A stretch of 62,397 nucleotides of DNA from a virus (lineage: Duplodnaviria; Caudoviricetes): IMG/VR virus record IMGVR_UViG_3300044640_001993, positions 1 to 62,397 of that record, one strand, 5' to 3'. Of this stretch, positions 1-62,397 are shown piece by piece. Both the position numbers and the translations under genes were made by a program. Positions within the stretch are counted from its first letter, which is position 1, and each line of letters begins with the position of its first letter. Below the pieces are notes generated by a model. The model had not been told where the DNA came from. It made no database searches and saw nothing but the letters and a program-made list of their open reading frames with translations.

Positions 1-71
1 CTATAGCTGGGTTGGTTAGAGCTAACCCGTGCTATAGCAGAAGAAGAGTTGGACGGTTGTTGGTCAGCCAT
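1..71 (-). CDS. Partial CDS (5' end only, MADQQPSNSS...), hairpin-led cassette gene
   Basis: ATG at 71 with GGAGG RBS, preceded by the same hairpin and T-run as the neighbouring genes; runs off the window edge. Confidence 0.5.
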   Translation of the reverse strand, partial: MADQQPSNSSSAIARVSSNQPSY

Positions 72-106
72 GTGGTACCTCCTACGGTGTATTGGCTGTT
101 GGTCAT

Positions 107-145
107 AAAAAGTGACCCACAACGAACAGTTCGTTGTGGGTCACT
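107..145 (-). promoter_or_regulatory. Cassette hairpin H1 (17-bp inverted repeat) plus T-run
   Basis: AGTGACCCACAACGAAC-A-GTTCGTTGTGGGTCACT next to an A5 run. Confidence 0.7.
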
Positions 146-157
146 AGGAGTTATAGC

Positions 158-718
158 TTATAGATTCTTGTAATACCTATTGTTAGGCTTTAAAAAGCTG
201 TCATGCTTTCTTAATACCTCTTCTAGCTCTTCTATTGGTTGACCTGTCCCCCAAGTCTTCCAGTAAGAAGCAATATAATCTCCAAACCTGTTTGGTTTTG
301 GGGATATTCTTACAGCAAAGCTCTTCCTCTTTTCACAGAAGTATTGATAGAGCTTATCTACCTTCAGGAGGTCAAGAATAGCTATATCTTCTCCTACGAC
401 ATCTACCTTCTTGGATATAAGGAAGGCGTGAGCTCCACCAGAGGGGGTCTTGTACCCTACCCAGAATTGGTCAGGATGTGCAGCCACCCATCTTTTCATA
501 ATTTCATCTACCTCTTGGATAGAGGCAACGGTGTGGTGGTCATCTACCACACCGTTATGTGCAACATCCCAGTCGCACATTAACAAGTGCTTCATGTTCA
601 TAAAGCGTACTCCTTTCTCAATTCTGAAGCTTACGTCAGCTTCAAACGAGAAATTCAACTCTTCCAAGTTCAAGGACTTGGAAAAAGAAGAAGCAGCAAC
701 AGAAAAGTGATTAGCCAT
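158..718 (-). CDS. Prim-Pol/AEP-like domain protein
   Basis: hhhCDWD followed by YKTPSGGAHAF resembles the DxD and TxSGGxH motifs of bifunctional primase-polymerase N-terminal domains; AAGGAG RBS. Confidence 0.55.
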   Translation of the reverse strand: MANHFSVAASSFSKSLNLEELNFSFEADVSFRIEKGVRFMNMKHLLMCDWDVAHNGVVDDHHTVASIQEVDEIMKRWVAAHPDQFWVGYKTPSGGAHAFLISKKVDVVGEDIAILDLLKVDKLYQYFCEKRKSFAVRISPKPNRFGDYIASYWKTWGTGQPIEELEEVLRKHDSFLKPNNRYYKNL

Positions 719-753
719 GATAAAGTCTCCTTAAAGACAAAACGTTCACAAAG

Positions 754-780
754 AAAAACCCCACTCAATTGAGTGGGGTT
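754..780 (-). promoter_or_regulatory. Cassette hairpin H2 plus T-run
   Basis: Perfect palindrome AACCCCACTCAATTGAGTGGGGTT. Confidence 0.7.
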
Positions 781-803
781 AGTTAGGTAGCTTATAGACC
801 AAA

Positions 804-1559
804 CTACCAATTGTATTTTTCTATCTTGTAATCATCTGCTCTCAAGGCTGGAGGCATGAACACCCCTTTACCATTGGCGTTCAGACAGACCAATCTGCCA
901 TTAACTATGATTAAACACTCTGGACAATCCCAATGCCTCCGTGGGTCAATGCCAGGAAGCAGGGCACTAATTCTGGGATGGAGTTTGAATCCTTCTCCTT
1001 TCTTCTCAAAGTGAACCTCTGCATATTGCAGAGAGCTTTTAATTTGCATTAGTCGCCAGCCGCCTTGCCATTTAATAGCAATATCGCTGGCTAATCCTAC
1101 GTCCATTACAGACTTAGGAGTGGCCATAATAGGGTCGTAACCCAACTGCTTGAGCATAGTAAAGACTTTGTGCACAGTCATTACTCCAAAGAGTAATAGC
1201 CTTCTGGAGTGAGTAAACTCTCCCAGTGGGTACTCCACTGAGTTAACGAGATTCATTGTCTGGTTATCCACAACTAAAAGTTGTGCGGGTGTGGGCTTTA
1301 AATCTTCTTTCTTGATTGGTTTAGGTACTATCACTGGTTTAGAGACAGTAGTTGCCACCGCTCCACCAGTAACTTCTATACCTATAAATCTTGCAGCGTC
1401 GGAGGGACGCATACTAAACTCACGCAAAAGCTGACTTGCAGTGAGCTTACAGTAGCCAGACCCACAAGGGCACTTCCAGCTTTTTGCAAGTCTATCGGTT
1501 TTTCCGTATACTTTATCTGCGTAGCTTAATGCGTGGGCACAGATTGTTTTAGTAGCCAT
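804..1559 (-). CDS. Hypothetical protein, possible PD-(D/E)XK-like nuclease with Cys-rich N-terminus
   Basis: ATG at 1559 follows AAGGAG (track start 1583 is TTG); D...SDI...MQIKS motif; CAH and CPCGSGYC. Confidence 0.5.
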   Translation of the reverse strand: MATKTICAHALSYADKVYGKTDRLAKSWKCPCGSGYCKLTASQLLREFSMRPSDAARFIGIEVTGGAVATTVSKPVIVPKPIKKEDLKPTPAQLLVVDNQTMNLVNSVEYPLGEFTHSRRLLLFGVMTVHKVFTMLKQLGYDPIMATPKSVMDVGLASDIAIKWQGGWRLMQIKSSLQYAEVHFEKKGEGFKLHPRISALLPGIDPRRHWDCPECLIIVNGRLVCLNANGKGVFMPPALRADDYKIEKYNW

Positions 1560-1595
1560 TTGTCGAAGTCTCCTTAAAGACAAAAAAGTTTCTAT

Positions 1596-1629
1596 AAAAA
1601 TATCCCTCTACGAACAAATCGTGAGGATT
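1596..1629 (-). promoter_or_regulatory. Cassette hairpin H3 (imperfect) plus T-run
   Basis: ATCCCTCTACGAACAAATCGTGAGGAT next to A5. Confidence 0.5.
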
Positions 1630-1631
1630 GA

Positions 1632-1948
1632 ATTTGGGAAGCGGCTGTACCCTTGCGGCTGTACGTATCCGGGGTTCAGCGACGAGCGCGAACACCCACT
1701 TTTTGAGTAAGCCCAGGCAGAACCTAGAACCTTATTAGGGCACTGCTTACTCCAACGGGCTATTTAACTGCGGCTGTACCGCAGCAGGCATCCCTACCCT
1801 GGACAAGTAGTTGAGCATTATGCCTGCAATACTAGAGCCCCTGACACGCAGGGCAACCTCAAGTCGCCTAAGCAACGAGAAGTCAGCGCACAGCTATCCC
1901 GTGATAGCCGCGTACTCTAGTAAAGCAGGACATAAAGCCACTACCTAC
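1632..1948 (-). ncRNA. Candidate structured non-coding RNA (~300 nt)
   Basis: GC-rich; the ATG after H4 gives only 16 codons; several long-range complementary segments; GTACAGCCGC three times; bounded by cassette hairpins. Confidence 0.5.
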
Positions 1949-1950
1949 AG

Positions 1951-1975
1951 AAAAAACCCCTCGTAATGAGGGGTT
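1951..1975 (-). promoter_or_regulatory. Cassette hairpin H4 plus T-run
   Basis: AACCCCTCGTAATGAGGGGTT next to an A-run. Confidence 0.7.
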
Positions 1976-1988
1976 AAATTAAACTAGA

Positions 1989-2534
<546 letters not shown>

Positions 2535-2565
2535 GACATAAAGCCCCTCACGGCTATAAATAAAC

Positions 2566-2597
2566 AAAAAATCCCCTTAGCGTCTGCTAAGGGGATT
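2566..2597 (-). promoter_or_regulatory. Cassette hairpin H5 plus T-run
   Basis: AATCCCCTTAGCGTCTGCTAAGGGGATT. Confidence 0.7.
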
Positions 2598-2599
2598 AA

Positions 2600-2875
2600 T
2601 TATTTGCTGATATTTTGTGAAGCCCACGAGTTTGTAAGCTTCTGTATACCTCCTATAAGGTATACAACACCAGCTAATTCGCTAGAATGTGGGTTTTCCT
2701 CAACCCAGCGGTGAAGCTTTGTTAGTGCTTCACGTATATGACTAAAACGAGTAGTGCAAGAAAAGAGTAATTCTTCTTCTTGCATAGATAAGGTGTTATC
2801 CCAATCTATGTCAACCCATTTACTAGCTTGTTTTAGCAAGCTAGAAGCCTGTATCATAAATCTTCTATTGTTCAT
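2600..2875 (-). CDS. Hypothetical protein
   Basis: 91 aa, strong RBS TAAGGAGG, cassette architecture. Confidence 0.75.
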   Translation of the reverse strand: MNNRRFMIQASSLLKQASKWVDIDWDNTLSMQEEELLFSCTTRFSHIREALTKLHRWVEENPHSSELAGVVYLIGGIQKLTNSWASQNISK

Positions 2876-2905
2876 AAAACCTCCTTACAGGTTTAATAAA
2901 ATCAG

Positions 2906-2931
2906 AAAAAACCCCACTCAGTTGAGTGGGG
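2906..2931 (-). promoter_or_regulatory. Cassette hairpin H6 plus T-run
   Basis: CCCCACTCAGTTGAGTGGGG, nearly identical to H2 and H8. Confidence 0.7.
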
Positions 2932-2942
2932 AATTTAGTTAT

Positions 2943-3566
2943 CTATGGTTGTTGGTTTTGGGAAACATTAAACAGAGAAGGCAAGTTACCTGTTACTACA
3001 GGAGGAGTAGTTGGTGCTGGTGCTGGTTGAACTAAAAGAGTACCGCAAGCATCACAGTGGGTGTTAGCTTCATGATTAGGCGTGTTGCAGGCTGGGCACA
3101 CAATGAAGTTAGAAGATGCAGAAGTATTCCGAACTCTTGGAGCTGTGGGAATATAGCGAGGTACTGGTGCACCACCTAGCTTTGCCATCTTTTTATCCAT
3201 ACGCTCTTGCTTGAGCTTCCGTGCCATATCCAGAGCTGAGAGAGCCGCTGACTCTCTATGTTCTCTAGCTTGCTGAATGGAGTCCTCAATAATCTCCAGT
3301 CTGTCTTCACAGGAGCTCAAAGCTCTATAAGTTGTGACTAAGGCTTGTTCAGCTTGTCTCATCCTTATAGCACCCTCAGTTTCTTCTTTCAGTACAGCCA
3401 GGCGGGCTTTCTCTATGACTTTTTTCTCAGCTAGTTCACACTTACTACTTTCTAACTCCGTTAGAACCTCTGCCTCTTGAGCAGAAATAACGGGAGCGGG
3501 AGCGGAAGCAGTAGGAGCAGCAGCAGGAGAAGAGAACAAAGAAGCAAACTTTTTGAAAATAGACAT
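2943..3566 (-). CDS. Coiled-coil protein with C-terminal zinc ribbon
   Basis: ATG at 3566 after TAAGGAG; CPAC-x10-CDAC motif. Confidence 0.75.
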   Translation of the reverse strand: MSIFKKFASLFSSPAAAPTASAPAPVISAQEAEVLTELESSKCELAEKKVIEKARLAVLKEETEGAIRMRQAEQALVTTYRALSSCEDRLEIIEDSIQQAREHRESAALSALDMARKLKQERMDKKMAKLGGAPVPRYIPTAPRVRNTSASSNFIVCPACNTPNHEANTHCDACGTLLVQPAPAPTTPPVVTGNLPSLFNVSQNQQP

Positions 3567-3600
3567 AATAAAAGGCTCCTTACAGCCAATAAATAAACAG

Positions 3601-3624
3601 AAAAATCCCCTCATAATGAGGGGA
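3601..3624 (-). promoter_or_regulatory. Cassette hairpin H7 plus T-run
   Basis: TCCCCTCATAATGAGGGGA, nearly identical to H4. Confidence 0.7.
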
Positions 3625-3630
3625 ATCTAA

Positions 3631-3930
3631 CTAAAAGCGTTTGATTCTATAGCACTCAGCTAGATGCTGAACACTATCAATTAACTCAAAGACTTCCTGA
3701 CTTTCATCTTTTGCGTAGACCAACACCAACCAGTGCTGTAGGTCTACTAGCCTATCTCTGTAGGCTATAGTTAGCTGTAGCAACTCAGAGTCAGAACACT
3801 CAGAGAGATTGGTGACTAAGGAAAGATTAGGAAAGCCCAATCCTTCTGCTTCTACAAGCAGGCTATTAGACCTGCTTATGAACTTCTTCAAGAACCCCAC
3901 TGGGTTAGATTCAAATGATTTACGTGACAT
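3631..3930 (-). CDS. Hypothetical protein
   Basis: 99 aa, TAAGGAG RBS, cassette architecture. Confidence 0.75.
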   Translation of the reverse strand: MSRKSFESNPVGFLKKFISRSNSLLVEAEGLGFPNLSLVTNLSECSDSELLQLTIAYRDRLVDLQHWLVLVYAKDESQEVFELIDSVQHLAECYRIKRF

Positions 3931-3963
3931 AATACAAGCTCCTTACAGGCTGTATAAAAACAG

Positions 3964-3994
3964 AAAAATCCCCACTCAACTGAGTGGGGATTTT
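3964..3994 (-). promoter_or_regulatory. Cassette hairpin H8 plus T-run
   Basis: AAAATCCCCACTCAACTGAGTGGGGATTTT. Confidence 0.7.
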
Positions 3995-3996
3995 CT

Positions 3997-4335
3997 CTAG
4001 TTAAAGAGCAGCTCTACAGGGAGCTGTAATCGCTCCTTCCAGGAGAGCTGCTGGTCAGCTCTCCTGTATTTTAACTCTTCACCATAAATGCTCTTCCAGC
4101 CGTCTGGAAGAGCATTTATGTAAGCGAGTTTGTATTCTTCCAACACTTCCTCAAAGGGAAGTGAGGTCGCCTTAGCGACCGTTTCTTCAATTATTTCAAT
4201 GGTGATTCGCTCACCATTTTCTATGGAGAGTTGCGCCTCTCCATTATCTCTACCGGCGTTTTCAAGACGAGCTGCTAAATCAAGCGCATCTTCTAACTCT
4301 TGCCAGGAGTCAAATTCATCCTTATACAATGTCAT
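3997..4335 (-). CDS. Hypothetical acidic protein (first gene of the cassette array)
   Basis: 112 aa, Glu/Asp-rich, TAAGGAGG RBS. Confidence 0.75.
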   Translation of the reverse strand: MTLYKDEFDSWQELEDALDLAARLENAGRDNGEAQLSIENGERITIEIIEETVAKATSLPFEEVLEEYKLAYINALPDGWKSIYGEELKYRRADQQLSWKERLQLPVELLFN

Positions 4336-4366
4336 TATTAAAGCCTCCTTACAGATGTATATTTAC

Positions 4367-4401
4367 AAAAAATCCCTCAACGAACAGTTCGTTGAGGGAT
4401 T
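4367..4401 (-). promoter_or_regulatory. Cassette hairpin H9 plus T-run
   Basis: AATCCCTCAACGAAC-A-GTTCGTTGAGGGATT; no minus-strand gene lies immediately upstream. Confidence 0.7.
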
Positions 4402-4473
4402 GATCTCCTACACAAAACAAGCCAGGAATTGTTCGTTTTCAGAACCCCGGCTTACCCTGTGACAGCATATTCC

Positions 4474-4753
4474 ATCCACCTCTACCCGCTATCAATTTTT
4501 CCCCCAGCTCCGCTATCAATTTTTCCTCCAGCTCCGCCATCAAGCAGTTAACATATTGCTCTACCTGCTATCAATTTTTCCTCCAGCTTCGCAAACTGTA
4601 CAGCTTACATCCACCTCTATCAGCTACTAAGCTGCCGACTATCTTCTTTTATTTCTTTTTATATTTTTCTTTATTTCTTTTTTCTTATTTTTTAATTACT
4701 TAATCGCACTTCTAAAAAATCCGCGCATATATTTTCCCCCAGCTTCGCAAAAC
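4474..4753. repeat. Iteron-like direct repeats with T-rich tract (possible origin or control region)
   Basis: GCTATCAATTTTTCCYCCAGCT at 4488, 4512 and 4567, partial copy at ~4731; ATCCACCTCTA twice; T/C-rich tract 4643-4695; lies at the strand switch. Confidence 0.65.
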
Positions 4754-4801
4754 TCTATTACTCTTACAGTGTTATCCTTAAAGAGTATTAACTATTTCAT
4801 C

Positions 4802-5644
4802 ATGCAATACGCTCCTATTACACCTATTTCTACACCTACTCTGAGAGATTCATTTCTTGGAGCTAGAACAGTACAGGCTTCGATTTCTCAGTTATCTTTT
4901 CTTGAAGAGCAAGAGTTAGTTGTTGCGAGTAACTTAGCTGCGCCGGACTCTACTCTAATAACTTATAGACGTACTCACAACTTTTACCGATTAGCGGAAC
5001 CGCCGTTAAAGCTACGGCATAATGGGGCTACAGTTGACCAAGAGTTATTTGTATATAATTTCTCCTTTGTACAAGATAGCCCTGCGCCGAAGGCTCCACA
5101 GGTGTTATATCCACCTGCTGACCCTTTTACTTATGATTGGGGTGGGGAGTCTTACTATCAAAGAGACACTACCGTTTATATCTTTCCTAGTTTACCTGTA
5201 CCTACTAGAAGTAATTTGGTATGGGATGGTAGATACTCTATTTGTATTAATGCCGCGGGAGCGGCTGTGGATAGTTCTTCAAAGATACCAAAACTGCAAG
5301 GACTGGCGCGAACGGCTATAGAGAATCCAGGAATGCCGAAGTTTAGTGTATGGCTATCTAATCTTGGACAAACTAGAAAACCAGAGAACTTCTCAGCCGA
5401 TTTAAACATAAATGAGTATAATGTTTATCTGCAAAGATTCTTAGATGAACATTATAACGCTTTGAGCGTTCCTCCAGTCCCTATTGCTTTTACAGACTTA
5501 GACGTTATCCGTAACGGGGTGACTGCACCAACAAATGATGTTGAAGCCACGCCAATTACAACTACAATATTAGCCGCACTGCTTGAAGGAGATTACTTTG
5601 TTAAGTGGGTGGCGTATAGTTCAACAGCTTTAGGGGGTTCTTGA
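4802..5644 (+). CDS. Hypothetical protein, probably virion structural
   Basis: Long ORF, likely ATG at 4802; stop overlaps the PAAR start (TGATG). Confidence 0.7.
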   Translation: MQYAPITPISTPTLRDSFLGARTVQASISQLSFLEEQELVVASNLAAPDSTLITYRRTHNFYRLAEPPLKLRHNGATVDQELFVYNFSFVQDSPAPKAPQVLYPPADPFTYDWGGESYYQRDTTVYIFPSLPVPTRSNLVWDGRYSICINAAGAAVDSSSKIPKLQGLARTAIENPGMPKFSVWLSNLGQTRKPENFSADLNINEYNVYLQRFLDEHYNALSVPPVPIAFTDLDVIRNGVTAPTNDVEATPITTTILAALLEGDYFVKWVAYSSTALGGS

Positions 5645-5946
5645 TGCAGCAAGCTTTATTAGGAGACCGCATTACTTGTCCTAATACTCCAATATGTCCT
5701 CATCCTAAACGTGGACCATACACTATCATTGGAGTTATCAAAAGCTGTAAAGTGAGTACAGTTTTAGTTAGTGGTAGACCACCAGCTACTGTAGGAGACT
5801 TAGCTTTCTGCGGCGGACCATCCTTTCTAACTACAGGGTGTCTAACGGTATTAATTCAAAATATGCCCGCACACCGGGTAGGCGATCGTAATCATTGTAC
5901 AGGTCACACCTTGGGATCAGGCGCACCAACAGTATTAGTAGGTTAA
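5644..5946 (+). CDS. PAAR-domain baseplate spike tip protein
   Basis: Three PAAR-like repeats (ALLGD, PPATVGD, PAHRVGD) with Cys/His ligands; ends GAPTVLVG. Confidence 0.9.
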   Translation: MQQALLGDRITCPNTPICPHPKRGPYTIIGVIKSCKVSTVLVSGRPPATVGDLAFCGGPSFLTTGCLTVLIQNMPAHRVGDRNHCTGHTLGSGAPTVLVG

Positions 5947-5948
5947 AC

Positions 5949-6305
5949 ATGAACTTCTTAAAGAATTTTTATTACTTGTATAAGCTCTTATGTAATGTGA
6001 AAGTTACCACAGGAGTTGATGACCCAGTTAGGCTCACCTGCGGCTGTATTACTTTAGAAGTCTGGGATAGAGAAGTAAATCTAAAAGTAAATGGGTTGAT
6101 GCAGGTTGATCCCATGTTTATGTCTGTTTGTCAGCACTTCTACGATCAAACAAAGAAAGGAAGTCAAGAGGAAGCTATTATGTTGTTATACCGAGATATA
6201 GCTAATATGACCAATGAGCAGGAAAGAGAGTCGGCGTACAGAGCAATTAACGATAAAGCTGACCCCAGATACAGCGAAGCAGTTGAGGCAATTAGCCAAG
6301 CATAA
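5949..6305 (+). CDS. Hypothetical protein
   Basis: ATG 2 nt after the PAAR stop. Confidence 0.6.
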   Translation: MNFLKNFYYLYKLLCNVKVTTGVDDPVRLTCGCITLEVWDREVNLKVNGLMQVDPMFMSVCQHFYDQTKKGSQEEAIMLLYRDIANMTNEQERESAYRAINDKADPRYSEAVEAISQA

Positions 6306-6486
6306 GGGATTAACACAGAGCGAGTTGTTAGAGTTACTGTTTGACTTCTACAACCTCAAAAACCTAGACTTGCTGCTGGCTAACATAAAGACCTTACTCA
6401 ACGGAGGGTTAACAGCTATAAATAAAGCACAGTTGTCTGTGCTTTATAGTTACTTAACTGAAGTATCAGAGCGGATTAGTCTGTAG
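6214..6486 (+). CDS. Ribbon-helix-helix (CopG-like) DNA-binding protein
   Basis: QLTIKLTPDTAKQLRQLAKHKGLTQSELLELL fits the RHH pattern; overlaps the upstream ORF by ~90 nt. Confidence 0.65.
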   Translation: MSRKESRRTEQLTIKLTPDTAKQLRQLAKHKGLTQSELLELLFDFYNLKNLDLLLANIKTLLNGGLTAINKAQLSVLYSYLTEVSERISL

Positions 6487-7498
6487 CTTTCGCTCTGATA
6501 TTTAATCTTACAGTTCTTGAAGGTTGTAGGAGGTCTGGTCTTCCAGCAGCCTTTAAGCTGTAAATACCATTCTTAAACTTGAGTCTTGATTGTCCTTCAC
6601 CAACCATATCAAGAGTCAAGACATTTAGAGTATTTTTTACAGCCAAGGTTACTACACCGTTGCTGAGAGTGATATCTAGCCTATAATCATTATCCACAGA
6701 AATCCAGTATTGGAGTCCATCTACCGGATCTTCGTAAATCTTCGAGTAGTTTAGAGAATTAAGGTCTGAAACCAAATCCTCTTCAGAAAGGTTTAGTAAA
6801 CTCAATTCTTCTGTAACTGTTAAATATCTAAACGACATTAATAGATTCTTGTTAGCCGAAGATATATAAATGTTCTCACCAGCCTTATAGACTTGTTGAT
6901 ACTGCGGAGAGAATAGATGACTTGAAGATGGCACTGATTCAGCTATAAACAAACTTAGCGGCGCGTACTGAGGTAAAAACTCTATAAATAACTCATCTAG
7001 TTGTGTAAACACTTCTTGTTGAGAGTTATATTGTTGTAAAGTTGTCCACTCTTGTAGAAGTTGTTGCTGCTTTTCTGGCTGTATTTTGGTCTGTACCAGC
7101 ACCTGCACTAACTTTGTGCCGTTATAGGTCTCAAAGGAAAAGAAGTACCTTCCAGCGTGTTTGGTGAACAGTAAAGAGCGTTCTGCTGTTGTGCTGCCCC
7201 AACAGTAGGTTTTTGCACCGTTAATGTTTAAAGGTGTTAATACCTTTTGGGTCAGAACCTTTAAGTTCTGGTCTAATACAGTTAGTAGTTGACCAGGAGT
7301 ATAACTATAATCTTGGAGGTCTACTGTTGGTTCTGGAAAGCCTTCTGCGGTAAGAAAGCTGCTGAGGAAGATTGTTTCTCCTCCAAATAAGGCTATGTCA
7401 ATCAAGTCTGCTTCTGAAAGGTACTTTGATAGCTCTGAGTAACCACCAAAGGGTAAGAGCCTTTCGTTAATATCTTCTATAAGGTCTGTCGGTATCAT
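6476..7498 (-). CDS. Hypothetical protein (virion module)
   Basis: 340-aa ORF co-oriented with the baseplate and giant genes. Confidence 0.7.
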   Translation of the reverse strand: MIPTDLIEDINERLLPFGGYSELSKYLSEADLIDIALFGGETIFLSSFLTAEGFPEPTVDLQDYSYTPGQLLTVLDQNLKVLTQKVLTPLNINGAKTYCWGSTTAERSLLFTKHAGRYFFSFETYNGTKLVQVLVQTKIQPEKQQQLLQEWTTLQQYNSQQEVFTQLDELFIEFLPQYAPLSLFIAESVPSSSHLFSPQYQQVYKAGENIYISSANKNLLMSFRYLTVTEELSLLNLSEEDLVSDLNSLNYSKIYEDPVDGLQYWISVDNDYRLDITLSNGVVTLAVKNTLNVLTLDMVGEGQSRLKFKNGIYSLKAAGRPDLLQPSRTVRLNIRAKATD

Positions 7499-7504
7499 TT
7501 AAGA

Positions 7505-8602
7505 TTACTCAATATAGAAGGACTGTATATAAAATTTGCTGCTAGGTAAACTTATTGGTGGGGGTGTTCTTTTAGCGATGATGAAGACAATATAACTGTC
7601 TCCTTCCTTCCAAAAAGGCGGATCTACAAACATTAAATAACTACCATCTTGATTAAAAGAACTTGATTTTTTTCCCTCTACTTGTTTATAGCCTCCTTTT
7701 TTTGGAAAACTGTCTATTAAACTTTGATTCCACTCTAATCCTACTTGACTAGCGGCAAACTTAGATAGTTGCTGCTTGTCTATCTTTTTAGTTTCTTCTT
7801 GTATTGATAGACCTATTTCTTTTGCGCTCGCATTACTCTCTACGTTTTTCTCTTTATTCTCTACTGTCACAACTTTTCTCTTAGGGTATTTAGTATACAA
7901 AACAGTAATGCTATAATAAGTTTTAGCCCGCCGCACTGCAAAAGCTTTAAAGTCTACTATAACTCCAGTTATGTCTATAGTCTCTGCTACGCCTGCGGCA
8001 TTAATAGTAATGTTTAAACTAATAGGAGCGCCTTGTTGAACTACTCTCTCATCAAACTCTTTAGCAGTCTGGTAAGAACTTCTAGATACTCCAGGTGTTT
8101 TAGGTTTTGAAGAAAACTCGTCTGACCCTACAAAAGCTCCCACCAGAACAATATATTTACTATCAACTCCAATAGTCTGGACAACATTAGTCCCGCCAGG
8201 AATGACAATATTTTTATGTTTCATAGTAGTTCTAATAGGCAATCCAGCTTTTACGTCAGGGACGCTGGCGTTACCTCTAAAAGAACCAGAGCCTGAGTAA
8301 GTTAATATGTTATCTACAGCAGGGGGTAAAGCAAAGTTAAATACTCTCGCGCCGCTTTGTCTATCTGTATATTTTATATTAAAGCTATCTATAACTCTTA
8401 CGCCTTTGCGTAGGTTTGCTAGTCCCTCTTTTGATATAGCAGGTGGATTTTGAGCTAGTAGAAGAGCTCGATTTTCTCTTGTACCTTTAACACCTACAGA
8501 CTTGGTTGGTTTTGTAGGAGTCTTTTTGGGTACTTTTGTAGTCGGCTCTTTTTTCTTTACTAAAGCTAGTAGGGTCGGGTTATCAGTTCCAAAGGATGTC
8601 AT
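7505..8602 (-). CDS. Putative tail tube initiator/baseplate hub protein (P2 gpU/Mu gpN-N-like)
   Basis: IPGGTNVVQTIGVDSKYIVLVGAF resembles that family; lies downstream of the tape-measure-position gene. Confidence 0.5.
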   Translation of the reverse strand: MTSFGTDNPTLLALVKKKEPTTKVPKKTPTKPTKSVGVKGTRENRALLLAQNPPAISKEGLANLRKGVRVIDSFNIKYTDRQSGARVFNFALPPAVDNILTYSGSGSFRGNASVPDVKAGLPIRTTMKHKNIVIPGGTNVVQTIGVDSKYIVLVGAFVGSDEFSSKPKTPGVSRSSYQTAKEFDERVVQQGAPISLNITINAAGVAETIDITGVIVDFKAFAVRRAKTYYSITVLYTKYPKRKVVTVENKEKNVESNASAKEIGLSIQEETKKIDKQQLSKFAASQVGLEWNQSLIDSFPKKGGYKQVEGKKSSSFNQDGSYLMFVDPPFWKEGDSYIVFIIAKRTPPPISLPSSKFYIQSFYIE

Positions 8603-9120
8603 ATAGCCTCACTAACTGGCAGAACTAATCTAATTCTTTCTAAAGCATTCTCTTCCTTAGTTTTAGGAGGAAAGTGCGCTAGATAAACTAGGGTTAAGTT
8701 ACTGAGCGTTGTGGTGACTAGTCCACTAGCTGTAATTGCGGTTGCTGATTCAAAGAGACTGAGCGATCGCCAACTAGGCTGAGTAAGCTGGTTGTGCGTT
8801 AATACACCTCCAAAACATACTTCTTGGCAGTTGTTACTTTGTAAACTTGTTAAAGTATTAGGCAGCTTTTTATAACCAATGCCTGCTAAATTAAAGTCTG
8901 TGCTAGTTGTCGCTCGGACAACACCGCTTATTTCTGTTACTAGAATATAACCCATTAATTCTTGAACAGTAGTCTCTACCCCTGACACAGTTGGAGGAGA
9001 GATATCAAGACTCCAAGGAGAGAACCGCCCTAATCCTATTAGATAAAAGTTTGGTTTTGCTGCTAAAGACAATATCTTTTTATATCTATTAGCTTGTATA
9101 AATGAACTACTACTTATCAT
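8599..9120 (-). CDS. Putative baseplate wedge protein (T4 gp8-like motif)
   Basis: FYLIGLGRFSPW..D..PP motif; start overlaps the stop of the giant gene. Confidence 0.5.
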   Translation of the reverse strand: MISSSSFIQANRYKKILSLAAKPNFYLIGLGRFSPWSLDISPPTVSGVETTVQELMGYILVTEISGVVRATTSTDFNLAGIGYKKLPNTLTSLQSNNCQEVCFGGVLTHNQLTQPSWRSLSLFESATAITASGLVTTTLSNLTLVYLAHFPPKTKEENALERIRLVLPVSEAI

Positions 9121-12100
9121 CACGTCTCCAAATATGTAGGAATTTCATCACCTTCGTAGGTTGTTAAGGTTACGCCTGTTAGTTCATCTAACTCCATAGC
9201 AGTAAGGAAACCGCTATTATTATTGTAATCTGAAGAAGAAGCCATTGTAGCTCCGTCTTCTTCGTCAAAGACATCAACAGAGGCTTGAGCGATAATCTGC
9301 TCACTAAAGCGTTCAGCGGCTTCTCTAGTTGATTGTTTAATACCTTCTATTATTCTGTCTGCCATATCTTGTTCTGTTACACCTTCTCCTGGTAGTCCGG
9401 CCTTTCTATTAGTGAGAAGGCCTGCTATACCCATACCTACTACCCCACCAACAACTTCTCCTGTTAATCTTCCTAAAGGTGTTGCAGCAAAGCCTCCGCT
9501 TCTAGTTCCAATGGTATCTACTACTTTGTTAGATATTACAGAACTAGCGTTGAAGATAGATTCAAAAGCTATTCCTGTAAGTAAGGATTCTGTTGAACCT
9601 CCGCCCATAGTTAAACTATTTCTGATTCTGGCTGTCCTTAACCGCTGGGCTGTTTTAGCTAGTTCCCCCTCGGAGGTAGGGTCAGCTACTGCACTAGAAG
9701 ATAGATAAGACTGGGCTGTGTTACTTAATAGTTCTATTGCTTGTTCTGAAGCTGAAGCTCTATTTTGCATCAAGGCAAACAAGGCTGGTACTGCTAATAC
9801 ACTAATAGCTTCAGATATAGAGTGCGATCGCCTGGACTCTCTACTTATTCTGTTAACTTCAAGGCTTGTAGCTCTTTTTATAGTAGCTGTGAGATTCCTG
9901 TTTAATTCGTTTTGGATGTCTTGTACGGTTTTAAAATGGTCTTCAGGACGAAGATTATTTGAGTTTGATTTAGCTGCGTCCATTTGTGCTTGTAGTCTAT
10001 CTATAGCAGCATCGTATTGTACGTTTAGTTTTTCTCTGACATCTTCTGCTTGACTAAGATTTATATTGTTAGCAGCTTGCTCGGCTACTAAGCTTGTGTA
10101 CTCTTGGTTAAGCTTACTCATTGTATAAGTAAAAGCACTTTGGTTAGCAGCTTGCTCTGCTGCGGAAGTGTTTAACTCTAGACCTTTAATAGCTTCAAGC
10201 CCAATTCTGTATTCTCTTTCTCCTGGTTTACCTTCTACTTCTGACTTGCTAAATAGTAAAGCTTCAGCCTCTTCAGATAGGTACTTACCATTATCTCCTA
10301 AAGCACCTATATCTGCCTTTAAAGCGTTCTTATCAATACTAGGATTTGTGAAAACTGTATACTCCATTGCTAAATTTAAGTTTGTATACTCATTTGTTCT
10401 CACATATCTAGAGGCTCTTGCTTCAATTGCAGCTATATCTGGGTTATTATCTCCATCAGGATTGTAGCCTATAGAAGTGTTTTGCAGTCCTAACATACTA
10501 AAGAAGCCTCTATAAGCCGCCTCGGCAGGTCTTTTATCTGGTTGATTTTCAATACCTGGATTTGTAGTTTTAACAGCTTCTGCGGCTAAACCAGCTATTT
10601 CTGGTAAAGCTTGAGCATAAAAGCCCATCCATATATTAGGGTCAATCTTTCCAGCAGCTAATTGTTGAGCAAAAGCTGTAGAGTATAAACTTAAGTTTTG
10701 TTCCAAGTTAGAAGGTAAACTACCCTCTCTCATTTCACCTATAGCACTGTGTAGATTCTTCAGTTCATTAATACTATCCTTTAACCGCTGTTGGTCGTTC
10801 TGTAGGGTTTTGTTTATACTTGCTCTTAAACCAGCTTCAAATATCTCAAAGTCGTCATTTAACCCAGAAGTTGCTTTAGCGATCGCCTCTTGCATACCTT
10901 CTTGTTCTATTCTGTATTCTTTTAGATAACCCTCTTCTAAAGTTTTTATAGCAGAAGTTTCATTTAAACCTTCAAGAAGTTCTGCTTTTCTTCTATCAAC
11001 TAGTGAATCAATAGCCCCTCTTTCAAACTCATCATCTTTGTTGTAAGTACCGACTCGCTTTACTCCGTACAGGTCTAGTAAAGCCTGTCCTGTTCTAGCA
11101 AACTCTACTCTGTTTTGTATTTCTAAAGAGTTAATAAAGATATACTCGCTTTGGAAAGCACTAGTTAGGTCAGTGATAAAGTTAGAGATAAAGTCATCTG
11201 CTGATTGACCTGCATACTTTTCTCTTGTCTGTGCAGCTTTTAAAATATCTTTAAAGACGCTTTGCTCCATCATTGCAGAGCTATCTTCAAAGTTGCCAGA
11301 AACATACTCTGTTATCAGCTTTAATGCGGCAAACGCTTTAGCCTGACGTGCGTAAACAGGGGTTTCTTTTTCTCCTAAATAGATATCTAGGTCGTTACCA
11401 ACTTTTTCACCTAAAAATCTAGTAAGAATGCTTTCTCTATTATCTTTTATAGTTCTAGAATCTCCGGTAAGACTATTAAGGATGTTGGTCAATCCTTTTA
11501 TATTGTCTTGTCCTTCTGGCAATTGAATCCCGTAGCTTGGTAACTCGTCTGCAGGGAGGAAGAAGTCATCAACCACTTCCAACATTATGGTTTTGGAAGT
11601 ATTAGTCCCTTTCTTTGATTCTTTAGGTTTAATAGCAGCGTCTCTCAAGAACTGCTGTGTAGTAATGACAAATCTCATTGCTACTTCTAGCTGGCGGTTT
11701 CCTTCATCTAGCCTTAAGTTGGTAGATAAAGTTTGACCACTGTTGAAGTAACTATTTCTTCTTTGCTCTAGTTGGTTTATAAGGCTTTGTTGTGCCTGGT
11801 CTGTAGTAGACAACTGAGCTTTTCTTTGATTTATTTCTCTAGTTAAACCAGCAGCCATAGCCATTCTGTAGGATGCTCCTTCATCACCCCGCATAGCTCG
11901 CTGGGCTGTTATTTCTCCCATTTTGATAGCTACTAATGGTACTACAGTGTTATAGGTACTTCCTAATAACCCTGTACCAGAAGCTCCAAGGATAGATTGA
12001 ATTTCATTTATACCCTGTGCGTCTAATATAGAACCTGTAGCAGAAGCAAGACGTTTATCACTATTTGCCATACTAGCGTTAAAGCTGGCAACGTTTGCTT

Positions 12101-15100
12101 GTTGTAGAATAATGGCGTTGATTACATCCTCTGGTGTATTAAGATTATCTTTGTTTTCTATGTCTTGGTAGTAATAGTCAAACTCGCTTGTGGCTGCCGC
12201 TAGGAGTTTTCTACTTTCTTCATCTCTTGTGTACCCAACCATGCCAGTTACTTTAAACTCGCCATTTTGTTTAGTCAGCTGCAGCTTGGATAACACATCA
12301 TTAGTTAAAACTCCAACTGCATCTGTGGCGTGTTTGGTATTACCATAGATGCCATCTAGAGTATCTCTAAATTGTTTAACTAAGGACTGAAGAGATTCGT
12401 CAGGTAGAATCCCGCCTTCTCCCATCATTTCACGAGGTATCGCTGTGTAAGTAGAAGTGTAGGCGCGTAGCCCTTTATTTGCTCTCTGCTTGGCTTCTAT
12501 TTTTATCTTTCTATGCTCGTTTAGTAGTTCATTTTTGTGTTTTATCATTAAGGATAGTTCTTCATCGGCAGCTTTAACTTCTGCCTTACTTATGGCATTT
12601 AGTTTGTCTGTAGAAAGAGAGCTATCATGATGAAGATTAGATTTATCTTTTGAAAGCTTGTCTACTGCAGCTTGTTGTTGTTGAATGCGTCTGGTAACGT
12701 TAGCTAATTGAGTCATTGCTCCTTGGAAGGAGTCACCGTCGTAGTCTCCCAACTCTGTATAGTGCATACCTAAAGCGGAAACAAGCATTAGAGTGGCGGA
12801 TTCTCTTTTAGCAAGGCGGACTAGTGTATCTGTTTCTCTTGCTCTTTGGTCTACTGTTCCTACCCCAACTATATTTAATAGAGCCGTCGCACTTTCAGAA
12901 GGAAGAGCCGCACCATAAGGACCACCTTGTCTTGCTTCTGTTGACGATGAGCTGTAAAGTTTTTCTATTTCTTCTAGCCTGGTTTTAGTTTTTGCTTTTA
13001 CTGTCTCATTAAAATCAGCAAAAAGTGGTAAGTCAAGATAACTAGAAGGAAATAATTCTTTAACTGGTTCTACACTATTAATCTGTCTTGAACTAATTAA
13101 CCTTGAGGTGTAGTCCATAAAAGAGTCAACACTAGCTACCCTATACCCATCTATAAGAGGGTTTACATGACTTCTAGTTATATACTCTGTTTCTGGAAGC
13201 TCTTGTCCATAAGTTTGTGAGTAGTAAGTCTGTCTTTGTTGGTTTAGTCTATCAACTAACTTATCTAGTAAAAAAGGAAGCTGACTTTCTTTTAAAGCTA
13301 CACTCTGTTTACTAGCTTCAAGCTTGGCTTCATTTTCTAGAATTATTTTTTCTTTTTCTTCTATTTTTGTGCGTAGATTTTTCTGTTCATCTTCAATAGT
13401 TTTAGCTACTCGCATTTTAAAAACATTAATGTCTGACTTATCAATAGGGCTACTTGCTTTTTTTCTTATTCTTACTTTTTCATTTGCATTGTCATCACTC
13501 TCGTCATACTCTCTACCATATTCTACATACTCGTAGTCTAAACCCATCCTTTTTAATAAACGGTTAGAGACGTAACCTTTTTTAAATGTTTTTCCCTCTT
13601 CAGCAATTCCATCTTCATCTTTTTTATCTCTTAATCTAAAGGTTTCTAAATCTTTATACTCAGCTTCAGTTAAACTACTATTTTGGGTAGCATTGTCTAC
13701 AAGACTTTGCATTTTGTTTCTTGTAGCGTCTAAGTCTTTATATCTTTGGATTAGGTTTGCAAGTTGACGATGTTGAAGACCTGTAAAGAGTGTTACACTT
13801 CTTACTTCATTTGAATCAGGAATATTTGTTCTATAAGAAACTTGTTTAGTAGTTGTACCAACTTGACCTTCTAAATAATCTATTGAGGCATTAAGTTTCA
13901 CTATGCTTTTAGAAACGCCAAGTAAGGCTGCTCTAGACGTTTTCAGTTCAGCTTTTACGTTTGCGTTCTGTCCTCTTTGAGTGACTTCCGTAAATCTAGA
14001 GCCAAAAGCTACTTCATCCTCTGCTAGTAAGAGACTAGACATAGCGATCGCACTCATACCAGAAAGCTTTAACCTATCTGTGGCAGCTTGTCTAATAGTC
14101 TCTTGGTTGTTAAGCAACTCACCTGTGGTTTCCACAGATTCTCTCATTAAGAACTCTAACCTACGATACTGTGCTAACTCATAATCATCTAGTTCTGTAG
14201 TCTCAGACCTATTACTTGCCCCACTTAATCTTTCTAATAAACTGTAACTATTAGTCAATTGGTCAGACAAAGCTACTTGAGTGGTCAAGGCGGCGTGGCT
14301 TTCACCTTGAAAGACTAAAGATATCTTCTGCATTAAGTCTAGACCTAGCAGCAAGCCCTGGTTAGGTGAAGAAGAAGTAGTAGGTGCATAGCTGACAGTA
14401 TGCTTGCCGCTCTCACTCATACCGTGTCCTATCAAAGCTGGTAGAACTAATCTTTTTGTTTTAGAGATAGTCTCATACAAGTTTTTAGCCTGCTCTATAG
14501 TTGGGTCTTTACCGTGTTTACTATCTTTACTATCTTTTGATTTTTGAGTGTGAGATACGCTCCTAAGAACTTCCATTCCATACTGTAAATACTCTGTACC
14601 TGATTCAGTATTCTGAGAGGCAGTAATTCTTCTGTTTATATCAGCTTGGTAGTGTTCATAAACTCCGCTATCTCTCAATAGGTCTTCTGTGAGGTACTTA
14701 GCAATATCTAGTTTTTGATTAGGTTGGTCTGTTAGTAGTAAAGGATTAAGAGCCGCCACACTTGTGGTTAACTTTGTGAAAAAGCTTTCGTAGTAAGCAA
14801 TAGGGGCTATAAGAGTTTGCTTGTTCTTTAAAGTTTCTAAACTTCTTTCAATAATTATTTTTGGTAACTCTGTTTCTATAAACTGGCTTCTATACGGGTT
14901 TTGGGAACTCATTCTTGAATCTTTCCCATAAGCTGTACTAAACTCTTTGAAAATAGAAACCACTTCCTTCTGGATAGCTGTTTTCTGTACACCATCCATT
15001 TGAACTTCTTGGAGTATGCGTCTTTCTATCTGTCTCCTTCTGTAATTAACTCCATCCTCTGCGTCTTGAGAAGATGGCATTACTATACCTCCAGCTAGTT

Positions 15101-18100
15101 GTCTAACAAGACCCATCTTTTCTACAAGTCTCTTTGCATCCTTACCGTCTGGGTTATATATATAAGCCAGTACAGCATCTTTAGCCAAAGGACTAGTAAA
15201 GCCTCTCTCTCCGGCTACAACAGTGGGTAAAGTCTTCTCAGCTACTCTACTAAAATTACTAAGGAAGTTAGTAGCAAAGCGCATTGATTTACTAATACCA
15301 ACCTGCTCATCTAGACTAGCTAGATTAGTTACTTTCAAACCATATAAAGTAGAAGCACGGTAGGGGTCAGGTAGCTGACCTTCCATTAGTCCTCCCAGCA
15401 GTAGTACAGCTTGTTGGATGCTGAGAACGTCTTGCTTTTCTTGTAAAGTATCTGTATAAAGACCAAGTTGCGCCTTAGATAACTCTAAAGCGTAATGGCC
15501 CTCCATTTTAGTCATGTTTTGCATCCCAACTGCTACGGCAATCTTGCTTGGTAGTTTTTCAATACCAAACTCCATGAAGCGGTTCAAGCGCAGCATAGCA
15601 TTAACTTGAGCTAAACCAAACTCAAGCTGCTTTTCTAGCATTTCTTTATTTTGTCCTGTAGCATTATTAATGTCTTCGGGTCTTGGTAGATGAACGTTCA
15701 AACCTGATGCCACTCTTCTTACAGAAGCTATCATAGCTAGTCTAGTGCGGGGGTCGGTGTCAGCAGTTTCTCCTAAATATCTTTTTCTGTTCTCTGACCC
15801 CATAAAGTAGGCAGGATTTACCTCGCTTATAGAAGCACCGTTAAGTCTTTGATTTGTGTCTATATCTCCTAACAAATCCTGTCCTGCTTTAATAAAGTAA
15901 GCTAATACACTAGCTGACCGACTATCAAAAGAATCATTAAAGATATAACGAGACTGATCAAACTCTACGCCTAATGCTCGGTCTGTTCTGGTTCTGACTT
16001 CTCCAAAGAGGCTTAAAGCTCTAGTCTTTAAGCGTTCTCTAGCTTGATTTGCTTCTGTACCAGTTCCTAAAGCAAGAGAGACTGTTTTTACAAGAGCTTG
16101 ACTAACACTTAGAGTGTTATCATTTAGAAACTCTGGAAGAGCTAAAGAAGTTAATTCACCAAATATCTGGAAAGTGGGTTTAGCTGCATCAGTAATACTA
16201 TTGGTTCTTCCTCTGACTGGTAAAGCTTTACCCTGTGAACTTCCAGGTTTTAATAGAGCTAAAGCTGCTTGGCTTTTACCAGAAGTTTTTAAATGCTCGC
16301 CGAGCAATCTTGAGATAGTTTCATTATCATCTACTTTTTCTTTTAGCATCATTAATGCTAAACCTTCGGCTACGGCTGCCCCACCTTCATCTCCGCCAAC
16401 AAACTTAAGAAAACTGCTGTCGTGCCTATCTTCTATAAGCATCAGACCTTGCTCAAAGTTAAAGCCTTTAATCTGAGAAGGGGTAAGGATAGCGTAGATA
16501 CTTTGATCTCTTAATCTTTCTGGTAACAATTCTGTGTTTGTACCTTTAGATTTTTCTAAAGCATCAAACAGGTCTCCTGACAACATAAGGTCTGGTCCTT
16601 TGCTAGTGTCTGTACCAGGTCTAAGACCCGACATGGTGTCTCTTCTGGTGGAAGTATCTAACTCCAAAGTGATAGTGGAAGAACCAGTTTGAGATATTCT
16701 AGGGTCTTCATGTAGTACAGTTACCCCTCTATAAACTCTTTGGCTGACAGCAGGTAACTTGAACTTGAGAAGTTGTGTGGCCTTCTGTTGCCCACCTAAA
16801 CTGTCATATTCATAAAGTCCTTTAATTGTAAAGTAGCCTTTGGACTCTTCTAGCTGCCCAATCATCTTCTTACTAGTTAGTCTTTCTTCAGGAGAAGACC
16901 CAACAGCCGCTGACTGTACACCTCTTCTAAAGTAGAACTGTCCCTTAGAAGATTTAAACTGGACAGTTTCAAATCTAAGAGATATTGCATCTTCTAGATT
17001 CTTTCTCTTACCAGCGTCAAGACTTTGCATTTTCTCAACAAAGTTTAATTTATCATCACCCTCTTGAGGGTTTAGCTGGTCTAAGACAGTTTTTTCTAGA
17101 AGCGATCGCAGCCCTGTGTCTTCTATAAGTGTATCTAAGGCTAAGAACGTGACTCCTTTAGTTAACTTTTGTCTAACTTGCTGCTCAAAGGATACGTTAC
17201 CTTGAAGTCTGGTAGCATCCAAAGTCATAGTTGTTTTGTGTAACAAGGTGTACTCAGGTCTGTTACCTGTTTCGTCACGATAGTCGGCATTAACATAAGC
17301 AAAGTCAGACATTGTGGCTATACCCATGCTCTGCAATACTCTTTTAGGTGATGTACCGCCAAGAAAGCCGCGCACTAAGCTCATTGAGTCGCCGTGTATA
17401 TTGCGTTTTATATAGTTAAGAACTGTGTCTGGATTGTTTTTATTTTCTTCTAATAACTTCTGTAGATACTTAAATTGATGTTCAGGTATAGAAGTCATCA
17501 TGCTGCCTGCCAGCATATTCTCTAGCTGTAAAGGGTCTGCAGTAGTGCTAAAAACGCCCAGAGTGTCTGCATACCTACCAAAGTCTTTAGAAGCAGCTTC
17601 TACTGGTCTACCGCTTTGTAAGTTCTTTAAACGTTGAGAGATTTGTTCAGTTACGCGGTAAGGAAAGTAGAATAGTGAACTACTGCTACTACCGCGCACG
17701 GTTAACAGTTTGAATACTTCCTCTTCTTGTTCCTTGGCTCTTTTAGCAGCTTGTTCATCACTTAAGCCTGCTTTTCTTAAAGAAGCTAGAACTTGAGCAA
17801 CATAGTCTTCTCTTCTGAGGATGCCAAGCTGCCGCATAGTAGAGAGCATAGATTCTGTATCTCTGATAGAAGCCGCGCCCCCTTCTGCTTTATAGATACC
17901 ACCTTGATTCTTATATAGGTCACGTTCAGTAAATCTAATACTATCCGCGATCGCTCTGATGTAAGAACCTCCCAATGACTCTCCATGACGTAAAGCATGG
18001 GGGCTTAATAGAAAGCCTAGAGTGCTTTGAGACTCTGCTAAGTTGTAGAGATCATCGTTAATCCCAAACACTGGTGTTTTGTAAAGTGCTTGACCAAAAG

Positions 18101-20915
18101 AGTATCTCAACTCATGAGGCTGCATAAAAGCACTGGTTTGTTGGCTGAATAAGTCTCTTTTTGCTGATTGTTGACTTCTTTCGTATAAATCTCTTGCTAC
18201 GTCATCTTGATTGACTATTAGCCTTAATAGGTCATGGTAAAGAGTAGAAGTCTGGCTATTACCTAAACTAGAGATTAATAGTTTATCTAACGTCTGAACA
18301 ATATTAGAAGATAGTGCTAGAAGCTCTACAGAGGTATAGGAAGCTTTGTCTGGTCTTACTATGTCTCTTATTCTATCTGCCCTTTCCTTTAGGAATGTGG
18401 GGTTTTCTACTCCAAGACTGGATTCAGCTAGAGGTAGTTGAAGTCTACCTGATAAATTTAATAATACTTGTTCTATACCTGGAGTTGCGGGGGAACCCAT
18501 TAACCTTTGAAAGAAATTTCTTTCTTTTACTCGTTTGTTACCTATGGCTTGAAGCGTCTTGTCTAAACCAGGTGCAATGGTCTCTGTCCAGCTTAGTAAA
18601 CCTAATTGCTGCGCCTGTTGTTGTGCTAAAGAGCCTAATACATTACTTAAACCTTGTTGTCTAGAACTAGGACTCATTCGAGATAAAGCTAGTTGTAGAG
18701 ACCTGTTAGCAGCTTCAAACTTCATAGTATGCTGCATGGTGTGGACTAACCCAGCGACTACTTCTAAAGCTCCAAACTGCCTAGTCTCACCTGGGGCTAG
18801 TTCTACACCGTTATACAACTTAAGAACCTGCTTACTATCATTTTTGTAAATCATGCCATTAATGACACGATTGTTCTTAGATAGATAAACAACAGGTTGA
18901 TAGTCCTGTAAGCCATGCTCTTGTCCTACAGTTACAGAGAAGCTATACCCCTTACTATCACCTTCTAGCCCTGGTATCTGGATATCTAGCCCTGATAGCT
19001 CTCCTTTTCTGTTAATGTCGTATCTTTTGCTAAATATAAAGCCTTTGTTTGATACCTTCTCTCTAGCATCTACACCACCTATGCCTACCAGCATAGAGAC
19101 TAGTTTTCTAGTTTGGTCAGCGCTACCCCTTGCTTCTGTAAAAGAACCAAGCTGTCCTTTGCGTCCAAAGTTGCTGACACCGTGATAGTAATAAGAGGCT
19201 ATATCTTGTTGTTCTCTATCTGTCAAGCCTTCTATTGTTGTTTGGTCAAGGATTAAAGTTGCCTCAACGTTAGTCAGATGGGAGTTAAGACCCCAGTTAG
19301 CTGAACCAATACCATACTCAAAAAGTTTATTTTCTCCATCAAGAATGGCAAAGGATTTACTGTGAGCAAACTTTGTGGGTAATAAAGAGAAAGAGTTCTT
19401 TTCTAACAAAGTTGTCAAGACGCGAGCGTTTTCTTCTGGTAGCTTACCTGCGTGGTAATCATCTAATAGAGAGAACAAACCCTGACCTCTTCCAAAGCTA
19501 GTTGCAGAAGTAGCCAAGCTTAATCTATCTTGCTGCGCTAAGGTCTCTAAAGCTGCTAGAAAAGGTCTAGTTATAGTTTGGTGGTAGTCACTACCAGCTC
19601 GCATATCTACCTGCAGACTATTATTTGAAGAAGCACTTTTAGCATCTGCGTAGAATATTCTTTCAAGATACTGAATAGATAAAATTACTTTTTTAGTTTT
19701 TGTATGGTCATTAGCCGCAGATTGTATTTTCTCTAGAATCTTTTTCTGTATCTCTTCTCCAACAAATAAAGCTTTTGGAAGAGCATTCAATCCAGCAAGA
19801 TTCTTTTCTGTTCTAGCATATACATTATCTCTAAAATTTAACGTCAAATTATGACTAGTTCTTGTACTCTGCGATATAGCTTCGACCCCACTTCTTAGCT
19901 GCCTTTGTTGGTCAGCAGCCGCGTCATAAATAGCATCTGTAACGGCTTTAATCTCGTCTATTAATCTCCCGCGAATAGATTCTCTTCTGTCTAATTCTTT
20001 GTCTTTAATATTAGGGTTTTGGGAAAAGCTTCTATATATGTCACCGCGGGTTAGCACAAGCATTTCTTCTGCTGTGTGTGCTTTAGATAAAGCCCCAGTT
20101 ATATTTTGTGTAGATATAAAAGATGTTTCTGCTTTTTTACTAGAGTCATTCTCTACTGATAAATAACCTACTTTAGCATGAAGGTAACTGCTTTCAGGCA
20201 TACTAACGCCGTATGCTGTTATATTATTCTTATTTTCAAGAATCTTAAGCGTTACGTCGTTACCTAATAAGACTCTCATACTGTCTTGAGTGTCTTTGTT
20301 ACCTAACCCTTTAGCAGAGTAGTCGGAGTTTAGGAAGCTTTGAGTAACTAGTTCTGTGCTCGCACGTCTTTGGTTAATACCTGCTACAGTGTTTATTTCC
20401 TGTACTTGGTACATAGACATTCTCAGGCTCATACCTCTAGCCTGTTCATTAGCTAGAAGAGAGTAGGTGTCGTAGTGAGTTGGACGACTTATAAAACCAG
20501 AAGGAGGTTTATATGTGTCTGTCCTTTGTGAACCTTCACCATAGCCTGTAGCTCGACGCATTTCATTGTCATAGCTTAATAAGGCAGATGATAGTCTTTC
20601 AGCTTGACTGCCGACAACAAACCTTAAATAGTTCTCCTTAGTTTGGTTGTCAAGGTTCTGCATCTTGGTACTAAACCCGATGCTGAGGTTAGTGGCAGCC
20701 TTAAAGGGGTCACGAGAGTTTTCATCAAAGGTATTAAAGAACTGTGACACTGGGCTGCCCCGACCCATGTTGTACTCAACTAGACTTATAAAAGGATTCT
20801 CTTTTACTTCCTGCTCTGTAACTTGTTGTTGAGGAGTAGGTTGTGTAGTCCGGCTGCCATCATCATCTTCAAAGTCAAGAGAATCGCCATTACTGATTAT
20901 ATCTTCTTCATTCAT
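9120..20915 (-). CDS. Giant (3931 aa) putative virion single-chain two-barrel RNA polymerase with N-terminal PLD-like motifs, in the tape-measure position
   Basis: Catalytic-type LGDYDGD (12732-12749); ordered beta-like and beta'-like DPBB motifs; HAK...STQN and HSK...D...GSAN PLD-like motifs; hydrophobic C-terminal segments. Confidence 0.7.
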   Translation of the reverse strand: MNEEDIISNGDSLDFEDDDGSRTTQPTPQQQVTEQEVKENPFISLVEYNMGRGSPVSQFFNTFDENSRDPFKAATNLSIGFSTKMQNLDNQTKENYLRFVVGSQAERLSSALLSYDNEMRRATGYGEGSQRTDTYKPPSGFISRPTHYDTYSLLANEQARGMSLRMSMYQVQEINTVAGINQRRASTELVTQSFLNSDYSAKGLGNKDTQDSMRVLLGNDVTLKILENKNNITAYGVSMPESSYLHAKVGYLSVENDSSKKAETSFISTQNITGALSKAHTAEEMLVLTRGDIYRSFSQNPNIKDKELDRRESIRGRLIDEIKAVTDAIYDAAADQQRQLRSGVEAISQSTRTSHNLTLNFRDNVYARTEKNLAGLNALPKALFVGEEIQKKILEKIQSAANDHTKTKKVILSIQYLERIFYADAKSASSNNSLQVDMRAGSDYHQTITRPFLAALETLAQQDRLSLATSATSFGRGQGLFSLLDDYHAGKLPEENARVLTTLLEKNSFSLLPTKFAHSKSFAILDGENKLFEYGIGSANWGLNSHLTNVEATLILDQTTIEGLTDREQQDIASYYYHGVSNFGRKGQLGSFTEARGSADQTRKLVSMLVGIGGVDAREKVSNKGFIFSKRYDINRKGELSGLDIQIPGLEGDSKGYSFSVTVGQEHGLQDYQPVVYLSKNNRVINGMIYKNDSKQVLKLYNGVELAPGETRQFGALEVVAGLVHTMQHTMKFEAANRSLQLALSRMSPSSRQQGLSNVLGSLAQQQAQQLGLLSWTETIAPGLDKTLQAIGNKRVKERNFFQRLMGSPATPGIEQVLLNLSGRLQLPLAESSLGVENPTFLKERADRIRDIVRPDKASYTSVELLALSSNIVQTLDKLLISSLGNSQTSTLYHDLLRLIVNQDDVARDLYERSQQSAKRDLFSQQTSAFMQPHELRYSFGQALYKTPVFGINDDLYNLAESQSTLGFLLSPHALRHGESLGGSYIRAIADSIRFTERDLYKNQGGIYKAEGGAASIRDTESMLSTMRQLGILRREDYVAQVLASLRKAGLSDEQAAKRAKEQEEEVFKLLTVRGSSSSSLFYFPYRVTEQISQRLKNLQSGRPVEAASKDFGRYADTLGVFSTTADPLQLENMLAGSMMTSIPEHQFKYLQKLLEENKNNPDTVLNYIKRNIHGDSMSLVRGFLGGTSPKRVLQSMGIATMSDFAYVNADYRDETGNRPEYTLLHKTTMTLDATRLQGNVSFEQQVRQKLTKGVTFLALDTLIEDTGLRSLLEKTVLDQLNPQEGDDKLNFVEKMQSLDAGKRKNLEDAISLRFETVQFKSSKGQFYFRRGVQSAAVGSSPEERLTSKKMIGQLEESKGYFTIKGLYEYDSLGGQQKATQLLKFKLPAVSQRVYRGVTVLHEDPRISQTGSSTITLELDTSTRRDTMSGLRPGTDTSKGPDLMLSGDLFDALEKSKGTNTELLPERLRDQSIYAILTPSQIKGFNFEQGLMLIEDRHDSSFLKFVGGDEGGAAVAEGLALMMLKEKVDDNETISRLLGEHLKTSGKSQAALALLKPGSSQGKALPVRGRTNSITDAAKPTFQIFGELTSLALPEFLNDNTLSVSQALVKTVSLALGTGTEANQARERLKTRALSLFGEVRTRTDRALGVEFDQSRYIFNDSFDSRSASVLAYFIKAGQDLLGDIDTNQRLNGASISEVNPAYFMGSENRKRYLGETADTDPRTRLAMIASVRRVASGLNVHLPRPEDINNATGQNKEMLEKQLEFGLAQVNAMLRLNRFMEFGIEKLPSKIAVAVGMQNMTKMEGHYALELSKAQLGLYTDTLQEKQDVLSIQQAVLLLGGLMEGQLPDPYRASTLYGLKVTNLASLDEQVGISKSMRFATNFLSNFSRVAEKTLPTVVAGERGFTSPLAKDAVLAYIYNPDGKDAKRLVEKMGLVRQLAGGIVMPSSQDAEDGVNYRRRQIERRILQEVQMDGVQKTAIQKEVVSIFKEFSTAYGKDSRMSSQNPYRSQFIETELPKIIIERSLETLKNKQTLIAPIAYYESFFTKLTTSVAALNPLLLTDQPNQKLDIAKYLTEDLLRDSGVYEHYQADINRRITASQNTESGTEYLQYGMEVLRSVSHTQKSKDSKDSKHGKDPTIEQAKNLYETISKTKRLVLPALIGHGMSESGKHTVSYAPTTSSSPNQGLLLGLDLMQKISLVFQGESHAALTTQVALSDQLTNSYSLLERLSGASNRSETTELDDYELAQYRRLEFLMRESVETTGELLNNQETIRQAATDRLKLSGMSAIAMSSLLLAEDEVAFGSRFTEVTQRGQNANVKAELKTSRAALLGVSKSIVKLNASIDYLEGQVGTTTKQVSYRTNIPDSNEVRSVTLFTGLQHRQLANLIQRYKDLDATRNKMQSLVDNATQNSSLTEAEYKDLETFRLRDKKDEDGIAEEGKTFKKGYVSNRLLKRMGLDYEYVEYGREYDESDDNANEKVRIRKKASSPIDKSDINVFKMRVAKTIEDEQKNLRTKIEEKEKIILENEAKLEASKQSVALKESQLPFLLDKLVDRLNQQRQTYYSQTYGQELPETEYITRSHVNPLIDGYRVASVDSFMDYTSRLISSRQINSVEPVKELFPSSYLDLPLFADFNETVKAKTKTRLEEIEKLYSSSSTEARQGGPYGAALPSESATALLNIVGVGTVDQRARETDTLVRLAKRESATLMLVSALGMHYTELGDYDGDSFQGAMTQLANVTRRIQQQQAAVDKLSKDKSNLHHDSSLSTDKLNAISKAEVKAADEELSLMIKHKNELLNEHRKIKIEAKQRANKGLRAYTSTYTAIPREMMGEGGILPDESLQSLVKQFRDTLDGIYGNTKHATDAVGVLTNDVLSKLQLTKQNGEFKVTGMVGYTRDEESRKLLAAATSEFDYYYQDIENKDNLNTPEDVINAIILQQANVASFNASMANSDKRLASATGSILDAQGINEIQSILGASGTGLLGSTYNTVVPLVAIKMGEITAQRAMRGDEGASYRMAMAAGLTREINQRKAQLSTTDQAQQSLINQLEQRRNSYFNSGQTLSTNLRLDEGNRQLEVAMRFVITTQQFLRDAAIKPKESKKGTNTSKTIMLEVVDDFFLPADELPSYGIQLPEGQDNIKGLTNILNSLTGDSRTIKDNRESILTRFLGEKVGNDLDIYLGEKETPVYARQAKAFAALKLITEYVSGNFEDSSAMMEQSVFKDILKAAQTREKYAGQSADDFISNFITDLTSAFQSEYIFINSLEIQNRVEFARTGQALLDLYGVKRVGTYNKDDEFERGAIDSLVDRRKAELLEGLNETSAIKTLEEGYLKEYRIEQEGMQEAIAKATSGLNDDFEIFEAGLRASINKTLQNDQQRLKDSINELKNLHSAIGEMREGSLPSNLEQNLSLYSTAFAQQLAAGKIDPNIWMGFYAQALPEIAGLAAEAVKTTNPGIENQPDKRPAEAAYRGFFSMLGLQNTSIGYNPDGDNNPDIAAIEARASRYVRTNEYTNLNLAMEYTVFTNPSIDKNALKADIGALGDNGKYLSEEAEALLFSKSEVEGKPGEREYRIGLEAIKGLELNTSAAEQAANQSAFTYTMSKLNQEYTSLVAEQAANNINLSQAEDVREKLNVQYDAAIDRLQAQMDAAKSNSNNLRPEDHFKTVQDIQNELNRNLTATIKRATSLEVNRISRESRRSHSISEAISVLAVPALFALMQNRASASEQAIELLSNTAQSYLSSSAVADPTSEGELAKTAQRLRTARIRNSLTMGGGSTESLLTGIAFESIFNASSVISNKVVDTIGTRSGGFAATPLGRLTGEVVGGVVGMGIAGLLTNRKAGLPGEGVTEQDMADRIIEGIKQSTREAAERFSEQIIAQASVDVFDEEDGATMASSSDYNNNSGFLTAMELDELTGVTLTTYEGDEIPTYLET

Positions 20916-20976
20916 GTTGTTTTCCTTGTTATATTAAGGCTATACTCTACTTATCTATACCCAGCTTATAACTCTC

Positions 20977-21759
20977 ATGACCACAGACAGACACATAGTA
21001 ACTATTCCAGCAGCAGATTTACCAAATCGGGCGTTAGATGTAAGCTACACAGAACCAACTTACGGCGATTATCGTAAAGCTAAACGGCTATACCCTTACC
21101 CTACAAGAGAGGGAGAAGTTAGACCTTCTTATAGTGTAGAAGAGCTGCTGTTTGCTTCTATGCTTACCAAAGTAGAAAGTAAAGGAAAAGAGTTACCTAT
21201 TGAGCCACAAGATTTACCGTCAAGAATCGAGCCATTTCCTATTGATGACCGTCAAGCTATGATGCTTGAATTTATTGGCTACCATTTTTTAGATGAAGAC
21301 CAATCTAAAGCTGCTAAGGCTTTTGCGATGGAGCAGCGGGCTGGTGCTATTAAACCTTCTCTTTTAATTCCCGGTAGTATTACACCTTCTGGACGAAGCT
21401 TTCTGCTTAATCGTCCTAATACTGGTACACAATGGAAAGCTGATAATGTCTTTAAGGGTCCGCAAGAGAATGGCTGTACTCTCGATGAAATGTTAGTAGC
21501 TATGTGTCTTGCTGAAATTAACAGTAAGCCTGTAGCTAGTGATCTTAAAGATATTGTTTCAATATTTGATGCGGAAAGAATTGATGAGGTACAGTTTCTT
21601 GCGACGATATTCATTAATGCCTTCGTTCTCGATAGCGATAGTGCTGATGAGGCTAAAGCAAGGGGAAAGCGGAAGAAAGCAGAACTTGGCAAGAAAAAAC
21701 CAGTATCCAAAAAAGCAGATACAGTGACCCAAGTAGCGATCACACCACCAATTTTATAA
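20977..21759 (+). CDS. Tail assembly chaperone (gpG-like)
   Basis: Two internal repeats of a chaperone-like pattern; in-phase slippery heptamer G GGA AAG near the 3' end. Confidence 0.7.
   Translation: MTTDRHIVTIPAADLPNRALDVSYTEPTYGDYRKAKRLYPYPTREGEVRPSYSVEELLFASMLTKVESKGKELPIEPQDLPSRIEPFPIDDRQAMMLEFIGYHFLDEDQSKAAKAFAMEQRAGAIKPSLLIPGSITPSGRSFLLNRPNTGTQWKADNVFKGPQENGCTLDEMLVAMCLAEINSKPVASDLKDIVSIFDAERIDEVQFLATIFINAFVLDSDSADEAKARGKRKKAELGKKKPVSKKADTVTQVAITPPIL
21663..21669 (+). promoter_or_regulatory. Programmed -1 ribosomal frameshift site GGGAAAG
   Basis: Same heptamer as the lambda G/GT site, correct codon phase, -1 frame open from 21657 to 22235. Confidence 0.8.
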
Positions 21760-21800
21760 AAAGTGATGCTGTTATACCTTTTATAGATTACCTTCCTGCT

Positions 21801-22235
21801 ATGCCTATAGGGTGTGATGTTCAAGTAGGAGGAAGGTTAAGTGCTTTTCCTGGGTGGTATCCAATAGACAGAAGATACCTGTTTGCCACACCAGAAGAAG
21901 CGGAGCATTACTCTTTTAGGGAACATTTTAGATTAGACGCTGAGGCAGAGTATTTCTCTAAAAGGTATGATATAGCCTCTCTAGTTGCTATTAATCAGTT
22001 AATGCCTATCTCAGCTGAAGAGTGGTTAGGATTAAGAGAAGACCCTTTTACTAAAGCTTATGGTCTTCCTGACCCTATTAAGAAGGCTATAGCCTTTGAG
22101 GTGGCCAAGATAGGAAGAGACAGGGAAAGTAAGCAAAGGGAACAGCAACAAGAGTTAAAGCTAGAACAAACAGAGTTCAGTGGTCGGTTGAACTTTGGTA
22201 CACCTAATACGAGTTTTGGTAAAGTGTATAGTTAA
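21801..22235 (+). CDS. Tail assembly chaperone gpT-like part (probably made as a G-T fusion, 20977-22235)
   Basis: -1 frame relative to the upstream gene, with no stop back to 21657. Confidence 0.65.
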   Translation: MPIGCDVQVGGRLSAFPGWYPIDRRYLFATPEEAEHYSFREHFRLDAEAEYFSKRYDIASLVAINQLMPISAEEWLGLREDPFTKAYGLPDPIKKAIAFEVAKIGRDRESKQREQQQELKLEQTEFSGRLNFGTPNTSFGKVYS

Positions 22236-23665
22236 TGGTTACGGATATTGAGTACATAGATAAACGATCTGCTAAGGGTAAGTTTACCCAACAAGGCGGA
22301 CACAGCTTTATGCAATCTTTCTTGCGGCGCACTCCTAATGTCCGGTTAAGGCTTAATGAAAGACTAGTCCGCCAAGATTTGACCATAAAATCCGCTATTA
22401 ACACTCTGGACAATTATATTGTCGGCACTATAGGAGAAGTAACTCACCCTGATGCTGAGATTGCTTTGTTTCTTAACAACAATCTTAAAACTCTAGAAGA
22501 CTCTGTAGGCGTAAGCTGGAAAAACTGTCTTAAGACTGCTCAATTTACTACGGACTGGGCTGGAGCTAGTGTGTCGGAGATAATGTTCAAGCTAGAGTTT
22601 GGCACTTTGACTCTAGAGGACTTGATAACTTATCATCCTTCTTCTATTACTATCTACACAGATAAGAAAGGAAGACTAACTGACGATGGTGAAAGTATTG
22701 ATGGTTATCACAAACCTGGCATTTACCAGACTTCCGTTGGGTATGACACCGCAGAGAAAAAATTAAACCTGTGGAAGGTTCTCTTTTTAGCTAACGAACC
22801 TGAGTATGGTAACTTCTATGGTCACTCTATTGTCTCTCCTGCTTACAAGTGGCAGCGACTAAAAGAGGCTCTAATAGACTTAATGATGATTTACCTAGAA
22901 AAGGCTGGGCATCGTCTTACTTGGGTTTCTTCTACAGCACATCCTACGGAACAAAGTAGGTTAGACCCCTCTACAGGAGAAGAAAAGAATATTACCACTC
23001 TTGACCTCCTTAAAGAACAGATGGACCAAGATGATGGTATTAAACAAACTCTATATCTTCCTTTTAATATTGAAGGGGCGCAGCCAACTGTAGGTTCTGT
23101 TCCTTTGTCTGACTTGGTAGGTAATTGCTTTTTAGATGCGATCGCTTTTGCTGACCAAGAGAGTGTCAAGCATATCATTCCCTACTTTCTTATTAGTGAT
23201 AAAGGATTATCTTTAACTCCTGAAGCTATTGAAAGAAGAATGGAAGTCTTTGGGCAGTACAAAGAAGTTAGAAGAGAACAGTTGACTACAGCGGCAGTCA
23301 AACAGATTCTTAACCGCTTGGTGCAATGGAATTTTAATAGAAGTTCTGCAAAGGTGGCTCCTAGCTTTTCAACTGTGTATAGCGATCGCTCTGAAGATAG
23401 AGTAGCTACTATGCAGATGGTTAAAGGTCTAACAGAGAATGGCTATCTGAATCCTAAAGTAGAGTCAGATTGGAACATGGTTAGACAGATGATTAAGGTT
23501 GCTGCAAGAGAGATGACTCCTGAAGACCAGAAGTTCATTGAAGAAGTAGTGATTAATCCTAGACAGAAGACACAAGCTTCTGATGTCGGTCCAAATGGGG
23601 CTGGTAAAAGAGGTAGAGCTACTGGCTCTACTACAAAGCAGATTAATAGCCGCTCATCTAAGTAA
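22235..23665 (+). CDS. Portal protein (DUF935/Mu gp29-like)
   Basis: GASVSEI and YGNFYGHSIVSPAYKWQRLKE motifs; 476 aa; upstream of protease and capsid. Confidence 0.8.
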   Translation: MVTDIEYIDKRSAKGKFTQQGGHSFMQSFLRRTPNVRLRLNERLVRQDLTIKSAINTLDNYIVGTIGEVTHPDAEIALFLNNNLKTLEDSVGVSWKNCLKTAQFTTDWAGASVSEIMFKLEFGTLTLEDLITYHPSSITIYTDKKGRLTDDGESIDGYHKPGIYQTSVGYDTAEKKLNLWKVLFLANEPEYGNFYGHSIVSPAYKWQRLKEALIDLMMIYLEKAGHRLTWVSSTAHPTEQSRLDPSTGEEKNITTLDLLKEQMDQDDGIKQTLYLPFNIEGAQPTVGSVPLSDLVGNCFLDAIAFADQESVKHIIPYFLISDKGLSLTPEAIERRMEVFGQYKEVRREQLTTAAVKQILNRLVQWNFNRSSAKVAPSFSTVYSDRSEDRVATMQMVKGLTENGYLNPKVESDWNMVRQMIKVAAREMTPEDQKFIEEVVINPRQKTQASDVGPNGAGKRGRATGSTTKQINSRSSK

Positions 23666-24259
23666 ATATCCGAGGTGTGAGCGTTCTTTACTAATTACTT
23701 GTGCTAGTCTAAGATGTAAGCAGTCCCTGTGCTCATCAAACTCACTACAAGTACAGTTGTTGAGAGTCGTAGAGTTCTTCTTTCCAGTTGGTGAGGTGAT
23801 GACAAAGTGGCTACCTTTTACTTCTTGTAGGGTGTAACCATCTTCTAGAGCTTTAGACGCTAGAAGTTTAGAGTAATCTATGTCTTTCTCTTTTTTTGAG
23901 GAAGTTAGTTCTAAGCTTCTCTTATTTAAGCCTTCATAGTAAGTAAGGATGCCTCTTTTGATAGACGCTGACTTAACTAAATCTCTAAAGTGCTTCTCTA
24001 AATAAAGTTTAGCTATAGCTCTATCTAAACTCTTGTTATGCAAACAGTCTATAAACTTAGTGTTTTCTAAGATCCAATCTTTTGCAGAAACTATGGTTAT
24101 GGCTCTTACGTAGTAGGAGGGTACGTCCTCAACACTTATTAAAACTTGCTGTTTTAGTCCCGCAAAGCTAATTGTGGTTTTAAGGTCTGGATCCACATTT
24201 AAGATAGCCAACTTGCTAAAACAGTCTCTCTGAGCTGCTAAAAACGCATAACTTTCCAT
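23654..24259 (-). CDS. SWIM zinc-finger protein
   Basis: C-terminal CTC-x8-CLH (CxC...CxH). Confidence 0.75.
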   Translation of the reverse strand: MESYAFLAAQRDCFSKLAILNVDPDLKTTISFAGLKQQVLISVEDVPSYYVRAITIVSAKDWILENTKFIDCLHNKSLDRAIAKLYLEKHFRDLVKSASIKRGILTYYEGLNKRSLELTSSKKEKDIDYSKLLASKALEDGYTLQEVKGSHFVITSPTGKKNSTTLNNCTCSEFDEHRDCLHLRLAQVISKERSHLGYLLR

Positions 24260-24316
24260 TTCTTTTCTCTCTTTTCTTTTTTTCTTGTACTTTTAGTTTA
24301 GACTTATTGCTTTTTT

Positions 24317-24985
24317 ATGAATGAGAACCAACTACTAGAGGCTATGATTTCAGCTCCTATCACGGCTGTTACTCCTAATCAAGTAGAACCTATTGTTGCT
24401 AGAGGGTATGGTAGTCAAGAGTTACTTTTATCTCAACCAAGAGCTATCCAACCTCTAAAGACTTTACAGCCAACAGAGCAAATGACGAACAGTTCGTTGC
24501 CTGTGCAGCCTCAAAGTCAAGTTTTTATGGACTCTTCTTATGGTTATGTTTCTGGCAGCAGACACGAGGAGTCTGAAAAGGTAATACCAAATTATAGATT
24601 AGCTACCTCTTGTGCTAACTGCGCCTTTTCAACCTATGATCCTGTTCGGCGAGAAGCTACCTGCCAGAAGTGGAAGGTATGTGTCACGCCTTTCTACGTT
24701 TGTGACTTTCATCTAAACCCTAGTACATTGGCAGAGACACAAGAAAACTTCTCTGAGACGGCTGTTACAGAATCTACAGAGAATGAGGTTGTTTCAGATG
24801 TAGATGTAGTAGATACCTCTTTAGCAACTAACTCTAAATATGCTGACATCGAGTTGTACGCAGAGGCTTTGACCTTGACCCCTTCTTATTTTGATATTGA
24901 AGGATTAGCCGAGATTTACTCTGAGAAAAAGTACCAGCAGTTGTTTAAAGCTAAACACGGAGCTGCTTCTCCTTATCTTTCTTAA
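24317..24985 (+). CDS. Hypothetical head-module protein with a four-Cys motif
   Basis: CANC-x12-CQKW...VCDFH. Confidence 0.65.
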   Translation: MNENQLLEAMISAPITAVTPNQVEPIVARGYGSQELLLSQPRAIQPLKTLQPTEQMTNSSLPVQPQSQVFMDSSYGYVSGSRHEESEKVIPNYRLATSCANCAFSTYDPVRREATCQKWKVCVTPFYVCDFHLNPSTLAETQENFSETAVTESTENEVVSDVDVVDTSLATNSKYADIELYAEALTLTPSYFDIEGLAEIYSEKKYQQLFKAKHGAASPYLS

Positions 24986-25063
24986 TTATTTTTCTCTTTT
25001 TCTTTACTTTTTTTTGTTTTTTTTAATACTGAGCTAAGTTTAAACCAACACTAATAACTGCTT

Positions 25064-26092
25064 ATGGGTAATTTTATAGAATTAAAGGAAAATAATGGCT
25101 GGGGGTTACAGGTACTTTCTGAGGCAAGCAAGAGGTACTTAAAAGTGCCTATTGCTGTTCTTGGACAGTGGCAGCATCCTGAATATGGCTCTGTGCAGTT
25201 CAATCAAAAAGACTTTGACAATATGCTTCAGAACTGGAGTGAGAATATTGCTGGATACGAGCCTCCTTTATTCCTTGGTCATCCTAATAATGACACTACA
25301 ACTGAAGGTGCTCCATCTGTAGGATTTCTAGAAAAGCTATATCAAGAGGATAGGACTTTATTTGGGTTATTTGACCCTGTAGATGATCAAGTTTTCAATG
25401 ATGTAGATAAAGGAGCTTACAGATACTCTAGTGCAGAAGTGTATAGAAACGCTTTTAGCAAAACAACTGCCGAGCCTGTGGGAACTCTACTTAGAGGGGC
25501 GGCCTTAACAAACAGACCCTACCTGACTGGTATGCCTAGAGTAGAGACTATTCATCAACAGTTCTCTGAGCAGCCTTTAAACAACGTTACCTTTCTATTT
25601 CCCCTAACTACTGAAATTATGACTACCGAATCTATCACTTCTTCAGAAGCAACAGCAGTTGTTGCTTCCAACGACCAGTACCAAAAGCTATCTGAGAAGG
25701 TTGTTGACTTAACGATTCTTGTTGAAGGCTTACAGACTAAGCTGACCTTGGCAGAGCAAAAGTTAAGCGAAAATGCTGCTCTTTTAGAAAAGCAAGAAAA
25801 AGCTGCTTTTATTGCCAGACTCAATGCCTTAAATGTTAATGCTGACACCAAGCAGATTTTCTCAGAAATGATTACTGATGGTTATCTATCTGGTGCTGCG
25901 TTAGCAGCTAAGTTTGAGAAGTTGGAAAACCAGTCTAGTGAAAATGTTCAAAGCTTCTCTGAGCCTAAAGGTTCTGTAACTCCACAACCGATGGAAGAAG
26001 AAATTGTTAACCCTTACCAAAAGGTAATTGAGCAACACGCCCAAGTTCTTTCTGAGCGTAAACGCCAAGCTCAAGCCCAACGTTTTGTGTAA
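25064..26092 (+). CDS. Capsid maturation protease/scaffold (Mu gpI-like)
   Basis: LFLGH, YRYSSAE and LRGAALTNRPYL motifs; coiled-coil C-terminus. Confidence 0.85.
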   Translation: MGNFIELKENNGWGLQVLSEASKRYLKVPIAVLGQWQHPEYGSVQFNQKDFDNMLQNWSENIAGYEPPLFLGHPNNDTTTEGAPSVGFLEKLYQEDRTLFGLFDPVDDQVFNDVDKGAYRYSSAEVYRNAFSKTTAEPVGTLLRGAALTNRPYLTGMPRVETIHQQFSEQPLNNVTFLFPLTTEIMTTESITSSEATAVVASNDQYQKLSEKVVDLTILVEGLQTKLTLAEQKLSENAALLEKQEKAAFIARLNALNVNADTKQIFSEMITDGYLSGAALAAKFEKLENQSSENVQSFSEPKGSVTPQPMEEEIVNPYQKVIEQHAQVLSERKRQAQAQRFV

Positions 26093-26133
26093 GCTGAGTT
26101 TCTACATTTAACTTTTAATAGGAAATTATCATA

Positions 26134-27441
26134 ATGACTACCGAATTTCAAGCTGAAGTTTCACCCTATAGGTTTATTGGGGACATTCCTTCTCTAGGCT
26201 CTCTGCAATTAACCATGTTAGCTCGCTCTTTTGAGCAGCTAGAAATCACTCCCCTCTCTGATTTGTTTCCTGACGTAAATATTCAAGAACGGACTATCGT
26301 TGTTGAACAGATTATTGAAGGTCTGGGTATCATGCCAATCGTTAAGTTTGGCGTACCTGGTGGTGGATACATGGAGCCAAACAGAATCCGTTCGTTTGTG
26401 GCTACTCCTGCTGTTGTTCGTGAAGACGATTTTATTGAACAACACTTAATTAACCAATTGCGTAAGCCTGGTACTTTCAACGAAGCCTGGAATCCAAGTG
26501 ATCTCGTTAAAAACCGAGTTCAACAATTGATTAACCGTCACGCGCGGACTAAAGATTTATTCCGAGCTAAAACACTGTTAGGTGGTATTAAGTATTTAGA
26601 CCCTCGCAGTAAGAATAGCATTGACGTTTCTACTAATATTCCTGCTCATAACTTCTTTAGTTATGACGGCTTTTCTACTTCTGTAAGTAGCAATACACAA
26701 ATCTCTGGAACTCCTTACAACGCCGCTAAAGCTTTAATTAATGATAAAGGTCGTCCTGAAGCATTAATGTTTACAAGCACAGATGGTCGAGCTGGTGTAA
26801 GCTGGACTGACCCAAGAGCTGATATCATCCGTTGCTTGCGCTTGATTAAACAGTACCTCTACAAAACCAACAAGAACCGCTTTGATACTTTAGTTATCTC
26901 TTCAGACTTGATGACTATCATCATGGAAAATGAGTACATTAAATCTCTCATGGGTGTTCCTGGTTTAGTAGTCTTGAACCAACCAACCTCTACTGTTGCC
27001 GGAAACGCTAACGTGGCAACTGGTAATGCTCCTGCTACCTTTATCACTATGGGTGTTGGTGGAGATATTACAAGTATTGCTGGCTTAAAAATCCGCGTAA
27101 TGGACGGTTTATACCGTGACCCAGTTACAGGAGAAATTCAAACCTTCTGGCCTTCTAACAAAGTAGCTATTGTAGCTTCTGGTGCTTCTTCTGATCCTAG
27201 TGCACGTTTAGGATTTACCTATCACTGTAGCGGTGAAGCTCCTGATGGTAGTCCTGGTGTTTATATGCGTTCTGATGTGAGCGTGTTGCCAGCTCCTACA
27301 GGTGCTTTAATGCAAATGGGTGATGCTTTCTTACCTGTTGTTACTTATCCACACTGGATTAGTGTTCTAGAAGTTTGTGAACCTGAAGAATTGACAACTA
27401 AGTTTATTCTTCAAGCTAACTTGAACTACGGTACTTTCTAG
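26134..27441 (+). CDS. Major capsid protein (lambda gpE/Phage_cap_E-like)
   Basis: 435 aa after the protease; LSDLFP, WTDPRADII and FLPVV features; followed by a hairpin. Confidence 0.85.
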   Translation: MTTEFQAEVSPYRFIGDIPSLGSLQLTMLARSFEQLEITPLSDLFPDVNIQERTIVVEQIIEGLGIMPIVKFGVPGGGYMEPNRIRSFVATPAVVREDDFIEQHLINQLRKPGTFNEAWNPSDLVKNRVQQLINRHARTKDLFRAKTLLGGIKYLDPRSKNSIDVSTNIPAHNFFSYDGFSTSVSSNTQISGTPYNAAKALINDKGRPEALMFTSTDGRAGVSWTDPRADIIRCLRLIKQYLYKTNKNRFDTLVISSDLMTIIMENEYIKSLMGVPGLVVLNQPTSTVAGNANVATGNAPATFITMGVGGDITSIAGLKIRVMDGLYRDPVTGEIQTFWPSNKVAIVASGASSDPSARLGFTYHCSGEAPDGSPGVYMRSDVSVLPAPTGALMQMGDAFLPVVTYPHWISVLEVCEPEELTTKFILQANLNYGTF

Positions 27442-27450
27442 ACAACTCTA

Positions 27451-27478
27451 AGCTCCTGGTTTTACTACTAGGAGCCGA
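27451..27478 (+). terminator. Hairpin after the capsid gene
   Basis: GCTCCTGGT...ACTAGGAGC inverted repeat. Confidence 0.5.
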
Positions 27479-27509
27479 TTATTCATACTCTATAAAATAA
27501 GAGGGCTTA

Positions 27510-28253
27510 ATGGCAACTCCACTTAACGAACAAGCGACTCCTGGTTTTCGCTATTTAAAAGACTTATTCCCCGCCTCTAGAGGTATGGGTTTAAACTACT
27601 ACCCTTTCAGTTCTATCCAGAATGGTTTAACCCCAGCTTGGACAGCAGCGCCTGGTAACAACACTGTAGCTCAAACTGTTACTATTAGTGCGGGTTCTGC
27701 TTATTTAGACGGTCAGTTGGCTACTTTAGCAGCAAGTGTTAGTGTTACAGTCACTCCTGGTACAGTAGTAAATGGTGAGAACCTCTATCACATTTTCTTA
27801 AATCCAAGTCGGAGATTAGTTCCTACAACTGGTTCTGCTCCCACAACTTTACTTAATGGTGTAGCTGTGGCTGAGGGAGATATGTACGCAATTTGTGATA
27901 GTCGTGAAGACTATTTGATTGCTAATACGTTTTATAAGCGAGTTTCTGGAGTATGGCAGGCTCTTGACCCTTCATTTGAAGCTCCTCCAGTACCTTCACA
28001 AGCTGGTAAGAACAGAACTTGGGGTGGTAACTGTAGTCCTGTAATTGCTCTTGGCAACTTCTCTGTTAATACAATTGAGAAGAAAGCCTACATTGGTACA
28101 AACTACCCTCCTTACACTAATAGCAATTCAATGGCTTTGTTAAGAGACTCGGCTTCCTTGCATATTGCTACTTTAAGTCTGGTTTACAGTAGCAATACTC
28201 TTGTACCTGCAAGCTCTTCTTTGATTGCTATTAACAACTTAACTAATCCGTAG
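27510..28253 (+). CDS. Putative capsid decoration/structural protein
   Basis: Beta-rich; VTISAGSAYLDG motif; directly after the capsid gene. Confidence 0.6.
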   Translation: MATPLNEQATPGFRYLKDLFPASRGMGLNYYPFSSIQNGLTPAWTAAPGNNTVAQTVTISAGSAYLDGQLATLAASVSVTVTPGTVVNGENLYHIFLNPSRRLVPTTGSAPTTLLNGVAVAEGDMYAICDSREDYLIANTFYKRVSGVWQALDPSFEAPPVPSQAGKNRTWGGNCSPVIALGNFSVNTIEKKAYIGTNYPPYTNSNSMALLRDSASLHIATLSLVYSSNTLVPASSSLIAINNLTNP

Positions 28254-28254
28254 T

Positions 28255-28872
28255 ATGTCTTACCGCCTTTTTGCTACTAGACCAACCTTAGTTCAACTTG
28301 GTGGGAAACCCAGAATGTTGGGGGCAGGCGATCGCCTCCACCTTTCTGAAGAAGATGCTCAACGCATTCTTCAGTCTCCCGCTGCTAGTTATCTTACAGT
28401 AGTCACTTCTACTGACTCTTCAGAAGCTCCTAATTATGCTAATAGTGGGCAATATGAAGTCTTAGCTGACTTTGCTGAAATGAGAGAAGCTACGCCTACT
28501 TGTCAAGACCCTTTTGAGACTCCAATGCCTGAAAGTGCAAAGATAGACCCGCTAGAAGGTACTTACAACGCTTACGCGGCTGATGGAGAGAAGCTGCTTG
28601 GTACTTTGATTCAATCAAATGAGTCAACTACTATGGAAGAAAGAGTTTCTCCAGAAGAGGCAAAGATAGCAGAATACGAAGAAACTTTAAGATTGGCTTT
28701 ACCCGCTAAAGCCAACTGGAGAAGTATTGTTACTTACTTAGAAACCTTTGAGTTGAGAGAAAACAAACCCACAGACTTTATTATTTACATCAAAGATAAA
28801 TATAAAGGTCTTGCAACAGTTGTTGCTAAATGCAATAGCCTACTAGGTATTACGGAAGACGAGGAACAATAA
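28255..28872 (+). CDS. Hypothetical protein (head completion region)
   Basis: Tightly packed ORF in the operon. Confidence 0.7.
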   Translation: MSYRLFATRPTLVQLGGKPRMLGAGDRLHLSEEDAQRILQSPAASYLTVVTSTDSSEAPNYANSGQYEVLADFAEMREATPTCQDPFETPMPESAKIDPLEGTYNAYAADGEKLLGTLIQSNESTTMEERVSPEEAKIAEYEETLRLALPAKANWRSIVTYLETFELRENKPTDFIIYIKDKYKGLATVVAKCNSLLGITEDEEQ

Positions 28873-30503
28873 TGTCTACTACGTTAAACTTTGCTGACCG
28901 CTTTAGTTATCCCCAACCAGATGGTATTTCACCAACAGTATCAGCTACAGCGGCAGCAGGTTTAACTGAGGCTCAGATAATAGCTGCTGCACCACAATTA
29001 GTAGACATGGCTGGTATGGTCAGAAGATACTCAGTCTTACTTAGCCGCAGAACAACATTAGAAATATTTAAAATAATAACTTCGGAAGCAGACCCTAGAA
29101 TAGCTCTTATATTAGCTTCGGCTAGAAGAAAGACAGATAATAATTATTTGTTTCAAGGGTTAAACCAAGTAAAGGAAGTAATGTACGCAGACTCAGCGAG
29201 AGAGTTATCTGGCATTACTAATAGAACTCTTTTTAGTGACGGTATTAGAAGGGTTGCGGCTGCTCTTACAGCTTCAGTATTAATAGGGCAGTTAGCACAG
29301 ATTCCAGAGCAAGCTGAACACGCTAATACTATAGAAAAGCAAGCTCTAGCTGATTTAGATAGAGTTTGTACGACTTATGAGTTATCACAGTCTGCTAGTG
29401 ACGCTAATAATAATGATGATAAAGCCGACACTAGTTTTGTGTTTGAAGCAACAGATGTATCTTTGGTAACAGGTGAGCAACTTGCTGTTAGTTGGTATTC
29501 TGTAGGCTTAACTGATGCTTGGGTTAGTTCTGGTAACTATACAACTTCAACATCAGCTTGGCGGGTAGTAGCTGATTTAGCGGAGTCTATTAACTCTTTA
29601 AGTTTAGTGTACGAGTTGGAGTCTTTAGTGGCTGTGGCAAGATTAGCTGGTAGCGTTAGTGAGCTACCAGAAGTTCATACTTTATCTTTCTACCCCAGAA
29701 CTCCTACTAAAGGGGTAATTGCTTTTTCTTTAAGCATAAGAATTGAAAAGAAAGTGTCTGGTATCCCCACAGGAGAAAGCCCTGTAAGATGGGGACTTAC
29801 TTGGAATACTATCTCTAATAAAGTTCTAAACGGCTCTATTCTTATTTTAAAAGATAATAAAAGCTCTTCCTCAACAAGCGAGAAGCACGTTGCGCCTACA
29901 GTTCTCTATATAAGAAACAAAATAACTTATGATGCGATCGCTCCGGTTCCTGCAGCTAATTCTAAACTAAAATTTAGAACTCAGTTCTGGACTCCTCAAG
30001 ATGTACCTACGTCAGACTTCACAGAAATTACTATAGCTAGAGTTATCAAAACTGACCTTATCGAGCAGCAAGAAGCTGACAGATTAAGGTTTTCTCAAAT
30101 AGCCGCAGCTTTACTACAAGCTGTCTCTATAAAAAGAAATAACAGCGGGTTGACTGGAGCAATCATTCGTAATGACCCTTTATCAATTATCACTCCTGTA
30201 GCGGGTGTAGAGTTAATAGCTTGGACATTATCTAGGTTTAATACTCATGTAGTCTTAGACATACTAGAAATGCCTTCAGATATAGAAATTGCCACTGGGA
30301 ATTTAGTCTCACCGCACACTCTATTTAGTAGTAACCCTAAGTCTATAAGAACTGAATGTACCGTCCTTGGTGGTTCATCTTTACTCAATACTGGAGGGCT
30401 AGGGTCTACACAGCCTCTATTGTCAAAAAGTTCTAAAAAGAGCTTAACTCTCCAGAAAATAAACGATGAGGTAAGTATGTTAGATCAAAGGACGTGGATT
30501 TAA
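28872..30503 (+). CDS. Putative head-tail adaptor/neck protein
   Basis: Position; helical N-terminal part; coupled start and stop. Confidence 0.5.
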   Translation: MSTTLNFADRFSYPQPDGISPTVSATAAAGLTEAQIIAAAPQLVDMAGMVRRYSVLLSRRTTLEIFKIITSEADPRIALILASARRKTDNNYLFQGLNQVKEVMYADSARELSGITNRTLFSDGIRRVAAALTASVLIGQLAQIPEQAEHANTIEKQALADLDRVCTTYELSQSASDANNNDDKADTSFVFEATDVSLVTGEQLAVSWYSVGLTDAWVSSGNYTTSTSAWRVVADLAESINSLSLVYELESLVAVARLAGSVSELPEVHTLSFYPRTPTKGVIAFSLSIRIEKKVSGIPTGESPVRWGLTWNTISNKVLNGSILILKDNKSSSSTSEKHVAPTVLYIRNKITYDAIAPVPAANSKLKFRTQFWTPQDVPTSDFTEITIARVIKTDLIEQQEADRLRFSQIAAALLQAVSIKRNNSGLTGAIIRNDPLSIITPVAGVELIAWTLSRFNTHVVLDILEMPSDIEIATGNLVSPHTLFSSNPKSIRTECTVLGGSSLLNTGGLGSTQPLLSKSSKKSLTLQKINDEVSMLDQRTWI

Positions 30504-31459
30504 TGGATTACTTGTATCCAACTCATGACCAAGCCGTTTTAGCTCTACTAAACGCTATTCTCACCCACCATGAAGTTCAAAATAGTTATATTTACTATCC
30601 AGTAATTCTTGGAGAGATACCCCAAACAGAGCCTATTAGATTTACTAGTGCTAGAGACTTTGGTGGTATGGAGCTTATAGAGTCTGGTCTGACCTTGGCT
30701 GTATATCCCTTACATGGTGGTTTTGACCAAAAGAGTGCAGCCTTTTCGGCAAGAGAAAGAAAGTCTGTAAAATATGAAGATAAATACTTAGGAAGAGCAG
30801 GAGACACTAACTATGGGGTTCACTCTACTTTTTCCTTTGTAGTTCAATTATTTTATAGAGACGCATCCTTAAACGCGCCAGTAGCAATTACCAGTGATGT
30901 TCTAACTGACGAGTCTGGAGATAACTTTTATCCTTTAACTATTAGCCCAGCTCGGCGGGTTCAGTATAAAGATAGTAGGTTGCCAGCAGACGTTACTACT
31001 TTAGAGGAGCTACTTGATAATGAACAAGCTGTTATAGAAGAGTCAACAGTGGGCAACAATGTTTCCTTAACTGTGTTTACCTTACCCGCAGAAAGAATAC
31101 TTCGCAGTTGGATGAGTCTGCTGGTAAAAGTCATTAGGTCTCTTACTGTATTAAGACCTTTTTGCATCAAAAACCCAACAGTAGAATACGTTGATTATCC
31201 TACTTCTAACTGGCTCAGAGACAGCTCTAACTTAGTCTTTCATACTTCTTACCTTATTGTTAGCTATGACTGTATAGAGCCTGCTGGTAGTGGGGAGTTT
31301 ACTTTTCCCTACCCTCCTAATCCTGACCCTAATCCTGACCCAGATATTTACTTGTTTCCAGCCCCTTCTAAAATTAAACTGGAGACAGAGACTACTCTTA
31401 ATAACTTAACTACTGTAGACACTGACCTTCTCAAACTCAAAGACTCTACTGACTCCTAA
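30494..31459 (+). CDS. Putative tail terminator/neck protein
   Basis: Position between head and tail genes; function inferred from synteny only. Confidence 0.45.
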   Translation: MDLMDYLYPTHDQAVLALLNAILTHHEVQNSYIYYPVILGEIPQTEPIRFTSARDFGGMELIESGLTLAVYPLHGGFDQKSAAFSARERKSVKYEDKYLGRAGDTNYGVHSTFSFVVQLFYRDASLNAPVAITSDVLTDESGDNFYPLTISPARRVQYKDSRLPADVTTLEELLDNEQAVIEESTVGNNVSLTVFTLPAERILRSWMSLLVKVIRSLTVLRPFCIKNPTVEYVDYPTSNWLRDSSNLVFHTSYLIVSYDCIEPAGSGEFTFPYPPNPDPNPDPDIYLFPAPSKIKLETETTLNNLTTVDTDLLKLKDSTDS

Positions 31460-31551
31460 ACTTAGAACACAAGACATAAATAAAGACTAAGTTGGGATTA
31501 GCTAAGTTTATTAACTTATATTGTTTTTTTAATTATATGGAAGATTTAAAG

Positions 31552-34500
31552 ATGTCGCAGTTTGGTGAGGTTATTAGTATCCTCCCAGAAGACAAAATAC
31601 CGCTTGTAAGAGAAGCCGACGGTAGCTTCAGTAATCATAAGATCAAGTTTGAAAACCTAGTTACTAGTTTTAAATACACCAACCGCATTTACGTTTCTCC
31701 ACAAGGTTCTGATAATAATGACGGTAGAAGCCCTGAGACAGCTTTAAGAACCATCAAGGCTGCTGCTAGGTTAGCTACTACAACTACGGAGGTAGAGTCA
31801 ATCTATGTGGGAACTGGAGAGTTTATAGAGGACAACCCAATCTATCTGCCACCTGGTACCGCTGTCATTGGTGATAACTTACGCAGGACTATCTTAAAGC
31901 CTTTAAATGAAGGGCGAGACTTCTTTTGGTGGTCTAGTGGATGTTATGTCAACTACTTGGTTTTTCAAGATAACTATTTTGGTGGGGTTGGGAAGCTAGA
32001 TACTTCCAATCAAGTTAACGATAGGGTCTTTCCTGCAACTGGATTAAGTTTTAATTTATTTCCTAATCACACTCTACAAAGGCTGCCAGGGGTTTACAAA
32101 GACGGGGCAGGTTTAATACAGGCTCAACGCAATGACATTATAAACTCTGCTTACTCCTATATGATAGGGCTTAACACAGGATTAGTAATTCCTGGCGGAG
32201 GAGAGGCTACTTGTAAAAGAGATATTGGCTACTTTGTTGATGCAATTTCTAATGACTTAAAAGCTGGTGGTAATGTCAACTCTATTAAAGCTGGAAGGGC
32301 TTATAGAGATACTAACGGTGATTTAATACCTACTATTGCTGGAGAAGTAATACAAACTAAGCAAGCTTTCAATAAAGCTAAAGACCTTTGTAAAACAGCT
32401 ATAATGACTGTTCCAAATAGTTATGGGGCTGTAGACACTTCAAACCCTGGAGCTTGTACCCAAGTTAGTGACACTATTGAAAGTTTAAGTAATTTAATTA
32501 TTAGCTTAATTGACGGTGGGGATACTACTCAATACAACTCTGGGGCTGGTTATGTACTTATTGACCAAGAGTGGATAGAAGTTTTAGACATTCAAAGTAA
32601 TACTGTCACTATTGCAGATACAGGTAAACGTGGCGTAACTAATCCTATTACTGGAAATAATTCTACTCCTGATAAACACATTAACGGAGCCATTGTTTCT
32701 CAGGGGGGTAGAGCTTTCAGGTATGCTGTTGCTTTCCCAGACCAAGATGGTTATTGGGGTAAGGGTAGAATCTCTATTAATGGGTCTACTGTTACAGGGG
32801 TCGGTACAAACTTTACTAAAGAAGCTTTTGTTGGCTGGGCATTAAAAGTAGGAAATGTTTTTTACGAAATTCAATCTATTAACAGTAACACAAGTATTTC
32901 TTTAGTTTCTTCAGTAGCTAGTATATCTAGTAAAGCGTATAAAGTTGTTCCTAAAAAAGAACAAATCTTCTTATCTCCCTACATCCAAAACTGCTCTAAT
33001 ATCTCTGTTCTTGGTAATGCTGTATACGACAGTGCTACGCAGTCTTATGATGCAAACAAAACAAGAGCTGGAGGGATGTTAGTTGACAACCTTCAACTAG
33101 ATAACAAAACTCCTATTCCTTCTAATGTTGCCGACGCTTTTACTCAGATTGCTTTTGGTGGGATTGGTTTTCACCACAAGAATGATGGGTACTCTCAGCT
33201 AGTATCTGTATTCCAAGTATTTGATAGTGTAGGTATTTTATGTGAGTCTGGAGCTTACACTTCTGTCACAAACTCAGCTACTAACTTTGGTAGTGAAGGT
33301 CTAAAGGCTATTGGTTTTAGTAGTAATGCAATACCCTCCTTTAAAAACGGTATTGCTACCAGCATTATAAATCAGACAAAAGTTGGTTTTAATAATAGTC
33401 CAACAAACATTCTTTCTACTGTCTTTGCTTCTGAGAGTGGAGGCTCTAAGACTAAAGCCATAATTACAGTATCTAACGTAGACATTGGTAAGTTTGAAGC
33501 TGGGCAAACTATTACTATTACTGGACACACCTCAACCCCTTCTATCAATGGCGTTGGGCTAATTATAAGTGGGTTAAACTTTAGTGCTAACACTATTGAA
33601 GTAATATTAAACACTGCTTTTCCTAACACTAGAGTTAATGGGGTTGCCACAGGAACTATTACTGTTACTAGCGGTAAACTAGAAACTAAAGTTATTGTCA
33701 GTGGTTTTCTAGAGAATCCCTTACCAAATTACGTTGTTAAGATTACAGGATTAGCTAATCATCCTAGTGGCACAGAGTATGTAGTCAATAATGTTTACCA
33801 GCCGCTAGAGAATGGAGTCTGTGCTTTTACTTTGCAGCAGACTATTCCTACTGAAGTTTTATCTGTACTAGCACCAAATCGTCCGTTAGAGCTAAGAGCG
33901 CCTTCTACAGTTAACAGTTCTTCTCACACTTATGAATATGTGGGTGCAGGAATAAACTATACAGCTTTGCCCATTAATGGTGGACGTACAGACAAGAGTA
34001 AGCAAGCAGTAGAAATAAACTCTGGTAAGTGCTATGTCTCAGCTACAGACCAAGATGGTAATTTTAATGTTGGGAACTACTTTAATGTTGATTTACGAAC
34101 AGGACAAATTACTTTTGCAGGTCAATTAAACCTTGGAGTTATTGATGCTTTAGAACTATTAGCTTCACCAGGTGTACCTATTTATGAGTTTGTCACCTCT
34201 GTAAGAAGTCAGATTAGTGCTAAAAATACTGCGATTGCGACAGAGAAGGGTGTTAGAGATTTTGTAGTAGCCAATTTAGGTTCATTATTCCTAAAAGAAC
34301 CAACTACTTCAGGAGGCACAGGGGCTTCAGCAGGGCAGCTTGTTCAACTTACCTCAGAAGGGGTTATTGACTCTTCAATGGTAAGAATCCCTGCAAGTAG
34401 CGTGTACACTGTTGTAGACCAAGCAGCAAGATTAGTGACTTCTCTTAATGGCATCCCATTAAAAGCAGGTGATTATGTAGTTCAGCTTAATCCTGTGCCT

Positions 34501-35589
34501 GCCACAAAATATATTCTCACAGCTCTTCCAGCGACAAATAGTGCAAATTGGGATGTATTTAGCGTTGATAGTTTTGATGCTTCTGCTATTGTTTCGGGGT
34601 TACTTAGTGCAGCAAGACTTGGAACTGGAACTGCAAATACTAATACCTTTCTTAGTGGCGGAGGAACTTTTGCTCCAGTAGTCCAAAAGTTAAAACCTGC
34701 TACTGACTCTCCAATATTGGTAGGAACTCAAAATAACACTACTCCTGTCTCTAGCGGAGAAGCTGGGTTTTTAGAAATAGATGTTACTAAAACTGCTTAT
34801 GCTTCTGGACAAACTTCTGGCTCATCTAGTTTAGGGGTAGCTAAATTTACTTATGATGATTTTAATATCACTTCAAACGTTGTAAGTATTAAAGACAAAT
34901 TTAAGAGTGCAGCTACACCTTTAAACTTTAACCCTAGCACTGGCGAGTTAACCATTCAATCTGCTTCTACCACACAAACAGGGGCATTAACTTTAACTGA
35001 TTGGAATACTTTTAATAGCAAGGAATCTGCTATTGCTGCTGGAACTACTACACAGTATTGGAGAGGAGATAAAACTTGGCAAACTTTAAACAGTTCAACT
35101 GTAGGTTTAGGTAATGTTGACAACACATCAGATGCTGCTAAACCTGTTTCTACAGCTACCCAAACAGCTTTAAATGGCAAGCTTAGTAGCGTTCCTATTG
35201 CCACAACTACAGTTTTAGGTGGCATCAAAGTTGGTAGCGGGTTAGCTGTTACAGCAGATGGTACTCTTAGCTCTACTGTAACCGGTGGTGTATCTTCTGT
35301 GAATGGTGCTGTAGGGGAGGTAACAATAAGTGCTGCTAGTTTAGGAGTTTATACAACTTCACAAACTGACACTTTACTGAATACAAAACAAAATACTTTA
35401 GGATATATACCGCTAGGAGCTAATAGCAATCTTTCGGATGTTAGTAGTGCCTTTGCAGCACTAAACAATCTGCTTCCTACGCAAACAGGACAAAATGGTA
35501 AATTCCTCATAACAAGTGGATTGGCTCCTAGTTGGGGTTCCGCTGCATCTCTTGACGACGCTTTAATTTATGCACTTACTTTTGGATAA
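31552..35589 (+). CDS. Large tail fibre/structural protein with beta-helix-like domain
   Basis: IYVSPQGSDNNDGRSPETALRTIKAA entry motif; CKRDIGYFVDAISNDL..GGN motif like cyanomyophage structural proteins; fibre repeats VGLGNVDNTSD and ATTTVLGGIKVG. Confidence 0.8.
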   Translation: MSQFGEVISILPEDKIPLVREADGSFSNHKIKFENLVTSFKYTNRIYVSPQGSDNNDGRSPETALRTIKAAARLATTTTEVESIYVGTGEFIEDNPIYLPPGTAVIGDNLRRTILKPLNEGRDFFWWSSGCYVNYLVFQDNYFGGVGKLDTSNQVNDRVFPATGLSFNLFPNHTLQRLPGVYKDGAGLIQAQRNDIINSAYSYMIGLNTGLVIPGGGEATCKRDIGYFVDAISNDLKAGGNVNSIKAGRAYRDTNGDLIPTIAGEVIQTKQAFNKAKDLCKTAIMTVPNSYGAVDTSNPGACTQVSDTIESLSNLIISLIDGGDTTQYNSGAGYVLIDQEWIEVLDIQSNTVTIADTGKRGVTNPITGNNSTPDKHINGAIVSQGGRAFRYAVAFPDQDGYWGKGRISINGSTVTGVGTNFTKEAFVGWALKVGNVFYEIQSINSNTSISLVSSVASISSKAYKVVPKKEQIFLSPYIQNCSNISVLGNAVYDSATQSYDANKTRAGGMLVDNLQLDNKTPIPSNVADAFTQIAFGGIGFHHKNDGYSQLVSVFQVFDSVGILCESGAYTSVTNSATNFGSEGLKAIGFSSNAIPSFKNGIATSIINQTKVGFNNSPTNILSTVFASESGGSKTKAIITVSNVDIGKFEAGQTITITGHTSTPSINGVGLIISGLNFSANTIEVILNTAFPNTRVNGVATGTITVTSGKLETKVIVSGFLENPLPNYVVKITGLANHPSGTEYVVNNVYQPLENGVCAFTLQQTIPTEVLSVLAPNRPLELRAPSTVNSSSHTYEYVGAGINYTALPINGGRTDKSKQAVEINSGKCYVSATDQDGNFNVGNYFNVDLRTGQITFAGQLNLGVIDALELLASPGVPIYEFVTSVRSQISAKNTAIATEKGVRDFVVANLGSLFLKEPTTSGGTGASAGQLVQLTSEGVIDSSMVRIPASSVYTVVDQAARLVTSLNGIPLKAGDYVVQLNPVPATKYILTALPATNSANWDVFSVDSFDASAIVSGLLSAARLGTGTANTNTFLSGGGTFAPVVQKLKPATDSPILVGTQNNTTPVSSGEAGFLEIDVTKTAYASGQTSGSSSLGVAKFTYDDFNITSNVVSIKDKFKSAATPLNFNPSTGELTIQSASTTQTGALTLTDWNTFNSKESAIAAGTTTQYWRGDKTWQTLNSSTVGLGNVDNTSDAAKPVSTATQTALNGKLSSVPIATTTVLGGIKVGSGLAVTADGTLSSTVTGGVSSVNGAVGEVTISAASLGVYTTSQTDTLLNTKQNTLGYIPLGANSNLSDVSSAFAALNNLLPTQTGQNGKFLITSGLAPSWGSAASLDDALIYALTFG

Positions 35590-35604
35590 TTAGGATAAAA
35601 AACC

Positions 35605-35925
35605 ATGCCTTCAGCTTTAAAAACATCCGTAGCTACAGCTACTACATCAGTCACAACTCTGTACACTTGCCCTGCTTCTACAACAAGTGTTGTAACTTTT
35701 ATTCAAGGGTGTAACAAAACATTTACGGCAAGTGATTTAACCATTAGATTTCAAAGAAGTACCGTAGATTACTGGATAATGAACGCTGTACAAGTTGACC
35801 CAGGATATCCGGTCAGCGTTATAGATGGTCAAAAATTAGTTTTACAAGCGGGAGATTTGATAAGAATCTCAGCTTCAGCAGCTTCAACAATAGATGTGAT
35901 TTTGTCAGTAACGGAGTTAACTTAA
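35605..35925 (+). CDS. Small fibre-associated structural protein
   Basis: TTLYTCPA...KLVLQAGDLIR pattern commonly found beside fibre genes. Confidence 0.7.
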   Translation: MPSALKTSVATATTSVTTLYTCPASTTSVVTFIQGCNKTFTASDLTIRFQRSTVDYWIMNAVQVDPGYPVSVIDGQKLVLQAGDLIRISASAASTIDVILSVTELT

Positions 35926-35926
35926 A

Positions 35927-36979
35927 ATGTCTAACATAAATCTACGCTCAATTATTAATTTCGCTGTTCTAAAACTTGGCAATTTAGGTTTTGGAAAGAA
36001 TGCTTTAAAAGCTAATACTACAGGATACGACAATATAGCTATTGGCGAAAACGCGCTTGCGGCAAACACGACAGGAAACAGAAATGTTATTATAGGGAGA
36101 TATGCGTCACAATCTGGTGTCTCGCTAGAGAGCTGCGTTTCTATAGGTTCATACAGTGCAGGATCTTCGCAAAGCGTAGCTATTGGCGCGGGCGCAGTTA
36201 CGCCAGCAACTAAATCGGTTGCTATAGGATATAACTCAGCAGCAGCCGGCAGTTCTGTTTCAATAGGGTGGTCGGCAGCAGCGGCGAATACCGGAGGTCA
36301 ATTCGTCGCTATTGGAGATGGAAGCCTGGGTTTGTGTACTACTGGTAATTCAAATACAGCTATAGGATATAGCTCAGGCTTATACAATGTTGACGGAAGT
36401 AGTTTCACTACCTTTAATGGGTGTACGTTTTTAGGTGCTCACACTAGAGTTTCAGGCAGTAGTCAATTACAGTTAGGAAATTCAAGTTCTTTAGTTTATT
36501 CACAACAAGCGATAAATCTACGATCTGATGTTAGAGATAAAACTGATATTAGGTCTACTGTTTTAGGTTTAGAATTTATTTCTAAACTAAGGCCTGTAGA
36601 TTATCGTTTAGATTTCAGAGAAGACTATATACTTCCCTCCCCAACCTTACCAGAAGAACCATCTTTAGAATTAGAAAGTCTACATGATTTGTGGGTATCT
36701 GAATGTGAAGCAATAAAGTTAGCACGGGAACAGGAGAATATCCAAGCTATAACTAACAAAGACGGGTCTAAAAAACGTAATAGATTTCATCACGGATTAA
36801 TAGCACAAGAAGTTAAAGAAGTTTTAGATGAGTTAGGGATTGATTTTGGAGGTTATCAAGACCATAAAATTAAAGGCGGATGTGATGTATATAGTATTGG
36901 ATACACAGAGTTAATTGCACCATTAATTAAAGCAATACAAGAGCTAAAAGCTAGAGTTGAAGCTTTAGAAGAAGTTTAA
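35927..36979 (+). CDS. Tail fibre/spike with C-terminal intramolecular chaperone (peptidase S74)
   Basis: YadA-head-like repeats (NIAIG, SVAIG); SDVRDKTDI, HGLIAQEV and YTELIAPLIKAIQEL. Confidence 0.9.
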   Translation: MSNINLRSIINFAVLKLGNLGFGKNALKANTTGYDNIAIGENALAANTTGNRNVIIGRYASQSGVSLESCVSIGSYSAGSSQSVAIGAGAVTPATKSVAIGYNSAAAGSSVSIGWSAAAANTGGQFVAIGDGSLGLCTTGNSNTAIGYSSGLYNVDGSSFTTFNGCTFLGAHTRVSGSSQLQLGNSSSLVYSQQAINLRSDVRDKTDIRSTVLGLEFISKLRPVDYRLDFREDYILPSPTLPEEPSLELESLHDLWVSECEAIKLAREQENIQAITNKDGSKKRNRFHHGLIAQEVKEVLDELGIDFGGYQDHKIKGGCDVYSIGYTELIAPLIKAIQELKARVEALEEV

Positions 36980-37123
36980 CGAACTGTTCGTCGCCAGACT
37001 GTTTTTTCTCTTTTCTTTTTTTTACTAAATACTCCAACTTTTCCATATATTCATCCTCACAGTTAAGTTGGGTTTAGTTGAAGTATTACATTTACATCCT
37101 TTAAAACTTATAGACCAACTTTT

Positions 37124-40100
37124 ATGACAGATTTAGCTTATCCGCATATAGCTTTTAATGATTCTATTGTAGGACCAGTGCCAGAGATTAAGCCTTGGAG
37201 GGATGGTATCGGCGTGGCTGGTACTTTTGGTAGAGGTAGCGAAGTTCCTAACGTTATAGGTTCTATCCAAGAGTTTGCCAGCATCTACGGTATTGACTCA
37301 ACTCCCGGCTCACTGTTTGTCCAACAAGCAATGGCTAATGGTATCACAAACTTTACTATCTGCCGAGCTTCGGCTGCTTCTAACCCAGCTACCACTAAGC
37401 TAACTTTCTCTTCTGGAAATGCTGCAGTTTATCCTCAATTAGGATACACAGTCTCAGGAAACAGTTTGATTCCTAATGCTGAAAGAACTACAGGCTTTAA
37501 ATTAGGCTTTAACTTTATTGGTGATGCCCTGCCTGTTAACTCTCTTTATTCTGAAGTTACTACCAAGAAAGCTTTACTAAACCACCCTACTTTTAATGGT
37601 CAAGGTCGCTTTAACTTTTTTGTAACTAAAGCTGTTGAAGGTAATAGTACCGCTGGAGTTTTACATAATACTTCCCTTTCTTTAGAAGTAGATTTTTTAC
37701 TCTCTTCTATTACTGGTTATCAAGTAGCTCTTGTTAAAAAGAACGCTGCAAACTTATCTAACATTAGAGAGTTTTTACAGCCGGGATATAGTCTTACTAC
37801 AGGTGGGACTATAGCTACTGGTACGGCAACTGGTACAGCAGCTACTGGGACTAGTGCTACTCTAACTAATTCAGCTGCTACGTGGGCAGTTAACTCTCTT
37901 AAAGATTTAACTATTAACCTAACAGTTGGAACTAATGCTGTTCAAACAAGAACTATTATCTCCAACACCTCAACAGAATTGGTTGTTAGTGCAAATTGGA
38001 CTAATAATCCTGCGGCTGGTTCAGCTTTTACTATCACAAGAACAACCGAAGCTGGAACTGACAAACTATTACTTGCTAGTGAGTTAATAGATATATCTAA
38101 TACGCACTACGGTTTACTAGTTAAAGCTGACCAACGGCACACAAACACTATTAAAGGTTCTGTAAGACAATCTACTGTCCTACAGGCTGCTGGCTTGGCT
38201 AAACTCCACGTTGATAAGTTGGTAGGTGGTAACGCACCCCTTTCTCCTTACGTTAATCCAGGCTTTTTAAGAACTCTGAACCTTCTTATTAATGGGAAGG
38301 TTTACACTCAATCTGCTAATCCATTATTAGTCAATGATGTCCAAGAAACCATAACCTTAGTTAATGTAGATGGTAGCAGCGACGACATTGCTATAGGCGA
38401 TGAGTCTTACTCAACATCTGGCGCATTTGTCACTACAGAAGGTGGTGGCTATGCCTTTAACGAGCTTGGTGGAAGAATTTCTATTGAAACTATCTCTAAT
38501 CCTATTAGTGGAGATTCAACAACTGGCTACAAGTTCTCACTTAATGAAGAACTACCTGCTTTAAACTCTGACACTGTAGTAGAGTTCTTACCTTCTGTCT
38601 TATCCACAGGTGCTAACCAGATTACTCTTCAAGGTTTACTAAGACCAGAAGACATAGTAGCTAGTAGCGCAGGCTATAGTGTTTCTATTGAAGGAAAATC
38701 ATATACAGTAACATCCGCAACTGCGATTACTGAGACAGCCACCCCTAATACTATTGGTAGAGTAACTTTAACTGTTGCAGAAACAGTACCAACATCACTA
38801 GTTGGTAAAACAGCTATTCTTCTTAAAAAGACATCTGATTACTACCAAGTAAAGTTTCCTTCTAAAGCTCAGTATGTAATTGGCTATAACTTTGATAGTC
38901 AAAGCAACTCTTCTTTTGGTAGCGACTATTACTCTTTAAATGAGCCCTACACTGACGGATACGGCGAGTACAGCCTTGATAGTTACTTCTTGCTGAATGA
39001 AAGCTCAGGTGGTGTTTATAGACCTTTCTATTACCAAGAGGTTTCTAACGGTCTTGTTGACTCTACTACCCCTAGCTTCCTGACAGAGCAAAGCTTTGGT
39101 CTGGAAATTCTCTGGGGTAAGCTGAACACTAATACTTTACCTTTGGAAACTGGCGGGCAGTTTAACGTACCTTTTGCTAAGACTTCAGTTTTAGTAGGTG
39201 CTGAAACTGCCGCAGGTGAAGATGCTTACGCAGATGGCACTACTCTGGTAGAAGTTATTCAAGATTTAGAAACAGCTATTAGAACCGACTCTACTGCTTC
39301 TTCTTTAATTGAAACTATTACTTTAGACGATGTATCCTTCAGTCCAAGCATTACTTTAACCTCTAGCCACAGCGGTGAGAAGTCCAACAGAATTGCCTGG
39401 AACCTCACTAGATACACAACTGGCATGGTCAGCGACGTTTACCTCAAAGGCTCTTCTGACTCTTTTGAGACTGACACATATCTAACTGACGGCTACGATG
39501 GTGCTAGTTTTGCTTTCAGGGACTTGTATGCTCCAGATGGTACTTTACTTTGGAAGATTATCGCTCTAACTCCTGGAGTTCACGGTAATAACTTAAGATG
39601 CACTATTAGCAATCAGAGAGTTAACCAAAAATATGGAGCTTTCCAGCTTGATGTTTTAGACCTAAACACTAGAGTCAACACAGGAGAAACCAAGAAGAGC
39701 TTTGTTGTAGATACAAGTAACATTGACTCTACTACAGGTCGTTCTCTGACTTTTCTATCTGGTAGTAATGTTCAAGCTTACTTCATGCCAGCTGTTAAAG
39801 CTGCTGCTGCTGGTAAGACTTTAGATATTGGCGATAGAGTTTATCGTTTGACACCTCAGCGTTTAGCCCCTCCTTTACAAGCAATATCCTCAACTTTTAA
39901 CACTGGTTTGACAGCTTTCTCTCAACAAGGTATTACAGCTCTTCAGAACTTTAACCTTGCTGGAGGTAGTGATAACAGCTCTTCATTAACCAATGCCACT
40001 GCTGGAAAGGTTAATGGTTTAATCAAAGCTATTGAAAGACTTGAGTCCTACAACATTGCTGTACTAGCTTTACCCGGCATATCTTACGGAGACCCTACTT

Positions 40101-40867
40101 ATCAGACTGTATTTGACGCTGCTAAGGCTAGTGTCGAACGTTCTACTGCTGAGAGTGGTTTACGCTCTGCAATCTTTGAACTTCCTGCTGATATTTCACC
40201 AGAGAAGGCTCAACTGCTTGCTGATGAGTTGGATAGTGAAAGAGTAGTCTTAGTTGCTGGTAGACAGTTAATGCGCTCCAGAAACAATCAGCTAGTTCCT
40301 AATGTGGGTTCTAGTGGTAGTTACGCTGGTTATGACCTTTCCCGCGCTCCTCACATCTCACCCGCGGCTTCTTTTGGTGACAGTTTAGTACAAGCTGTTT
40401 CTAGTGTTGATACTTTGGTTAAGTCCAGCTATCTAGATAAGATGGCGCGGGCTGGAGTAGAAGTATTAGTTTACGACGCGAACATAGGTGGCTTTAGATT
40501 CTCTAATGGTCTGACCACAAGCCGTAATGGTATTAAACGCTACCGCTCTGTTACTAGAATCCTTGACCAAGTTAAGTCTGACTTGTACCTCTACTTGCAG
40601 TGGGTTCGTTCTAGACCTAATACTGCTGCTTTACAAAGTGAAGCCGCAACTGCCTGTGATGCTTACTTGTACTCAAGGTTAAGAAGCGGCTGGTTTACTC
40701 GCTTAGATAACACTATCTGTAACGCTAGTAACAACTCTCAAAAAGACCAAGCTGAAGGAAGATTAAACATCCGTATCCGTTTAACTCCATCCTTCCCCGC
40801 AGACAAGATTTTAGTTGATACCATCCTGGACTTGACTGAAGACTTTAGTTTGCAAACCGCTGTATAG
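37124..40867 (+). CDS. Contractile tail sheath protein (unusually large)
   Basis: GVAGTFGRG...EFASIYG N-terminus; LTPGVHGNNL; LAGGSD; C-terminal RYRSVTRI...ICNASNNS...GRLNIRIRLTP. Confidence 0.9.
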   Translation: MTDLAYPHIAFNDSIVGPVPEIKPWRDGIGVAGTFGRGSEVPNVIGSIQEFASIYGIDSTPGSLFVQQAMANGITNFTICRASAASNPATTKLTFSSGNAAVYPQLGYTVSGNSLIPNAERTTGFKLGFNFIGDALPVNSLYSEVTTKKALLNHPTFNGQGRFNFFVTKAVEGNSTAGVLHNTSLSLEVDFLLSSITGYQVALVKKNAANLSNIREFLQPGYSLTTGGTIATGTATGTAATGTSATLTNSAATWAVNSLKDLTINLTVGTNAVQTRTIISNTSTELVVSANWTNNPAAGSAFTITRTTEAGTDKLLLASELIDISNTHYGLLVKADQRHTNTIKGSVRQSTVLQAAGLAKLHVDKLVGGNAPLSPYVNPGFLRTLNLLINGKVYTQSANPLLVNDVQETITLVNVDGSSDDIAIGDESYSTSGAFVTTEGGGYAFNELGGRISIETISNPISGDSTTGYKFSLNEELPALNSDTVVEFLPSVLSTGANQITLQGLLRPEDIVASSAGYSVSIEGKSYTVTSATAITETATPNTIGRVTLTVAETVPTSLVGKTAILLKKTSDYYQVKFPSKAQYVIGYNFDSQSNSSFGSDYYSLNEPYTDGYGEYSLDSYFLLNESSGGVYRPFYYQEVSNGLVDSTTPSFLTEQSFGLEILWGKLNTNTLPLETGGQFNVPFAKTSVLVGAETAAGEDAYADGTTLVEVIQDLETAIRTDSTASSLIETITLDDVSFSPSITLTSSHSGEKSNRIAWNLTRYTTGMVSDVYLKGSSDSFETDTYLTDGYDGASFAFRDLYAPDGTLLWKIIALTPGVHGNNLRCTISNQRVNQKYGAFQLDVLDLNTRVNTGETKKSFVVDTSNIDSTTGRSLTFLSGSNVQAYFMPAVKAAAAGKTLDIGDRVYRLTPQRLAPPLQAISSTFNTGLTAFSQQGITALQNFNLAGGSDNSSSLTNATAGKVNGLIKAIERLESYNIAVLALPGISYGDPTYQTVFDAAKASVERSTAESGLRSAIFELPADISPEKAQLLADELDSERVVLVAGRQLMRSRNNQLVPNVGSSGSYAGYDLSRAPHISPAASFGDSLVQAVSSVDTLVKSSYLDKMARAGVEVLVYDANIGGFRFSNGLTTSRNGIKRYRSVTRILDQVKSDLYLYLQWVRSRPNTAALQSEAATACDAYLYSRLRSGWFTRLDNTICNASNNSQKDQAEGRLNIRIRLTPSFPADKILVDTILDLTEDFSLQTAV

Positions 40868-40878
40868 GAGAAATAATT

Positions 40879-41553
40879 ATGAGTGTAGCTCAAAATAGAA
40901 TTGTCGCAAACAACGCAGGTGTAGACCCTTTACAGGGGTTTCATACTACTGTTTATGTGAACGACCAAGCAACAGGTCAGCCAGTCCTTGCTGGTGGCTT
41001 TACAAGCTTCCAAAAGACTATGAGGAACGCTACCGAGCCTTATATGCCTTTTGGGCGTAAGACTCCCCGCCTATTAGATGGTGAGTTCCAATACGGTTGG
41101 GTTTTGGAGCGGGGGATGCTGGATATCAGAGTTATGCAAGAGGTGTTTGGGTTTGACAATATGGGGGCTGAATTTAAAGCTGACCCTACCCCTCGCTTTA
41201 TCATTACTGTTGAGTTCAACGCTCCAGAACTTCATACAGCTCCCGCTTATTATGGGGGAGTTGAACAAAAGTCTAAAGGGACTCTTATAGCTCCTGATGG
41301 ACAACGCAGTGCTTTAGGTAAGTACCAACTCTTATTTGCAAAAGTTGACTCTGTGACTACAGGTGCTATGTCTGGTCGTAACGTGGTAGCAACTAGAATT
41401 GAAGGTCTTTGTGAAGCTATTAAGTTTGTACCTAGCACTGAAATTCAGTCATCAGGTCGCACTGGTAGAGCTGTACGGCCTCTGTATGAGGGCAAGCCTA
41501 ATCTTACTAATGTTAAGATTGGAGGAGCCGACAGAAACTATCTATTTGGTTAA
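40879..41553 (+). CDS. Tail tube protein
   Basis: Follows the sheath; DPLQGF...GGFTSF...LERGM pattern (gp19-like). Confidence 0.8.
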   Translation: MSVAQNRIVANNAGVDPLQGFHTTVYVNDQATGQPVLAGGFTSFQKTMRNATEPYMPFGRKTPRLLDGEFQYGWVLERGMLDIRVMQEVFGFDNMGAEFKADPTPRFIITVEFNAPELHTAPAYYGGVEQKSKGTLIAPDGQRSALGKYQLLFAKVDSVTTGAMSGRNVVATRIEGLCEAIKFVPSTEIQSSGRTGRAVRPLYEGKPNLTNVKIGGADRNYLFG

Positions 41554-41581
41554 TTTATTTAGACAGTAAGCTAGATACAAT

Positions 41582-41618
41582 AAAGAGAGTAGCTTTTGCG
41601 CTACTCTCTTTATTTTTT
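41582..41618 (+). terminator. Intrinsic terminator
   Basis: AAAGAGAGTAGC-TTTTGC-GCTACTCTCTTT followed by a T-run. Confidence 0.75.
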
Positions 41619-41630
41619 TATAGGTGTTTA

Positions 41631-43697
41631 ATGGTAGTTTTACAAGCTAATTTTCCTGGTCAAAATGGTCAAGAGTGGATTCTAGGCGATCGCTGTCATC
41701 AACAGTCTGATGGTCAAGTTCCTGTATGTGTAGTAACTGACTTAAAAGGAAAAGCCCTTTTATCTTCTCAAGCTACAGAGGGGTCAAGGTGGATGATTAC
41801 TAGAGCCAGAGTTAGTATCACAAGGTTCTGGTCAGCGTCTACCGCATTTATAAAATGTGCCTGCGAACTAACTGACCCAACAGAACCTTTACCTCCTCTG
41901 ACTTTTATAGAACCATATAGACCTTCCCTTACTGACACTAACTTCCCAAATGACGATGATGACCCAGCAGATTTAGCTGGTAAAAGCGGACGAAACGAGA
42001 AATACCCATTAGGGCAGATGGACGAGATTTGTGTTTATATGGGTTATAAAGACCAATTGGACGAGGTTATTAGCGCTGAAGACTTAGGTTCTAGGCTTTT
42101 AAGGGTATTTGTTGGCAGTATAGATTTTGTGATAGAAGCTTTTTCCACTAATGATGGAGCTAGTTATTCTATCAATTGTAGGGATAGAATGAAGTATTTG
42201 ATGGACTCTGTTGCTTCATTTAACGGGGCGGAGAGCGAGAGGATATTTAGTGATGTGTCCACAAACTTAGACAATAAGCTAAGTAGAAAAGACGTAATAC
42301 TAGCGATCGCCCGTCGGGCAGTAGGCGACTTAAGAGGCTCTGCGGAGTGTGGGATAGTTAACTGCGGTGCTTATATCAGAGATTCTCTACAATCTCAAGC
42401 TACAGGCAACACGGCGGGTTACGATGCTTTCAGAAACTATAAACCACCAAGCCAACAAAAAATAACTCAAAAAGTAATAAAGACAAAAGACGGACTTGAA
42501 GAGGAAGTAACAGAGGAAGTATACTTCCTAGGTGGACAAACAACAAATGATTTAGCGCAGGTTTCTGTCTTTCCAAAGTTTCATATTATTACGGGAAGAA
42601 TGCCTTACTCTAATGGCTCTGATTTACAAGATAACTTTGTGGTTACAGAGCGCGTTCCTCTTGAGTATATAAAACAGATGTCAACCTTAGAGCCAGTTAT
42701 GAGCGAGGTCTTTGTAGACCATAGAACTGGAGATTTTTGGTATTGTCCTAGAGGTACTGATTCTACTGGACTAAGTGACTCTAAGAGGATGTACAGAACT
42801 TACTTTAATAGAATATGTCCAGACGGAGTGTCTCGCTTATATTCTTCTATAGCCAGTAGTACAAGTAATGATAATAGTGATAACAAAGAAATTGGAGTTA
42901 CTGCTGACAACAACACGCCTAATGAAGCCCATCCTTGTCAAATGCTGATTCTTTATAGGGAAGAGCAGTCTACTCTCAATTGGCGGTCTAACATTATTGT
43001 TTCTAAGTCCAATGGAGACCCTTCTGGAGAGGCAATGACTTTGCATCTGAGAGTCCGCCCTCCTAAGCTTGAAGGTAGAGCTTTTCCTTGTACTTACTAT
43101 AATCTTGCTGATCCGTCTATATCTTCTTCTGCTGAAATGGTAGCAGTAGCTTTAGCTCATGCTAGAAATGTTGGTAAGGAAGTTAGGTCAGCTACAGCTC
43201 ATTTAATAGGAGATCCGAGTTTAACTCCAGGAGAAGCTATCCAAATATTAGGAAGCGTACCTAAGAATACTGTGCGTCCGACAACTCATGAAGAGATGTT
43301 AGCTAATGCTATTACAGATAGAGACAACTTTACAACTTACTACACAGATTATGAAAAGCTTGCGATTGAGCTTAATCAGCAGATAGAGTCTTCTACCACC
43401 ACAAATGCCAAGCCTGTTGAGGTGGGTAAAGGTCACGTTCAATTAGAGAATGGTAAGACGACTATGACACCTTCTAATTCTGGGGGTAGCAATACACAGA
43501 GTATGTGCAATATTAATCCTGCGGCTGCTGCGGCTACTACAGCTACTACACCACAAGAAGCTGAAGAGCCTAACAATCAAAAGATAACTTTTAGAGAAGA
43601 CCCTTCAACTATCTGGAGATTAGATGGGTTAATTCATAGATTTAATGACGGTAAGCTTGGATTTTATACAGAAGTAGCTCTTATAACCCCTTTTTAA
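41631..43697 (+). CDS. Baseplate hub protein (gp27/gpD-like)
   Basis: VYMGY...VFVGSID...INCRDRMKYL; IGDPSLTPGEAI; WRLDGLIHRF...GFYTEV. Confidence 0.75.
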   Translation: MVVLQANFPGQNGQEWILGDRCHQQSDGQVPVCVVTDLKGKALLSSQATEGSRWMITRARVSITRFWSASTAFIKCACELTDPTEPLPPLTFIEPYRPSLTDTNFPNDDDDPADLAGKSGRNEKYPLGQMDEICVYMGYKDQLDEVISAEDLGSRLLRVFVGSIDFVIEAFSTNDGASYSINCRDRMKYLMDSVASFNGAESERIFSDVSTNLDNKLSRKDVILAIARRAVGDLRGSAECGIVNCGAYIRDSLQSQATGNTAGYDAFRNYKPPSQQKITQKVIKTKDGLEEEVTEEVYFLGGQTTNDLAQVSVFPKFHIITGRMPYSNGSDLQDNFVVTERVPLEYIKQMSTLEPVMSEVFVDHRTGDFWYCPRGTDSTGLSDSKRMYRTYFNRICPDGVSRLYSSIASSTSNDNSDNKEIGVTADNNTPNEAHPCQMLILYREEQSTLNWRSNIIVSKSNGDPSGEAMTLHLRVRPPKLEGRAFPCTYYNLADPSISSSAEMVAVALAHARNVGKEVRSATAHLIGDPSLTPGEAIQILGSVPKNTVRPTTHEEMLANAITDRDNFTTYYTDYEKLAIELNQQIESSTTTNAKPVEVGKGHVQLENGKTTMTPSNSGGSNTQSMCNINPAAAAATTATTPQEAEEPNNQKITFREDPSTIWRLDGLIHRFNDGKLGFYTEVALITPF

Positions 43698-43700
43698 TAT

Positions 43701-45485
43701 ATGAGTATATCAGACCACCATCGCCCCAGTCCCGGACAGATAAACGCTTACTACAATCCTTCTCATAACCTTCTTCATGAAGGTGTAGTGCAATCTGTTA
43801 CGGTTCTAGACAGACTGGAAGGAACAGTAGTAGTGTTCCTACCTTTAACAAGAACCTACGTTAGAGCTACAGTCCAAGCAGGATTTAAAAGCGTTAATAA
43901 CATAGGAACTTCCAATCCTCTAGTTCCTGGGGACAAAGTGTTAGTTATGCACTTAAGTGGAAATGGAAGCCAAGCTACTATAATAGGTTATTCTTCTTGG
44001 AGGTCTAAACTACCAAATTACCTTAATAGGCAAGATAGACCTATTCCTTTGCCTAATACACTACTTGCAGGAGGTCTAGCAGGAGCAACTATACCTGAAT
44101 GGTTACAGTCTGGCGGCGCAGCTCAATGTCAAGTCTATCCTTTAATTACCCCCTCTACGGGAGGACTCACAAGCACTAAACCCGGAGCCTATGACTTATT
44201 TACCATTACTGGAGACAGAAAAGAGTTTACTCTTGGGGTTAAAAGTACGTTTAACACACAGGAAGTAAAGACAGTTTTATCTGACACTCGTAATGTTAGT
44301 GAAAGTTTAGTATCTAAGAACTTGATTGCTACGCAAGCGTTAAATGAGATGGAGCGTTGGTGTACTTTACCAAGAGTTAGCTTTAATGCCGACAAGTTTG
44401 ATTGGGTTGGTGAAGCTCCGGCTGTTGCCGCACGAGAGGACAGACAAAAGCTAAATATAGAGTATTTAGGATTTCTTCACGAGTACCGTGACGAACAGTT
44501 CGATGCAATGGAAGAGCAGTTAGCTGAGTATGACAAGGTTCTTGACTGTCTAGAAGATGCTGCAAAAGAGGTGCAGAAAAAGTCTAGAAGTCTTTTAGAC
44601 AAGATACTCCCTGAGTTAATAGAGGCTGGGACTTCTCTGGCTTTAGATGCTCTTAATGACAAGCTACCCTCTGACTGGCAAGTAGGTCTAGACGTTTCTG
44701 TTAATGATAATAATCAAACAGTAGTAAAAAGTGTGAAAGTAGGAGATCTAACTTATAACTCTGAAAGTTCAACAGTAACAGTAAATGGTAGATTATTTAA
44801 TTTAGCTATTGATACAGCATTATCAAAAGTTAATAAGGTTCTGCCAAAATTCCTTCAAGTTACCTCTTCTGAGTTAGGTATTGTAGTCGGAGAGTTAGTT
44901 ATTCCTACAGCTAATTTAGACCTTGAAGAAGATCAAGAGTTTCCTGTAAAGGAGGACGTAGTTTTCCTAAACAAGAAAGGTACAGCCTACTTAACTGTGG
45001 CTGGAAACAAATTTAGTTTAGGGGGTGTTCAAGACTTGTTAGAGGCTAAGTTAGGTGCTGAGTCTACCTCTCAACTAAATGAAATTCTTCCAGACGAGCT
45101 ACAGGTTTCTTACTCTAAGGATTTAGACGGACATAGAAATGTAGAGATAGGCCCAGTCTCTATTCTTACTGAAGGACCAAAAGTAGGTTTGACAATTGAT
45201 AGAGTAAAAGCAAATAGTATTCTAGAAAAGGCTCCAGACAAGTTATTTAATCAAATGGGTGCTCCTGGAGGTTCTTTGGCAAGAATGCTATGGAAGCCAG
45301 CAGCGAGTAAGATTATCACAGCTTTACTTGGTAAGAGTAAAGAGCAGAAGAAAGCAGACCAAGACGCTCTGATAGCAAAGCTAAAAGCTAGTATTTCTAA
45401 GAAAGAAGACCCTTGTGGAATAGGGTCAGAGTCTTCTATTCCTACAACAACTATTCAAGTTCCAACACACAACACACAAACATGA
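43701..45485 (+). CDS. Baseplate spike-related protein with gpV/gp5-like OB-fold N-terminus
   Basis: PLVPGDKVLVMHLSGNGSQATIIG motif; follows the hub. Confidence 0.6.
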   Translation: MSISDHHRPSPGQINAYYNPSHNLLHEGVVQSVTVLDRLEGTVVVFLPLTRTYVRATVQAGFKSVNNIGTSNPLVPGDKVLVMHLSGNGSQATIIGYSSWRSKLPNYLNRQDRPIPLPNTLLAGGLAGATIPEWLQSGGAAQCQVYPLITPSTGGLTSTKPGAYDLFTITGDRKEFTLGVKSTFNTQEVKTVLSDTRNVSESLVSKNLIATQALNEMERWCTLPRVSFNADKFDWVGEAPAVAAREDRQKLNIEYLGFLHEYRDEQFDAMEEQLAEYDKVLDCLEDAAKEVQKKSRSLLDKILPELIEAGTSLALDALNDKLPSDWQVGLDVSVNDNNQTVVKSVKVGDLTYNSESSTVTVNGRLFNLAIDTALSKVNKVLPKFLQVTSSELGIVVGELVIPTANLDLEEDQEFPVKEDVVFLNKKGTAYLTVAGNKFSLGGVQDLLEAKLGAESTSQLNEILPDELQVSYSKDLDGHRNVEIGPVSILTEGPKVGLTIDRVKANSILEKAPDKLFNQMGAPGGSLARMLWKPAASKIITALLGKSKEQKKADQDALIAKLKASISKKEDPCGIGSESSIPTTTIQVPTHNTQT

Positions 45486-46099
45486 GAAAAGCCTACACAA
45501 GCCGAATTACAAAACCTCCAAGATTAGTTACAGTTGAGAATCTCTCTAGCTTTCTCACCTTTTATGGTATAGATAACTCCTTAGATTTAGTAGATAGTTT
45601 AAAGACACTGTTAGACAGCAGCAGTCTATATAGTTTAATAGAAGTAATTCTTCAAGTTACCATTCAGTCAGAAGTGACTATAGCTCTTTTAGCTATTGAA
45701 AAAGTAGTTAGAAATTCTACTTTTAGTAGACAAGGCTTTCTACAAACAACTTATACTGTCTTAGAGACTTCTTTATTAGATATTTTAGAAATAGTTAAAG
45801 ACCAAGCAACATTAACCGACTTTTTGACTAATTATCTAGGTCTAGAAAGTTTTAGCATTGCAGAGTTTTATTCTAACCCTTACTCTCTAATTGACTGGGT
45901 TGGGGAGCAAGATGTTTTGTATACTTCTACTCTTAACTACCTGAAGCAGTTAGACTTGTTTAACTTTTTTATAGAACTTATTAAGATAAAGTCTTTTATC
46001 AATCTTTCAGAACACTTACGCTCGGTTAATCTGTTGGAGGTTAATCTTAAAAGTGAGTTGTACAAAAACGTATTAGGGGCTTTTCCTCTACAGTATTAA
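45482..46099 (+). CDS. Hypothetical protein
   Basis: ATGA overlap with the previous stop. Confidence 0.7.
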   Translation: MRKAYTSRITKPPRLVTVENLSSFLTFYGIDNSLDLVDSLKTLLDSSSLYSLIEVILQVTIQSEVTIALLAIEKVVRNSTFSRQGFLQTTYTVLETSLLDILEIVKDQATLTDFLTNYLGLESFSIAEFYSNPYSLIDWVGEQDVLYTSTLNYLKQLDLFNFFIELIKIKSFINLSEHLRSVNLLEVNLKSELYKNVLGAFPLQY

Positions 46100-46101
46100 C
46101 T

Positions 46102-47220
46102 ATGTCTAATTACTCAGTCGGTCTACCTTTGTCCCCTTACTCTCAAAAGTTTGGCTATGAATCTGACGCTAGATATAAGTGTGAGCAAAGAAGAGCATTA
46201 GTCCTTATAAAACAACAGAGAAGAATTATAAAAGAGGCTACAGTTTATGAACAAAGCTACGTTTCTAGTGACAATAAAACTGTTTTACATTTTAGAGATT
46301 TTTTAATAGCTGAAGCTGCGGCTGCTTTTGTGTTTAATACACAGTTTGCTTCTATTAACCAAAACATACTAACTAGCCATGCGACAAAGGTATGGTCTAA
46401 CTTTAGCTTTGATGATATGTGGTCTTATATTCCTCCAGACCCTAAATTGGTGGAGAGTCCCCCTAAGTATTGGGGAGAGTTAGGCACTTTAGCTAACTAC
46501 TCTCTTTGGGTTGACCAGTCGGCTTCTTTGCCAGAAGTTATGCAGAAAGTCTTAAAGCTTTTATGGGGTTTAGTAGGAAGCTCTTTCCAAAAGACTCCAA
46601 GAGAGAGGTTTGACAGTTTATTAACTTCTCTAAAGGTGGATAGAGAGTTCTTAAATTTTATAGAGACTAAGGCTACCTCTATCTTTTTTCTTTTACCAGA
46701 AGACTCTAACTATTACGTCTTGCAAGCTGCTAGAAGAAAGATGTTGTCTGCAACTAACTTTAACTCTCTTACACAAAGAGTATTATTAGGAGAGTACGAT
46801 AGTAATAGCTTTGAGTTGTTAACTCCTCTTTTATCAAATAACGAACAGCAAAAGCTTTCTAAAGTGTTACTTAATTCTTTAGAGTTCTTAAAGCCTGGGG
46901 GTATAAATTTAGTGTGTCAGGCTTTTATAGTTGAAGCCTACTTGGAAGCGGCGTTTTACCTATCAGGGCTGGAAGCTAGTGTTTTACTAACTCCCCTAGC
47001 CACCTTTCAAAATAGTAGTATTTATATTCTCCACACTTTAAGGATAGCTGAGTATCTTTCTTTAGCTTATGATGCGTACTATTTACTTAACACGCTTTCT
47101 GTTAGACAAGAGTTAGAGTCTAAACTAACAAAACTTACACAGCAGATTTTAGCTTGGTTAAGCTTCAGTAATCTTTCAGTTACACAGTCATCACAATACC
47201 GCTTTGATAACTTACTATAA
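46102..47220 (+). CDS. Hypothetical protein
   Basis: 372-aa ORF in the operon. Confidence 0.7.
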   Translation: MSNYSVGLPLSPYSQKFGYESDARYKCEQRRALVLIKQQRRIIKEATVYEQSYVSSDNKTVLHFRDFLIAEAAAAFVFNTQFASINQNILTSHATKVWSNFSFDDMWSYIPPDPKLVESPPKYWGELGTLANYSLWVDQSASLPEVMQKVLKLLWGLVGSSFQKTPRERFDSLLTSLKVDREFLNFIETKATSIFFLLPEDSNYYVLQAARRKMLSATNFNSLTQRVLLGEYDSNSFELLTPLLSNNEQQKLSKVLLNSLEFLKPGGINLVCQAFIVEAYLEAAFYLSGLEASVLLTPLATFQNSSIYILHTLRIAEYLSLAYDAYYLLNTLSVRQELESKLTKLTQQILAWLSFSNLSVTQSSQYRFDNLL

Positions 47221-47222
47221 TT

Positions 47223-48830
47223 ATGCCCGCAGCCACCTTTGACCCTTCTGTAACTACTACTTCTACCACACAACAAGAACTAATTTCAAGTTTAAAATCT
47301 GCCCGCACAAATCAAGTAGGATTACTAAAAAGTGTTGTTCCTACCGCACAGAAAGTTCCTGATGTCTCTCATGAAGTCTTTCAAAATCAAGCTTTAGCAA
47401 GCATAATTGGGAGTAAATCAGAAGCTAGTTATAGTGCTTTAGGAATAGCTACTTTAAGTAAAGACTTTCATGTAGACGGTGAGTTTCAAGCTCTTATAGA
47501 CTGGCTAAAAAGTTTCTCTAGTGATGATCATCTAACAACTCTAAGTTATCTAGAAAAGTATAAGCAGGACTTAGAGCTGTCTTTTGAATCTTGGGCTACC
47601 TGGCAGAAGTCTAGAACATGGGCTTATGGCGGAGGTCATTCTTATACTAAGTCTACTTCTGTCCGCCAAGACGAAGCTCATAGTATGCGATTTAATAGCG
47701 GGACAGTATTAGATTTTTATAGTCCCTCTATTTATAGCCGTTGTGAAGATTTTACGGTTCAAGGTCGAAACTACTTTCTTTCAAGTGACATTCACCGACG
47801 ATCCAGTTTATATAGCTGGAGCAGAGCTGAAAAGCTGTCAGTCTCCCAAAGTAAAACTAACATAAATTACGCTACGACAGCTTCCTACAACTACGGGGCT
47901 AATAGTTATAGAGTATCTAACTCTCTTTTAGAACAGGCTGATAAGGCTAAGATTCAAGTTCAGAATGAGCTTAGTTTACTGGCAGGGCAGTTTAACTCTC
48001 TTATAGAAGATAACTGGGTTGTTAGAGCAGGTAAGTTAGTATGGCAGCAAAGTACAGACAGCTCTTATTTAGTTTCTAACAAGAGTGTGTTTATTACCGC
48101 TAAGGAAGAAAATCATCTTAGTAGTGCCGGAGAAACCAATATGGTAGCTGGAACAAGTATGCACTTGTCTAGTGGACTTTCTACAAATGTTTCTTCAAAA
48201 GGCGTTCTATCTTTAAGCGGCTCTATTGTCCGTATTGGTTCAGGTAGCTTTGCTAGACCTGTTTTAGATTTAGATAGTAATAAGATATTAGGCAGTAGTA
48301 GTCTTCTGACTAGTTCTGGTATAAGCAGCTTGAGTTCTAACGGCATTATAAGTGCTGCTGGTATTAGTGTTAGTTCTAGCTCAATCACAAAAGTTGCTAC
48401 TAGTGCTATAAAGCAAGCTGGTATATCAGAGTTATCTAGCTTTTTACCGGAAGGTGTATCAACTAGTTTGGGTTCAGTAGCAAAATCTGCTCTGACAGAT
48501 ATTGTGGGGAAAGGAAAGTCTTCTTTAGACTTATCAGACTCAGGACTTGGAAAAGTAGACTTTGGTTCTTCTAGTAAACTAGCCACAGAAGTAGCTTCTT
48601 CTGTTGTTAGCGGTGACTTTACGCCATTAAAAAAGAAACTATACGCGGCTGGGCAAAAGCGTATTGCAGACCAGATTGGTAAGTTATTTGGCTCTAGCAG
48701 TTCTAAGCCCCCTTTACCTTCTGCTCCTACAACAGAAACTGTACCAGAAGCACAAGAGCTTATAGAATACTCTACAATCTCTCTTCCTGATTTAACTACA
48801 AGCACAAGTAATGGATGGTGGACTGAGTGA
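47223..48830 (+). CDS. Putative spike protein with gp5-like beta-helix repeats
   Basis: ~8-residue Ser/Thr-rich repeats ending LSLSGSIVRIG. Confidence 0.55.
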   Translation: MPAATFDPSVTTTSTTQQELISSLKSARTNQVGLLKSVVPTAQKVPDVSHEVFQNQALASIIGSKSEASYSALGIATLSKDFHVDGEFQALIDWLKSFSSDDHLTTLSYLEKYKQDLELSFESWATWQKSRTWAYGGGHSYTKSTSVRQDEAHSMRFNSGTVLDFYSPSIYSRCEDFTVQGRNYFLSSDIHRRSSLYSWSRAEKLSVSQSKTNINYATTASYNYGANSYRVSNSLLEQADKAKIQVQNELSLLAGQFNSLIEDNWVVRAGKLVWQQSTDSSYLVSNKSVFITAKEENHLSSAGETNMVAGTSMHLSSGLSTNVSSKGVLSLSGSIVRIGSGSFARPVLDLDSNKILGSSSLLTSSGISSLSSNGIISAAGISVSSSSITKVATSAIKQAGISELSSFLPEGVSTSLGSVAKSALTDIVGKGKSSLDLSDSGLGKVDFGSSSKLATEVASSVVSGDFTPLKKKLYAAGQKRIADQIGKLFGSSSSKPPLPSAPTTETVPEAQELIEYSTISLPDLTTSTSNGWWTE

Positions 48831-49444
48831 TAAACTTTGAACCTGCTAGTGTAATACTTACAAAAAAACAGTCAAAGCCTGAGTTTGACTTTTATGTGAC
48901 TCAAGTGGAGGAAGGCTACATTTTAGTTGCACCAACTACAGATAACATATTATCTGAAGGACAAATACTAAAAGTTGGTGCTGTGACTGCGCTGCTTACC
49001 TCTTTTAAGGAATCTAGCGGAGTTGCTAAAGTGATTAGTGGTCTGGAAGAAATATCTGTTTTTGATAGAGGAACTGTTGAGAGGTTTGCTTACCTTGAGG
49101 AACCAAACTACAAGATAATATCTCCTATCACATCTTCTGTAGGTGTCCTTTCAGTAATATGCTCTATACCTTCTTTTCATAAAGCGGGTAGGTTAGGCTG
49201 GTCTATTTACAGGGAGGGGTCTTTATTAGCTATTGGTAATGATTATCCTGATAGAGGAGTAATAAAGCTTAACGGTGCTGGAGTATGGCTAGAAGGCTCT
49301 TATACTTTACAAGTCAGTCTTTACGAAGAAAATAGTTTATCAATACTGAGGTCAAAATCTAAAAGCATTGTATTAACTTCAGATACTCAATACATTGGTA
49401 TTGGTAACACTCATGATTTAGAACCTAAACTGATTTTAGTATGA
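48827..49444 (+). CDS. Hypothetical baseplate-region protein
   Basis: GTGA overlap with the previous gene. Confidence 0.65.
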   Translation: MINFEPASVILTKKQSKPEFDFYVTQVEEGYILVAPTTDNILSEGQILKVGAVTALLTSFKESSGVAKVISGLEEISVFDRGTVERFAYLEEPNYKIISPITSSVGVLSVICSIPSFHKAGRLGWSIYREGSLLAIGNDYPDRGVIKLNGAGVWLEGSYTLQVSLYEENSLSILRSKSKSIVLTSDTQYIGIGNTHDLEPKLILV

Positions 49445-49800
49445 AAGATTTAATCTTTACAAAGCAAGGAGATTTAAAGCTTCAGTGGATAGAAGGCGCG
49501 GAAGTTTTATCAAAGTCTGTAAAAAGAAGACTAGCTACTAATCCTTCCTCTTACGCCCGAGTAGTTAGAACTGAAACAGGTACTCAAGAGATAGGAACTA
49601 CTTTTGGCAGTACCTTAAATCAGTATATTGCTTATCCAGATAGTGAGTTTAATCAATCTGATATCAGTGAGATAATAGCTGAATCTCTAAAAGAAGACTC
49701 TAGAATTAGCCTTAGAGGTGTAAGTGTCCAAGATACAAACATAGAGGTTGTTTTTACTCCTTCAGACTCTCAAGATGTTTTAGTAGCAAGTATAAATTAA
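49441..49800 (+). CDS. Baseplate wedge gp25/gpW-like protein
   Basis: GDL...VKRRLAT...FGSTL...IAESLKEDSRI. Confidence 0.75.
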   Translation: MKDLIFTKQGDLKLQWIEGAEVLSKSVKRRLATNPSSYARVVRTETGTQEIGTTFGSTLNQYIAYPDSEFNQSDISEIIAESLKEDSRISLRGVSVQDTNIEVVFTPSDSQDVLVASIN

Positions 49801-50877
49801 ATGTTTAAACCAAGAACTATAGAAGAAGCTCAAACAGATTACTTAGCTGCTCTTAGCGAAGCTGGCAATGCTGTAGATATTGACCTCTCTCCTACCTCTC
49901 CTCTTTATGTTTTAGCACGGGCTAACGCTTCTATTATTAGTTTGCAAGAGCTCCGTTTAAGTAGTGTTTTATTAGCTAATAATGTTCTCGCTGCTAGTAG
50001 TGCAGAGCTTGATGAATTGGCTCTAAGTATTGTGGAAAGGGGGGAAGCTACCTATTCAACAGGTTATGTTTTCATTCCGCCTACTAGTTCACAAATTACT
50101 CTTCCAGTAGGGACTATCTTTACTGAATTAGCTTCTGGGCTTCAAGTTGTATCTCAAGAATCTAAAGTATCCTCTACCCTTGTTGGTACGACTGTGTTAG
50201 TACAGGCAGCTAGTAGAGGTTCAGTTTATAATATCTTGGCTGGGACAAGGCTATTTAGCCAGAGTTACCCAGAGATTAATTTTATTGTTGCTTCTACCAA
50301 GCTACCAAATGGAAAATACGAAGGTAGTTTAGTAGGAGGTAGAGATAGCGAGACAGATTCTTCTTTAAGAGAAAGACTATTGAGTAGATTAGTTTCTGTT
50401 AACCAACCAGCTTCTAAGAACTTTCTTCGTCGGGAGTTATTAGCTTATCCAGGAGTTTCAAGAGCCTACGTTAAAACAAGAGCTGGCGGAATTGTGGAAG
50501 TCTGGGTTAACACTGTTGAAGGTTTTACTTCTGAAGAACTTATTTCTTTGAGAGACTATGTGCTACCTCTAATCCCTGCGGGTATTATTCTTGCTTTAAA
50601 CACGGCTAGAATAAAATCCTTTCCCCTCTCTTTAAAGGTTGTACCTTTTACTTCTTCTCTTGCTGACTTAACTTCTCTGACTTTACAGATATCTTCTACC
50701 GTTAAAAGTTTTGTCAGCTCTTTAGATATAGCTGACTCTGTTCCTTTAAGCCGGGTTGAGCAGCTTGTAAAACCTCTTGTGCAAAGCGTTAAGGTTGTTA
50801 GTCCTTTAGCTGACGTAACGGCAGAGTTAGACCAGATACTTATTCTTTCTTCTCTTGATATCTCTTATCCTGCTTAG
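49801..50877 (+). CDS. Baseplate J-like protein
   Basis: RGEATYSTG, LPVGT, GGRDSETDSSLRER and YPGVSRAYV. Confidence 0.9.
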   Translation: MFKPRTIEEAQTDYLAALSEAGNAVDIDLSPTSPLYVLARANASIISLQELRLSSVLLANNVLAASSAELDELALSIVERGEATYSTGYVFIPPTSSQITLPVGTIFTELASGLQVVSQESKVSSTLVGTTVLVQAASRGSVYNILAGTRLFSQSYPEINFIVASTKLPNGKYEGSLVGGRDSETDSSLRERLLSRLVSVNQPASKNFLRRELLAYPGVSRAYVKTRAGGIVEVWVNTVEGFTSEELISLRDYVLPLIPAGIILALNTARIKSFPLSLKVVPFTSSLADLTSLTLQISSTVKSFVSSLDIADSVPLSRVEQLVKPLVQSVKVVSPLADVTAELDQILILSSLDISYPA

Positions 50878-50880
50878 ATT

Positions 50881-53079
50881 ATGCACCCACTAATACCTGT
50901 TTGGTTTTTTAGCCAGCAACCACTCACAAACTTTATTAACAGATTTAACTTAAGTGGTAGCTCTCTGACTTCTGAAACTACAGAAGATTATAGAGATATA
51001 TCTTTATCACCCACCTCTGCAGGAAATGAGTATCTTTTATCTGTAGCCAGTCACAACCAAAAATTTAAAGTAAGTCATTCTGTTCTTTTATCCTCTTCTT
51101 TAAGTCTTTCTTCTACTATTCCTATAAATAGTTATATAGTTACTAAACATGGTCAGGAGGAGCAACGGCAGGCTAATTTTCCTAATCTTGCTTATCTTTC
51201 TAATTCTTCTAGTCTGGTTAACTATACAGGACGGAAAGACACCACGATTCATTTACCTAATGAGCCTGTCACCTTTCAGCATCTACAAAAGAACTACTTA
51301 ATTCCTAATTATTCAAATGGTGTACTATCTGTAGAAAGTATTACTTCTAATGTAAGAACTCTTAAGTCTGCTGCATGGGGGCTTTTTTTAAGTTGCTCTA
51401 TTAATTCTACAGAGTTAGTTATAGCCCAACTACGAGAATTAATTAGAATTGCGATCGCCAAGAATCTATTAGACAATAGTACAGGACAGTTGTTAGCGTC
51501 TAAAGAAGACTTCTGGGGGTTTGCTTCTTTAAGTGTTGATGACATATCTGTTACAGTAAATATTGAAGATAATGCTCTACTAGGCTACGCTGTTGTTCAC
51601 GCTCTTCACTACTTAAGCGATTTAAGCTATTTAGATAATACGCTTGGTAGTTTTTTAAAAGATTGTATAGAACTAGCTAGAGGCTTTGCTTATTGTTGTG
51701 CTGAGTCTGTTAGTAAAGTAAGTGGTTGGTGCGCTGGTACTCATGAAGAAGGTTACTATGACTTCTTTTCTTTATCTTTAACTTCTAGTTTTCTTTCTTC
51801 CTTATTTTTTAATTCTTTTTTATTATTAGAATACGACAGCTTCATACATGAACAGGCAGCAAGACTATACCTTGCTATAGCAGGCTCGCCGGCTAATTTA
51901 GAAGATAGTTACTATGAGTTATTTGCAAGCTACAATTTACTTAAAGCTCTAAGCTACAGGCTTTGGTGGCTTAAAGAGTTTTCTAGTGCTAATTGGATTC
52001 AAGAGTTTCTGGTCTATAACACTTTAAGAGTAAGCTTAACTGACTCTGATTATCTAGTAGCTGCTTTAAGATATTCTTTGCCAAACTCTCCAGCTTGGGT
52101 TACAGAACTTCTAACTATTAATCAAGAAGCCTATAGACTTAATACTTCTACTAATCTAAGAATAGATCTATTAGCCCCTCTAGCCTGTGCAGGGTATAAC
52201 TACTCTTTAGTAGCTAATAGTGTATTTGAAACTTTTGCTTACTCTGCTCAGGCTTACACTGCCTTCGCAAGAGAAGAATTAATTAGAATGTTGCCAGAAG
52301 GTAGTGAGTGGAGTCTATCTGAGTTAGAAGGAGATAGAACTTCTATTATTGGAGGTTTGTTATACGCTTACTCAAAAACCTACTTTGTCTGGTTTCTGAG
52401 ATATAGTTTAATGAGACTACCTCTTCTTAAGAGCAGCGGGTTTTTGTTAAGAAACCTTCTGAAGTTGTTATTTCCTCTAGCTGTTAATCTGTCGGAGTCT
52501 ATTAGCAAAGAGATAATAAGCATCCTATTTCTACACCCTGAACTGAGCATACAAGCAAAACTTACTTCCTTACTTCGTACAGAATTTGAAAGGATTTATC
52601 AAGAACCTGCTCCATTTTCTGCTTTTGATAGTTTTGAGTCTAATACTTATACTTCTGAAGAACAAGAATTTAACAATAACTATTTAGAAGAATTACAGTA
52701 CAAAGCGATCGCCTATAACTGGCAAGAGGTGGAAAAAGCTAACCAGGGGCAGTATGGAGAGTTAACTACTATTTACCAACAGTTAACTCTAAGACCAACA
52801 CCAGGATTTCCTTACTCTACAGATAATGCTCAGAGAATAATAAGCGGTGATAAATACGTAGAACCGCTGGAAGAGTATCTACCCACAGTTAAACTAAAAA
52901 CTTTTAGTCAAGTGCCTAGTGGTTTAACCAGTATATTAGGATGGGTAGCTCCTGTTGGTGTTAGTTACTTAATTGCGGGCGAACTAAACACTAGACCAGA
53001 AAGAGTCTTTTCTATAAAAGCTAATTTAGGTTCTTATACACTAAACATTTTCTCTCGTGACTTTCGTTTTTTAGCTTAA
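50881..53079 (+). CDS. Putative baseplate wedge protein
   Basis: Follows J; LIRMLPEGSEW and C-terminal WVAPVGVSY recall gpI-like proteins. Confidence 0.5.
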   Translation: MHPLIPVWFFSQQPLTNFINRFNLSGSSLTSETTEDYRDISLSPTSAGNEYLLSVASHNQKFKVSHSVLLSSSLSLSSTIPINSYIVTKHGQEEQRQANFPNLAYLSNSSSLVNYTGRKDTTIHLPNEPVTFQHLQKNYLIPNYSNGVLSVESITSNVRTLKSAAWGLFLSCSINSTELVIAQLRELIRIAIAKNLLDNSTGQLLASKEDFWGFASLSVDDISVTVNIEDNALLGYAVVHALHYLSDLSYLDNTLGSFLKDCIELARGFAYCCAESVSKVSGWCAGTHEEGYYDFFSLSLTSSFLSSLFFNSFLLLEYDSFIHEQAARLYLAIAGSPANLEDSYYELFASYNLLKALSYRLWWLKEFSSANWIQEFLVYNTLRVSLTDSDYLVAALRYSLPNSPAWVTELLTINQEAYRLNTSTNLRIDLLAPLACAGYNYSLVANSVFETFAYSAQAYTAFAREELIRMLPEGSEWSLSELEGDRTSIIGGLLYAYSKTYFVWFLRYSLMRLPLLKSSGFLLRNLLKLLFPLAVNLSESISKEIISILFLHPELSIQAKLTSLLRTEFERIYQEPAPFSAFDSFESNTYTSEEQEFNNNYLEELQYKAIAYNWQEVEKANQGQYGELTTIYQQLTLRPTPGFPYSTDNAQRIISGDKYVEPLEEYLPTVKLKTFSQVPSGLTSILGWVAPVGVSYLIAGELNTRPERVFSIKANLGSYTLNIFSRDFRFLA

Positions 53080-53126
53080 CTAAATTGATATAATTGGTTT
53101 ACGTTGGATTAGTTATATAAAAGTAT

Positions 53127-53525
53127 ATGCTTTCACCATCACTATCTCTGGCATATTTAAAGTTAATTCTTCTAGGTGGTACTGTCACAGTGGGCGGTAC
53201 TACATCTTCTGTACCAACTGGAAGTAGATATATCTCTTTTCATCAGAATGCCCCTACTACAAATTCTGCCGAGCTAGTTTCTCGCCAATTACTCTTATTT
53301 ACCATTGATGAGTCTTTAAATATTGCTGTTAACACAAATACAATAACTTTTCCTAGTTTTAATGCGGATTTAAGCAGTCTGTATTGTTCTCTGTGGTCTA
53401 CTATAACTAGTGGAAGTTTAATTGCGTATACAAAAGTGAGTATATCTCCTTTAGCGTTTAGCTCTAACAGTTTAGTTATCCAACCTCAGATGTTTGTTAT
53501 TGAACCTAGTATGTGTAGTAATTAA
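53127..53525 (+). CDS. Small tail/baseplate structural protein
   Basis: YISFH...NTNTITFP...LWSTITSGSLI pattern. Confidence 0.6.
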   Translation: MLSPSLSLAYLKLILLGGTVTVGGTTSSVPTGSRYISFHQNAPTTNSAELVSRQLLLFTIDESLNIAVNTNTITFPSFNADLSSLYCSLWSTITSGSLIAYTKVSISPLAFSSNSLVIQPQMFVIEPSMCSN

Positions 53526-56500
53526 TGGCTATTATAGGAAGTGGATTAGACGTAGAAGATTTTCTAGGCTCATTAATTGATACTATCAATAATGAGCTTG
53601 GTCATAGCGACGCGGCTAATAATATTGTTGATTTTTTAAATAAAGAAATAGACCGAGAAGCGTGGGGCGTTAAGGAAATACACCGTAGGCAATGGTTAGT
53701 TTTAAAGACTTTTTATGGCTTAGAACTAGAGCCAGAAGATATAGAAATTCTTGAGGCTTGGTACGCCCTAGATCGAACTTCTATTAATCCAGAATTTTAT
53801 GAAGTAGGAAAGCAAAACCAGTCTCTGTGTATTGAAGCTGGCAGAAGAGGTGGAAAATGTATAACTTTAGACACCTTAATACCTACTAGCCAAGGATTTA
53901 TAGAAGCTAAAGAACTGAAGCTTGATCCAACAGTTGAGTGGCAATCAGTAGACTTTAAGGTAGCTCTACCTGATGGAGTTACTAGTAAGGCTGACCGCCG
54001 GTTTTATAATGGCTTTGCTAGGGTTAAGAGAATAAAAACTTTTAATGGTTATTCTATAGGAGCCACGGATAACCACCGAATTAAAATTTTAGACAAGTCT
54101 GGTCTAATTAGGTGGGAGTACATGGATAACCTAAAAATTGGAGATGTGGTTTGCATAGAGCGTAACTCTAATCTATGGGCAGAGCAGTATCAAGAAGTCT
54201 CCTCTTATTTTGAAAAAGCAAAAAGAGATAGTCCTCTTGTGAGGTTACAAAGCGGCGGTTCTCCCACACTCTTTGATGAGAACTACGGCTATCTCTTGGG
54301 TTTATTGTGTGGAGACGGTTCTTGGACAAGTGATAATCTTGTTCTAACAGGTTTAAAAAGTGACCTAGAGGTCTATGTTCCTTTCATCAGAAAGACTTTT
54401 GTGGAGGCTGACTTAGACTATCAATACTCAGTAAGTAGGTCTGTTCCTAACCTTAGAATAGGAAGTGTTATTAATAAAAGATTCTTTGAGCACTTAGGAT
54501 TTAGCAGCAAAGATAGAGATTCTAAAAGAGTTCCTTGGATAATAATGAAGTCTCCAAAAAAAGTTGTAGCTTCTTTCTTGTCCGGTCTGTTTGATACTGA
54601 TGGAACAGTCAGTTCTAAAGATGTGAGTTTTTCTACATCTTCTAAAAAGCTGGCTCAGGAAGTACAGATTTTGCTTCTTAATTTTGGCATAGTGAGCAGA
54701 ATAAATTCTAGTTTTGTTAAAGAAAAAGAGTATTACGTACTCACAACTAGTGGTTTAAAATCTAGGATAATTTTCTCCAAAGAAATTGGATTTAGACTAC
54801 CTCGTAAACAGGATAAGCTTTTGGCTACCTTAGATAAAAGCAAAGAAGGAGGTACTCTTGAGTCTATTCCTAATCAGATTGACTGGCTAAAAAGACTTCT
54901 AAATTGTCTACCGGCTAATTCAAGAGGAGAAGAGTTACGTTCTGATGTAACTAAAAAGTTCTGTGGCAGGGCTAAATCTAAGCTACCTTACCGCACAGAG
55001 TTTAAACGTATAGTAGGAAATGTACTTAAACCAAGTTCTGGTGAAGAGCTAACTTACTCAAGAGTTAAGAATTTATTAGAGTGGATAAGCGTTCACTCCG
55101 AGATAAACTTCGATAAGGAAGCTGTACACCACTTTGTTGATTTAATACAAAAGGATTACTTCTTTAATAAAATCACCTCTATCGAGGATAGCAAGGAAGA
55201 AACTCTAGACATTGGCGTGCCAGAGCATCACTGTTACACAGCTAACGGGTTTACTAGTCATAATAGCTGGGCTGCTTCAATTATAGTTGCTTATGAGTTT
55301 TACAGACTTTGTATGATGAAGAGTCCTCAAAAGCATTACAATATAGCCTCTTCGACTCCAATAGCTATTTATTGTATAGCTACCAGTGCCACTCAGACTA
55401 AGAGAACAATCTTTGGTCAAGCTAAAGCTCTATTAGAGTACATACCTTCTATAAAAAGATTAATAGACCAAAAAAAGATAATAGTAGGAGAAGAAGAAGT
55501 TAAGTATCCTGATAAGCTGCTGCACATCTACAGTGGTAACTCTAACTCTGCATCTCAAGTTGGTTCCTCTGTTATTCTCTTAGCGATGGACGAAGTAGCC
55601 AGGTTTGATGAGGACGGTCATGCTGAAGATGAAAGTAACGCTCTTAAACTCTGGTCTAACATTGGTATCTCTGGAGTAACTTTTGGTAGTGACGCTAAAA
55701 GAATAGCTATATCTTCTGCTTGGTGTGATGGGGATGCTATTCAAGTTTTATATAACAAGAGCAAGACGAGTAATGGACGTGTAGGATTTAGGTTACGCGC
55801 TTGGGATTTAAACCCTGTTCACGCGGCTAGAGACAACCCAATTATACAAGCTGAGTACGATGATGACCCTCGTAAGGCTGCTCTTGAGTTTGAAGGAGTC
55901 CGGTTTAATAAAGCATACAGTTTCTTTAACGGCATAGAAGTAGAAAGAGCCTTTACGGGTAATAGTGTCCTACGAGCTACTGTAATGCCTCCTGCTGAGG
56001 ATAACCTAGTCAGACTATCTGTAACTGACATTAGACCTTACAGACAGGTTACTGTAATGCACCTTGACCCAGCTTTTGTGAGAGATGCCTATGCGATCGC
56101 TTTTGGGCATCGTGAGCAACGCAAAGACCAGAAGATTGCTGTGATAGATGCTCTACTAGCCTGGGAACCAGATATTGGTCAGCAGGTAGGTATTAGTAAC
56201 GTTTACCAAACTATCTACCAAATTCATCAAAGTCGTCCTCTTAGTAAGATAACTAGTGACCATTACAATCCAGAGACTATTCAAAGGTTGAAAGGCACAG
56301 GACTAAACGCCAGCATTATGACTTTCTCCGCAGGTAAGCAGTTAGAGATTTATGACTTTACCAGAAAGCTGCTGCATGAAGATAGATTAATCTTTCCAAA
56401 GGACTCTCAGTGGAGTAGCAAACTTAAAGAGGAATTGTTCGGGATTCAGCTTATTAAAGGGCGTAAAATTGACCATAGAAAGGATAGCAGCAAAGATTTA

Positions 56501-56731
56501 GCAGATTGCGTATGTGCTGTGGCCTGGCACTTAATGTCAGACCAAACTGCGTCACTATCCTTTGATACAACTGTGCAACGAACAGTTCGTCGGAATAATC
56601 CTAATGATGAATTTGCTGACTTAGGATTTCAGTCTTCCGGTAGACCTCTAGCGGGGCAGATTAGACGAGGATATTCTGGTTGGGGTACAAACAGTAATGG
56701 CTCTGGTAGTTGGAGCCACGACGAGTATTAA
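53525..56731 (+). CDS. terL: Terminase large subunit with LAGLIDADG intein
   Basis: Walker A GRRGGK|S split by the intein; Walker B LAMDEVA; ISS coupling motif; nuclease HLDP...DAYA and SKDLADC. Confidence 0.92.
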   Translation: MAIIGSGLDVEDFLGSLIDTINNELGHSDAANNIVDFLNKEIDREAWGVKEIHRRQWLVLKTFYGLELEPEDIEILEAWYALDRTSINPEFYEVGKQNQSLCIEAGRRGGKCITLDTLIPTSQGFIEAKELKLDPTVEWQSVDFKVALPDGVTSKADRRFYNGFARVKRIKTFNGYSIGATDNHRIKILDKSGLIRWEYMDNLKIGDVVCIERNSNLWAEQYQEVSSYFEKAKRDSPLVRLQSGGSPTLFDENYGYLLGLLCGDGSWTSDNLVLTGLKSDLEVYVPFIRKTFVEADLDYQYSVSRSVPNLRIGSVINKRFFEHLGFSSKDRDSKRVPWIIMKSPKKVVASFLSGLFDTDGTVSSKDVSFSTSSKKLAQEVQILLLNFGIVSRINSSFVKEKEYYVLTTSGLKSRIIFSKEIGFRLPRKQDKLLATLDKSKEGGTLESIPNQIDWLKRLLNCLPANSRGEELRSDVTKKFCGRAKSKLPYRTEFKRIVGNVLKPSSGEELTYSRVKNLLEWISVHSEINFDKEAVHHFVDLIQKDYFFNKITSIEDSKEETLDIGVPEHHCYTANGFTSHNSWAASIIVAYEFYRLCMMKSPQKHYNIASSTPIAIYCIATSATQTKRTIFGQAKALLEYIPSIKRLIDQKKIIVGEEEVKYPDKLLHIYSGNSNSASQVGSSVILLAMDEVARFDEDGHAEDESNALKLWSNIGISGVTFGSDAKRIAISSAWCDGDAIQVLYNKSKTSNGRVGFRLRAWDLNPVHAARDNPIIQAEYDDDPRKAALEFEGVRFNKAYSFFNGIEVERAFTGNSVLRATVMPPAEDNLVRLSVTDIRPYRQVTVMHLDPAFVRDAYAIAFGHREQRKDQKIAVIDALLAWEPDIGQQVGISNVYQTIYQIHQSRPLSKITSDHYNPETIQRLKGTGLNASIMTFSAGKQLEIYDFTRKLLHEDRLIFPKDSQWSSKLKEELFGIQLIKGRKIDHRKDSSKDLADCVCAVAWHLMSDQTASLSFDTTVQRTVRRNNPNDEFADLGFQSSGRPLAGQIRRGYSGWGTNSNGSGSWSHDEY
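53858..55264 (+). mobile_element. Intein with LAGLIDADG homing endonuclease (469 aa)
   Basis: Starts CITLDT; block B ATDNHRI; LLGLLCGDG and FLSGLFDTDG; ends TSHN followed by Ser. Confidence 0.93.
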
Positions 56732-56767
56732 GCTGATTTTATTTGTTAGAATATAAAGGTAAGCAAC

Positions 56768-56803
56768 AGAAAGGAGAGGTCATCTAAACAGCCTCTCCTT
56801 TCT
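56768..56803 (+). terminator. Inverted repeat after terL
   Basis: AGAAAGGAGAGG...CCTCTCCTTTCT. Confidence 0.55.
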
Positions 56804-56825
56804 CTTAATATCCTAAAAGTATTCT

Positions 56826-57686
56826 ATGACTACTATAGCATTATCTCCAGCAGTTCTCAAAGCAGTTAAAGACGGAATTGAGTTTTACACTATTCAGACT
56901 ACAGGTGAATCTGGAATGTCCTCCGCAGGTTTAGCTAGAGCTTGTGGGCTAGACCCTAGTACAATCTCTAAACTGTTGAAGGCACTAGTGAACAAATCCC
57001 CCTCTGATATCCTAGAACCTTTTGTAGGTAATAGTTTGGACGATTTGTCACTCATGACCAACTCAAGTTTAAACAACGCCAACATCCTAAAAGACACTTT
57101 TTGCGCGGCTGTAATAACTCATTATGCTAAAGCTGGAAAGATAGAAGCTGCCAATAATGTTTGTAGGTTTGCTGCCGCTGGTATCAGAACTTTCATCCAC
57201 AGTCAAACTGGTTGGAAACCGCAGGAGCCAGAGTATAAGCTGCCTACTAACTTTCTTGAGTCCTTGGAGATGTTAGTAGCTGTAGAAAGAGAACGCGCTT
57301 CACTTGCTGCTGTTAACGAAGAGTTACTAACTACTAACAGTGAGCTAGTACCTAAAGCTCAAGCAGCTGAAATTCTTTTAAAGGCTAAAGATAATCTAAC
57401 TTTCCAAGAAGCCGCGCAGTTATTAAATATTCCAGACATAGGTAGAAACAATCTCTTTAAGATCTTAGTAAAGCTTAAATACCTTATAGACACTGCTCAT
57501 CCCTACCAAAAGTACGTTGACTTAGGCATCTTCACTGTTATTGAGAAGACTACAGCTTACGGTGGAGCGATGCAGCAGGTTTTGATAACTCAAAAGGGTA
57601 TTCAGTACCTAATCCCCAAACTAGCAGAGCAGGGTTATAAGTCTAGTAAAGTAGCAGAGCCTTTTAAGTTGTATGCTGTAAGTTAA
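56826..57686 (+). CDS. Phage antirepressor (KilAC/ANT C-terminal domain)
   Basis: LPTNFLESL...PKA...IGRNNLF..L...PYQKYVD.G.F...LITQKG; N-terminal GESGMS..GLAR DNA-binding module. Confidence 0.88.
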   Translation: MTTIALSPAVLKAVKDGIEFYTIQTTGESGMSSAGLARACGLDPSTISKLLKALVNKSPSDILEPFVGNSLDDLSLMTNSSLNNANILKDTFCAAVITHYAKAGKIEAANNVCRFAAAGIRTFIHSQTGWKPQEPEYKLPTNFLESLEMLVAVERERASLAAVNEELLTTNSELVPKAQAAEILLKAKDNLTFQEAAQLLNIPDIGRNNLFKILVKLKYLIDTAHPYQKYVDLGIFTVIEKTTAYGGAMQQVLITQKGIQYLIPKLAEQGYKSSKVAEPFKLYAVS

Positions 57687-57766
57687 AAAAGAGAAAAAAA
57701 GAATAATTAAAAGAAAGAAGAGAAAGAGGAGGAATTTATTATACTCTTTCTTTTTTTTCTAAATAG

Positions 57767-57888
57767 GATAGGAGGCGGGACTTGAACCCAGCAATTAGGC
57801 ATCACTCATAAGATACGAGAAGAGTTAATTACTCTCTTCTTGCTCAGTCTAGTTTATTTGCCTTGTGATACCCTTTCACCACTCCTTC
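57767..57888 (-). ncRNA. tRNA-like RNA with an ~55-nt anticodon loop
   Basis: D arm, AGGCA/TGCCT anticodon stem, T arm GGGTTCAAGTCCC, imperfect acceptor stem. Confidence 0.55.
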
Positions 57889-57949
57889 ATAATCAAAATA
57901 CTTCTAGTTTCTTGGAGGTATTATAAGGGGCGTTAGTGACAAACATCAG

Positions 57950-58021
57950 TCTGAGCGGCAAGAGTTGAACTCGCATTTTCCTGTTCCCAAAACAGGCGGC
58001 TTACCATTAGCCCACGCCCAG
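57950..58021 (-). tRNA. tRNA-Pro(TGG)
   Basis: Cloverleaf; CCTGT-TT TGG GA-ACAGG. Confidence 0.9.
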
Positions 58022-58024
58022 TAA

Positions 58025-58096
58025 CTGCTTCACTAAGAGTCGAACTTAGACTATCCGCTTTAACAGAGTGGCGCACTGCCATTATGCTATGAAGCA
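58025..58096 (-). tRNA. tRNA-Asn(GTT)
   Basis: Cloverleaf; CCACT-CT GTT AA-AGCGG. Confidence 0.88.
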
Positions 58097-58173
58097 TTGT
58101 TGTATTGATACATTGTTAGTACGCCTGAACATAGCTAACCCAGTGTATCACTGGCTTCTCCTGTTAGGGAGAA

Positions 58174-58244
58174 CGAGGGTGAGCGGTAACGATCCGCCTT
58201 CTTCCGATAGACAATCGGACATAATGCCTCTATACTACACCCCC
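58174..58244 (-). tRNA. tRNA-Asp(GTC)
   Basis: Cloverleaf; TCCGA-TT GTC TA-TCGGA; atypical T loop. Confidence 0.85.
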
Positions 58245-58248
58245 AAGG

Positions 58249-58330
58249 CGGAAGGTGCTGGAGTCGAACCAGCTCACCATCTCTGATGACTAATTAGCAG
58301 TTAGTTCCGTTACCGTCCCGGCCACCTTCC
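58249..58330 (-). tRNA. tRNA-Ser(GCT)
   Basis: ACTAA-CT GCT AA-TTAGT; long variable arm. Confidence 0.9.
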
Positions 58331-58333
58331 AAA

Positions 58334-58418
58334 CGGAGAGAAAGAGAATCGAACTCTTGACGGGTTTCAACCGCAGGCGTTTTCAAGACGCTTTCCTCTT
58401 CCATGCCGGTCTCTCTCC
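58334..58418 (-). tRNA. tRNA-Ser(TGA)
   Basis: GCGT-CT TGA AA-ACGC; long variable arm. Confidence 0.88.
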
Positions 58419-58562
58419 ATGCTTTCCCTTACATCACTAAGGATGCTAACGTTAAACCTTTGGTTAAAGGTGGGAAATATACCGGGCTTGATTTCTTCGC
58501 AACAGTGCCAAGATGCGTCTACAATAGCTCCAGTGTAGTGCTGGTTCTCGCATAACGGGAAG

Positions 58563-58636
58563 TGCTTTCTGTTGGACTTGAACCGACAACCTTCGGTTTC
58601 GTAGACCGACGCTCTATCCAATTGAGCTAAGAAAGC
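58563..58636 (-). tRNA. tRNA-Arg(ACG)
   Basis: TCGGT-CT ACG AA-ACCGA. Confidence 0.92.
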
Positions 58637-58637
58637 T

Positions 58638-58712
58638 TGGTACTGGTAAGCAGAATTGAACTGCTGTTGCCGGGATGAAAACCCGGAGAATTAACCACTA
58701 TTCTATACCAGC
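58638..58712 (-). tRNA. tRNA-Glu(TTC)
   Basis: CCGGG-TT TTC AT-CCCGG; encoded CCA. Confidence 0.9.
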
Positions 58713-58713
58713 T

Positions 58714-58789
58714 TGGCACTCTCTGGAGGACTTGAACCCCCGACATCAGGTTTTGGAGACCCGCGTTCTACCAACTGAACTAAGAGAGT
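58714..58789 (-). tRNA. tRNA-Trp(CCA)
   Basis: CGGGT-CT CCA AA-ACCTG; encoded CCA. Confidence 0.93.
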
Positions 58790-58793
58790 GTAG

Positions 58794-58878
58794 TGGGTAG
58801 GATAAGATTTGAACTTATGTATCTCTTCCGAGAATCAGCTTTACAGGCTGCTTGCTTTAACCACTTGCATATCTACCC
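58794..58878 (-). tRNA. tRNA-Tyr(GTA)
   Basis: CAGC-CT GTA AA-GCTG; long variable arm. Confidence 0.9.
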
Positions 58879-58937
58879 AGAATCTGGCAGTAGAGAGAAG
58901 GTCAAGTGTATACCTTCTTGCTCTCTCCACTAAAACC

Positions 58938-58965
58938 AGTATAGCTTACTGTTATAAATTGTCAA
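58938..58965 (-). promoter_or_regulatory. Sigma70-type promoter upstream of the tRNA cluster
   Basis: TTGACA-N16-TATACT on the minus strand. Confidence 0.7.
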
Positions 58966-59050
58966 GTTGGTTGAGAAAGTTTTAGATTAGTCTTGCCCCC
59001 CCCCCCAACTAACCTAAAACGTATAACCTTGAAGGAGAATTTATGGGCAA

Positions 59051-59160
59051 CCGGAGTGGGAAGATTTGAACTTCCATTTAGCAGTCACGTTGAGGCGTTT
59101 GCGCTTATCCTGCTGTGGTCATCCTCGCCTACCACTGCCTTACCAATCAGCCACACTCTG
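59051..59160 (-). ncRNA. tRNA-like RNA with an ~45-nt anticodon loop
   Basis: Acceptor CAGAGTG/CACTCCG, D arm, GTGGT/ACTGC stem, T arm GGAAG-TTCAAAT-CTTCC. Confidence 0.6.
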
Positions 59161-59284
59161 TTGAAGTCTCTTCTGATGTTTAGGAATTACTTTAATTGGC
59201 GGTCTATTACAGGGATTTAATTATCCAAATTCCCAAACCCTGCTGAATTGCACAGCACAACATCCTAGTTCTGAGACTCTTTTA

Positions 59285-59671
59285 CTATATTAACGCAAGT
59301 CTACAATTTTCTCCTACTTTTACAGCTAGACCTACTTGAGTCCGCAACTGGTCTGTGTACAACTGGTCTGTGTACCCTTCTTTGCTCCATGCTTCAGCAG
59401 TTCCTTTTGGGTTTCCTCCAACATCTTCTACCCAGTTAGAGTGTCCAAGATGTTTATCTAACAAAGCTTTTGTATTGTTAACAAACAAGTCAAACGCACT
59501 GCTGCTTAGACCTTCCTTAAAGTCATTTCTAAATATTAAACAATTGCCTTCTAACCAGTCTAGGTCTGCTTTGACATTTCCTGATTGTCCTATTTTAGCT
59601 GGAGACAGGCGTAGATAAGGGTCTGCATTTAGCTCAGAAAATAAATCTTCGAGTTCTTTTGAAAAATCCAT
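59285..59671 (-). CDS. Hypothetical protein
   Basis: 128 aa with GAGG RBS. Confidence 0.75.
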   Translation of the reverse strand: MDFSKELEDLFSELNADPYLRLSPAKIGQSGNVKADLDWLEGNCLIFRNDFKEGLSSSAFDLFVNNTKALLDKHLGHSNWVEDVGGNPKGTAEAWSKEGYTDQLYTDQLRTQVGLAVKVGENCRLALI

Positions 59672-59706
59672 AGTTAGTTCCTCTTGTTTACGTTAACGTT
59701 TGTAGC

Positions 59707-59910
59707 TTATATCCATTCTTCATGATCTAGAATATTATAACCTTCTGGTTGTTCTAATACCCATACGGCTTTATCTCGGCGGTAATCTGCTATAAGCCAC
59801 CATGTGCCTCCTATCAATTGTCTGATAGGCTGAAATGAGTATAGCAGATCTAAAAGTTCATTAATCACGGACTTAAATCTCCTGGTTTCCTTTGTAATTT
59901 TGTAAGACAC
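59707..59910 (-). CDS. Hypothetical protein
   Basis: 67 aa, packed in the minus-strand block. Confidence 0.55.
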   Translation of the reverse strand: MSYKITKETRRFKSVINELLDLLYSFQPIRQLIGGTWWLIADYRRDKAVWVLEQPEGYNILDHEEWI

Positions 59911-59919
59911 TACTTGTGA

Positions 59920-60192
59920 TTATTTTTCTCCTACCCACTTATAACAATCCACCTTCATTTTTGTATTTATTACTTCTACAGTCTTGTCTGCTTGGTGTCT
60001 ATAACTTTCTTTTTCTTTATCTGTTAATCCAGAGTAGTCAGTGTTGACCTGCCGCGTCCACCTCTCTACCTTATCGGCAGGGATGGTTAAAGAACCGTCT
60101 TCATTCTTGACACAAACTGAAAACTGGTACTTTGTCCAATGAGCCCAGATGGCGTGCTGGGTGGCTGCTAAAGCTTCTCTCAATATGTTCAT
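59920..60192 (-). CDS. RyR-repeat-like small phage protein
   Basis: LA...H..W...YSGLTDKEKESYR resembles the RyR repeat consensus. Confidence 0.65.
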   Translation of the reverse strand: MNILREALAATQHAIWAHWTKYQFSVCVKNEDGSLTIPADKVERWTRQVNTDYSGLTDKEKESYRHQADKTVEVINTKMKVDCYKWVGEK

Positions 60193-60209
60193 GCTCTTTT
60201 AAGGCTATT

Positions 60210-60670
60210 TTATCCAATCTTTTGGAATTTTTCTGTTGCTATTTTCTGTGCCTCTTTTTTATCTGTCGCCCAGACATAAAAAGTATAGCTCTGAGAATCT
60301 TTATCAAAAGTGTATCCTTCTTCTACAGGGGAATTACTTTCCCAAATATGTTCTGCCTTGGAGTTTGGATAGAAAGAGTACCCTTCTTGTTCTTTAAAAG
60401 AACGACCGTACCACCCTTGTTTTACGTACACTTGTTGAGGATGCAACGATACCTCGAAAGGCAGCCTTCCATCAAGCTCCGGCAAAGGTGGAATAGTTTC
60501 CACCTCTACCTCTTCAATGTCTACATGGTTGTAGTTTGCCTCTATGCCCCAAAGAAATTTTGCTCTTTCTGCCTCCTCAAGGGATGGAAAAGTACCATGA
60601 ATTTGGTAGTCTTCATATTGCCCAGAAGTTAGTTGATAGACTTTTTCTATTAGACTTTTTCTCTCTGCAT
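60210..60670 (-). pseudogene. Phage hypothetical gene disrupted by a 14-nt duplication near its start
   Basis: Removing the duplicated 14 nt joins ATG 60670 (MQREKVYQLTSGQYEDYQIHGTF...) in frame with ORF 60210..60503. Confidence 0.6.
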
Positions 60671-60739
60671 TACTATTTGTTATTGTATCCTATCTGTGAC
60701 ATACCCCACACTCTTCTTAGCAGGAGGGCTTTATTGTCT

Positions 60740-61009
60740 CTAATCTTCATACACATCAAATACTACTGTTCTAGACCCCCACGCTTGTGCAAACTCAGCA
60801 TCTGTTCCTAGTTCTGTCAAGTTTCTTTTGACTATTTCTTCAGACACACCACTATAAAGTTCTAACGCTGTGCCATCACCTTGTAAGGCTTCCGCCAACT
60901 CTGGGAATACTTCTTGTACGTAATCTGGACTTTTCCACAACTTGTACACAAAGGGTTTGTGTACAAGTAGTTGTTTGTCTGTTAAAGCTTGAGCAAAGTT
61001 TTTAGACAT
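60740..61009 (-). CDS. Hypothetical protein
   Basis: 89 aa with GGAG RBS. Confidence 0.7.
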   Translation of the reverse strand: MSKNFAQALTDKQLLVHKPFVYKLWKSPDYVQEVFPELAEALQGDGTALELYSGVSEEIVKRNLTELGTDAEFAQAWGSRTVVFDVYED

Positions 61010-61389
61010 TGTACTCCCAAACCTCCTCTCCAGTCTCTCTTAACAACTCTGGCTTCAAGTTTTCTATGGCGTTTAACGCGAACTGTACTTGTAACTCATT
61101 AGCGGGCGCAGGAAGTACAATTGGTGATCGCTGATATTTATCCCATTCATCAGATGTATCAAAGAATAACCTCTTGCCTGAGACACCTTTTCCTTTAAAC
61201 TCATCTAGCTCATCAAAAGCTATAACGCCTTTCTTTGCTCCTTTTGCTCTCTTCTCCACAACTAAAAAAACCACAGTTCTCAAGAATTATTTTATAGCCT
61301 CTTTCAAGTAGCCTTTCTAAAAATAAGCCTAAATAATCTTGTCTAGTATTTTTTAGATTTTCTACTAAGCTTTGGTCAAAGTTTTTCAT
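61002..61389 (-). pseudogene. Hypothetical gene with an apparent +1 frameshift in a T7 run
   Basis: ATG 61389 has a GGAGG RBS; span is 3n+1; deleting one base at 61264-61270 fuses it to ORF 61002..61283. Confidence 0.55.
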
Positions 61390-61542
61390 CTAAACCTCCA
61401 GGAGACCCCCACCAAAACTGTACTCAGTTTGGTGATGGGAGAAATGGAGGGTTAATTGTGAAACGTCCAACTGTCTAGCCTGTGCTGAATGAATTGGGTC
61501 TAATGGTCTTTTTTCAGTGTCTAAAACAAATACTTTTGACAT
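61390..61542 (-). pseudogene. iscB: Truncated iscB (PLMP/RRXRR N-terminus only; similarity ends after ~25 codons)
   Basis: MSKVFVLDTEKRPLDPIHSAQARQL matches the N-terminus of cyanobacterial IscB; AAGGAGG RBS; directly downstream of the omega RNA. Confidence 0.8.
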
Positions 61543-61547
61543 AAAGT

Positions 61548-61854
61548 CCCTCCTTGCGGGTAATGTTAGCTGATGCTTACGGCACGCTGCGCGAACGACC
61601 AGTTATAAGAGCTTGCTTGAGCTTGCAACACTGTTCCAGTGACCTTAGAACTGTTTAATCACAAGCGACAGAGCGGGGAACTAGTGAGGCAGCGCGATCT
61701 TGGGGGTTTCCCCCATGAGCGACTGCTGAACCCTGAAGGGGCTTCGCATTCCAGGGTGTTGTGACTCAAAAAACGTAGTCAGTGAAGACTTAGACCGGTC
61801 AGTACAGCTTGCAATTTCTTACAAGCTCAGTCCCTTTAGGGCTGAGTTACTGAC
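61548..61854 (-). ncRNA. IscB omega RNA (HEARO) at the end of an IS200/IS605-superfamily element
   Basis: 5' GTCAGTAACTCAGCCCTAAAGGGACTGAGCTTG hairpin, GACTACGTT, GCTCTGTCG, TTAAACAG and CATTACCCGCAAGG blocks, just upstream of the iscB start. Confidence 0.8.
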
Positions 61855-61914
61855 ACTCATGAATAATAATTTTTGGCATTTTTTATCACCTGCTTTCATT
61901 TATTTATTAGCATC

Positions 61915-62068
61915 AACAACGCCAGAGAATAAATTCTCTGTCTCATAGCTGAAGTCGGTTGAAACCCACTAAAATTCCGGTTGTTAGTTATACGTCGCAA
62001 GCTGACAATATAAAATCCCTGGTTTCATCCTGTTCATCCTTTAATCGGTGGATATCCTGATTCTGACA
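61915..62068. repeat. Cyanobacterial-type intergenic short repeats/palindromes
   Basis: CAGAGAATAAATTCTCTG...AGTCGGTTGAAACCCACT and CATCCTG...ATCCTGATTCTGACAA elements, recalled as dispersed repeats of cyanobacterial chromosomes. Confidence 0.45.
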
Positions 62069-62138
62069 AAAAAATTTTCTCGCTATGCGAGAGGGACAAG
62101 ACAAGAAAAGAGCAAGAGGGCAAAAGCGCATAGTGCTA

Positions 62139-62397
62139 TCAAGTCCTCGCCGCACCACCACACACAACCCGAAAACCAATATAGTCGGTGTTGTAGGCGA
62201 GATTGCTGTGGTAGCGATAAGCAGAACGGCAATGTGCAGGAAAGTAGTACCACGAACCACCGCGCAGCAGCTTTCTATCACTACTCTCTTCGCTGCTTAA
62301 CCATGCGCTACCATCTGTAGGCGCACCTTCATAGTCACTATGCCAATCATCTTGACACCATTCCCAGACGTTGCCGTGCATATCGTATAATCCAAAG
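62139..62397 (-). CDS. 3' end of an FGE-sulfatase (C-type lectin fold) domain protein, probable DGR target
   Basis: [16 protein letters not shown]...LLRGGSW...CRSA.R...IGFRVVC; the 5' part lies outside the window. Confidence 0.9.

Follow-up and report, generated by a model that had tools for sequence, protein, structure and literature searches.

A putative non-coding RNA element with leader-like boxes in the small-gene array of an uncultivated freshwater cyanophage

The element and its slot

The locus described here lies in the window (the whole 62,397-nt stretch of DNA analysed), which comes from an uncultivated freshwater cyanophage with a capsid protein that is distant kin of those in Ma-LMM01-like Microcystis phages and one Microcoleus phage. 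It fills a slot of its own in an array of small orphan genes separated by hairpins; these genes are probably early, a timing that we infer from the gene array alone. A terminator-like site follows every gene of this array (17 in 4.8 kb versus 4.3 expected), and the one that ends gene 1989–2534 marks the 5′ limit of the slot (Table 1). On the minus strand, the element extends from ∼1950, in the U-run of this upstream terminator, to a hairpin and U-run at 1594–1626, which reads as a degenerate copy of the ACGAAC-N-GUUCGU hairpin found genome-wide and probably forms the 3′ end or terminator of the element. The coordinates of the original prediction, 1632–1948, fall short of this full extent, 1594–1950.

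The slot is a GC-rich island, as had been noted, with a GC content of 0.53–0.535 over 1601–1900 versus 0.39–0.455 in the flanks. It has no coding capacity. The longest overlapping ORFs comprise 51, 48, 42 and 36 aa, in agreement with the earlier view that no credible ORF is present; none of the four matches Pfam at E ≤ 1, and comparison with 534 stop-to-stop frames (≥40 aa, from the window and the early region of phage record G001, described below) returned only frames overlapping the element itself. Neither the frame comparison nor Pfam revealed a remnant of a decayed protein gene, which the original prediction had named among the findings that would overturn it. No sigma-70-like promoter was found on the minus strand at 1950–2100; an RNA from this slot would have to come from transcription passing through the upstream terminator or from a promoter that escaped recognition.

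Table 1. Features of the element and of the related head-of-array block, in window coordinates
Feature	Position	Strand	Detail and basis
Upstream-gene terminator-like hairpin and U-run	1949–1975 (stem 1955–1975)	−	Scan: 8 pairs, then T-run; ends gene 1989–2534
Cassette-like 5′ end	1928–1950	−	Degenerate leader CUGUAGGUAGUGGC, then UUUAUGUCC; read from sequence
Domain A, predicted four-way junction	1818–1935	−	Outer helix UUAUG.CCUGC/GCAGGCAUAA; ACUAGAG/CUCUAGU helix (7–9 bp) around three hairpins
Box GUGCGCUGAC	1882–1891	−	Identical in the L024 homologue
Hairpin CCCUG-CGUGU-CAGGG	1839–1853	−	Covariation in the X17 variant contig
Hairpin CUGCGG-UACAG-CCGCAG	1768–1784	−	Fold; contains third box copy (1770–1779)
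Domain C, GAGUAAGC/GCUUACUC helix enclosing a pair of small hairpins	1705–1752	−	Fold
Unstructured 3′ tail	1627–1681	−	9-mer CUGAACCCCGG 1669–1677; box 1 1655–1664; box 2 1641–1650; CCCAAA 1633–1638
3′ hairpin CCUCACGA-UUUGU-UCGUAGAGG and AUAUUUUUAU	1594–1626	−	Fold and motif scan; L024 counterpart at 1596–1625
Head-of-array structured block, outside the element	4365–4475	−	Conserved with G001; z −5.94

Predicted fold and a natural variant

The minus strand of 1600–1985 folds at −159.3 kcal/mol (z −6.15), with none of 100 shuffles as good, and the plus strand of the same region gives z −5.43. The segment 1815–1937 alone attains −61.8 kcal/mol (z −6.77, 0/200 shuffles as good), with a minimum-free-energy structure that coincides with the centroid and has a frequency of 0.23; 1696–1800 is not significant by itself (z −1.37), and 1585–1700 exhibits no fold signal (z −0.97). 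In these predictions, the fold signal of the region stems from the four-way-junction domain at 1818–1935. Among the pairings proposed originally, ACUAGAG/CUCUAGU, enclosing GCGGCUAUC-ACGG-GAUAGCUGU and CCCUG-CGUGU-CAGGG, is present in the minimum-free-energy fold, as are CUGCGG-UACAG-CCGCAG and GAGUAAGC/GCUUACUC; the GCAGGCAU/AUGCCUGC pairing is possible, but the fold instead pairs GCAGGCAU with the 5′ AUG.CCUGC. On the sequences compared, the folded body (four-way junction and two hairpin domains) appears specific to this phage lineage, and it would mainly lend the RNA stability or serve as its scaffold.

Three sources were available for comparison, namely this phage, one variant contig from the lake metagenome run X17 and one distant homologue. 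The diverged X17 contig (502 nt, depth 5.6) spans 1811–2307, and the changes listed for it leave out 6 of its 31 differences together with changes within ∼30 nt of the contig end. Over 1842–1948 it carries six listed substitutions and no indel: three fall in loops, two form a compensatory pair and one converts G-C to G-U. None of these six listed changes breaks a predicted pair, an outcome equalled by 1.2% of 100 000 random six-substitution sets, and the next 95 nt (1949–2043) carry 19 listed substitutions and three deletions. The compensatory pair consists of 1842 T>C and 1850 A>G, which together replace a minus-strand A-U by G-C, and changes 1844 and 1846 lie in the loop of hairpin 1839–1853. 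The change 1852 G>A converts G-C to G-U on the minus strand whereas the plus strand would give C.A; as it pairs on the minus strand only, the variation points to that strand. Compensatory change across homologues amounts to one pair and one G-C to G-U conversion in a single variant contig, and in the alignment with the distant homologue (two sequences) both partners are altered at three pairs, within a stretch that aligns poorly. The homologue collection suggested earlier as a check thus yielded one distant homologue and one variant, too few sequences for statistical covariation.

A distant homologue, a conserved tail and a leader box

The one distant homologue, L024, occupies the syntenic slot in the 197-kb IMG/VR phage record G001, where it is preceded by a Pro-Ala-rich gene with terminator and followed by a hairpin and U-run. 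The gene downstream of the element is a 251-aa orphan (804–1559) here and encodes a Bro-N/anti-repressor-like protein in G001. Zinc-ribbon proteins are encoded in the window at 2943–3566 and 804–1559. Only the ends of the element are shared, chiefly the 3′ tail with CUGAACCCCGG, two GUACAGCCGC boxes 4 nt apart, CCCAAA, the hairpin and the U-run. L024 is without domain A and its version folds no better than shuffles (z −0.57), which suggests that the folded body and the conserved tail may be separate things. At the 5′ end, UUUAUGUCC is common to the element and L024, and GGCUUUAUGUC also stands ahead of the start of gene 1989–2534. The AUG at 1931–1933 starts a 16-codon frame with its stop inside the GUGCGCUGA box; the counterpart frame in L024 has seven codons, with the first two and last two as here by our reading of two sequences only. 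A 10-mer common to two regions of this size, such as the box at 1882–1891, has a chance probability of ∼0.06 by our rough estimate.

The tail aligns with L024 at 77% over 87 nt (blastn, E 3.9e-11; nhmmer, E 2.3e-7) and is the second-best alignment of the two early regions, in which flanking proteins are 27–46% identical. The three top-scoring blastn alignments of these regions each start in a non-coding block, the third extending into a gene start. With z −0.97 here and z +1.23 in L024, the tail exhibits no fold signal in either phage, which fits an accessible binding platform. A conserved peptide across the tail was considered and rejected: by our reading, any frame that runs through the tail in one phage is either interrupted or has no initiation codon in its counterpart, which leaves the two phages with no such frame in common, and the box falls into two different reading frames.

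The threefold repetition of GUACAGCCGC reported originally was recovered as three exact minus-strand copies of GTACAGCCGC, two in the tail and one in hairpin 1768–1784 (Table 1). At ≤1 mismatch, GTACAGCCGC occurs six times in the window versus 1.36 expected, and none of 100 shuffles reaches six. The repeats are 10 nt long with a 14-nt period, and only two copies stand in tandem. The box is also a leader box of neighbouring genes: in G001, the leaders of the neighbours carry UACAGCCGC directly upstream of the Shine-Dalgarno (SD) sequence. All six exact TACAGCCGC copies in G001 are on the gene strand and within 2.8 kb of the 197-kb record, three before an SD-like sequence, two in the element and one inside a giant gene; in the window, three of the five exact copies fall in the element. 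Leaders in the window itself have drifted (ACAGCCUGU among other forms), with the box exact as far as ACAGCC in one only, and the element boxes remain identical to those of G001. As the box is the G001 leader box, the tail resembles a pair of leaders that lack both ribosome site and gene. One empty slot of G001 holds the box and an SD-like sequence with no gene, which illustrates that leader remnants can persist without obvious function.

The head-of-array block aligns with G001 at 82.6% identity over 178 nt, including an uninterrupted run of 42 identical nt, and contains the only other copy of the tail 9-mer, as the complement CCGGGGUUC, followed by a perfect ACGAAC-N-GUUCGU hairpin. Each phage record has exactly two copies of GAACCCCGG, in opposite orientation and 2.77 kb (here) or 2.71 kb (G001) apart, and each copy lies ∼50 nt ahead of an ACGAAC-N-GTTCGT-type hairpin. 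The palindrome ACGAAC-N-GTTCGT is found in the window in five exact copies and in eight at ≤2 mismatches versus 1.05 expected, also inside genes; G001 has 11 exact copies and seven with one mismatch. RNA–RNA pairing of the tail with the head block was no better than in shuffles (fractions 0.29 and 0.34). Two distant phages share an unusual early-region grammar, with a post-gene hairpin and U-run, a genome-wide palindrome and a 42-nt invariant stretch in the head block. This common grammar also includes ribosome sites in the loops of small covarying hairpins.

Relatives of the element are rare. In viral contigs, three DNA patterns with an nhmmer screen matched 30, 17 and 5 stretches, of which only L024 was real. 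The strict pattern matched no stretch in metagenome or genome contigs; the looser one matched at least 118 and at least 120, respectively, and nhmmer of 292 loci gave no homologue among the matches listed. Neighbouring proteins, a two-protein alignment and a giant-protein alignment used as queries led to no new locus. Nine IMG/VR records with a related capsid protein contained neither the element nor the head block (0/9 each), although these records are 18–59% complete and uninformative on distribution. Among 50 697 phage records, blastn with the element matched two Vibrio phages alone, over 26 nt of terminator sequence, and neither the L024 version nor the 99-aa neighbour nor the head block had a match. 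Ma-LMM01 and the Microcoleus phage My-WqHQDG are without the element (best E 0.096 and 0.34) and without the palindrome. In a search for a host origin in 401 sampled cyanobacterial genomes, the element gave matches at E ≤ 0.01 of 22–52 nt in seven, five of which represent one apparently coding 23-nt stretch in small genomes, and the head block gave similarly short matches in eight; Rfam at 9 of 15 of these loci identified no family, and we treat the short matches as chance. An apparent joint from 1585 to 2907 in three runs was discarded as an artefact, the contig matching a repeated cassette boundary at window 700–790.

The Infernal/Rfam check proposed earlier gave no family reaching its gathering score at the element. 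With permissive filters (E ≤ 10), eight weak matches were obtained over 1400–2150, none of them within 1632–1948; a rimP leader match at 1921–2008 (E 5.7, 17 bits versus a cut-off of 47) is the only one touching the 5′ edge of the element, and the remaining ones fall on the terminator, on the upstream gene or at 1417–1492. The original failure to match tmRNA, RNase P, 6S or a group I intron is borne out, as none of these families appears in this range at E ≤ 10, and the family models for RNase P RNA, 6S RNA, group I/II introns and known self-cleaving ribozymes do not place the element among their members. ARAGORN detected no tmRNA in the whole window and Rfam no tmRNA family. Nine tRNAs were located by ARAGORN at 57949–58878. 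The earlier suggestion of a ribozyme finds no support, with no ribozyme or intron family even at E ≤ 10 and the folded domain missing from the only distant homologue. Several resemblances were dropped as weak matches: CUGAACCCCGG and CAGAACCCCGGCUUAC compared with the RNase P core, the box compared with the 16S 530 loop, and a tRNA-like form of the four-way junction, together with kissing loops as in phi29 pRNA, because the loops do not covary, and an NtcA site, because of wrong spacing.

Interpretation and comparison with known systems

The locus is probably a functional RNA element of the minus strand. With no ORF, no Rfam, tRNA or tmRNA match, strong fold z-scores, a structure-preserving variant and a syntenic homologue, its original description as an unassigned structured RNA in one cassette slot stands. 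The protein sponge suggested originally may draw an indirect argument from the presence of the motif in neighbouring-gene leaders of the related phage and from the conserved, unstructured state of the tail that bears it. We read it as a lineage-restricted phage non-coding RNA that combines a stable folded body with a single-stranded tail of pseudo-leaders devoid of an SD sequence. In the mechanism that we favour, the pseudo-leaders would compete, as a decoy, for a factor recognising the leader box, which may be a translational repressor, an activator or a processing nuclease, and this competition would tune or time expression of the gene array. In this scheme we infer the transcription of the element, the existence of the box-binding factor and the decoy action alike. 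The package of non-coding RNA element and decoy action is offered tentatively, at somewhat less than even confidence, and the decoy mechanism taken by itself is given a low probability. More doubtful is a version in which an RNA decoy on a nuclease-resistant folded body would time the early programme, titrating a leader factor of phage or host as the RNA accumulates, with the 9-nt head-block match perhaps adding a second contact that joins the two best-conserved non-coding parts of the early region. Such a putative leader-mimic RNA regulator of a phage operon is of a type that we do not know as described. If expressed, the element would provide a compact test case, with the box both in neighbouring leaders and as a gene-less tandem on an RNA; the family is small (two lineages and one variant) and, short of a new mechanism, of limited general importance.

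Conservation of the tail in sequence and not in structure would also suit a DNA-level control region, in which protein-binding sites on double-stranded DNA set downstream transcription and the upstream folded domain is incidental or a separate RNA. The candidate sites are the two direct GTACAGCCGC repeats, GAACCCCGG as the inverted twin of the head-block site and a degenerate ACGAAC-N-GTTCGT palindrome. The paired GAACCCCGG sites, in opposite orientation at similar spacing in both phages and each before a palindrome-type hairpin, the occurrence of the palindrome as a genome-wide DNA motif (inside genes too) and the shuffle-level pairing of tail and head block are all consistent with this reading. 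However, the box recurs in leaders beside ribosome sites and always on the gene strand (6/6 in G001), which an RNA signal fits better; a repeat every 14 bp does not correspond to an integral number of DNA helical turns; the two phages have different genes downstream; and domain A, the covariation and the minus-strand-specific G-U change are left unexplained. We therefore hold DNA-level control to be possible with low probability. The slot, with boxes that are leader boxes, could instead be the functionless leftover of one or more protein-gene cassettes, composed of leader, start codon and leader remnants. Its 5′ end is like a cassette start, CUGUAGGUAG resembles CUGUAAGGAG leaders, GGCUUUAUGUC is shared with gene 1989–2534, G001 has a vestigial slot with only the box and an SD-like sequence, and the element is rare. 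Decay is nevertheless improbable, given that the two phages are more alike in the tail than in any coding sequence nearby, that the element boxes stayed unchanged while real leaders diverged, that domain A reaches z −6.77 with all listed variant changes structure-neutral, and that no protein remnant was detected.

A structured RNA with a hairpin and U-run, followed ∼35 nt on by a ribosome site and gene, has the layout of an attenuator, and read-through control would be useful in an array with a terminator-like site after every gene. The element may accordingly be viewed as a cis-acting leader of gene 804–1559, either an attenuator or riboswitch (terminator 1594–1626) or an antitermination element for the array hairpins. 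We give this reading little credence, as the two phages have unrelated genes behind the element, an unusual situation for a riboswitch or attenuator, inspection by eye revealed no alternative pairing of the antiterminator kind, the element is mid-array and not at the array head, and the folded part is not conserved in G001. Far less probable is a known class that was missed (ribozyme, group I/II intron remnant, omega-RNA, tmRNA, RNase P, 6S, or retron/reverse-transcriptase template). Another mobile-element RNA, a HEARO/omega-RNA, lies elsewhere in the window, and a four-way junction is a shape that some ribozymes use; against this, there is no Rfam gathering-score match and no ARAGORN tmRNA or tRNA at the element, no similarity to the HEARO copy and no reverse transcriptase (PF00078) in either of the two records.

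Phage regulatory RNAs have come, to our knowledge, mostly from a few model phages, with almost nothing for freshwater cyanophages. In the partial text of the transcriptome paper on Ma-LMM01, the nearest studied relative, the words ‘non-coding’ and ‘ncRNA’ are absent. The window's HEARO/omega-RNA (RF02033, 61560–61854, 101.8 bits) adjoins only a 50-aa stub of the IscB N-terminus. Like it, the element is a ∼300-nt structured RNA in the same phage record with no full-length partner gene; unlike it, the element has no Rfam match and no adjoining nuclease remnant, as the RF02033 model gives no match there, the small ORFs are without a Pfam match, and the element matches only itself in the record. 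For a retron or reverse-transcriptase template RNA, PF00078 was searched in both phage records (G000, 40% complete; G001, 94%) and found in neither, with control genomes positive. Antitoxin RNAs of type III toxin–antitoxin systems (ToxI-like) consist of tandem ∼34–45-nt repeats with a terminator and a toxin endoribonuclease gene conserved alongside, whereas the element has 10-nt repeats in two tandem copies and downstream genes that differ and match no toxin family. Of the traits of a riboswitch or attenuator, the terminator-like hairpin is present, but the genes that follow are not related to each other and the homologue has no folded domain.

Lambda nut and HK022 put are phage cis-acting transcription RNAs, and the element resembles them as a small structured RNA in a terminator-rich early operon, with a hairpin of 5-bp stem and 5-nt loop. 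The loop of hairpin 1839–1853 is changed at two of five positions in the X17 variant and is thus not sequence-specific as in boxB, and unlike nut and put the element is mid-operon, much larger and without boxA-like conservation. Like GOLLD, ROOL and phi29 pRNA, which belong to the large structured RNAs of phages and metagenomes, the element is a putative phage-borne structured non-coding RNA of unassigned or unusual function that came from sequence analysis alone; it is much smaller than GOLLD and ROOL, has no Rfam match, and only one of the two lineages known for it has the folded domain. Sponge RNAs such as CsrB and RsmZ are non-coding RNAs that repeat, outside genes, the motif that a factor meets in mRNA leaders. 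The element differs in having two to three copies of a 10-nt box and not many GGA hairpins, a box beside the SD sequence and not in it, a phage origin and a large folded domain. As in CsrB and RsmZ, the element repeats a leader motif outside any gene, with a motif-bearing part that is predicted to be accessible and a probable terminator at its end.

The phage and its small-gene array

We read the window (62,397 bases; completeness estimate 40%) as a putative large freshwater cyanophage, because metagenome runs from lake water carry near-identical DNA (24 runs listed, with at least half of the sampled words found in 8), its major head protein shares 28-29% identity with those of Microcoleus phage My-WqHQDG and Ma-LMM01-like Microcystis phages, and portal, protease, baseplate and tail-fibre families are detected. 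A run of small genes, here called the array, occupies positions 1-4400, on the minus strand throughout, with no family assignment apart from weak zinc-ribbon hints. Each array gene is followed by a G+C-rich hairpin and U-run, and a scan of the array region gave 17 terminator-like sites in 4.8 kb versus 4.3 expected; from this layout we infer that the genes are 'early'. The Shine-Dalgarno sequence of each small gene falls, as read from the sequence, within the loop of a mini-hairpin (3-6 bp), its arms varying between genes with complementarity kept (AAACCU/AGGUUU, AGCC/GGCU, GUCU/AGAC, GGC/GCC, GCCGC/GCGGC).

At the array head, 4-5 iteron-like repeats (GAGCUGGRGGAAAAAUUGAUAGC) precede 42 nt (GGUAAGCCGGGGUUCUGAAAACGAACAAUUCCUGGCUUGUUUU) identical in the window and in G001, a related phage record, with a long stem-loop fold (z -5.94). 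No other DNA in the early region is as well conserved as this stretch, a possible promoter/operator, origin or second RNA element. The window is strongly enriched in the palindrome ACGAAC-N-GTTCGT (5 exact copies; 8 at ≤2 mismatches versus 1.05 expected), and G001 has 18 sites (11 exact and 7 with one mismatch). Ahead of the first array gene and of the giant-like gene, the palindrome is at the centre of long hairpins that have covarying outer arms and a U-run; a degenerate copy is the core of a similar hairpin at the end of the element RNA, and other copies lie inside genes. It may be a site for a protein or a transcription signal specific to the phage. Further features include a 3931-aa ORF (29% identity to the giant ORF of G001, with neither a Pfam nor a PHROG match), a second gene that aligns at the DNA level with the start of the G001 giant gene, whose protein contains a DFGDFDGDG stretch, and a HEARO/omega-RNA (RF02033; 101.8 bits versus a gathering score of 83) with only a 50-aa ORF behind it on that strand. 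Residues 1-22 of this ORF match the beginning of the RRXRR domain (IscB N-terminus; 20.5 bits, under the cut-off of 25), and the pair has the appearance of an omega-RNA retained in a phage next to a truncated IscB.

Coordinates of the features in the window and, where indicated, in loci of the related phage
Feature	Position	Detail
Element slot	between terminator of gene 1989-2534 and ribosome site of gene 804-1559	minus strand
Best blastn block 1	head of array	82.6% over 178 nt
Best blastn block 2	element tail	77% over 87 nt, E 3.9e-11
Best blastn block 3	hairpin and leader ahead of giant gene	alignment continues into gene start
Shine-Dalgarno mini-hairpins	upstream of starts 3930, 3566, 2875, 2534, 1559, 718 (-); L024 about 340-365, 695-727	
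ACGAAC-N-GTTCGT copies	122-134, 4380-4392, 24485-24497, 36979-36991, 56578-56590	
Array-head repeats and 42-nt stretch	4365-4640 (-); L063 6270-6580	
Mini-ORF	1883-1933 (-); L024 1432-1455	16 codons, MSCFTRVRGYHGIAVR; 7 codons, MSNRTVR
Empty slot	L024 243-329	
3931-aa ORF	9120-20915 (-); giant ORF of G001 at L024 2986-13155	
Second gene	1-72 (-)	start at 72; runs off window
HEARO/omega-RNA	61560-61854 (-)	
50-aa ORF	61390-61542 (-)	
omega-RNA and truncated IscB (apparent)	61390-61854	
tRNA cluster	57949-58878 (-)	nine by ARAGORN (Pro, Asn, Asp, Ser x2, Arg, Glu, Trp, Tyr); eight by Rfam
PAAR-motif protein	5641-5946 (+)	E 1.9e-11; adjoins divergent intergenic region
FGE-sulfatase-domain ORF	62139-62396 (-)	E 6.5e-19; continues past right window end

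A folded, non-coding element and its natural variant

The original observation at 1632-1948 is confirmed, the element reaching beyond these coordinates, from about 1950 at one side to a hairpin and U-run (1594-1626) at the other. It is indeed a GC-rich island (G+C 0.53 versus 0.39-0.455 in the flanks) and, as was also claimed, holds no credible ORF, the longest in the region being 51 aa. The whole region folds at -159.3 kcal/mol (z -6.15), and 1815-1937 accounts for almost the entire signal, giving alone -61.8 kcal/mol (z -6.77) with an MFE identical to the centroid. Here the predicted fold is a four-way junction (domain A), in which an outer helix and the ACUAGAG/CUCUAGU helix surround three hairpins. 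The helices originally proposed all recur in the minus-strand fold with the exception of GCAGGCAU/AUGCCUGC, which competes with the preferred pairing of GCAGGCAU with 5' AUG.CCUGC.

Contigs from four runs were aligned to window 800-3600, and one from the lake metagenome run X17 (502 nt, depth 5.6, spanning 1811-2307) is a diverged relative, with 31 substitutions and 13 gap letters. Six listed changes fall within the element: 1842 T>C and 1850 A>G, which are partners in the minus-strand fold and turn an A-U into a G-C pair; 1852 G>A, which pairs with 1840 and gives G-C to G-U on the minus strand, or a C.A mismatch if the plus strand is read; and 1844, 1846 and 1901, in hairpin loops. All six leave the predicted pairs intact, as do 1.2% of 100,000 random sets of six substitutions placed in 1842-1948, and the variant's fold is no less stable than that of the reference (-65.8 versus -64.1 kcal/mol); the adjoining 1949-2043 has 19 listed substitutions and 3 deletions. 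This variation, from one contig with near-end changes unlisted, 6 of the 31 differences not displayed and the structure predicted from the reference, lends modest but real support to a minus-strand RNA structure.

That the element is a known RNA class overlooked by the searches is unlikely. At gathering scores, Rfam returned eight tRNAs and one HEARO RNA in the whole window, all elsewhere; with permissive filters (E≤10), it returned eight weak matches in 1400-2150 and zero inside 1632-1948, which stays unassigned as predicted, and a rimP leader match (1921-2008) was the only one touching the element's 5' edge. ARAGORN found no tmRNA in the window, and a reverse transcriptase is absent from the window record and from the 94%-complete G001. 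A decayed protein gene, the outcome named as speaking against the RNA, was looked for and not seen: the element's four small ORFs had zero Pfam matches at E≤1, and tblastn of 534 frames of at least 40 aa (window and G001 early region) gave matches only from frames overlapping the element itself. A mini-ORF at the element's 5' end and its G001 counterpart both start with AUG UCC and end, in frame, with GUG CGC UGA (two sequences, own reading); no good ribosome site is present. This may be fortuitous (1 in 3 for the frame) or mark a translated leader.

A conserved tail that carries leader boxes

A two-box pattern matched 30 viral stretches, of which nhmmer retained one, locus L024 of G001 (196,877 bases, 94% complete). 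Its position is that of the window element, downstream of a Pro-Ala-rich coiled-coil gene and terminator (46% identity to the product of 1989-2534 over aligned columns) and upstream of a hairpin with a U-run. Only the ends are common: the 5' side shares UUUAUGUCC and GUGCGCUGAC, and the 3' tail reads CUGAACCCCGG-N3-GUACAGCCGC-N4-GUACAGCCGC-N2-CCCAAA, followed by an ACGA...GUUCGU-type hairpin. The middle is about 85 nt in L024 versus about 190 nt in the window, and the L024 version folds no better than shuffles (z -0.57). By blastn between the early regions of both phages, the top three alignments by score each started in a non-coding block. The tail is under constraint, because its DNA is 77% identical while the neighbouring proteins are only 27-46% identical between the phages. 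This constraint acts on the nucleotide sequence itself, because neither phage shows a fold signal in the tail (z -0.97 in the window, +1.23 in L024), all frames open across it in one phage are closed or without a start codon in the other, and the box is read in two different frames.

The triple motif that had been noticed is real: GUACAGCCGC has three exact copies in the element, and the window has 6 matches at ≤1 mismatch versus 1.36 expected; of the five exact TACAGCCGC copies in the window, three lie in the element. Exact TACAGCCGC has six copies in G001, all of them on the gene strand and confined to 2.8 kb of a record 197 kb long; three have a terminator hairpin on one side and an SD-like sequence on the other (UUACAGCCGCUUAGGAGG, UUACAGCCGCUUAGAGCGG, CUACAGCCGCGUAGGAAG), two are in the element and one is within the giant gene, and a seventh, with a single mismatch, lies ahead of the ribosome site of the giant gene. 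Because G001 copies stand in leaders and the window leaders are related, if drifted (AUACAGCCUGUAAGGAGC upstream of gene 3631-3930, further variants elsewhere), the motif is, by its placement, a leader box. The tail looks like two tandem leaders without a ribosome site or gene, the slot's 5' end resembles a cassette start (CUGUAGGUAG...GGCUUUAUGUCC), and together these features point to an element derived from cassette architecture. G001 also has an empty slot between two terminator hairpins, with a leader box and SD-like sequence (CUACAGCCGCGUAGGAAG) and without an ORF, which looks like a vestigial cassette.

Proposed function and novelty

We favour, at low confidence, a decoy mechanism; the identity, conservation and accessibility of the motif are observed. 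The element would be transcribed together with the array, its stable folded body would protect the putative transcript, and the single-stranded tail would compete for a putative factor that reads the leader box, which may modulate translation, processing or stability of the array mRNAs. The 'sponge' originally suggested thereby takes concrete form, as the element RNA would show the same box as early mRNAs. Against this stand the lack of a sigma-70-like promoter just upstream of the element, the absence of the folded body from the sole distant homologue, and the empty slot of G001, since a box kept there without a gene implies that leader remnants can simply persist. A decayed cassette is a rival reading, as is a cis leader or antitermination element.

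The slot could also be a DNA-level control region with protein sites on DNA. GAACCCCGG occurs exactly twice per phage, in the tail and as an inverted copy in the head block, 2.77 kb apart in the window and 2.71 kb in G001, each about 50 nt ahead of an ACGAAC-N-GTTCGT-type hairpin, and this palindrome is found genome-wide, inside genes too; however, domain A and the strand bias of the boxes would be left unexplained. As an RNA-RNA contact, the GAACCCCGG pair gains no support from duplex energies.

Beyond L024 and the X17 variant, no homologue was found in 292 retrieved loci, in four further loci, in 50,697 phage records, or in Ma-LMM01 or My-WqHQDG, and 401 sampled cyanobacterial genomes gave short chance matches only; for the loose metagenome and genome scans, the negative holds among the matches listed. 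Nine capsid-related IMG/VR fragments carry no element, and they probably do not cover the early region, because the head-of-array block is missing too. For Ma-LMM01, the transcriptome paper (PMC5780444) describes sigma-70-like promoters in every gene class, and the terms 'non-coding' and 'ncRNA' do not occur in its text. We found no description of such an RNA in the literature. The family is small and its expression putative, and we rate the element as a candidate new RNA family among phage-encoded non-coding RNAs.

Follow-up and report, generated by a model that had tools for sequence, protein, structure and literature searches.

A giant cysteine-free protein family represented in Microcystis phage Ma-LMM01 and its candidate single-chain RNA polymerase core

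Coliphage N4 packages within its capsid a virion RNA polymerase (RNAP) of ~3,500 aa, which is injected and transcribes the early genes, and the crAss-like phages are podovirus-like. Thermus phage P23-45 encodes gp96, a virion protein of 5,002 aa which contains a DFDGD motif and membrane segments within the chain and is reported to transcribe the pre-early genes (PMC10770324), while gp66 from phi14:2, a crAss-like phage, is described as a packaged single-chain two-barrel RNAP (bioRxiv 10.1101/2020.03.07.982082; PDB 6VR4 as cited in PMC10770324) which groups structurally with QDE-1-type enzymes (PMC10770324). According to the same account, a DxDxD motif is what led to both gp96 and gp66, whose sequences otherwise showed no similarity that could be detected (PMC10770324). 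The original prediction for the locus described here, which was made from the DNA sequence, drew on these two systems as precedents, and both the tape-fused virion RNAP of P23-45 (PMC10770324) and the crAss-like virion RNAP (bioRxiv 10.1101/2020.03.07.982082) are indeed documented. Ma-LMM01 and its relatives serve as models for the phages of toxic blooms of Microcystis, and it is stated in published work that such phages lack an RNA polymerase gene, or that host sigma70-type promoters serve each of the three temporal gene classes (PMC9927357, PMC5780444). The analysis presented here suggests that phages thought to be wholly dependent on the host RNAP may bring their own RNA polymerase.

The stretch of DNA analyzed, hereafter the window, comprises 62,397 nucleotides of a caudoviricete virus record (IMGVR_UViG_3300044640_001993), the virus being akin to Microcystis phages, and corresponds to ~40% of a genome. 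Positions 9120..20915 of its minus strand constitute a single unbroken ORF of 3931 aa, in agreement with the original prediction, and all six motifs quoted at that time are located where they had been placed (Table 1). The encoded protein contains 0 cysteines among its 3931 aa and three tryptophans, as opposed to 103 cysteines among the 13,249 aa (0.78%) specified by the 31 other ORFs of the window. Pfam searches detected no RNAP family and no metallopeptidase or other peptidase family in the giant ORF, nor any RNAP family in 13 diverse members of its protein family, while PF00623 produced 0 matches across the whole window and matched 14/14 control genomes. Profile searches of PDB sequences with two queries (A1 and A2) returned irrelevant rows only (E 0.12-2.4), and no match to the giant ORF was obtained by megablast and tblastn against 50,697 phage records.

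Table 1. Positions of the giant ORF's segments and motifs and of the genes discussed in the text (nucleotide positions are those of the window)
Feature	Residues (aa)	Position (nt)	Strand	Basis or remark
PLD-like module, two HxK...(S/T)xN motifs	~200-560	19236..20318	minus	motif conservation and Pfam
First HxK motif, H246-x-K248...T-Q-N271	H246/K248/N271	20103-20180	minus
Second HxK motif, H518-x-K520...G-S-A-N540	H518/K520/S538/N540	19296-19364	minus
Beta-subunit-like module	~930-1800	15516..18128	minus	AF2 model and fold match
Motif MGIATMSDFAYVN	1197-1209	17289-17327	minus
D1204...N1209 (MSDFAYVN), candidate beta acidic loop counterpart		17289..17306	minus	49/49 invariant
Beta-flap-like beta-rich insert	~1221-1425	16641..17255	minus
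Motif GLRPGTDTSKGP	1430-1441	16593-16628	minus
Candidate basic residues of beta-like barrel	R1432, K1439-G-P, K1483	16467..16622	minus	48/49, 49/49, 49/49
Motif IYAILTPSQIK	1473-1483	16467-16499	minus
Putative beta'-like barrel, first half, R..A.GDRLK..G.S.IA...G.R	2266-2307	13995..14120	minus	hhalign and conservation
Motif RLKLSGMS...	2281-2305	14001-14075	minus
Variable alpha-helical hairpin insertion between putative barrel halves	~2320-2650	12966..13958	minus	low conservation, long helices in model, coiled-coil matches only
Motif ARQGGP	2661-2666	12918-12935	minus
RQGxP and GDYDGD metal-binding-type motif (the latter at nt 12732-12749)	2662-2666; 2723-2728	12732..12932	minus	invariant residues
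Motif DYDGD	2724-2728	12732-12746	minus
Downstream invariant blocks Q2973..G2977..G2980..LLG.TYN and QQ..RD...K.K	second block 3087-3098	11622..11999	minus	conservation
C-terminal hydrophobic segments, candidate membrane-inserting helices	3698-3716; 3817-3835	within 9411..9824	minus	Kyte-Doolittle scan
G/GT-like gene pair adjoining giant gene		20977..22235	plus	in-phase GGGAAAG slippery site 21663-21669, open -1 frame
Sheath gene		37124-40867	opposite to giant gene
Tube-like gene		40879-41553	opposite to giant gene
Baseplate wedge genes		49441-50877	opposite to giant gene

The giant ORF is one of a family that counts at least 53 clusters (53 proteins passing E <= 1e-3), whose members are mostly 3,000-5,400 aa in length (46 are of at least 3048 aa) and from which cysteine is absent family-wide, a striking constraint in proteins of 3-5 kaa which may report on the exit of the giant protein from the virion. 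Profile searches place in this family gp080 of Ma-LMM01, a Microcystis phage available in culture; the kinship of gp080 with the giant ORF is visible by profiles only, a direct tblastn search of gp080 against the window yielding one 54-aa HSP (E 0.002). Our literature search found no paper which describes the family or ties Ma-LMM01-like phages to a two-barrel RNAP. Identity among members falls to below 20%, and most of the protein is variable outside a limited set of residues. In 49 aligned full-length relatives, G2723, D2724, D2726, G2727 and D2728 are invariant, as are D1204, N1209, K1439, K1483 and R2662, while R1432 and G2286 are each retained in 48/49 and G2305 in 47/49. The original prediction had staked itself on the conservation of DYDGD in homologues, and GD(Y/F/W/N)DGD was found at the equivalent place in 64/64 family proteins examined; its motif assignments likewise coincide with family-invariant residues. 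By simple arithmetic, a lone D.DGD is expected by chance in approximately 1 per 20 proteins of such size; the motif of the giant ORF, however, goes beyond chance, being invariant in 49/49 relatives together with the companion residues listed above. The GD(Y/F/W/N)DGD motif, along with a group of basic residues, is thus invariant in this family of giant cysteine-free proteins, of which Ma-LMM01 gp080 is a member.

Fold searches of the beta-like half used an AF2 model which spans aa 880-1900 (pTM 0.74, mean pLDDT 75.3). Foldseek returned no PDB row at E <= 0.001, and 50/50 of the best rows correspond to RNA polymerase complexes, led by 7pks_B (E 1.4e-2) and including the cyanobacterial RNAP 8syi_C (E 1.9e-2, prob 0.90), with structural alignments to cellular RNAP displaying ~8% identity. 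Among BFVD models, the best match was the Ma-LMM01 protein A0A7J4_2 (E 2.1e-12), followed by giant-virus RNAPs from E 5.2e-3. A basic-residue barrel (beta-type, DPBB-B) is present within the beta-subunit-like fold of the predicted model, as is a flap domain lying as an insert within the beta barrel, and the module, as modeled, thus displays the fold of the second-largest RNAP subunits, flap included. The presence of an RNA-polymerase-type core in the giant protein is supported by this predicted fold match of its beta-like half. R1432, K1439 and K1483 would represent the first barrel's basic residues, two of which would act in the active site, and D1204...N1209 is tentatively assigned to the beta ED loop on the basis of its order and spacing.

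The original comparison with enzymes of the crAss/QDE-1 type found no support among the best 50 rows, in which the nearest fold is that of multisubunit-type beta subunits (cellular, phiKZ, AR9 and poxvirus); chains of gp66, QDE-1, RDR, YonO and PolD were absent from these 50 matches, which were obtained with a long model. The same search bears on the prospect of a two-barrel polymerase of other specificity, for instance a primase-like enzyme, a DNA polymerase akin to PolD or an RNA-dependent RNA polymerase. The superfamily includes RNA-dependent RNA polymerases (QDE-1, which has both activities; PMC9508822) as well as archaeal PolD (PMC10770324), but the top nine fold matches among the best 50 are all DNA-dependent RNAP subunits with a flap, which, together with the weaker point that no PolD, QDE-1 or RDR chain is found in those rows, renders such a specificity highly improbable.

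The beta'-like half is weakly suggested by the invariant motif, by weak collinear profile matches and by a weak complex prediction. When compared by hhalign with a beta' profile of 40 sequences, the block at aa 2266-2307 had its top match at beta' 337-371 (P 0.13) and the RQGxP/GDYDGD block at beta' 444-469 (P 0.012), both weak, and the block at aa 2973-2989 weakly matched beta' 676-688, the probabilities for the beta' matches being 0.4-4.6%. The five best of 64 windows in a sliding control were collinear with beta' (327-371; 444-469 twice; 676-688 twice). Model 1, which covers aa 2141-3110 (pLDDT 65.6, pTM 0.31, with the GDYDGD loop at model residues 575-594 below 50), retrieved no RNAP by Foldseek (best E 0.47), and a VIA-wide fold search with it retrieved coiled-coil helical hairpins only (model residues 223-412 and 594-668); because the matches are filled by the helical insertion, these searches are uninformative on a beta'-like fold. 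Neither a bridge helix nor a trigger loop was identified in this half, its long helices and invariant blocks (aa 2973-2989 and 3087-3098) being unmatched to either element. Complex prediction with three cut pieces (aa 1149-1519, 2141-2325 and 2650-3010) gave a score of 0.38, constituting weak support (runs of 0.11, 0.38 and 0.40, median 0.38; best of three controls 0.00), with the runs sharing at least 33% of contacts at a partner pLDDT of at least 52. The calibration mark for this score is reached by 58/80 solved complexes and 2/110 mismatched pairs, but at values of <=0.60 by just 7/80 solved complexes and both passing mismatches; moreover, the prediction departs from the calibration in its use of pieces of one chain and of custom alignments, and it may reflect memory of solved RNAPs. 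Of the two barrels originally predicted, the beta-like one is thus borne out by its fold match, while "two-barrel" as a whole is half shown, since the second, beta'-like barrel is not seen in model 1.

The giant protein might also be read as an exapted, non-catalytic RNAP-like scaffold with a structural or ejection role, in which GD.DGD forms a metal site for another purpose. The lack of a detected RNAP sequence family and the unconfirmed beta'-like fold are compatible with this view, as is published Ma-LMM01 work in which no need for a phage RNAP is perceived (PMC5780444, PMC9927357). We nevertheless consider it improbable, given that the residues which remain invariant at <20% identity are those of the expected active-site set (three Asp; Arg/Lys in the beta-like barrel) and that the rest of the protein mostly varies.

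The PLD-like domains of the original prediction are recognizable as a module in which the HxK...N residues occur twice and are kept, for each motif, in 40-41/49 members; the Asp of HxK(x)4D is off its canonical spacing and poorly kept (D526 in 14/49). The Pfam PLDc_2 match of the giant ORF itself (E 0.011, 16 bits) lies under the cut-off of 27, whereas PLDc_2 was detected in 2/13 diverse members (best E 7.4e-8) and RE_NgoFVII PLD in 1/13 (8.2e-8), and for the BFVD entry of Ma-LMM01 UniProt gives the name "PLD phosphodiesterase domain-containing protein." The C terminus, previously described as hydrophobic and Gly-rich, harbors two hydrophobic segments, which are the only 19-residue windows of the protein with a Kyte-Doolittle mean of >1.3; Gly richness holds for the second of these.

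We propose that aa ~930-3100 (~2,200 residues) probably form a single-chain RNAP with beta-like and beta'-like parts, two-barrel, DNA-dependent and of the multisubunit (cellular/phiKZ/AR9) type, which is flanked by other domains and packaged in the virion. The three aspartates of GD.DGD would bind the catalytic Mg2+ in the second barrel, itself split by a helical insertion of ~330 aa. Packaging and injection are envisaged such that the giant protein would exit the virion through the tail at infection, transcribe the first phage genes without the host enzyme and possibly also assist the uptake of the DNA. At entry, the tandem-HxK (PLD-type) module near the N terminus would function as a phosphodiesterase on DNA or membrane lipid, the pair of hydrophobic helices at the C terminus may anchor the protein in the membrane, and the total absence of cysteine would fit passage across the periplasm in an unfolded state. 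The structural and motif evidence above would also suit an active RNAP which is synthesized in the infected cell to serve middle or late genes and is left unpackaged, particularly as non-virion RNAP subunits of phiKZ and AR9 are among the best fold matches. This alternative appears distinctly unlikely, as the giant gene has structural genes around it in all the loci seen (4/4) and as a length of 3-5.4 kaa, the lack of cysteine throughout the family, the C-terminal hydrophobic helices and the PLD-type module would be left unexplained in a cytoplasmic enzyme.

The giant gene adjoins the portal/protease/capsid (head) operon, from which it is divergent in 4/4 loci with upstream context (the window, L001, L002 and Ma-LMM01). 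Its proposed position in the tape-measure slot does not agree with this arrangement, nor with that of the sheath, tube and wedge genes, all encoded on the opposite strand at a distance of 16-30 kb (16 kb for sheath and tube). The hub/wedge neighbors that had been predicted trace solely to sub-threshold matches of a 174-aa ORF at 8599-9123 (BW3TFN, 19 bits versus a cut-off of 27; phrog_1394, E 1e-5). The G/GT chaperone neighbor, in turn, proved to be a real frameshift pair, which is conserved in the window, L001 and L002 with a -1 frame open for 180-190 codons and is transcribed away from the giant gene. The small-gene array at 107-4401 was considered as an equivalent of the Ma-LMM01 early cluster gp054-063, and no link was shown; of seven Ma-LMM01 proteins tested (gp060-063 and gp065-067), only gp062 matched the window, at its far end (62154-62396).

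A tape-measure or tail-lumen ejection protein which carries an RNAP, in the manner of P23-45 gp96 (PMC10770324), would extend rather than exclude the packaged polymerase proposed above. Such a fusion would be consistent with the directly adjoining frameshift pair, with the two C-terminal hydrophobic segments and with the long, contractile tail of 230-260 nm reported for the relative MaMV-DH01 (PMC9927357); furthermore, PHROGs and Pfam recognized no tape-measure-like helical protein between the tube and baseplate wedge genes, and a language-model feature search of aa 2650-3110 ranked tape-measure clusters first at 0.78, a non-significant value (lead level 0.9) that is treated as a lead only. 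It is judged unlikely on account of the location beside the head operon, on the opposite strand to sheath and tube and 16 kb from them, of the chaperone-like pair being transcribed in the other direction, and of the central rather than N-terminal RNAP, in a protein in which Pfam found no metallopeptidase domain. Pfam and PHROG searches of the giant ORF detected no TMP family, and because the window represents part of a genome the tape measure may lie outside it, with Ma-LMM01 gp120 being a protein that could fulfill this role. Regarding the two Ma-LMM01 proteins considered as tape measures, gp064 (1673 aa) contains 24 Cys and is of mixed composition, and gp120 (2898 aa) contains 0 Cys and displays hydrophobic Gly/Ala stretches; HMM searches did not place gp120 in the giant family, and no homologue of it was found in the window.

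A more comprehensive and somewhat doubtful reading would assign three functions to one cysteine-free polypeptide of 3-5 kaa which passes through the tail of Ma-LMM01-like contractile-tailed phages, these being a tandem-HxK attack on membrane or DNA, a membrane anchor or channel formed by the C-terminal helices and a complete fused beta-beta' RNAP. Its cellular-type RNAP would transcribe the first genes and help to pull the genome in, and the C-terminal helices would perhaps double as a tail-lumen/tape-measure protein served by the adjoining G/GT-like chaperones.

If true, a phage-borne polymerase would change the reading of an unusual infection programme in which host transcription is almost untouched, and would overturn published accounts in which these bloom-controlling phages depend completely on host sigma70 transcription. 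Injected two-barrel RNAPs would also gain a third, independent lineage, which would be the first to occur as a single chain in a myovirus-type virion. With regard to polymerase evolution, the family would constitute a fused single-chain, cellular-type beta/beta' core, flap-bearing and cysteine-free, unlike the crAss/QDE-1 and P23-45 lineages. As Ma-LMM01 is cultured, the hypothesis is directly testable.

In comparison with known systems, the giant protein resembles P23-45 gp96 in being a giant chain with a D.DGD motif as the sole sequence clue and with membrane-type segments, although no sequence relation between the two was detected. The RNAP of gp96 is N-terminal, whereas the RNAP-like core here is central and follows an N-terminal part of ~900 aa with the PLD-like module; gp96 is the product of a siphovirus tape-measure gene, whereas the present gene neighbors the head operon in a phage that has a sheath gene; and gp96 is flat and clamp-less in structure and possesses a metallopeptidase domain, in contrast to the multisubunit-type, flap-bearing beta-like half described here. 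Neither the tape-measure gene position nor the N-terminal RNAP with a metallopeptidase body, which were looked for as gp96-type features, was thus observed. The likeness to gp66 lies in the large single chain, the DFDxD-type motif and the undetectability by ordinary sequence searches, while the best matches of the beta-like model are the second-largest subunits of cellular, phiKZ, AR9 and poxvirus enzymes, with gp66 and QDE-1 absent from the best 50. The N4 virion RNAP serves as a functional analogue for a giant injected polymerase, its fold, T7-like and single-subunit (palm-type), being unrelated (PMC7824862).

In phiKZ and AR9 (PDB 7ogp and 7s00), beta and beta' are split over four or five polypeptides, whereas here they would be fused in one chain of 3,931 aa with extra domains. 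The giant protein differs from cellular beta/beta' in its ~8% identity, in the lack of a Pfam match and in consisting of one chain instead of two, and, as it contains no cysteines, it would lack the zinc-binding elements of the cellular subunits. It nonetheless resembles them in the order of its halves, beta-like followed by putative beta'-like, in the flap-like insert of the first barrel and in the aromatic D(F/Y)DGD, and it resembles bacterial beta' in having helices inserted immediately upstream of the Asp triad (described in PMC7824862).

The minus strand of the window harbors a single unbroken ORF of 3931 codons (9120..20915), in which all six of the peptide motifs quoted in the original prediction were found where it had placed them, the DYDGD codons lying at nt 12732-12746. 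The encoded protein contains no cysteine and three tryptophans, compared to 103 Cys in 13,249 residues (0.78%) and a Trp content of 1.03% for the 31 other window ORFs. Its Kyte-Doolittle mean exceeds 1.3 in just two 19-residue windows, aa 3698-3716 and aa 3817-3835, both near the C-terminus; the anticipated hydrophobic, Gly-rich C-terminal segments were thus recovered as hydrophobic, with Gly richness noted for the second. Pfam returned a single, sub-threshold match (PLDc_2; E 0.011, 16 bits, cut-off 27), and a PHROGs search of the protein yielded no useful match.

A word-indexed search identified 12 full-length relatives (39-100% identity; 3735-4385 aa), and a profile of aa 2640-3110, applied to 1.84 billion representatives, retrieved 53 proteins with E <= 1e-3, of which 43 reach <= 1e-10 and 46 are 3,048-5,389 aa long. 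The expectation that DYDGD would be conserved in homologues was borne out by the presence of GD(Y/F/W/N)DGD at the corresponding place in 64/64 stored family proteins, 63 of which have zero cysteine. When 49 full-length members were aligned with MAFFT (15 of the 64 being excluded), G2723, D2724, D2726, G2727, D2728, and R2662 proved invariant, as did D1204, N1209, K1439, K1483, Q1091, R1095, G2977, G2985, R3091, D3092, and K3096; R1432 is kept in 48/49 members. The remaining columns are mostly variable, and aa 2320-2650 vary in length.

The model of aa 880-1900, built from a 24-row alignment (mean pLDDT 75.3, pTM 0.74), shows a predicted beta-subunit-like fold. Although a Foldseek search of the PDB with this model gave no row at E <= 0.001, all 50 rows listed were RNA polymerase complexes (best E 1.4e-2, probabilities up to 0.95), and the matched chains, as judged by length, would correspond to second-largest subunits. 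The three beta-like motifs previously proposed coincide with the invariant D1204/N1209, R1432/K1439 (R1432 being near-invariant), and K1483, whose order and spacing are similar to those, in E. coli beta, of the acidic loop, the segment with two lysines, and the strand after it. Because the tools employed yield ranges rather than residue pairs, equivalence at the residue level is presumed.

The beta'-like half represents the weak link of the RNA polymerase reading. The model of aa 2141-3110 attained a pLDDT of 65.6 and a pTM of 0.31, with the GDYDGD loop below 50, and both fold searches performed with it were taken over by the long helical hairpins of an insertion; of the single-chain, two-barrel enzyme originally envisaged, the beta-subunit-like fold is retained, whereas the second barrel was not seen in this model. 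Several observations nevertheless favor a beta'-type barrel. The second residue of the invariant Asp triad is aromatic, as in NADFDGD of beta' and, according to PMC10770324, DFDGD of P23-45 gp96. Against a profile of 40 proteobacterial beta' sequences, family aa 2266-2301 (R..A.GDRLK..G.S.IA) aligned to beta' 337-371 (RFRQNLLGKRVDYSGRSVI...) with P 0.13 and aa 2706-2733 to beta' 444-469 with P 0.012, both at probabilities below 5%; in a control that slid 64 windows along the full chain, the best five were collinear with beta', two of them falling at 444-469, two at 676-688, and one at 327-371. Immediately upstream of the Asp triad lies a variable helical insertion, and PMC7824862 describes a helical insert at the corresponding spot in bacterial beta'. 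Complex prediction using three pieces cut from the chain (aa 1149-1519, 2141-2325, and 2650-3010) scored 0.38, whereas the highest-scoring of 3 controls reached 0.00, providing weak support. No RNAP family was detected by Pfam in the giant protein or in 13 diverse members, by a PF00623 search of the window, or by profile searches of PDB sequences; P23-45 gp96 and crAss-like gp66 are likewise invisible to sequence methods.

The predicted PLD-like domains are supported by two HxK...(S/T)xN motifs (H246/K248/N271 and H518/K520/N540), kept in 40-41/49 members. Based on these motifs and on significant Pfam matches to PLDc_2 or the NgoFVII PLD domain in 3/13 diverse members, the N-terminal module is likely of the PLD phosphodiesterase type; the canonical PLD Asp is poorly kept across the family. 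Matches to RNase_H_2 (2/13; best E 8e-4) and the RNase_T exonuclease (1/13; 6e-4) among the same members (P0017-P0061) suggest lineage-specific nuclease inserts in some giant proteins.

Coordinates of features in the window and in related loci
Feature	Position	Strand	Remark
Inverted repeats	111-145, 757-780, 1955-1975, 2555-2612, 2907-2936, 3606-3624, 3965-3994, 4371-4401		
174-aa ORF	8599-9123		downstream of giant gene; weak sub-cut-off matches to a virion structural PHROG and a baseplate-wedge Pfam family
260-aa/144-aa pair	20977-22235	+	GGGAAAG at 21663-21669
Sheath gene	37124-40867	+	
Tube-like gene	40879-41553	+	
gp25-like and gp6-like wedge genes	49441-50877	+	
Terminase-like gene	53525-56731		
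gp062-like sequence	62154-62396	-	right edge
Pair in related locus L001	8591-9828	-	
Pair in related locus L002	8652-9889	-	
gp120 gene (Ma-LMM01 stretch L086)	24619-33315		
42-bp repeat array (Ma-LMM01 stretch L087)	3272-3552		Ma-LMM01 43271-43551

The genome examined is the window itself, with a CheckV completeness of about 40%. The giant gene is back-to-back with the head operon: 62 bp upstream of it, on the plus strand, are the 260-aa and 144-aa ORFs and, after these, the genes for portal, protease, and major capsid protein, and in related loci (IMG/VR, a JGI metagenome) it likewise adjoins the portal/capsid operon. The capsid protein shares 28-29% identity with its counterparts in the Microcystis phages Ma-LMM01 and MaMV and in a Microcoleus phage, kinds that account for 10/10 capsid-matching records. 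As the tube and wedge genes lie further along the plus strand, the giant gene is not positioned between tube and baseplate, and its assignment to the tape-measure slot was abandoned. The supposed hub/wedge neighbors are reduced to the 174-aa ORF with its weak matches, the two ORFs beyond it giving no informative match. The sheath protein is unusually long (1247 aa), its sheath PHROG match being limited to aa 782-1233 (in Ma-LMM01, the sheath gene measures 2325 nt), as is the terminase-like protein (1068 aa; TerL match limited to aa 548-912).

The proposed G/GT chaperone beside the giant gene was upheld as a G/GT-like frameshift pair. Tail-assembly chaperones are marked by a slippery heptamer with an open -1 frame (the lambda G/GT rule), and the 260-aa/144-aa pair carries an in-phase GGGAAAG with a -1 frame open for 190 codons; heptamer, phase, and open frame (180-190 codons over three loci) recur in L001 and L002, the giant proteins of these relatives being 51% and 39% identical to that of the window. 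From sequence, the two ORFs resemble tail chaperones of the G/GT type, yet they stand at the head of the portal operon. The giant protein may double as a tape measure: it adjoins this pair, and no tape measure was recognized between the tube and wedge genes of the window, whereas its position, the incompleteness of the genome, and gp120, another cysteine-free giant, encoded by Ma-LMM01, argue otherwise. This protein (2898 aa, 0 Cys, Gly/Ala-rich hydrophobic stretches), encoded directly after the terminase gene, falls outside the RNAP-like family by HMM, has its own PHROG and no homologue found in the window, and is a candidate for the role of tape measure or of ejection protein.

At the right edge of the window, 81 aa share 60% identity (E 3e-26) with the C-terminal portion of gp062 ("kinase") from Ma-LMM01, listed in PMC5780444 among early genes gp054-gp063. 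Directly upstream of this early cluster (gp063 to gp054, minus strand), Ma-LMM01 carries an annotated 42-bp repeat array of 6.7 copies, which may bear on how early promoters function. Between small minus-strand genes at window 107-4401 are perfect or near-perfect short inverted repeats, several with common cores CCCCACTCA/TGAGTGGGG or CAACGAAC/GTTCGTTG, which could represent terminators or hairpin promoters.

The family combines an invariant Asp triad and basic residues with a site among structural genes and family-wide loss of cysteine. We propose that the beta-like and beta'-like modules would form one two-barrel active site and that the giant protein would be packaged and exit via the tail at infection, its lack of cysteine presumably reflecting unfolded passage across the oxidizing periplasm; the C-terminal helices may then insert into the membrane, and the protein would transcribe the first genes, as crAss gp66 and P23-45 gp96 do. 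The N4 vRNAP also transcribes the first phage genes. The chief reservations about this reading concern the second barrel and delivery in the virion.

In the literature searched (which took in neither supplements nor the first description of the Ma-LMM01 genome), no account was found of the combination proposed here: a single chain with a PLD-like head, a putative fused cellular-type beta-beta' with flap, C-terminal hydrophobic helices, and no cysteine, in a phage that has a sheath gene and is related to Microcystis myoviruses. Two reports on the Ma-LMM01 group state that MaMV-DH01 "lacks ... RNA polymerase" (PMC9927357) and that all Ma-LMM01 gene classes rely on host sigma70 (PMC5780444), the opposite of a phage-borne RNAP. 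By function, the closest counterparts are the RNAPs injected by P23-45 and by crAss-like phages, whereas the beta-like half is structurally closest to enzymes of the multisubunit type, among them the split RNAPs found in phiKZ and AR9.
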